Program-made: the position numbers and the translations under genes
From: an uncultured Acidimicrobiales bacterium
GTDB lineage: Bacteria; Actinomycetota; Acidimicrobiia; Acidimicrobiales; UBA10347
NCBI GenBank assembly: GCA_943788915.1
Contig: CALSSD010000003.1
Location: 50,663 to 74,662 of the forward strand
Reading direction: 5' to 3'
Length of the DNA stretch: 24,000 bases
The notes under the pieces: generated by a model
What the model saw: only the letters and a program-made list of their open reading frames with translations
What the model was told of the DNA's origin: nothing
Databases searched by the model: none
Shown here: positions 1 to 24,000 of the stretch, piece by piece
How positions within the stretch are numbered: the first letter of the stretch is position 1
Layout: every line of letters begins with the position of its first letter

Positions 1-1520
1 AAGATCAACCGGGCACCGTTCTCGTAGGTAACGATCGTTGCATCGAGCGGGGCAATACGCCGCTGGTCCACGACAGCAGCAGCATCTGGTCGAGCCATCA
101 ACTCAGTGATCGACGTGACCGCTCGATCGCCCGGTGACACCTCAGTCCCGACCACGCCGTAGAACGAGTCTGCCAGAGCCTCTGGTAGTGGGAGATCAGC
201 TTCGTCGGCTGCAGCGCCGGTGACCAACACGTAGGGATGAGAGGCCAGCACATCGAACAGAAACCGTTGTGCATCGTCGACCGTGATCGAATCGATCACC
301 TGGTTAGCGATGGTTTGGCGATCGGCGGCATTGGCCGGGATCCCTCGATCGAGTGCATAACTCACGAGGTCCCCCGCGATCTCAGCATCCTGCCGAGTGC
401 TGCTCTCGGCGAACCGCTGAGCGACCTGCAAGCGGGCTGAGGCAAGCTCACGCTCCAGTTCTTCGGATGTAAAGCCGAATTGGCGAGCCCGTTCGACCTC
501 GACAAGCAGGTCTTGGAGCGCCGCGCCGACATCGGCGGGCGCAGTCGCGGTCGACAGGCTCACAATCTGAGAAGACCCCAAATAGCCACTGGCTCCAGCG
601 TTGGCGCTCAGCATGACACTTTCGCCACGTTGGACCAGCTCAAACAGCCGGGTACTGACCATGCTCATTGCCATGGACGCGACGAGTTGAGAACGCATCG
701 TAAACGGCGAGGTGACTGGAGAGTCGTCCATGCGCCACAGGACCTCGAGTTCAGTGCGTTGGATCTCGCTGTCAGTGAATACATCGAAGACTGGCTCAGG
801 CAACGAACCTGGCGCAGTAACAATGGGCGTTCGTTCGAACGCATCGTCGGGTGGCGGTTGCACGAACGTTGCCACAATCCGTCGCTCGATGTCGGCGACA
901 TCGATGTCACCAACCGCAACGATTGTCATCAACTCTGGCCGATACCAGCGTTGATAAAAGGCACGAAGCTCAACCTCGGTCATCGATTCGATGACGTCAG
1001 CCTGTCCAATCGGAGCCCGTCCGAGGTAGTCGGTTCCTGCGAGCAAGACGTCGCGGACCTCGGCCCGGATACGACCCGACAGAGGTTCGACGGACCGCCG
1101 GTGTTCCTCGCGAACCACCCCTCGTTCTTCGACAACCGCGTTGGTTTCTATGGTCGCAGCCGTCGCCCACTGGAACAAGACGTCGAGCCCTAGCTGCACT
1201 GTTTTGGCTGAGCGGGTTGGAAGTTGCAGCTCGTAGACCGTCTCCTCGTAACTCGTATACGCGTTGACATCGGGCCCGAACCCTGAGCCGAAACCTTCCA
1301 TTACCTGGACGATCTCGTTGCCGGGAAACCGCTCGGTGCCGTTGAACATCATGTGTTCAAGAAAATGAGCAACACCCTCGGTACCCGCTTCTTCGTTGAT
1401 CGAGCCGGCCCGCACGACCATCCGAAGTTGCGCCTGGCTCCCTGGTCGACCGTTGTTACGGATCAGGTACGACATTCCGTTGGCTAACACACCTTCAACA
1501 ACGTCCTTGATCGAGCTCAA
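1..1520 (-). CDS. M16 (pitrilysin/insulinase) family zinc metallopeptidase, long form; the gene continues past the left edge of the window (3' end not seen)
   Basis: The minus-strand frame is open from 1544 down to base 1. It is missing from the ORF track only because no stop lies in the window. My translation reads ...VVEGVLANGMSYLIRNNGRPGSQAQLRMVVRAGSINEEAGTEGVAHFLEHMMFNGTERFPGNEIVQVMEGFG...EERGVVREEHRR... HFLEH (1353-1367) is the inverted HxxEH zinc motif of family M16. Near base 1 a second ...ATIVTYENGARLI unit begins, as in tandem ~900-aa M16 proteins. The start is ambiguous (TTG 1520, GTG 1490, ATG 1475) and probably displaced by a frameshift (see findings). Confidence 0.85.
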   Translation of the reverse strand, partial: MSSIKDVVEGVLANGMSYLIRNNGRPGSQAQLRMVVRAGSINEEAGTEGVAHFLEHMMFNGTERFPGNEIVQVMEGFGSGFGPDVNAYTSYEETVYELQLPTRSAKTVQLGLDVLFQWATAATIETNAVVEERGVVREEHRRSVEPLSGRIRAEVRDVLLAGTDYLGRAPIGQADVIESMTEVELRAFYQRWYRPELMTIVAVGDIDVADIERRIVATFVQPPPDDAFERTPIVTAPGSLPEPVFDVFTDSEIQRTELEVLWRMDDSPVTSPFTMRSQLVASMAMSMVSTRLFELVQRGESVMLSANAGASGYLGSSQIVSLSTATAPADVGAALQDLLVEVERARQFGFTSEELERELASARLQVAQRFAESSTRQDAEIAGDLVSYALDRGIPANAADRQTIANQVIDSITVDDAQRFLFDVLASHPYVLVTGAAADEADLPLPEALADSFYGVVGTEVSPGDRAVTSITELMARPDAAAVVDQRRIAPLDATIVTYENGARLI

Positions 1521-1824
1521 ACGGCTGATCCCATCCGTCAGGCACTACGAATGCAGGTGGAGGCGCACCAGCGAACTGGGCGGGACCTGGCCGCTCAGGC
1601 TCGCTTCGAGCGCCGCCTGTGCCCTCTGCGGACGTCTCCGCCGATGATTCTGGAGGGGTGTCAACCGCAGTCGCATCTGAGTCGGGTGCAGCGATCTCGC
1701 CACCGTCAATCGACAATGATGGGCGGTCGCTCTCGGCCAGGTCAATGGCGGCTTCAGATCGACAGGCGACGGCCACTAACGCCATCGTGAGCAGCAGGCC
1801 AACAACCTGTCGTGAGGAATCCAC
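1495..1824 (-). CDS. Lipoprotein signal peptide plus acidic Ser/Thr/Pro-rich tether with no globular domain; probably the displaced N-terminus of the downstream M16 peptidase
   Basis: The ORF-track product starts MDSSRQVVGLLLTMALVAVAC (hydrophobic core followed by a lipobox-like AVAC). It continues as low-complexity acidic linker and ends ...PPAFVVPDGWDQPFELDQGRC*. Its last 47 nt overlap the open M16 frame, which is offset by one base. Confidence 0.5.
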   Translation of the reverse strand: MDSSRQVVGLLLTMALVAVACRSEAAIDLAESDRPSLSIDGGEIAAPDSDATAVDTPPESSAETSAEGTGGARSEPERPGPAQFAGAPPPAFVVPDGWDQPFELDQGRC

Positions 1825-1921
1825 AAACCACCGTACTGCGCAGGAGACCGAACGCTGAGGCGGCTAGGGATAGACAGCTAGGTCAGCGCTGCACCGTGCG
1901 GGGTGCGTGGCAACCAGAAGG

Positions 1922-2848
1922 TCAGCTACCGGTGTTCTCGCGCAGCAGGTACGAAGGAGCAAGCTGGACCGGGGTCGAGGCCTGATCTGTGATCGGTGGG
2001 CGAATTGGTTCAACCTTGGCTCCGCGATCGGCCATCAATTGGCGATGGCGGACCAGAAGGATGACATAACCGAGCATGACAGCGTCGACGAGTACATGGG
2101 CAGCTACCCAGCGGCCGCCAGCAAACAATGCAAGCAACAACGTCATGGCTGCGATGCCGGTGAAGCCGAGCAGTACGTGACGACGGCGTTCGCGAGCAGC
2201 AGATGTTGAGGTAGGCATGCCGAGGCCAGCATTGTCGGAGGTGTCCCACGCCTGGTGCAAGATTGACTCGGCAGCCATGGGTGCGTCTTCGAGATACGCC
2301 GTTGCAGACGTCGCCAGCGGTCGGGTGAGTTGAGGTGCCGCGTCGGCGTCGAGTGGTCGCAACTGGACCACATTGCCAGATGTCACAGACGCGGGATTGC
2401 CAGATGTCACAGACGCGGGATTGCCAGATGTCACAGACGCGGGATTGCCAGATGTCACAGACGCGGGAGCCAAGTGCGCAGGTCCGGAGCTGCTGGGAGC
2501 GGGCGCATATGGGCGAAGAGCGGCAGAGGCTTGCGTGCCCAGCGGGTTTACACCCGAGGTTCGCATGCCGGTCGGCGAACTGACCGTCGAGGTCGAATAC
2601 TGATTCGATGCTTTTTGCAGTGGCAAGAAACGCTGCGCAGAGTTCATGCCACCTGAGGAGAGTCCTCCACCAGTCTGAATGGATCCGAATGTGCGCCCAG
2701 AGGCACGGCGATCTTTCAGGTACGGCGGGAGGAGCACCAATGCCCACAGGGCTATAAGGATTACAAGTACCACGTAAGTCAAGACTTTGCTACAGCTTCC
2801 AGTAACGACACTGTTGCAGCTCGCGCAACCCGGGTGGTGGATTTCCAC
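1922..2848 (-). CDS. Hypothetical membrane protein: N-terminal TM helix, long Ser/Pro/Thr/Gly-rich disordered region with a PASVTSGN x4 repeat, and a C-terminal pair of TM helices
   Basis: 308-aa ORF. Hydrophobic segments are VLTYVVLVILIALWALVLLPP and, near the C-terminus, VLLGFTGIAAMTLLLALFAGG and VLVDAVMLGYVILLV. An AAGGGA Shine-Dalgarno-like sequence lies 4 nt upstream of the GTG at 2848. I recognise no family. Confidence 0.65.
   Translation of the reverse strand: MEIHHPGCASCNSVVTGSCSKVLTYVVLVILIALWALVLLPPYLKDRRASGRTFGSIQTGGGLSSGGMNSAQRFLPLQKASNQYSTSTVSSPTGMRTSGVNPLGTQASAALRPYAPAPSSSGPAHLAPASVTSGNPASVTSGNPASVTSGNPASVTSGNVVQLRPLDADAAPQLTRPLATSATAYLEDAPMAAESILHQAWDTSDNAGLGMPTSTSAARERRRHVLLGFTGIAAMTLLLALFAGGRWVAAHVLVDAVMLGYVILLVRHRQLMADRGAKVEPIRPPITDQASTPVQLAPSYLLRENTGS
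2372..2467. repeat. Perfect tandem repeat, 24 bp x 4 (plus-strand unit attgccagatgtcacagacgcggg), in frame within the 1922-2848 CDS
   Basis: Read directly from the sequence. The four units occupy 2372-2395, 2396-2419, 2420-2443 and 2444-2467 and are identical. On the coding (minus) strand each unit reads ccc gcg tct gtg aca tct ggc aat = PASVTSGN. Confidence 0.97.
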
Positions 2849-3140
2849 AAGTTCCCTTGGAGGATCCGGACTTCGGGTGATCGGCGCGTGGGCAGAACAG
2901 GTCTGGCGAATATTGCGAAATGATTACAACATGGTTGTCTACTAGCTACCGAGGCAGTACACAACGCGCAGTCAAAAAACCTTAAACACCTGTCTCAACG
3001 ACATTTGACTCCTGGGCAGGACCGAGGAACGAGCCGGGGTAGTTCGTGACGAGCGGGAAGAGTCGATGGACGAGGCGACCAGTGGCACTCACAACCATGT
3101 CCGACGAATGTCGGCCCAAGCGGAGTGACGAACTACACCC

Positions 3141-3626
3141 TTAGCGCTGCCAGCCGCCAGATCTGCCACCAGACTTCTGCCACAGGCCGAGCGACTCAAC
3201 AGTCATACCTCGGTCCCGGGCTTTGCACATGTCATAGATGGTGAGCGCTGCAACCGAACATGCGGTGAGCGCTTCCATCTCGACACCGGTAGGCCCGACG
3301 GTCTCGACGGTTGCTTCGATATCGATCCATGACTCACCGATGTCGAAGTTGACCTCGGCAGAGCCAATCATGATCGGATGACACAACGGGATGAGATCAC
3401 TGGTGCGTTTAGCACCTTGGATACCGGCAATGCGAGCAACCGCAAGAACATCACCCTTGCCGACAACACCTTGTTGGATCGCGGTCGCGGTGGCCGCCGA
3501 CATAGACACCCGGGCCCGAGCAACACCGACTCGTTTGGTCCACTCCTTGGGCGTGACATCGACCATACGGGCAGCACCGTGCTCGTCGAGATGGGTGAAC
3601 CCGTGTTCAGCCGGTTCGTTTGCCAC
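3141..3626 (-). CDS. moaC: Cyclic pyranopterin monophosphate synthase MoaC
   Basis: The translation contains FTHLDEHGAARMVDVTPKEWTKRVGVARARVSM...GDVLAVARIAGIQGAKRTSDLIPLCHPI...GPTGVEMEALTACSVAALTIYDMCKA, the typical MoaC core. I place the start at GTG 3626, 2 nt after the moaA stop, rather than at the ORF-track start 3701, which would overlap moaA by 73 nt. Confidence 0.93.
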   Translation of the reverse strand: MANEPAEHGFTHLDEHGAARMVDVTPKEWTKRVGVARARVSMSAATATAIQQGVVGKGDVLAVARIAGIQGAKRTSDLIPLCHPIMIGSAEVNFDIGESWIDIEATVETVGPTGVEMEALTACSVAALTIYDMCKARDRGMTVESLGLWQKSGGRSGGWQR

Positions 3627-3628
3627 GC

Positions 3629-4622
3629 TCAGCCGCCGATCTGGCTCATGGACCGATGCGGTCGAATGAAGTTCACCTTGCCGATTTGGTGGCCGGCCCA
3701 TTTGGCGCCAACACCCCGCTCGATTTCGGCCGCGAGTTCTTCGTCGGTTGCCCCATTACGAAGCAAGGTCCGCAGATCGAATTCGTCGACGGCGAAAAGA
3801 CAATTACGCAGCTGGCCCTCGGCAGTCAGGCGCACCCGGTCGCAGTCTCCACAGAACGCCTGGGTGACGCTCGCGATCACGCCGACCTCGCCTTTGCCGT
3901 CGAGGAAACGGAATCGCTGCGCAGGTTCGTGACCCCGCTGGATGGGTTCAAGCGGGAAGACCTCGCCAATAGCGGCGACGATTTCTTTTTGGCTGACAAC
4001 CCGGTCGTTGCTCCAGCCCTCGTCGGCGTCGAGCGGCATCCACTCGATAAACCGAACAACAACACCCTTGTCTCGACCGAAACGAGCGAAGTCAACAAGT
4101 TCGTCGTCGTTGATACCCCTCATCACCACACAGTTGACTCTTGACCGGCTCGAAACCGGCTTCGACTGCTGCGTCGATGCCATCGAGCACCGTGTCGAGT
4201 TCGTCTCGCCGAGTCAGCTCGAGGAAACGGTCCTGCTGCAGCGAGTCGAGCGAGATGTTGATCCGGCGCAGGCCTGCGTCCCTAAGAAGCTGGGCGTGGC
4301 GCCGCAACGTCGAACCGTTCGTGGTCATGGCCACGTCGGTGCCCAGCGCCGCGAGCTTTGCCACCAGCTCATCGAGATTCGCCCGCACCATGGGTTCTCC
4401 CCCGGTGAGCCGGATGCTGTCAACGCCAAACGTGTTCACCATGACGCGGGCGAGCTGTTCGATCTCCTCGAACGTCAAGATGTCGGCCCGGTCAAGCCAT
4501 TCAAGGCCTTCTTCTGGCATGCAGTACGTACACCGGAAATTGCAGCGGTCCGTAACACTGATGCGGAGATCTCGATGGACCCGTCCGAATGTGTCGACCA
4601 AAGGTCGTGCCATGCCAAACAT
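3629..4622 (-). pseudogene. moaA: GTP 3',8-cyclase MoaA (radical SAM) interrupted by a 1-nt frameshift; two ORF pieces, 4092-4622 and 3629-4183
   Basis: The N-terminal piece carries the radical-SAM motif CNFRCTYC and reads ...IDAAVEAGFEPVK, then runs out of frame (SQLCGDEGYQRRRTC*). The C-terminal piece, in another frame, continues exactly where MoaA should: VNCVVMRGINDDELVDFARFG...FCGDCDRVRLTAEGQLRNCLF...RSMSQIGG*. The junction on the minus strand is ccg gtc aag [a] gtc aac tgt. Removing one base near plus 4139 restores ...EPVKVNCVVMRG... Confidence 0.85.
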
Positions 4623-4800
4623 CGTACTTGCACCCTTGACAAATGCTCAATCGGGTTACAACCCAACTACCTCAAGGACCCGCCGGCAAAAGGCACGGAG
4701 GCCCACATGCCTTCTTCGCAGTGGCAAAAACGCCGAAGGAGGACCAGGCCTTTCAAGCCGCCGTTCATGTCTCGAACAGACCCACTGCCGACATGGCTCA
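4623..4800 (-). promoter_or_regulatory. Long structured moaA 5' leader; candidate molybdenum-cofactor (Moco) riboswitch
   Basis: A 300-nt non-coding gap lies upstream of moaA. The minus-strand RNA has several local hairpins: GGCUUGAAAGGCC; CCUCCUUCG...CGAAGAAGG (8 of 9 pairs); GGCA-UGUGGGCCUCCG-UGCC; and GGGUUGUAACCC. The segment GCGAAGAAGGCAUGUGGGCCUCCGUG resembles the GCGAAGGAAG...GCCUCCCGU region of the E. coli moaA Moco element as I remember it. No covariance-model search was run. Confidence 0.3.
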
Positions 4801-4923
4801 AGACGGTGGTCGTGGCTGCTGTGTTGCTGGCACACCCGTCGTCTATCTCGCCGACGCACTCGTCTGGACAATCATGGACGACCGTATCGTGCGACTGACC
4901 GTCGCCCGAGTCCGATCTCCGCG

Positions 4924-5979
4924 TTAACCGCCTGGCCTGCCGGCTGGCCGACCCGTTGGCCTCTGGGGCGCAGGGCAACAGGTTTCGCCGCACTGTGTCG
5001 GCACGAGTCCCAACTCCCCGAGCGCAACCGGCACCACACCTTCGGTTCGCTCCTTGACCAGTTCGACAATCATGTCGACAAACCGCTCATCGCTGCTCGC
5101 CGTCGACACCCTGGTGAACCCAAGCTCAACCGCTCGTGCAGCAGCGGCAGCGTCGGTGTCGAGGTCTTGCAGCACTTCCATGTGGTCAGAAATGAAACCA
5201 ATCGGTACCACCACGGCATGGTCGACCTGTAACCGGTCTATCGATCGGATCGCATCACAAATATCGGGTTCGAGCCATGGCATAGAGGGTGGGCCACTTC
5301 GGCTCTGCCACACAACCGACCATGGAGGCATGGCTGCGCCGGCTGACGCGCCGACACCCTCGGCCACGAGCTGCGCCGCATTGGTGATTTGTTGTTCGTA
5401 GTTACAGGTGGCCGCGGAGGCAGACGGGATGCTGTGTGCCGTGAAGAAAACGTGTGTCCGAGCAGGGTCGATCCCATCAAGGGCCGAAGTAACACCGGCG
5501 ACCATCGGATCGATGAAACCGGGGTGATTGAAGAAGATCCGAAGTTTGTCAATCGCTGGACCGTCGCCATCGATCAAGCGGACCGCGTTGGCGATGTTCT
5601 CTCGATATTGCCGGCAGCCACTGTAGGAGCTGTAGGCAGACGTCACGAACGCGACGGCATGTTTGACGCCGTCGGTATGCATCTGGGCGACCGTGTCGTC
5701 GAGAAACGGCGCCGAATTCCTGTTCCCCCAGTACAGGGGAACATCGATGTCGGCTGAAGCGAACGCATCGGTGAGTTGAGCCAACAGGGTGCGGCAGTGC
5801 CCATTGATCGGACTGATCCCGCCTCGGGCGAAATAGTGCTGGCCTACAAGTTCGAGCCGTTCACGAGGGATGCCTCTGCCTGCGGTGACCCGTTCGAGAA
5901 ACGGAATCACCTCATCGGGCCCCTCGGGACCCCCGAAACTCACCAACAAGAATGCATCGATCGGATCGGCCATCGTCAT
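4924..5979 (-). CDS. hemH: Ferrochelatase (actinobacterial type, probably coproporphyrin ferrochelatase) with a Cys-rich C-terminus
   Basis: 351-aa ORF. It reads MTMADPIDAFLLVSFGGPEGPDEVIPFLERVT...SPINGHCR...FFTAHSIPSA...PWLEPDICDAI...VVVPIGFISDHMEVLQDLD..., the typical ferrochelatase pattern. The C-terminal ...PTQCGETCCPAP supplies the clustered cysteines seen in [2Fe-2S]-containing actinobacterial enzymes. Confidence 0.93.
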   Translation of the reverse strand: MTMADPIDAFLLVSFGGPEGPDEVIPFLERVTAGRGIPRERLELVGQHYFARGGISPINGHCRTLLAQLTDAFASADIDVPLYWGNRNSAPFLDDTVAQMHTDGVKHAVAFVTSAYSSYSGCRQYRENIANAVRLIDGDGPAIDKLRIFFNHPGFIDPMVAGVTSALDGIDPARTHVFFTAHSIPSASAATCNYEQQITNAAQLVAEGVGASAGAAMPPWSVVWQSRSGPPSMPWLEPDICDAIRSIDRLQVDHAVVVPIGFISDHMEVLQDLDTDAAAAARAVELGFTRVSTASSDERFVDMIVELVKERTEGVVPVALGELGLVPTQCGETCCPAPQRPTGRPAGRPGG

Positions 5980-6823
5980 TTTTTCTGTGCCTTCGTGGGG
6001 GACTTCTTGTTGGAACTGCTGCGTTGTTGGGGCTTAGACCTTGGCAGTTGGGGCAACGCCACATCTTGCGGGCCGCGACCTCGAGTAGCTCGATCGGGGT
6101 ATCACAGACACGACATGGCTCGTCTTGGCGTTTGTACGCGTACAGCCGCTCTCCAGCAGGTATCGAACGAGCGGTCTTGTAACCCCCGAGCGCTGGGTCC
6201 ACCGTGACGATTCGATTGAGCTTCTCGCCGAGCCGCAATTGCTGGACCGTGAGGTCCCACAGGTCGCGAAGCTGAGATTCGTCGAGCGCATTCGCTGGCG
6301 TTTCTGGGTCGATGCCAGCAATAAACAACAACTCGGCCCGGTACACATTGCCGATTCCAGCAACGACCTTCTGATCGAGGAGTGCAGCGCCCACAGCGAT
6401 GCGACGCCGTTGCATTGCAGCAACGAAGGCATCGACATCGGCTTTCGGCCTCAGCGGATCTGGCCCCACCGATGCTGCCACCTTGTCCGCCAACTCGGGC
6501 GAACCCAGATCGCACACCATTGGCCCTCGAAGATCCCAATTCACGTCAGCGGTGGCCAGCCGCAGCCGCACTGCCCCAACCGGGTCTCCCTTCGCCCTGC
6601 GAAACTTCCCGATCAGGCCGAGGTGGACGTGCAGCACATCGCCGGTCGCGAAATGTCCGACCAGATGTTTTCCGTGAGCTTCGAACTCGTCGCAGATTTG
6701 GGCGTTGAGTTTTGCTGCACCTGCTTCGAATCGCCCCTGGGGCGACGATGCATGAATCTTCTGCCCGCCAAACGCTGCATTGAGATCACGAGCGAGCCGA
6801 TGGATGGTGTGCCCTTCAGGCAT
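5912..6823 (-). CDS. nei: Fpg/Nei family DNA glycosylase / AP lyase (endonuclease VIII, Nei1-like)
   Basis: MPEGHTIHRLARDLNAAFGGQKI... places the catalytic Pro directly after the initiator Met, so I put the start at ATG 6823 rather than the ORF-track TTG 6832. Other family features are HGKHL, the H2TH segment GIGNVYRAELLFIAGIDPETP, and the C-terminal zinc finger CRVCDTPIE...WRCPNCQ. After the zinc finger a 42-aa tail runs 68 nt into hemH. Confidence 0.88.
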   Translation of the reverse strand: MPEGHTIHRLARDLNAAFGGQKIHASSPQGRFEAGAAKLNAQICDEFEAHGKHLVGHFATGDVLHVHLGLIGKFRRAKGDPVGAVRLRLATADVNWDLRGPMVCDLGSPELADKVAASVGPDPLRPKADVDAFVAAMQRRRIAVGAALLDQKVVAGIGNVYRAELLFIAGIDPETPANALDESQLRDLWDLTVQQLRLGEKLNRIVTVDPALGGYKTARSIPAGERLYAYKRQDEPCRVCDTPIELLEVAARKMWRCPNCQGLSPNNAAVPTRSPPRRHRKNDDGRSDRCILVGEFRGSRGAR

Positions 6824-6846
6824 GACTAGCAACCATCACATTCCAT

Positions 6847-7746
6847 TCAGATTCCATCAGATGTTTGGGCACTGCGGTGAGCGGCACGGTCGAACGCATC
6901 GCAGGCTTCGTTTGCATTCGACGAAACGGTATCGACAACGCCATCGAAGCCAACTGCTCCGCCGGCAAGCGCTGGGCCACCTACAACGATAAAGGCATCA
7001 GGAAGTGCGGCTCTCATAGCCTTGGCCTGCTCCACGGCCGCGGGAAGAATGCCGCCGAGGACAGCACATGCGCCGATCCCTACCAAGTCATCACACCCTT
7101 GGGCAACAGCCACAAACGACTCGGTCGGCGTATTCGCACCCAAATCGATGACCGAGAAGCGACGGTCGCTGAGCAGATCCGACATCATTGCACTGGGGAT
7201 TCCGTGCGGGTCGCCGGCAAATGCCCCAATGACGATAGTCCCGCGCCGCCGCCCTCGATGTCGGAAGAGTGGACCAAGTTGGCCGAGCAACCGGTAGGTG
7301 GTCGACGTAGCACGGTGCTCGTCGGCAACCGTCAAGGCTCCACGGGCCCAACCTTCGCCGACCGCAACGAGCGCGTTGCCCAGCAGTTGACTATGCACCT
7401 GACCCGGCGTGGCTCCGGCACTGAGCGCATCGGTGATGATGTTCCAGCATCCTGCCGTGTCGCCAGCGATCAGCCGGTCGGTGAACGGCGCAACCATAAG
7501 TTGGCGCGGAGCACCGTCTCGGTCAGGAGTCTGGCGACGAGGTCCGGTACCTTCGGCGAGAACCGCTGCAAGGTCGGCAGAAGCGACCCACCACTTACCA
7601 CCCCGTTTCTCCGCGGCCATCCGGCCAGTGCGCACATACCGGTACGCCGTCATGTAATGCACGCCGAGCGACTCGGCTGCTTCGGCCAACGTTGCTAGTT
7701 CTGTCGTCGGCGACGTGCCAGCGCCAGAGCTCAACGCACGAACCAC
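6847..7746 (-). CDS. Transcriptional regulator: excisionase/MerR-superfamily HTH fused to a B12-binding helical-bundle plus B12-binding Rossmann-like domain (CarH/LitR-like architecture)
   Basis: The N-terminus LATLAEAAESLGVHYMTAYRYVRTGRMAAEKRGGKWWVASADL is an HTH_17-type helix-turn-helix. The middle FTDRLIAGDTAGCWNIITDALSAGATPGQVHSQLLGNALVAVGEGWARGALTVADEHRAT resembles the B12-binding_2 bundle. The C-terminal TIVIGAFAGDPHGIPSAMMSDLLSDRRFSVIDLGANTP...IVVGGPAL resembles the cobalamin-binding domain, with DPHGIP in place of the canonical DxHxxG. Confidence 0.8.
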   Translation of the reverse strand: MVRALSSGAGTSPTTELATLAEAAESLGVHYMTAYRYVRTGRMAAEKRGGKWWVASADLAAVLAEGTGPRRQTPDRDGAPRQLMVAPFTDRLIAGDTAGCWNIITDALSAGATPGQVHSQLLGNALVAVGEGWARGALTVADEHRATSTTYRLLGQLGPLFRHRGRRRGTIVIGAFAGDPHGIPSAMMSDLLSDRRFSVIDLGANTPTESFVAVAQGCDDLVGIGACAVLGGILPAAVEQAKAMRAALPDAFIVVGGPALAGGAVGFDGVVDTVSSNANEACDAFDRAAHRSAQTSDGI

Positions 7747-7814
7747 ACGAAGTTTGGATGTTTCATCACGCGTCGGGTTTCAGCGGAACATTTGGCAGGG
7801 TACCGAAATGGACA

Positions 7815-8108
7815 CTAGGCCACTTCACTCTCGGGTTCTTGTTCACGGTCTTCGTGTCGCGCCTTACGCGCGGCCGCGGCGACTGCTCGCCGGTGGGGTG
7901 AACGAGGTCCGAACCCTGCGGCGGCGCGTTGTTCATCGTCTTCGCCTCCCCACAGACCGTGTTCCCGCCCCGCGCGACCAGCGTCACGACATTCGTCTGC
8001 AACCGGGCAACATGCGCAATACGAGCGCGCTAGGGCCTCACGCCGATTTCGGCGGCCGTCACGTTCGCCTGGTACGGCGAAGAAGATGTGGGTCTTGCCC
8101 CGACACAT
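7815..8108 (-). CDS. whiB: WhiB family [4Fe-4S] transcriptional regulator (WhiB1-like)
   Basis: MCRGKTHIFF...ARSYCACCPVADECRDAGRAGREHGLWGGEDDEQR carries the four-Cys pattern C-x28-C-x2-C-x5-C, the G[VL]WGG turn and a basic C-terminal tail. ATG 8108 is the only start codon available (see finding on the N-terminus). Confidence 0.88.
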   Translation of the reverse strand: MCRGKTHIFFAVPGERDGRRNRREALARSYCACCPVADECRDAGRAGREHGLWGGEDDEQRAAAGFGPRSPHRRAVAAAARKARHEDREQEPESEVA

Positions 8109-8338
8109 CGCGCTTTGATGCCAATCATCGGCGCGAGGGGGCGGGAACGGGCGACCCTAGACGGTCGAGGAACGCTTGGAAATTGAGCGAATCAGCCACA
8201 CATTCTGTTTAGCACTAAATAGACTCAAATGCGGCAGGTAAATGAAGAACCGCCACCTGTCACTTTCGAAACAGCGTCGATCGATGCGATACTGGCGAGC
8301 GATGTGGAGTTCAGGCACCAAAACGCGTCGCGCTCGCG

Positions 8339-9199
8339 ATGGCCTTGTTGGCCGGTGCCTCCACCTTCTTCGGCTCTGCGCATGCTTCGCAAACCGTCGA
8401 CCCCCAGTTCCAAAACATCGTCGACGATCCGGCCCTCTTCGACCTTGAGCTGGCCCAAGCCGAACTCGACGGCCTCCGACTCGACGCCGATCGATTACGA
8501 CGTGAGCTGGCCGACGTCCTCAACACCATCGACGGTCTGACTATCGAACGCGACTTCATCGAACTCAATGATCAAGCCCGCAACGATGTCATGCAGCAGT
8601 CGCGCACCCAAGCTCGAAACATGGCGATCAGCGCGTATATCGGCATCGGCCCACCCGTCTCAAGCATCGTCGTGCTCGACGCTGCCTCCGCCAATGACTT
8701 GAGCTACCGGAACGGACTTCTCCGCCAACAAGCCGAGCGGCTCCAACAGGCGGCCCGTAACTATTCGATGCTCGCTGGGCAGGCTGACAGCGCGGTCCTC
8801 GCATATGGCGACTCGATCAACGACGCAATCCGGGTCACCGAAGCACTTAATCGGACACTTGCCCGAACCGTCGAGCAGATTCCGTACGCCGAATGGGTCG
8901 TGAGTATCGCAGAGATCCATCACCTGGCCGACGGCGAGTTCGAAGACAGCCGTCGCATACAACCAACCGCTGAGGAATGGCGCAAACTACGGTTCTGCGA
9001 GTCCACCGAGACCTACAACATCGATACTGGCAACACGTTCTATGGCGCCTACCAGTTCACCTGGGACACGTGGGGAACCGTTGGCGGCTCCGACAACCCG
9101 GCACATGCACCTGCTGCGGAGCAGGACGCCCGGGCCCGACTGTTGTACGCCACACGGGGCTCCCAACCGTGGCCGATCTGCGGCCGGTTCCTTCCGTAA
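8339..9199 (+). CDS. Secreted Rpf-like (resuscitation-promoting-factor type) transglycosylase domain protein with a coiled-coil-like N-terminal region
   Basis: The N-terminus MALLAGASTFFGSAHA/SQ is signal-peptide-like. The C-terminal WRKLRFCESTETYNIDTGNTFYGAYQFTWDTWGTVGG...AAEQDARARLLYATRGSQPWPICG matches the Rpf/transglycosylase-like domain pattern (W..l..CES..n....tGN.yyG.yQF...TW...GG...eQ...A..l....G..pWp.CG). Confidence 0.85.
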   Translation: MALLAGASTFFGSAHASQTVDPQFQNIVDDPALFDLELAQAELDGLRLDADRLRRELADVLNTIDGLTIERDFIELNDQARNDVMQQSRTQARNMAISAYIGIGPPVSSIVVLDAASANDLSYRNGLLRQQAERLQQAARNYSMLAGQADSAVLAYGDSINDAIRVTEALNRTLARTVEQIPYAEWVVSIAEIHHLADGEFEDSRRIQPTAEEWRKLRFCESTETYNIDTGNTFYGAYQFTWDTWGTVGGSDNPAHAPAAEQDARARLLYATRGSQPWPICGRFLP

Positions 9200-9235
9200 C
9201 CCAATCTCTGCGAACGACGCAATAAGCTCAGCGCC

Positions 9236-11248
9236 GTGACTGTTGCCATGGTGCTGATCTTCGCCACGTGCATCACCGCTGGCGTCGGTTTGACCTTCCA
9301 CACCGGACTCGACATGAGATCCGAGGAACGGTTTTTTGGGGGCTGGGTCCTTGGCATCGTGGCCTTCACCCTCAGCGGCATCCTGTTCACCCGGCTGTTC
9401 AGCTTTGGCGGCGCGGCCGTTGCAATCGCTGCGGTCGGGGTACTTGCTGCCTCATTGCCGGGTTGGCGCCGAGGCACAACCCAATGGCACCGAGAGATCA
9501 GCGATCTTCGCGAACGGCTGGCCCAGCCGCTCCTAAGCGGCAAGAACCCCATAGTGCTCGCAGCACTCCTGCTACCAGTGTGGGTGCTCATCGGTCGCAT
9601 GTTCTACTTTGCCTACCAGACCAGCGCCGACGGCGGGATTGCGGTTGGGCACCTGGCAACGTTCTCGGATTGGCAGGCGCACCTGACCTACACCGCGTCA
9701 TTCGCCTACGCCGACAACACAGCACTGAACCTGCCTCTCGCCACCGGCAACAACATCGGTTACCACGCAGGCATCAACTATTTCTCGGCGTTACTCATCC
9801 CCGCCGGAGCAACACTTCCCGGAGCCCTGCAGGTCTCCGGCGCATTCACGCTCATGGCTTTCCCTGGTGTGATGTACAGCGTTGGCATGCGAGTGTTCAA
9901 TCGCCAGGCCGTAGCGCTACTTGGCACCACCCTCTTCCTCTTCTTTGGTGGCTGGGGCTTCATCGACTTCTTCCGAGACCTGGCTGACGGCGGAGCCGAA
10001 GTGCTGAGCAGCCTGCCTCGCACCTACACCCGACTCCCTGACATCCCGACAGCCCAGGGCCAGACCTGGTGGAACACCAACCCGATCGTGCTCGAGAATC
10101 CGATCGTGGGCCACTTCTTCCCGCAACGACCCACCATGATTGGGTTCCCCCTCGTACTGCTGGTGTTGGGTTGGTTGTACACCGCCTGGTCCGATATCGA
10201 AGACCGAGGCACGGACCGGACCCGAACACTCCTCTTCTGTGGCGTGCTCGTTGGGCTCACACCGTTCTTCAACCTGTTTGCCTTCGGCGTTCCGCTGGCG
10301 TTTGTCGGCGTCTGGTGGATCGGCACCCGGTTCCGAACCGAGTGGTTGTACTTCTTGCTACCCGCTGCGCTGCTCGCATCACCCGTCGTACTGTTCCTGC
10401 AACCGCCATCGAGTTCGCTCGAATACCCGTATGACTGGGTCGAACATATTCGCAACCCAGCTGGGGTCCCCGACGACCTTGGCGCCTTCAGCCGAGTCGG
10501 CCATTGGATCACGTTCTGGTTCCGCAACCTCGGTTTCTTCTTGCCGTTACTCGTCGCTGCCCAGGTTGCGCGCGGGGTGTTACCCAAACGGTTGGCAATC
10601 GGCCTCACCCCCCTGTGGCTGTTCTTTGTCGTGCCGAACGCGATCAAGCCCCATCCATGGAATGGCAACAACACCCACTACTTCATCTTCGTGCTGCTGC
10701 TCGGGGCTCTTCCAATTGCAGCGTTGCTCGTACATACCGCCCGCAAGATGCCCCTCAGCACGGTCGCTATCGTGCCGCTGTGTTTCACGCTGATGGCCAG
10801 CGGCTTCATTGATGTGCTCGTCACGAACGACCAGGCAACCTCGCCGTGGCCCCTTACCGCAATGGACAGCGCTGGCGTCGCTGTCGGCGAATGGGCCCGA
10901 ACAACCGACACCGATGCAGTCTTTGTCATCGAGCTCGGGTGGGCCGAAGGCCAGGCATCACCACATCAACATCCGGTGCCGGCGCTCAGCGGGCGTGACG
11001 TACTTGTCGGTAACGACGGCTGGGTCTTTGACCTGGGCATCGAAGACTGGTCCGTCCGTAAAGACCATTCTCGAATCATTCTCGAAGCGGGTGCCGGGTA
11101 CAAAGATCTGATTGACATCTACGATGTCGACTACCTGGTTGTCGGGCCAAACACCCGCACCCCCAACTGGGATCCAAACATTGCGTTCTGGGAAGAGGCA
11201 GCAGATGTCGTCTATCGACATGCCGGCTGGACTGTCTACGAAGTCTGA
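9236..11248 (+). CDS. 670-aa polytopic membrane protein, GT-C-like; apparent divergent paralog of the DUF2298/YYY module, with a C-terminal soluble domain
   Basis: The long ORF is hydrophobic for about 520 aa with many TM-length segments. An acidic pair follows the first TM helix (LDMRSEERFFGGW; EE at 9323-9328). The loop GHLATFSDWQAHLTYTASFAYADNTALNLPLATGNNIGYHAGINYF parallels [38 protein letters not shown] of the 1490-aa protein. The C-terminal ...DLIDIYDVDYLVVGPNTR...VVYRHAGWTVYEV parallels ...FLRAFDVSYVIVGSLER...LVFGNEQLGIYAV. The start could be GTG 9236 or ATG 9248. Confidence 0.8.
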   Translation: MTVAMVLIFATCITAGVGLTFHTGLDMRSEERFFGGWVLGIVAFTLSGILFTRLFSFGGAAVAIAAVGVLAASLPGWRRGTTQWHREISDLRERLAQPLLSGKNPIVLAALLLPVWVLIGRMFYFAYQTSADGGIAVGHLATFSDWQAHLTYTASFAYADNTALNLPLATGNNIGYHAGINYFSALLIPAGATLPGALQVSGAFTLMAFPGVMYSVGMRVFNRQAVALLGTTLFLFFGGWGFIDFFRDLADGGAEVLSSLPRTYTRLPDIPTAQGQTWWNTNPIVLENPIVGHFFPQRPTMIGFPLVLLVLGWLYTAWSDIEDRGTDRTRTLLFCGVLVGLTPFFNLFAFGVPLAFVGVWWIGTRFRTEWLYFLLPAALLASPVVLFLQPPSSSLEYPYDWVEHIRNPAGVPDDLGAFSRVGHWITFWFRNLGFFLPLLVAAQVARGVLPKRLAIGLTPLWLFFVVPNAIKPHPWNGNNTHYFIFVLLLGALPIAALLVHTARKMPLSTVAIVPLCFTLMASGFIDVLVTNDQATSPWPLTAMDSAGVAVGEWARTTDTDAVFVIELGWAEGQASPHQHPVPALSGRDVLVGNDGWVFDLGIEDWSVRKDHSRIILEAGAGYKDLIDIYDVDYLVVGPNTRTPNWDPNIAFWEEAADVVYRHAGWTVYEV

Positions 11249-13400
11249 AGCCACCACAACCGAAACTGTTAAACCAGGCGACGACCGGTTGGTCATCGCT
11301 GGCTTTCGCATGCCGCGGACCGGCCCGCTCGTCGTGCTGTTCCTAGCACTTGCGCTTGTGCTGAGACTGTGGGAGCTCGGCGAGCGACCGTTCCATCACG
11401 ACGAGAGTCTCGACGCGTGGTGGAGCTGGCGATTCCGCAACGGCGAATACACCGGCTACGACCCGGTGTACCACGGGCCACTTCGTTTCTACATCACCGC
11501 CGGTTTCTATGAACTCTTCGGCGAGACCGATGCTGTAGCTCGGCTCTTCTCCGCTCTGACCGGTACTGCGGTCGTTGGATTACCTTGGTTCCTACGACGC
11601 GAACTCGGACGAGCCGGCACGATTGCGGCCGCAGCGGCGCTCACCGTTTCGCCCACGATGTTGTACTACTCCCGGTTCGGGCGCGAAGACGCCCAGATGG
11701 TGTTCCTGACTCTGTTGGCAATGGTCCTTGGCCTGTCGTACCTTCGTTCACCTCGGGCGCTCACAGCGACTGGGCTCACGTTCACACTTGCTTGCAGCTT
11801 TGCCATCAAGGAGTCCACGTATCTGTTCGGGCTGCTGCTCGCAGTCTTCATGCTGATCATCCTGGCTGCCCAGTTCGATGCGCAAAACCGGGTGGCAGCC
11901 GGAACCGAAGCAGACGCCAACAAGCTCAATCCCGCATTCGTCAGTGCAACCTTGGTCTTTGCGAGCGCAGGTCTCACGGTCGTCGCCGTCATCGGGCATT
12001 TGTCCGGTGAACTGTTTCCTCTAGTTGCGATCTATATGGCCGCACTCGCTGCGTTCGTGCTAGCCACTGCGCTCCCCCGTATCCGAGGCCGCCACACCGA
12101 CCCCGACTACGAATGGCCTTCACTCATCAACGCGATCACGGCGATTGGTTGGCGAGGCTGGTCGGTTGCACTCGGTGTCTTTGCTGTTTCCTGGTTGTTG
12201 TTCTTCACCGTATGGTTTCGCGAACCCGGCGACTGGGCGACAGGTTTCACTCGAGCCATCGAGTATTGGGATAGCCAACAAGAGGTCAACCGCGGCGGCC
12301 AACCCTGGTACTACTACCTCTACGCGCTGCCGATTTATGAATGGCTGTTCGTTGTACTTGCGTTTATCGGCGGATGGCGGGGCTTGCGCAAACCCACAAT
12401 GATGTCGGTGCTCATGGTGTGGTTTGCCGTAGGAAGCCTGATTCTGTACAGCTACGCAGGCGAACGTATGCCATGGCTTATCGCCCATCCTTTGCTTCCT
12501 ATCCTGATCCTGGCAGCGCTTGGGGTGCAGCATCTGTGGCAGCATCGCAGCCGGGTCGGCATGCCTGCGGTCGGTGTTGTCTTGGGACTGGCGTTGTTGT
12601 TCACTACGAGCACGTCGATTCGTGCCAGCTTCTCGAATGGGGCCGATAGTCGCGAGATCCTGAGCCAGGCCGGCCAGGCCACACCCCACCTCACTGCTGG
12701 GCTCGCCCGCCTCGAAACGATCGACGAGATCTCCCTGCGAGAAACCGGCCAACCTGCCCGGCTCGCCATTGGGTCAGCCAATGCGTGGCCCTACAGCTGG
12801 TACCTGCGCGATCGGGCTGGTATGACCTGGTTCAACAGTTGTGACGGGCCACCAGTCGATGGTTCAGCCGATGTCATCATCGTCGACCGTAACCTGACGT
12901 GCACGACTGATAATACCTCCCGAGAGTTGCGGCCCCAGGAAGAGTTCGTTGACTACCAGTCCACGCTTTTCGCGATGCGATCATGGTGGGTTCCGACCTA
13001 TAACGATGCCGGTCCGCTCGGCTGGATCCGATATGCCCGTGACCGTACCCTTTGGCAGCAAAACCCGAATCCGGGGTTTGTCGGGGTACGAGACGTCGCA
13101 GACGAGGATGTCGACGGCGGCATCGGCGCAACGCTAAACCGAATTCAGGACGGGGCCGACTCCGCCGCCGATGGGTTCGTGGGATTCGCCGGCGCCGATG
13201 ACGATCGGGTACCCGACCCCATCAACCCTGGCGCATTCGTGGAACCAGAAGACGGCCGTGATGGCTGCGGTTCGGTCGATCAATGGTTCCTGGTTCACAA
13301 CCGTTTCGCTTTCAGCGAACGGGTTGTCGATTCCGGTCCGATCGAAGCAATAGCTCCACTCGCCTGCGCGAGCGACCCGAACTCAACCCCTCGGGGATAA
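11205..13400 (+). CDS. Polytopic membrane protein of the TIGR03663 type (PMT_2/ArnT-like GT-C; in NCBI naming I believe 'flippase activity-associated protein Agl23' family)
   Basis: LRLWELGERPFHHDESLDAWWSWRF...GYDPVYHGPLRFYITAG...TVSPTMLYYSRFGREDAQMVF contains the DE dipeptide (11400-11405) and HGP tripeptide (11472-11480), which I recall as the invariant TIGR03663 residues. TM segments continue for about 450 aa, followed by a C-terminal soluble part. I chose the start at ATG 11205 because GGAAGAGG lies 6 nt upstream; this overlaps the upstream gene by 44 nt. ATG 11220 or 11310 are alternatives, and the ORF-track start 11112 is unlikely. Confidence 0.85.
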   Translation: MSSIDMPAGLSTKSEATTTETVKPGDDRLVIAGFRMPRTGPLVVLFLALALVLRLWELGERPFHHDESLDAWWSWRFRNGEYTGYDPVYHGPLRFYITAGFYELFGETDAVARLFSALTGTAVVGLPWFLRRELGRAGTIAAAAALTVSPTMLYYSRFGREDAQMVFLTLLAMVLGLSYLRSPRALTATGLTFTLACSFAIKESTYLFGLLLAVFMLIILAAQFDAQNRVAAGTEADANKLNPAFVSATLVFASAGLTVVAVIGHLSGELFPLVAIYMAALAAFVLATALPRIRGRHTDPDYEWPSLINAITAIGWRGWSVALGVFAVSWLLFFTVWFREPGDWATGFTRAIEYWDSQQEVNRGGQPWYYYLYALPIYEWLFVVLAFIGGWRGLRKPTMMSVLMVWFAVGSLILYSYAGERMPWLIAHPLLPILILAALGVQHLWQHRSRVGMPAVGVVLGLALLFTTSTSIRASFSNGADSREILSQAGQATPHLTAGLARLETIDEISLRETGQPARLAIGSANAWPYSWYLRDRAGMTWFNSCDGPPVDGSADVIIVDRNLTCTTDNTSRELRPQEEFVDYQSTLFAMRSWWVPTYNDAGPLGWIRYARDRTLWQQNPNPGFVGVRDVADEDVDGGIGATLNRIQDGADSAADGFVGFAGADDDRVPDPINPGAFVEPEDGRDGCGSVDQWFLVHNRFAFSERVVDSGPIEAIAPLACASDPNSTPRG

Positions 13401-13434
13401 TCGGGCCACGACGCCCAACCCCTTCAACCGTGAC

Positions 13435-13485
13435 GCAAATTTGGAGCGTGGTGTACCCATTTCGTACATCATGCTCCTAATTTGC
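13435..13485. terminator. Extended imperfect hairpin in the 91-nt gap between convergent genes; possible bidirectional terminator
   Basis: The outer arms are GCAAATTTGGAGC (13435-13447) and GCTCCTAATTTGC (13473-13485), pairing at 12 of 13 positions. They enclose an inner stem TGTAC/GTACA with a 7-nt loop. The element is AT-rich relative to its surroundings. There is no clear U-tract on either strand, so terminator function is only inferred. Confidence 0.4.
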
Positions 13486-13491
13486 ATTTCG

Positions 13492-16400
13492 CTAGCCGTC
13501 GGCAACGGCGGTAAGCGCAGCCCGGGGCGCGTAGGCAAGCATCTGTTTGTCGACTGCGTAAATACCGAGTTGCTCGTTGCCAAAGACCAGTCGAAGCGAC
13601 GGATTCTCGGCAAACAGTTCGAGCGTGCGAGGGTTCGCAACCGCACGTTCGAGCGACCCGACGATCACATACGACACGTCGAATGCTCGCAGGAACGAGT
13701 CAACAACCTCCGGCGATTCGGTGGTGTAGAACTCGGCAACTTCGCGTTTGCGGTCGTTGACCTCGTAGTCAAACAGGGTGCGTTGTTGACTTTGATGCCA
13801 GCGCCATCCGAGCACCGTGGGCAACCCAGCATGGATGCTGATCCGCCCCCACCATTGGTACTCGCTGCCGCCAACAGCTTCGACAATAGTTGGCCGGCCC
13901 TGCACGTTCGTTTGCAGCCATTCGATGATGGCGCGGTCCTGTCCGGGATCGACGACGGCATCGTTGCCGTTAACGTCGCGTATGCCAAAGCTGTATCGGC
14001 CTGGTTCGAGCCAAAGATCACCGTCGAGTGACGGCCCGAGTGTGGTGTCGATGCGGTTCGCCTGCCGAGGCGAGATGGACAACGCTGGATATACCAACGA
14101 TGCCAGCAGCAACAGCACCACGCCCCGGGCGAACCAGCGCCTGGCCACATCAAGCCGTGACGCTGCGGGCATTTGTTCATCGGACGCTTCACCAGTGGGG
14201 CGACGCAAGAGCGGGCCGACCAGCCACGATGCGCCAAAGGCGCCTGCGATGGCGAACAGATGCCACACCTGTAACCAGAACTTGAAGACCGTGTTCAGCC
14301 GAGCAACGTCGGCGTCTTGAGTAAAGGTCTCCACACCTACGAGCACAACAAACCCAAGTGCAAGACAAGCAGCGACAAAGACGTGAGGCGTTGATGGCCG
14401 CGGCCCGGCCACCTCTGCGAACAACAGCAGCAACGCTGCCATAAGCCCAACAAAGGACATGGCAGCGACCGATCCCACTGAAATGCCAAGCCCGGCGAAC
14501 CCGAGTGCTGCGGCCCCGGCGATCACCATCGTGATAGCAGCTGCCTCGGTTGTGAGCCGATCGCGATGACCCCACACCCGAACCCCCATGAACGAAACCC
14601 CGATGAACAGGAACAGTCCCCAGTGCGTGAGCCAGTCATCGAGGTTGGTCACGGACTCGGATCGGCTGAAACCAGACTCGGCAACCTGATTGTTGGCCCG
14701 ATAGGGCGCAGTGACCGCCATATGCGCTACTCCAGCGAGCACGAGCTGACCGACAGCGAACCGGGCACGCCACCACACCGGACCACGGGCCATCGTCCAG
14801 CCGAGCACGATGGAACCTACAACAAACACCACGAACGTCGGCATGTCCCAGGTGTGGACCATTCGCATGAACCCACTGCCGATACCGAGCCCGAATGCCA
14901 ACACCCAAGTAGATATCGCTTTACCTTGGCGGGCCCGTTCGATGAACGCGATACAACCAGCCAGACCAAGCCCGAAGAATGGCATGGCCATGAAGTGCGG
15001 GTGCAGGTCAGCAAACAACACGGTGAAGCTCGGGAACTCGGTCACTTCAAAGCCACAAGGGGTTAGGTCAGGACCGCCACATGTCGGCGTAAAGAGCGGG
15101 TCCGAAAGCCGGTTTACATCCCAGATGACCGACTTGTTGACACGACTTGGGTCCCACCAATCGAATTCAGACAACGGCAGGCCACTGCGAAGCCGGTTGA
15201 TCACCTGACGGAATCCATCCAGGTTGCCAATAACCAAGAAGATGAGCGTTGCGAAGAGGCCAGTGGCTTCGGGACTCAGTGGTTTGTCACTCCGCCGGCG
15301 GGCAAGTTCAACAAGCATGGCGGACGTCGAGAAGACCGTGACGGCCGCGAGGGCTGCATAGGTCGCAACACCCAGGTTGAAGCCGACGTCGGGTCCGAAC
15401 CCGAGAAGCCGGATTGGGACAGCCAGCACGAACCAGCCCATGTAGTAATAGTTCAGCGTCCCACCAGCGAACCATGGGTCAAAAGGCGGCAGCGTTGTTG
15501 AGCCGGTGACGGCGGTCAGGTAGGCCAGCTCCATTGGTTTCTCGCCACCGCGCCAGGGATGCCACACGTCGGGGTTATTCGCTCGGAGCCAGATAACGAA
15601 CAGAAACACAGCGATGAATACCGCTTCGGCGGCAATAATCGTGCGTTTGTGAGCTGTCCACAGATCACGGATTTCCCGGCGACGGCTATGGGCCAGACAT
15701 GCCGCAATGCCGACCATGAGGAGCAACGCCAGCCACACCAATTGACGTGACATGTTGACCACACCCGACGACACGAGCAGCCAGACAGGTAACGAGAACA
15801 CGACCAGTGAAAGGGGTTTACTCAAGCCGTAGACCGCTCCCCCGGCGCGCCCGGCGTAACGCATGAGCGTTGGAGCCACGGTGAGCGACACGACCTGCAG
15901 CAAGACGAACCACAACCCAACCGCAACCGGGCTACTGGGGTCAAACGAGTGCACATCAGAGAACGAACTTCCGCTTTGTTGCGTCTCGTATTCGTCGGGG
16001 CGCAGCATGCTGGCGTTTGCGAACGCATCACGGGGTTCGGCATTGATTGCCGTGCGTGCTCGGTCGGGATTCAATAATGCAAACGCTCGTTCAACGCTGA
16101 ACAGTTCGGTCTTGCGCCAGATGAACACCGTGGGGTGGTCATACAACGTAAATGCCTCTTCGGCACTGGTGTCATCGATAGTGATCCCAAGCAGCGACGG
16201 CTGGTTCTGGAATGTCTTGACCAGCTCGAAGCCCAAAGAACCGTCGAAAAGTGTGTCGTAGTACTCCGTCATTTGTGGGAAACGGGCAGGAGTCCTCGGC
16301 AACGAGTCGTAGAACTTGTTGCTGGTTTCGATCACGTAGTCGACCTGGTCGAGGCCGCTGATCAACAATTCAATGCGCTCGGGCGAGTCGCCGCCGAACG

Positions 16401-17964
16401 AGAACGGCTCGAGGGTGACACGGCCGAAGTCCGATGCTTGACCCCACGGCAAACCGTCGTCCCACGCCTGCTGACTGACCACTGATTCCGCAGGCAGGTT
16501 GTCGAGCATCCAATCGCCTGCGGCCAGCCGGGCGTTGGTGTTGCCATACACCCCGTTGACGAACGCGAGAGCCCAGAAAACTGTCGCTCCGATCGAAACG
16601 GCGACGGCAACCTTGATGGCTCGAGCCAGCGTGGCCCTGGCCGGGGCAAGGGCGACAGAGGCTCGCCATGCAGCGATCAGTCCGGCAGCACTCAACGCAG
16701 TGATGATGGGGTACGTGGGTTGCAGGTACCGAACGATGGCATAGAACTGCAGAGACACCAGCAGGAAGTACGACCCAATGACGGCGAGTGGCACCGCCCA
16801 ATACCGCTCGCCACGAACGAAACGCCGACCAGCACGCAACAGACCGAAGAAGGCAGCGAACCCGAGGCCGGGGCCCATACCCCATAGAAACATTTGTGTG
16901 AGAGGGTGGATCAGCGGGGTTCGTCCAACCAGCGGCTGCACCCACGGCCAATTGCCGCCTTGATTGATGTCGGAGAGATAGTCGATGTCTTGGGTGAACC
17001 GGTCGTTGAACACCAGCGACAGACCGGCCTGAAAGTCATACGGCTGGGCGATGCGGTAGGCAACCACAGCAAGCAGCGCCATGACCAAATATGGCTCGAT
17101 CGATCGAGCCATACGCCCGAGGACCCCTGGTGGAATCCGAGACTTGGCCAGGAGACCCAGTTCCGGGCCGATCACCACCATCAACGCAGCGAATGGAGCT
17201 GCAACAGCAGCGACACCGCTGAGCTTGGATGCAATGGCGAGACCAATGGCGACCGCGGTGAAGACGCGTGTGCGCCATCCGCCTCGATGACGGGCCAGGC
17301 GGACACTCCCCCACACGCCGCAGGTGACGAAGAACGCAACCCACGGCTCGCTGCCCAAGAAGTGTGCATACTGAATGTGCAGGACCGTCAGCGACTGCAA
17401 CAACGCCGCAAGAAGCCCAACCTTGCGGTCGTCGGTGAGTTCTCGGGCCAAGAAAAACACCGCTGCCACGGTCATCGTATCGATCAGAGCGCTCATCAAC
17501 CGGCCGATGATGGTGACGTCGTAGCCGGTATTAAATCGAAGCCGGTTGCCGATTGGTTCAGCGGCTGGTTCGTTGCGTGCAACATCAATGCCAACGCTGT
17601 CGATCATCCCGACTGCCCACGACATGGTGTCGGTCATGAGTACACCCGCGGCGGCCTCCGACGCCCACAGAGGAAGGGTGCCGTACACATAGTTCGGCTT
17701 GTAGACCCGGGGGTTCAGCGTGGACTTCTCTGGGTCAAGAACCTCGCTCCACCGCCACTCGTCGGGGTTCTCGACGTTGGCAGCGACATCGCTCCAAAAA
17801 CGTTCATCGGGCTGTAGATGAGTGCCTCGATCCCAGTCCAGGTTCCAGGCTCGGAGCACGAATGCCAGCAACAGGATCGCTGCAAGTATCCAACGCGTGC
17901 GCGAGCCATGCCGACGGCGCTCAACTGACGCCGGAGGCGTGTTTGTTGTGAGTGGAGACGCCAT
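13492..17964 (-). CDS. Giant (1490 aa) polytopic membrane protein: an N-terminal GT-C/PMT_2-like module fused to a DUF2298 / TIGR03662 'Chlor_Arch_YYY' module
   Basis: A single uninterrupted 4473-nt ORF. After the first TM helix comes WNLDWDRGTHLQPDERFW (DE at 17803-17808). Module 1 ends in a soluble stretch ...AEEAFTLYDHPTVFIWRK (around 16111-16143). Module 2 has ...NPDVWHPWRGGEKPMELAYLTAVTGSTTLPPFDPWFAGGTLNYYYMGWFVLAV (YYY at 15442-15450), the motif I remember as defining DUF2298/TIGR03662. The C-terminal soluble domain reads ...GLPTVLGWRWHQSQQ...FDVSYVIVGSLER... Confidence 0.9.
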   Translation of the reverse strand: MASPLTTNTPPASVERRRHGSRTRWILAAILLLAFVLRAWNLDWDRGTHLQPDERFWSDVAANVENPDEWRWSEVLDPEKSTLNPRVYKPNYVYGTLPLWASEAAAGVLMTDTMSWAVGMIDSVGIDVARNEPAAEPIGNRLRFNTGYDVTIIGRLMSALIDTMTVAAVFFLARELTDDRKVGLLAALLQSLTVLHIQYAHFLGSEPWVAFFVTCGVWGSVRLARHRGGWRTRVFTAVAIGLAIASKLSGVAAVAAPFAALMVVIGPELGLLAKSRIPPGVLGRMARSIEPYLVMALLAVVAYRIAQPYDFQAGLSLVFNDRFTQDIDYLSDINQGGNWPWVQPLVGRTPLIHPLTQMFLWGMGPGLGFAAFFGLLRAGRRFVRGERYWAVPLAVIGSYFLLVSLQFYAIVRYLQPTYPIITALSAAGLIAAWRASVALAPARATLARAIKVAVAVSIGATVFWALAFVNGVYGNTNARLAAGDWMLDNLPAESVVSQQAWDDGLPWGQASDFGRVTLEPFSFGGDSPERIELLISGLDQVDYVIETSNKFYDSLPRTPARFPQMTEYYDTLFDGSLGFELVKTFQNQPSLLGITIDDTSAEEAFTLYDHPTVFIWRKTELFSVERAFALLNPDRARTAINAEPRDAFANASMLRPDEYETQQSGSSFSDVHSFDPSSPVAVGLWFVLLQVVSLTVAPTLMRYAGRAGGAVYGLSKPLSLVVFSLPVWLLVSSGVVNMSRQLVWLALLLMVGIAACLAHSRRREIRDLWTAHKRTIIAAEAVFIAVFLFVIWLRANNPDVWHPWRGGEKPMELAYLTAVTGSTTLPPFDPWFAGGTLNYYYMGWFVLAVPIRLLGFGPDVGFNLGVATYAALAAVTVFSTSAMLVELARRRSDKPLSPEATGLFATLIFLVIGNLDGFRQVINRLRSGLPLSEFDWWDPSRVNKSVIWDVNRLSDPLFTPTCGGPDLTPCGFEVTEFPSFTVLFADLHPHFMAMPFFGLGLAGCIAFIERARQGKAISTWVLAFGLGIGSGFMRMVHTWDMPTFVVFVVGSIVLGWTMARGPVWWRARFAVGQLVLAGVAHMAVTAPYRANNQVAESGFSRSESVTNLDDWLTHWGLFLFIGVSFMGVRVWGHRDRLTTEAAAITMVIAGAAALGFAGLGISVGSVAAMSFVGLMAALLLLFAEVAGPRPSTPHVFVAACLALGFVVLVGVETFTQDADVARLNTVFKFWLQVWHLFAIAGAFGASWLVGPLLRRPTGEASDEQMPAASRLDVARRWFARGVVLLLLASLVYPALSISPRQANRIDTTLGPSLDGDLWLEPGRYSFGIRDVNGNDAVVDPGQDRAIIEWLQTNVQGRPTIVEAVGGSEYQWWGRISIHAGLPTVLGWRWHQSQQRTLFDYEVNDRKREVAEFYTTESPEVVDSFLRAFDVSYVIVGSLERAVANPRTLELFAENPSLRLVFGNEQLGIYAVDKQMLAYAPRAALTAVADG

Positions 17965-17988
17965 CTGCGATCGGTGAGACTCAGCCAG

Positions 17989-18261
17989 CTACTTACGAGG
18001 CACCAGGTGAGGGACTTCGGACTTCATGGCCTGTAAGACCTGACTCAGGCTTGGGTTCACGAGCGATTTCGAACCGATCCGCAACGTCGGAACGGTCTCG
18101 TTGCCATGAGCAACAGACTTCACAAACGCCCGGTCACGTTTGTTCTCCCAGATATTGTGTTTCTTGAACGTAACGCCCGCATTCTTCAGCCGACGCTCGA
18201 GACTCATACAGAATCCGCAGCCTGGCCGCCAGAAGAAATCGATGTGGTCTTGGCTCGTCAC
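17989..18261 (-). CDS. Mycoredoxin / actinobacterial glutaredoxin-like protein (CxxC = CGFC)
   Basis: VTSQDHIDFFWRPGCGFCMSLERRLKNAGVTFKKHNIWENKRDRAFVKSVAHGNETVPTLRIGSKSLVNPSLSQV fits the GlrX_actino pattern (W CxxC ... GN.TVPT ... NPS). I place the start at GTG 18261 because AAGGAG lies 7 nt upstream. The ORF-track start 18366 would overlap the divergent ABC-F gene. The stop lies only 24 nt upstream of the giant gene's ATG. Confidence 0.85.
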   Translation of the reverse strand: MTSQDHIDFFWRPGCGFCMSLERRLKNAGVTFKKHNIWENKRDRAFVKSVAHGNETVPTLRIGSKSLVNPSLSQVLQAMKSEVPHLVPRK

Positions 18262-18327
18262 GGTGGTACTCCTTGCTGACCCCGCAACACTACCGACCAT
18301 GCAGTACATCAACGGTGGCAGGCAGCA

Positions 18328-20079
18328 GTGATTCTGATCGACGTACACGACGTGACGTTGCGCCATGCCCGAGGCGAGGTGCTGTCCAAGGTCTCGCTAA
18401 CCGTGAGCTCTGGCGATCGACTTGGGGTGGTGGGCCACAATGGCGCCGGCAAGTCCACCCTCCTCGGTATCGCAACCGGCGACATCACCCCCGACAGCGG
18501 CATCGTCCGCAAGGAAGGCGGGGTACAAGTTGCCACACTCCCCCAGCGTCCGGTGTTCGACGATGTCACTGCCCTGGAAGCTGTTGGTGACTCATGGGAA
18601 GCTGCCGCTGTTCTCGACCGGCTCGGCCTTGGCCATCGCACAGGAGACCGGGTCCAGGTCATGAGCGGTGGCGAACAACGTCGCGTCGCCTTGGCTCGAG
18701 CGCTCGTTGCACCTTCTGACCTCCTCGTGCTCGACGAACCAACAAACCATCTCGATATTGATGCCATCGACTGGCTCGAAGAACGGCTAAAGAACTTCAA
18801 GGGCGGGTTGCTCTGTGTGTCACACGATCGACATCTCCTCGATGCCATCACGACTCGGATTCTCGAAGTCGATGCCGGCAACCTCTACATGCACGATGGC
18901 GGTTACCGCGCCTATCTCGATGGACGCGAGGCCAGAGTCGATGCCTCGGACAAGGCCGAAACCGTCCGCAAGAACCTTGCTCGCCGGGAAAAAGAGTGGC
19001 TGCTGCGGGGCGCTCCTGCTCGAACCAGCAAGTCCAAGGCACGTATTCGCACCGCCGAAGCAATCCAGGAATCAGGGATAAAACGCGGCCTGCGCGACGA
19101 AGGCCTAGCACTGCACAGCACCACTCCGAGACTTGGCAACACGGTCATTGAGCTGAGCAACGTCCGGGTCGAGATCGGTGACCGCGTTCTCGTCGAAGAT
19201 TTCACTATCGAGTTAGATCCTCGAGAACGCCTTGGCATCGTTGGGCCAAACGGAACCGGCAAGTCGACCCTGCTCGACACGATTGCGCTTCGCCGCGAAC
19301 CCGCAGCTGGCACTGTCCGCCACGGCTCAACGGTGCGACTGTCGTACTTCGACCAACTTGGACGCACACTCGATCCATCAAAGAATGTGATCGAGATGTT
19401 CACCGGCGGCAACCGCGACGCTGACTGGCGGGACAAGGCCCTCCTTGAGCGTTTCTGGTTCGATGCGGCGACCCAACACTCCCCGATCGATCAACTGTCA
19501 GGCGGCGAGCGACGTCGGCTGCAACTTGTACTCACCCTGGCTGAAGAACCAAATGTGCTGCTGCTCGACGAACCAACCAATGATCTCGATCTCGACACGT
19601 TGCGTGCCCTTGAAGATTTTCTCGAAGACTTTCCTGGAGCCATCGTGGCCGTAAGCCACGACCGGGCATTCCTTGAACGGGTGGTCGACGATGTCATCGT
19701 CGTCGACGAATCGACCCGAGTCGGCCGGGTGCCAGGCGGATTCGGGGCGTGGCTCGAAGAACGCCGTCAGAACCGTCGCCGGGGTCATGCTTCCACTCGA
19801 TCCACAGACGAGGCACCGAGCTCCACCAAAACCGCTGCTGTCCGCCATAAGGACGCTGGCGGCGCATCGAAATCCACCTTGCGCCATCGGCTTAAAGAAA
19901 CAGAGAAGCTCATCAAGAAGGCCGACAAGAGCGTCACTGCACTAACTGCTCAACTTGCCAACGCAACAGATCACTCGACCATGGCGTCGTTGGGAACCGA
20001 ACTACACACGGCGCAGGCAGCGCTCGACACGTTGGAAGAGCAGTGGATGGAGACCTCACTCGAACTCGAAGAGGGTTAG
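18328..20079 (+). CDS. ABC-F family ATPase (two ABC domains, no TM domain; Uup/EttA-like translation or ribosome-associated factor class)
   Basis: There are two Walker A motifs (GHNGAGKST, GPNGTGKST), two signature motifs (MSGGEQRR, LSGGERRR) and two Walker B motifs (LLVLDEPTNHLD, LLLLDEPTNDLD). A charged interdomain linker reads KNLARREKEWLLRGAPARTSKSKARI. The C-terminal tail is coiled-coil-like. Confidence 0.93.
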   Translation: MILIDVHDVTLRHARGEVLSKVSLTVSSGDRLGVVGHNGAGKSTLLGIATGDITPDSGIVRKEGGVQVATLPQRPVFDDVTALEAVGDSWEAAAVLDRLGLGHRTGDRVQVMSGGEQRRVALARALVAPSDLLVLDEPTNHLDIDAIDWLEERLKNFKGGLLCVSHDRHLLDAITTRILEVDAGNLYMHDGGYRAYLDGREARVDASDKAETVRKNLARREKEWLLRGAPARTSKSKARIRTAEAIQESGIKRGLRDEGLALHSTTPRLGNTVIELSNVRVEIGDRVLVEDFTIELDPRERLGIVGPNGTGKSTLLDTIALRREPAAGTVRHGSTVRLSYFDQLGRTLDPSKNVIEMFTGGNRDADWRDKALLERFWFDAATQHSPIDQLSGGERRRLQLVLTLAEEPNVLLLDEPTNDLDLDTLRALEDFLEDFPGAIVAVSHDRAFLERVVDDVIVVDESTRVGRVPGGFGAWLEERRQNRRRGHASTRSTDEAPSSTKTAAVRHKDAGGASKSTLRHRLKETEKLIKKADKSVTALTAQLANATDHSTMASLGTELHTAQAALDTLEEQWMETSLELEEG

Positions 20080-20133
20080 CCATACTTCTCGTCCGCCTAC
20101 GTCAGTGGTGCATCTGGTCGATACGCTCTTTAC

Positions 20134-20757
20134 ATGACCGACGTCACCACTGACGAAATTGTTCTCGATGTTAGCGACGAGGCCCTCTTCAAGGTGCTCG
20201 ACGTACGAGCAGCCGAAGAAGAAGGCGATGCGCTTGGACTGCGGGTCGAGGTAACAGGTGTCGAAGGCGTCGACTACGCCTACGACCTGGCCTTTGAACC
20301 AATTTCTGAAGCCGCTGAAACCGATGTCAAGTACTCGGTCGGTGAACTCACCGTGATGGTTCCTGCCAACAGCATCGACAAGCTGCGAGGCGCCACGCTC
20401 GACCTGCCGAGTAACCCCATGCAGGGTGGCCTGGTTATTCGCAACCCGAATCGCCCCAACCCACTTGGCAATACCGACTCGATCGAACTCACTGGTGACA
20501 TCGGCGAGAAGGTCCAGCAGCTACTCACCCAGCAAATCAATCCATCGCTGGCGGCACACGGTGGCTGGGCCGAACTCGAAAAGGTCGAAGGCACCGAGGT
20601 CTACGTGACTATGGGCGGCGGCTGCCAAGGCTGCGCTATGAGCGCCGCGACCTTGCGTGAAGGAATCACCGTGATGATCAGCGAGATGATCCCTGAGGTC
20701 ACCGAGATCATCGACACAACCGATCACGACGCTGGCGACAGCCCGTACTACGCCTAA
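20134..20757 (+). CDS. NfuA-like Fe-S cluster carrier: a Cys-less HesB/IscA-like N-terminal domain plus a NifU C-terminal (Nfu) domain
   Basis: The C-terminal INPSLAAHGGWAELEKVEGTEVYVTMGGGCQGCAMSAATLREGITVMI carries the Nfu CxxC motif. The N-terminal LDVSDEALFKVLDVRAAEE...GLRVEVTGVEG..YAYDLAFEP looks like a degenerate A-type carrier domain, as in NfuA. Confidence 0.88.
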   Translation: MTDVTTDEIVLDVSDEALFKVLDVRAAEEEGDALGLRVEVTGVEGVDYAYDLAFEPISEAAETDVKYSVGELTVMVPANSIDKLRGATLDLPSNPMQGGLVIRNPNRPNPLGNTDSIELTGDIGEKVQQLLTQQINPSLAAHGGWAELEKVEGTEVYVTMGGGCQGCAMSAATLREGITVMISEMIPEVTEIIDTTDHDAGDSPYYA

Positions 20758-20829
20758 CTGAGGACCGCGTAACTGGGGACTGCGTAACTGGGGACCTTGT
20801 AACTGGGGACCGCTTTACTCGAGACTTAG
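20755..20829. repeat. Tandem array, 15 bp x 5 (TAACTGGGGACnnnn), filling the whole gap between two convergent stop codons
   Basis: Read directly from the sequence. The units are taactgaggaccgcg (20755), taactggggactgcg (20770), taactggggaccttg (20785), taactggggaccgct (20800) and a degenerate ttactcgagacttag (20815). Unit 1 starts with the TAA stop of 20134-20757. Unit 5 contains the stop (tta, 20826-20828) of the minus-strand gene. Confidence 0.93.
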
Positions 20830-21731
20830 CCGCCGGTGCGCAACGGTGGCGGGTTATCGCGATTGCTCACCAGCGTGAGTGCATTCGCCAGCACGGCGTC
20901 TGACTGCACGGCGTCGACGACCGGCTGAGCGATCTGGCCACCTGCGACGTCTTCGAAAAGTAGCGGCACCGCATCGAAGAGAAATTCGGTGTTCGCGGAT
21001 CCGCCCACCGGTCCACAATGGACTACCTGCACAGCTGCATCGCCGAGTTGGCCGAACCAACAGCTGGCTGTTTCATCGAGAACAACTCCACGTTCGACGG
21101 CGAACTGTTGGTGCCATATTCCCAGCTCGTCGAGAACGCGTGTGCCGTTCAGTACCCGCAGGCTGCCTACCTCGATGGTTTCAGAAGTTGCAAAACCAGC
21201 ACCCTGGCCGATGGAACCGCTGGGTGGTTCGACTTCGAGGGCCTCGATCGCGTCCAACTCAACCTGGCCAATGATCCCGCCTTCTTCGAGGTCCTGGACA
21301 CGAGCCTCTTGCCCCTGGTCGAGCTCGACCGGCTCCGCTACGACGCCTGACCGATCATGATCCCACAGCAACAAGACAGCGACGGCAAGAGCTGCGATCA
21401 GCCCCAGCAGCCCCCAGAGCACCGGCGCCCGGCTTCCCCCTTCGGCAGAGGGGCCGCCCATCACCGGCGGGTCGAGGACCGCAACGACGCGAGCCGACGA
21501 CTCTTCCATCAGCGAGGCCTGGAGGTGACGCGGCGTGGCAGCGGGCGCAACCGCAGCCTGCATCGGCTGGTCGAGTAGGTCAGACTCATCGATTGCGGCG
21601 ACCGTTGTCGACGAAAAGTCCGAATCGATTGCTGCAGTGCCCTTATCGCTAACGCGTTCTGTCCACGATTCCCCATCGAAGAATCGGCCGTCGAAGCGGC
21701 CGAGCGGGTCTACATACCAGTCAGCATCCAT
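20826..21731 (-). CDS. DUF2510-type membrane protein (N-terminal WY.DP.G..R.FDG..WT motif, single TM helix, extracytoplasmic domain of unknown function)
   Basis: MDADWYVDPLGRFDGRFFDGESWTERV is the DUF2510 signature. The TM helix is VLWGLLGLIAALAVAVLLLW. I set the start at ATG 21731 because GAGGAG lies 9 nt upstream. The ORF-track start 21740 abuts that Shine-Dalgarno sequence. Confidence 0.78.
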   Translation of the reverse strand: MDADWYVDPLGRFDGRFFDGESWTERVSDKGTAAIDSDFSSTTVAAIDESDLLDQPMQAAVAPAATPRHLQASLMEESSARVVAVLDPPVMGGPSAEGGSRAPVLWGLLGLIAALAVAVLLLWDHDRSGVVAEPVELDQGQEARVQDLEEGGIIGQVELDAIEALEVEPPSGSIGQGAGFATSETIEVGSLRVLNGTRVLDELGIWHQQFAVERGVVLDETASCWFGQLGDAAVQVVHCGPVGGSANTEFLFDAVPLLFEDVAGGQIAQPVVDAVQSDAVLANALTLVSNRDNPPPLRTGG

Positions 21732-21839
21732 CAAGACCATCTCCTCGTTGCGTCTCGATCGCTACATGATCGTAGTGCCAACTGTTCTATGCTCTGGCCG
21801 CGCTCCGTGCCTACAAGTCTGCCAAGGCGCATCCCCGCC

Positions 21840-22916
21840 ATGACCCCATCTGACATCATCCCGAACAGCCCCGACGACATCTCCAGTGAATGGTTAACCG
21901 CGGTCCTCACGGCTGCTGGTTATGAGACCACCATCAGGAGTCTCCGCATCCGCCCCATCGGCACCGGTCAGATGGCCTCCAGCCTGCGGGTCACGCCTGT
22001 GTATACCGCAAGCAACGATGCTCCCAGGTCGGTCGTGGTGAAGATCGCGTCGAGCGATCCCAACAGCCGCCAAGCGGGTGCTCGAGGCGCGTATCTCAAG
22101 GAAGTGCGCTTCTATCAGGAATTGGCCCACACCTTGCCCGTAGCGACGCCGCGTTCGTTCTGGGCAGACATCGACACCGAAACCAACAACTTCGCCATCG
22201 TCCTCGAAGACATGCAACCAGCGGAACAGGGAGATCAAATCGCTGGCTGTGGCCCCGCAAGTGTGTACCTAGCGGCCACGAATATCGCGGGGCTTCATGC
22301 ACCTCATTGGTGCGACCACGGGTTGTTCGATCTGTCATGGCTCACAGCCCCACCGGCCGAACGCCATCAGGGGCACGCCGAAGTAAAGGCGATCGTGGCC
22401 ATGGTTACTCCCGGATTCATCGATCGTCACCGCGATCGCCTCACCCCCACTCACATTTCCCACCTCGAATGGTTCGCCGAGTCTCTTGACACCTGGCTCC
22501 TGAACGATGGCGGTCGCTTCGCTCTCACCCATGGTGATCATCGGGTTGACAATCTGCTGTTCTCGAACACGATGGAAGCCCCGCGGCCCGTGACCGTCGT
22601 CGACTGGCAGACCATCGCCGTCCGTAATCCTGTCGCTGACATCTCGTACCTACTCGGTACGAGTGTCGACCCGGCCACCCGACGCGAAATCGAAAACGGG
22701 GTGGTCCAGGAATACCATCAGGCGTTAGGTGAACGTGGCGTCGACAATTATGACTTCGACATGTGCTTCGACGACTACCGGAACCAGACGCCCCATGCGT
22801 TACTGCTCACGGTTCTCGGTTCGATGCTCACTGTGCAGACAGACCGCGGCGACGAAATGTTTATGGCCATGTTGCATCGCAGTAGTCAACAGATGACCGA
22901 TCTGGGCGTTCGCTGA
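21840..22916 (+). CDS. Phosphotransferase family protein (aminoglycoside phosphotransferase / ecdysteroid-kinase-like fold)
   Basis: ISSEWLTAVL...IRPIGTGQMASS (a glycine-rich-loop-like segment) is followed by the catalytic loop LTHGDHRVDNLLF and the metal-binding VVDWQT. I chose the start at ATG 21840 (MTPSDIIP...). ATG 21789 is the longer alternative. Confidence 0.83.
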   Translation: MTPSDIIPNSPDDISSEWLTAVLTAAGYETTIRSLRIRPIGTGQMASSLRVTPVYTASNDAPRSVVVKIASSDPNSRQAGARGAYLKEVRFYQELAHTLPVATPRSFWADIDTETNNFAIVLEDMQPAEQGDQIAGCGPASVYLAATNIAGLHAPHWCDHGLFDLSWLTAPPAERHQGHAEVKAIVAMVTPGFIDRHRDRLTPTHISHLEWFAESLDTWLLNDGGRFALTHGDHRVDNLLFSNTMEAPRPVTVVDWQTIAVRNPVADISYLLGTSVDPATRREIENGVVQEYHQALGERGVDNYDFDMCFDDYRNQTPHALLLTVLGSMLTVQTDRGDEMFMAMLHRSSQQMTDLGVR

Positions 22917-22983
22917 ACGCTCTTTCGTCAGCCACTTCTGATCACATACCTGCCGAACACACAACTGCCGATAACCTGCCGCC

Positions 22984-23598
22984 GTGGCTTCTTCTGACGT
23001 TCAGATTTGCGCAATCGCCGGCGGCTCAGGAGCTGGCAAGACTACGCTTGCAATCAAGCTCCTCGACCTTCTCGGTGGCCGAGGGTCTCACCACACCATC
23101 GACTGGTACTACCGAGACCTCACCCACCTCAGTCCTGGCGAACGGGCGGTGGTCAACTTCGACCATCCTGACTCACTTGAGGTTGAGCTGTTTGCCGAAC
23201 ATCTGGCGCTTCTTGCCGCTGGCCATGACGTAGATGCACCAGTGTACGACTTCGCGACCCACACTCGCACCACCGAAACCCAACGGGTCGAAGCTCGGGA
23301 CTGCATCGTGACCGAGGGTATTCATCTCCTTGGCCTCCCTGCGGTCCGCGAACAGTGTTCGTTGACGGCATTCATCGATGTCGATGCCAAACTTCGGCTG
23401 GCTCGCCGGATGCGCCGAGATGTGGCCGAGCGCGGCCGCACAGAAGAGAGCGTACGCGACCAGTGGCTTTCCACTGTCGCTCCTATGCACGATCAGTTCG
23501 TACAGCCAAGTTGTGCCTATGCCGATCGCGTCGTGCAGGTCAACGAGGATCTCGACGTTGTCGCCGAAGAACTACTGAAACGATTGTTGAACAGCTGA
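22984..23598 (+). CDS. udk: Uridine kinase
   Basis: ICAIAGGSGAGKTTLA (P-loop), VVNFDHPDSLEVELFAEHLALLAAGHDVDAPVYDFATHTR, IVTEGIHLL and FIDVDAKLRLARRMRRDVAERGRT together form the typical uridine/cytidine kinase pattern. The start is GTG. Confidence 0.88.
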   Translation: MASSDVQICAIAGGSGAGKTTLAIKLLDLLGGRGSHHTIDWYYRDLTHLSPGERAVVNFDHPDSLEVELFAEHLALLAAGHDVDAPVYDFATHTRTTETQRVEARDCIVTEGIHLLGLPAVREQCSLTAFIDVDAKLRLARRMRRDVAERGRTEESVRDQWLSTVAPMHDQFVQPSCAYADRVVQVNEDLDVVAEELLKRLLNS

Positions 23599-23605
23599 TT
23601 TCGGC

Positions 23606-23628
23606 AGCGAGAGGCAACGGTTCTCGCT
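23606..23628. terminator. Short hairpin between convergent genes; possible bidirectional terminator
   Basis: AGCGAGA (23606-23612) pairs with TCTCGCT (23622-23628) around a 9-nt loop, inside the 36-nt gap between the udk stop and the CoA-transferase stop. There is no U-tract, so the support is weak. Confidence 0.3.
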
Positions 23629-23634
23629 AGCGCT

Positions 23635-24000
23635 TCACGCTTCCGGACCAGCAATAACCTTGCGGTCGTGTAATCCAGCGATTTCACCGGTCGACAGTCC
23701 CAATAGTTCCTCGAGGATCTGATCGGTGTCCGCGCCTAGCACTGGGGCTGGCGGCACTACGACGTGATCATCGGCGCTAAACCGCAGCGGGGATCCGGCG
23801 CTGAGCACCGACCCCACGCCCGGTTGGTCGACGCGTTGGAACATCGGATTTTCGGTCGAACAACGAGCGTCGTTGTTCACCATGCCCAGGAAGTCGCTGT
23901 ATTGACCCCAGCAGCAGCCGTGCGCATCAAACAACTCTGCCACCCGTGCCATTGGCGTTCGTTCAGCAAACGCCTCCACCAAGGGAAAGAGTCGATCACG
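23635..24000 (-). CDS. Family III CoA-transferase (CaiB/BaiF type), C-terminal part only; the gene starts beyond the right edge
   Basis: The minus-strand frame is open from 24000 (RDRLFPLVEAFAERTPMARVAELFDAHG...). It ends ...GSPLRFSADDHVVVPPAPVLGADTDQILEELLGLSTGEIAGLHDRKVIAGPEA*, the characteristic C-terminus of this family (P.rfs ... aP.lG.hT..iL.e.lG.s..ei..L....vi). Confidence 0.83.
   Translation of the reverse strand, partial: RDRLFPLVEAFAERTPMARVAELFDAHGCCWGQYSDFLGMVNNDARCSTENPMFQRVDQPGVGSVLSAGSPLRFSADDHVVVPPAPVLGADTDQILEELLGLSTGEIAGLHDRKVIAGPEA

Follow-up and report, generated by a model that had tools for sequence, protein, structure and literature searches.

Three large membrane proteins (P2, P3 and a 1490-aa giant) encoded by an uncultured Acidimicrobiales bacterium consist of four modules with the GT-C fold. 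They had been counted as three GT-C proteins before, but the giant is a two-module fusion and the module count is therefore four. The modules form two matched pairs, one split between two genes (P2 and P3) and one fused in the giant. The reading we somewhat favor is that these paired modules serve extracytoplasmic glycosylation dependent on polyprenyl-phosphate sugars, with a surface protein as the likely acceptor. The features below lie in a window of 24,000 nucleotides, i.e. the whole stretch of DNA that was analysed.

8339-9199, plus strand: ORF of the Rpf-like gene; PF06737 Transglycosylase-like domain at residues 210-281
9236-11248, plus strand: P2 gene; 670 aa, 14 TM helices, C-terminal extracytoplasmic domain, GT-C (YYY-like class)
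9323-9331, plus strand: E30-E31-R32 of P2; invariant, predicted cytoplasmic
9668-9682, plus strand: D145-W146-x-x-H149 of P2, in a large predicted outside loop (residues 125-193)
10859-11245, plus strand: P2 residues 542-670, its C-terminal soluble domain; the YYY half has a homologous one
11205-13400, plus strand: P3 gene; 731 aa, TIGR03663/Agl23 family, PMT_2-type GT-C
11394-11408, plus strand: HHDES motif (D66-E67) of P3, predicted first outside loop
11472-11480, plus strand: HGP motif of P3, within YHGPLRF; conserved in 55/55
13492-17964, minus strand: giant gene; 1490 aa, two-module fusion
13492-15960, minus strand: C-terminal half of the giant (residues 669-1490 and stop); chlor_Arch_YYY/DUF2298 module, GT-C fold by its model
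15436-15453, minus strand: NYYYMG signature of the YYY domain (residues 838-843), conserved
15961-17964, minus strand: N-terminal half of the giant (residues 1-668); PMT-like GT-C module, DE class
17803-17808, minus strand: D53-E54 (QPDERFW) of the giant, predicted first outside loop
17989-18366, minus strand: glutaredoxin-family, mycoredoxin-like gene with a CGFC motif

The first-pass annotation had the sizes and coordinates of the three large genes right (8.7 kb, 36% of the window), as well as the codons of their acidic pairs (EE at 9323-9328, DE at 11400-11405 and 17803-17808) and the position of the redoxin gene 24 nt upstream of the giant gene. The gap between the Rpf-like gene and P2 measures 36 nt, not 37 nt. 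The large proteins had also been called hydrophobic almost throughout, but each contains a soluble, acidic domain (130-260 aa). With a start at 11205, P3 shares 44 nt with the 3' end of P2; the P3 ORF is open from 11112 already. The giant and redoxin genes are both on the minus strand, convergent with P2 and P3, and the true redoxin start is probably internal (e.g. 18261).

Two classes of GT-C modules

Judging by sequence profiles, class 1 (DE class, PMT_2/Agl23-like) comprises P3 and the N-terminal half of the giant, while P2 and the C-terminal half make up class 2 (YYY class, STT3/DPY19/AftA-like). The P3 family matches the giant N-half with an hhalign probability of 96.3 (E 2e-9, 171 columns), the DE motifs being aligned (HHDES of P3 with HPDER of the giant). 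Profile comparison of P2 and the YYY half gave a probability of 97, whereas cross-class comparisons stayed below 27.

P3 scores 266 bits on TIGR03663 (5e-79, cutoff 126), 45 bits on PMT_2 (PF13231) and 19 bits on the Pmt equivalog (cutoff 800); it has about 13 TM helices and a 264-aa acidic tail. The giant N-half matches PMT (PF02366) at 39.5 bits, and its PMT-like module is followed by an acidic soluble domain of 210 aa. An Asp-Glu motif at the first outside loop is a property of PMT-type enzymes (GT39). Both class 1 modules carry it in what is probably the first outside loop, with the N-terminus predicted inside; for the giant, this orientation is predicted because its N-terminus is rich in K and R. 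The conservation expected for these residues was observed: DE is invariant in 55/55 P3 homologs covering the region and nearly so in the giant N-half, where P-D-E-R is at least 90% conserved among 33 full-length homologs. In contrast to PMT proteins, no PMT_4TMC or MIR domains were detected in P3 or the giant N-half.

The C-terminal half of the giant matches chlor_Arch_YYY (TIGR03662) over residues 682-1471 at 448 bits (1e-133, cutoff 300) and DUF2298 (PF10060) at 304 bits (2.5e-90). NYYYMG is kept, and its three Y positions are conserved in 34/34, 33/34 and 33/34 sequences. Proteins with a single domain or with a double copy plus TPR are mentioned in the TIGRFAM description of TIGR03662; in the giant, the domain instead follows a PMT-like module within one polypeptide. 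Whereas TIGR03663, TIGR03662 and DUF2298, all named in the first-pass annotation, were thus matched far beyond chance, HMM searches with P2 matched no Pfam or NCBIfam model. P2 can be called a paralog at the level of fold and profile, but not by pairwise BLASTP, which was not significant against either P3 or the giant.

The case for a GT-C fold in class 2 comes from AlphaFold (AF2) models (pLDDT 90.8 for P2, 88.5 for the YYY half). Compared with the PDB by Foldseek, the P2 model matches STT3 at 1e-7, then DPY19, PglB and AftA; the YYY-half model matches STT3B at 2.5e-6, then DPY19, AftA and AglB. All significant matches of both models are GT-C enzymes, although the TM-scores are modest (0.31-0.54). 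The GT-C core anticipated for the large proteins is therefore present in the models of P2 and the YYY half, and P3 and the giant N-half are assigned by HMM. On this modelling, P2 is a GT-C-fold member of an undescribed family of the YYY-like class (4042 clusters at 50% identity in a profile search), and the predicted GT-C fold of the chlor_Arch_YYY/DUF2298 domain is an assignment of the present analysis.

STT3, AglB and PglB (GT66) are among the best structural matches of both class 2 modules (E 1e-7 to 4e-4) and resemble them in having a C-terminal extracytoplasmic domain after a multi-TM core. However, sequence identity is 9-13%, the WWDYG motif was not found in P2 or the YYY half, and STT3-family models are absent among the Pfam/NCBIfam matches of the large proteins. 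Class 2 modules also appear to have three extra TM helices ahead of the core, with the N-terminus predicted outside. Their C-terminal soluble domains are homologous to each other (hhalign probability 97.4, E 1e-11); DUF6798 was weakly matched within this region of P2 relatives.

P2 has an EER motif after its first TM helix that is conserved in 36/36 sequences. The EE pair had been proposed to mark a GT-C catalytic loop, which is probably wrong: the positive-inside rule, applied across the family, predicts loop 23-32 (1.9 K/R per 10 aa) to be cytoplasmic, and it should therefore not be the canonical catalytic loop. Loop 125-193 contains 0.8 K/R per 69 aa and is the first large outside loop by prediction, the place where class 2 modules have conserved D/E/H residues. 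All 36 sequences have D145, W146 and H149, and D145 is a better candidate for the catalytic acid than the EER motif. In a permissive hhalign run, this loop was aligned with the YYY-half loop NPD...GGEKPME...FDPW...NYYY.

Gene pairing and syntenic neighbors

In 60 of 73 species-level loci, the next gene downstream of P2 is of the P3 type. Dormiibacterota and Chloroflexi loci contain PMT->P2 pairs, mostly followed by a PMT_2 gene, and at one locus, probably non-actinobacterial by its gene content, a P2-like gene precedes a TIGR03663 gene (214 bits). P2-like genes adjoin PMT-type genes in several bacterial lineages, and also occur in clusters with GT2, GT4, YfhO or PMT genes. The corresponding fusion, PMT_2::DUF2298, is widespread across Acidimicrobiia and Chloroflexi. 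Since each class 1 module is paired with a class 2 module, the working unit may be a heteromeric or tandem pair. PMT enzymes work as Pmt1-Pmt2 dimers, which the two-module unit recalls, and Dormiibacterota have a true PMT gene next to P2 homologs; here, however, the partner belongs to the other GT-C class and is not a second PMT.

The three large genes co-occur outside this genome, as had been expected, and lineages such as Microthrix and marine Acidimicrobiaceae keep the convergent arrangement at about 30% identity. Strong synteny across the whole class, though, confounds adjacency seen inside Acidimicrobiia. The giant adjoins P2/P3 in only 19 of 54 loci, and the whole Poriferisocius clade lacks it at this locus; the two pairs may therefore work in different pathways. 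It is possible, if doubtful, that P2/P3 and the giant serve separate glycosylation routes and are neighbors by genome history alone. Distant giant homologs do sit in other operons (GT4->methyltransferase->giant on two distant contigs), while the persistence of the convergent arrangement speaks against separate routes. Such a separation would not affect the central point of the favored reading, the coupling inside each pair (P2 with P3, one half of the giant with the other).

The neighboring Rpf-like protein matches PF06737 at 63.6 bits (2.7e-17) and stays short of the cutoffs of both Rpf equivalog models. The Glutaredoxin model recognises the redoxin (42.8 bits, 6e-11), but the earlier name mycoredoxin is not borne out by TIGR02200 (69 bits, cutoff 89.5). 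Both genes had been regarded as parts of the system. In such a five-gene machine, the hydrolase would open peptidoglycan for a glycosylation/polymerisation complex regulated by the mycoredoxin, as the tight spacing (36 nt rpf-P2, 24 nt grx-giant) and the retention of the whole arrangement in relatives whose P2 identity is as low as about 36% might suggest. We consider this very improbable. Rpf is found upstream of P2 in 46 of 72 loci, but an unrelated ferrochelatase in 50 of 64, and an Fpg/Nei-type DNA glycosylase gene and ABC-F are equally conserved there, which points to class-level synteny. Neither Rpf nor Grx occurs in any Dormiibacterota/Chloroflexi locus or in the other loci examined from outside Acidimicrobiia (L007, L088-L090), and Grx stays next to P3 in 8 loci without the giant. 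Moreover, no signal peptide or TM helix was found in the redoxin, whereas the putative catalytic loops are predicted on the outer side. We treat the Rpf-like and glutaredoxin genes, which look like bystanders, as syntenic neighbors.

Putative donors, acceptors and translocation

In the favored scheme, enzymes encoded elsewhere would load a sugar onto polyprenyl phosphate in the cytoplasm (the bacterial lipid carrier presumably being polyprenol, not dolichol); the 24-kb window encodes neither a donor synthase (GT2, Ppm1/DPM1 type) nor a dedicated flippase. The DE-class module would bind the lipid-linked sugar and possibly aid its translocation, as reported for Agl23, and one or both modules would pass it to an acceptor on the outward side of the membrane. 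DPY19 C-mannosyltransferase (GT98) and mycobacterial AftA (GT85), top structural matches of P2 and the YYY half with no similarity at the sequence level, use polyprenyl- or dolichyl-phosphate monosaccharides as donors. Their acceptors, Trp in thrombospondin repeats and galactan, respectively, have no known counterpart here, and we found no literature on activity, donor or acceptor of DUF2298 or P2-family proteins. A secreted or surface protein is the most likely acceptor since the nearest relatives by structure (STT3, PglB, AglB and DPY19; PMT by HMM) are mostly protein-glycosylating enzymes.

In Mycobacteriales, the Emb, AftA-D and Mpt enzymes elongate or branch wall polysaccharides and lipoglycans. 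The modules could likewise extend or branch an envelope glycopolymer from polyprenyl-phosphate sugars, in which case the Rpf-like muralytic enzyme next to them would suggest that the product is linked to peptidoglycan. The host is an actinobacterium, AftA reaches the top TM-scores with P2 (0.48-0.53) as well as with the YYY half (0.42-0.54), AftD and EmbC are weak structural matches, and the GT4 and methyltransferase genes coupled to giant homologs as well as the upstream Rpf would agree. We nevertheless regard a glycopolymer role as unlikely: by E-value, the best matches are protein glycosyltransferases (STT3, DPY19, PglB), and ferrochelatase is linked at least as strongly as Rpf. The families are also present in Dormiibacterota and Chloroflexi and, according to the TIGRFAM description, in Archaea, none of which makes arabinogalactan-type walls to our knowledge.

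It had been stated that no member of these families has a defined substrate. This is outdated, since purified Agl23 of Haloarcula hispanica translocates a lipid-linked oligosaccharide (M5GN2-PP-Dol) in liposomes and rescues yeast rft1 (PMC11182771), and the current NCBIfam name of TIGR03663 is "flippase activity-associated protein Agl23". P3 is a bona fide member of this family, whose sole characterised representative is called a flippase rather than a transferase. The DE-class modules might thus be translocators or scramblases and the YYY class alone catalytic, in a coupled flippase-transferase; fusion or adjacency to a second GT-C module would fit such a donor hand-off. We hold this only tentatively, because PMT/PMT_2 homology and an invariant DE in the first outside loop, as predicted here, typify catalytic GT-C enzymes, the substrate of the reconstitution assay was non-native, and the flippase role of Rft1-type and other candidates is called a long-standing question in the same study (PMC11182771). 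Like Agl23, P3 has the invariant DE and HGP of the family and adjoins YYY-type proteins. In contrast to Agl23, P3 is bacterial (Acidimicrobiales), its partner P2 is a divergent YYY-like protein not recognised by TIGR03662, and its C-terminus extends about 190 aa past the TIGR03663 model.

Membrane protein genes of the locus

The window has a G+C content of about 60%, and its closest relative is a MAG of an uncultured Acidimicrobiales bacterium, whose version of the membrane protein P2 is 86% identical. All ORFs named in the first-pass annotation are present in the sequence, and the codons of the acidic motifs that it had pointed out are in place. The five genes of interest are:

8339–9199, + strand: Rpf-like protein, ORF of 286 aa
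9236–11248, + strand: P2, ORF of 670 aa
11205–13400, + strand: P3, 731 aa, frame open from 11112
13492–17964, − strand: giant protein, 1490 aa, convergent with P3
17989–18366, − strand: glutaredoxin-like ORF

By sequence, P3 is a clear member of TIGR03663. It matches the full-length HMM with 266.3 bits (E 5e-79; curated cutoff 126.25) and also PMT_2 in Pfam, and its motifs HHDES (residues 64–68) and HGP (residues 90–92) are each kept in 55 of 55 homologs. A TIGR03662 (YYY) protein, the giant, follows 91 nt downstream in convergent orientation, a layout shared by 19 of 54 related loci. The soluble C-terminal tail of P3 (residues 468–731, window 12606–13397, + strand) is acidic, with 39 D/E versus 21 K/R residues, and contains several cysteines; TIGR03663 covers it only in part, and P3 homologs are between about 614 and about 928 aa long.

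The earlier reading of a cluster of three such proteins was right as to the proteins but not as to the modules, since the giant is a fusion and the locus thus encodes four GT-C modules. Its N-terminal half carries a PMT core match at residues 152–256 (PF02366, 39.5 bits), and residues 682–1471 form a full chlor_Arch_YYY/DUF2298 domain. The C-terminal half scores 447.7 bits against TIGR03662 (cutoff 300.25) and 304 bits against PF10060 (cutoff 27.8), and its YYYxG motif, NYYYMG at residues 838–843, is conserved in 33–34 of 34 sequences. According to the TIGRFAM description, the YYY family also occurs in Archaea. Neither PMT-like module qualifies as a protein O-mannosyltransferase (GT39): P3 reaches 19 bits against the Pmt equivalog (cutoff 800), and the N-terminal half of the giant has the PF02366 core only, with no PMT_4TMC and no MIR domain.

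Neither NCBIfam nor Pfam gave a match to P2 at E≤0.01, and half of its relatives display weak, sub-threshold matches to the 61-residue DUF6798 model within the C-terminal domain. Since P2 lies below HMM detection by TIGR03662/DUF2298 and is linked to that family only by a profile–profile match of its C-terminal domain and a common fold, it resembles the family rather than being a member. A word-indexed search returned 73 close homologs, and a profile search 4042 clusters at 50% identity, so the P2 family is a large one. While GT-C glycosyltransferases as such are known, this family is undescribed.

Module classes, folds and predicted topology

Pairwise BLASTP of P2 against the other two large proteins gave nothing significant, and P3 against the giant reached an E-value of 0.002 only. 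By profile–profile comparison, the C-terminal domain of P2 (residues 542–670) is homologous to that of the YYY half of the giant (probability 97.4, E 1e-11), and a permissive alignment of the two, which is of low confidence, is co-linear through the membrane region and places P2 loop 125–193 opposite the NPD...GGEKPME...FDPW...NYYY loop. The P3 family and the family of the giant N-terminal half share an alignment of 171 columns (probability 96.3, E 2e-9) that matches HHDES to HPDER, whereas comparisons across the two groups remained insignificant (probability 0.1–26). The locus therefore holds a DE or PMT_2 class (P3 and the giant N-terminal half) and a YYY class (P2 and the giant C-terminal half), paired once as the overlapping genes P2 and P3 and once as the fused giant. 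As the modules fused in the giant are adjacent genes elsewhere, we infer from sequence, by a "Rosetta stone" argument, a physical or functional coupling of the two classes. We did not find a previous report of this pairing of a YYY-class with an Agl23/PMT-type module, by adjacency or fusion. A "WW" motif common to P2 and the YYY half was considered and rejected, because the motif lacks conservation within the P2 family.

Structural models place both YYY-class modules among GT-C proteins. For P2, an AlphaFold2 model built from a 36-sequence alignment (pLDDT 90.8, pTM 0.91) was compared with the PDB by Foldseek, and all matches at E≤1e-3 were GT-C enzymes: yeast and human STT3, DPY19, PglB and AftA. 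The YYY half (residues 669–1490), modelled from 34 sequences (pLDDT 88.5), retrieved the same set plus archaeal AglB, again with only GT-C enzymes at E≤1e-3. TM-scores to these enzymes are modest (0.31–0.54), as expected from identities of 9–14%. Judged by the models, DUF2298 has a GT-C fold, and P2 belongs with it in one structural subclass of GT-C proteins. For P3 and the giant N-terminal half, the GT-C assignment comes from their Pfam matches to PMT_2 and PMT, not from models. PDB-chain sequence searches with P3, the P2 profile and each half of the giant gave no meaningful matches.

Topology was predicted from hydropathy together with K/R counts taken across the families. Both P3 and the giant start with a K/R-rich N-terminus, followed by TM1 and the DE loop, which on this prediction is the canonical first outside loop of GT-C proteins; the conserved acids in the loop after this N-in TM1 are D66/E67 in P3 and D53/E54 in the giant. 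In the YYY class, the conserved acids are located in the first large K/R-poor loop (D145 in P2; D799/E808/D829 in the YYY half). The P2 loop with the EER motif (residues 23–32) and loop 76–105 are rich in K and R, while loop 125–193 has 0.8 K/R in 69 residues, and this distribution puts EER on the predicted cytoplasmic face. Loop 125–193 is thus the predicted equivalent of the GT-C catalytic loop. In an alignment of 36 P2 sequences, E30, E31 and R32 are invariant, as are D145, W146 and H149 in loop 125–193. The EE motif of P2 noticed earlier is therefore real and invariant, but its assignment as the GT-C catalytic acid is probably wrong. The YYY half has a predicted layout like that of P2: it enters the membrane from outside after the acidic soluble domain of the N-terminal half, and three preliminary TM helices precede the conserved loop.

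The STT3, AglB and PglB enzymes (GT66) differ from the proteins described here in having a WWDYG motif in their C-terminal domain and a match to the family HMM. WWD[YWFN]G is absent from all three proteins and no STT3-type family appeared among their NCBIfam or Pfam matches, so all three fall outside the STT3-type oligosaccharyltransferases as a family.

A predicted outside loop of P3 contains a conserved GQPWYYY stretch (residues 364–371, window 12294–12317, + strand), whose residues G364, W368, Y370 and Y371 each show conservation of 95% or more. It resembles the NYYY signature of the YYY domain, which may be a coincidence or may reflect a common donor-binding element.

Neighbourhood conservation and flanking genes

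Gene neighbourhoods were counted in the best 80 loci from GTDB species representatives. Of the 73 testable cases, 60 have a P3-type gene immediately downstream of P2. In the other 13 loci, most of them from Dormiibacterota or Chloroflexi, it was undetected; most of these have a true PMT gene before P2 and usually a different PMT_2 gene after it. A distant locus, probably non-actinobacterial by its gene content, has a P2-like gene followed by a TIGR03663 gene (214 bits). We conclude that a YYY-class plus a PMT-class module form the conserved core. The GT-C interpretation had been left open to refutation on four points and withstands all of them: there are HMM hits, a GT-C fold, first-loop acids and co-occurrence outside this genome.

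Nine loci from Dormiibacterota and related lineages (L004, L065, L069, L070, L073, L074, L079, L083 and L086) show three GT-C genes in a row, namely a true PMT (PMT + PMT_4TMC) upstream of the P2 homolog and a short PMT_2 downstream, without Rpf, glutaredoxin or giant. Long open frames upstream of P2 had suggested that Dormiibacterota P2 homologs are fused to an N-terminal PMT; this was rejected, as these stretches have no Pfam match and the PMT gene is in another frame.

Throughout the sponge-associated Poriferisocius clade the locus lacks the giant, a pattern that resembles a clean loss of the 4.5-kb gene or else its gain in particular lineages; in eight loci of this clade (L019, L020, L039, L040, L042, L046, L047 and L062) the glutaredoxin gene directly follows P3. 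Two unrelated pathways that are neighbours only might also give such a pattern; we regard this as rather unlikely.

The Rpf-like gene is found upstream of P2 in 46 of 72 loci, and ferrochelatase in 50 of 64. Glutaredoxin follows the giant in 10 of 18 loci and stands directly after P3 in 8 loci without a giant. Both Rpf and glutaredoxin genes were absent from all non-Acidimicrobiia loci examined, and their adjacency appears indistinguishable from class-level synteny. The proposal that they are parts of the system is not borne out, and a five-gene machine of the kind first envisaged, though suggested by the close spacing here, is highly improbable. At its C-terminus the Rpf-like protein carries a transglycosylase-like domain (PF06737, 63.6 bits, cutoff 27) and falls short of the Rpf and RpfC equivalogs (67 and 52 bits; cutoffs 180 and 200); its CES motif is at what we take to be the position of the Rpf catalytic Glu. 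The redoxin has a CGFC motif and scores 69 bits against mycoredoxin TIGR02200 (cutoff 89.5), so that the mycoredoxin label has to give way to glutaredoxin family only.

The rest of the window encodes housekeeping functions: MoaC, a split MoaA, ferrochelatase, an Fpg/Nei-type glycosylase, a MerR/B12-binding regulator, WhiB, ABC-F, NifU, a kinase and uridine kinase. A promoter and terminator scan of 7700–18500 gave signal no better than shuffled sequence, and neither the Rfam nor the tRNA scan of the window returned a hit. Immediately upstream of the rpf-like gene (6847–8108, − strand) are a regulator with MerR-type HTH and B12-binding domains (CarH/LitR-like, 6847–7746) and a WhiB-like ORF (7815–8108), an order that recurs in two homologous loci (L002 and L003). 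The moaA gene (3629–4622, − strand) has an apparent frameshift, its Radical_SAM (4092–4622) and Mob_synth_C (3629–4183) parts being overlapping ORFs in different frames; a relative has a single MoaA of 327 aa. Either moaA is a pseudogene here, or the assembly contains an indel error. Among the ORFs at 480–1193 (+), 1922–2848 (−) and 20826–21740 (−), two (237 and 308 aa) have no Pfam match, and a 304-aa protein has an N-terminal DUF2510 match only.

Possible function of the paired modules

NCBIfam names TIGR03663 "flippase activity-associated protein Agl23". Agl23 of H. hispanica suppresses a yeast rft1 deletion, and, when purified, it translocates M5GN2-PP-Dol in liposomes (PMC11182771); within TIGR03663, a contribution to lipid-linked sugar translocation is known only for this protein (PMC11182771). 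The statement that no member has a defined substrate is therefore outdated for TIGR03663. We found no literature on DUF2298/YYY, DUF6798 or the P2 family. Overall, the first-pass observation largely stands, with corrections to architecture, class structure, P2 motif topology, the status of Rpf and glutaredoxin, and the knowledge on Agl23.

The modules are very probably GT-C proteins that handle polyprenyl-phosphate sugars. No polyprenyl-phosphate sugar synthase or dedicated flippase was detected in the window; the lipid-linked sugars would be made elsewhere, and the two module pairs would act on them on the outside of the membrane. There the DE-class partner would bind the donor and possibly help its translocation, and the sugar would be transferred to an extracytoplasmic acceptor. 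We infer donor, acceptor and pairing alike, and lean slightly towards this package of donor handling and transfer. The acceptor would most likely be a protein, since proteins are the acceptors of most of the closest structural matches; AftA is also among these matches, and wall-glycopolymer synthesis of the AftA/Emb type is an unlikely alternative acceptor pathway.

The Agl23 data would also suit a scheme in which the flippase and transferase roles are strictly separate, a possibility that we doubt. A further speculation, to which we give only a small chance, is that DUF2298 and the P2 family, as YYY-class modules, constitute a novel type of extracytoplasmic glycosyltransferase, functional only when paired with an Agl23/PMT_2-class module, which would deliver, and perhaps flip, the lipid-linked sugar. 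If this were true, a coupled translocation–transfer machine would exist in Acidimicrobiia, Chloroflexi, Dormiibacterota and, going by the TIGRFAM description, Archaea, and Agl23 flippase activity would be recast as one half of a two-module enzyme. Apart from this speculation, a GT-C fold can now be assigned, from the models, to two groups of large, widespread membrane proteins, DUF2298/YYY and the P2 family with its more than 4000 clusters, and their systematic pairing with Agl23/PMT-type modules provides a testable hypothesis for both. It also has a bearing on the passage of lipid-linked sugars across membranes and on whether Agl23 is a dedicated flippase or a transferase half. Acidimicrobiia abound in oceans, sponges and activated sludge and have rarely been cultured; for them, the locus is a pointer to an uncharted surface glycosylation pathway.

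Remote P2-like genes stand among GT2, GT4, YfhO and PMT genes, and the contexts of P2-like genes and giant homologs are consistent with glycoconjugate synthesis. On two distant contigs, giant homologs of PMT_2::DUF2298 architecture (L091 6951–13476 and L092 6947–13668; 31–36% identity) come last in the order GT4, SAM-methyltransferase, giant, with the genes overlapping or abutting. This may be a conserved operon that hints at a methylated sugar.
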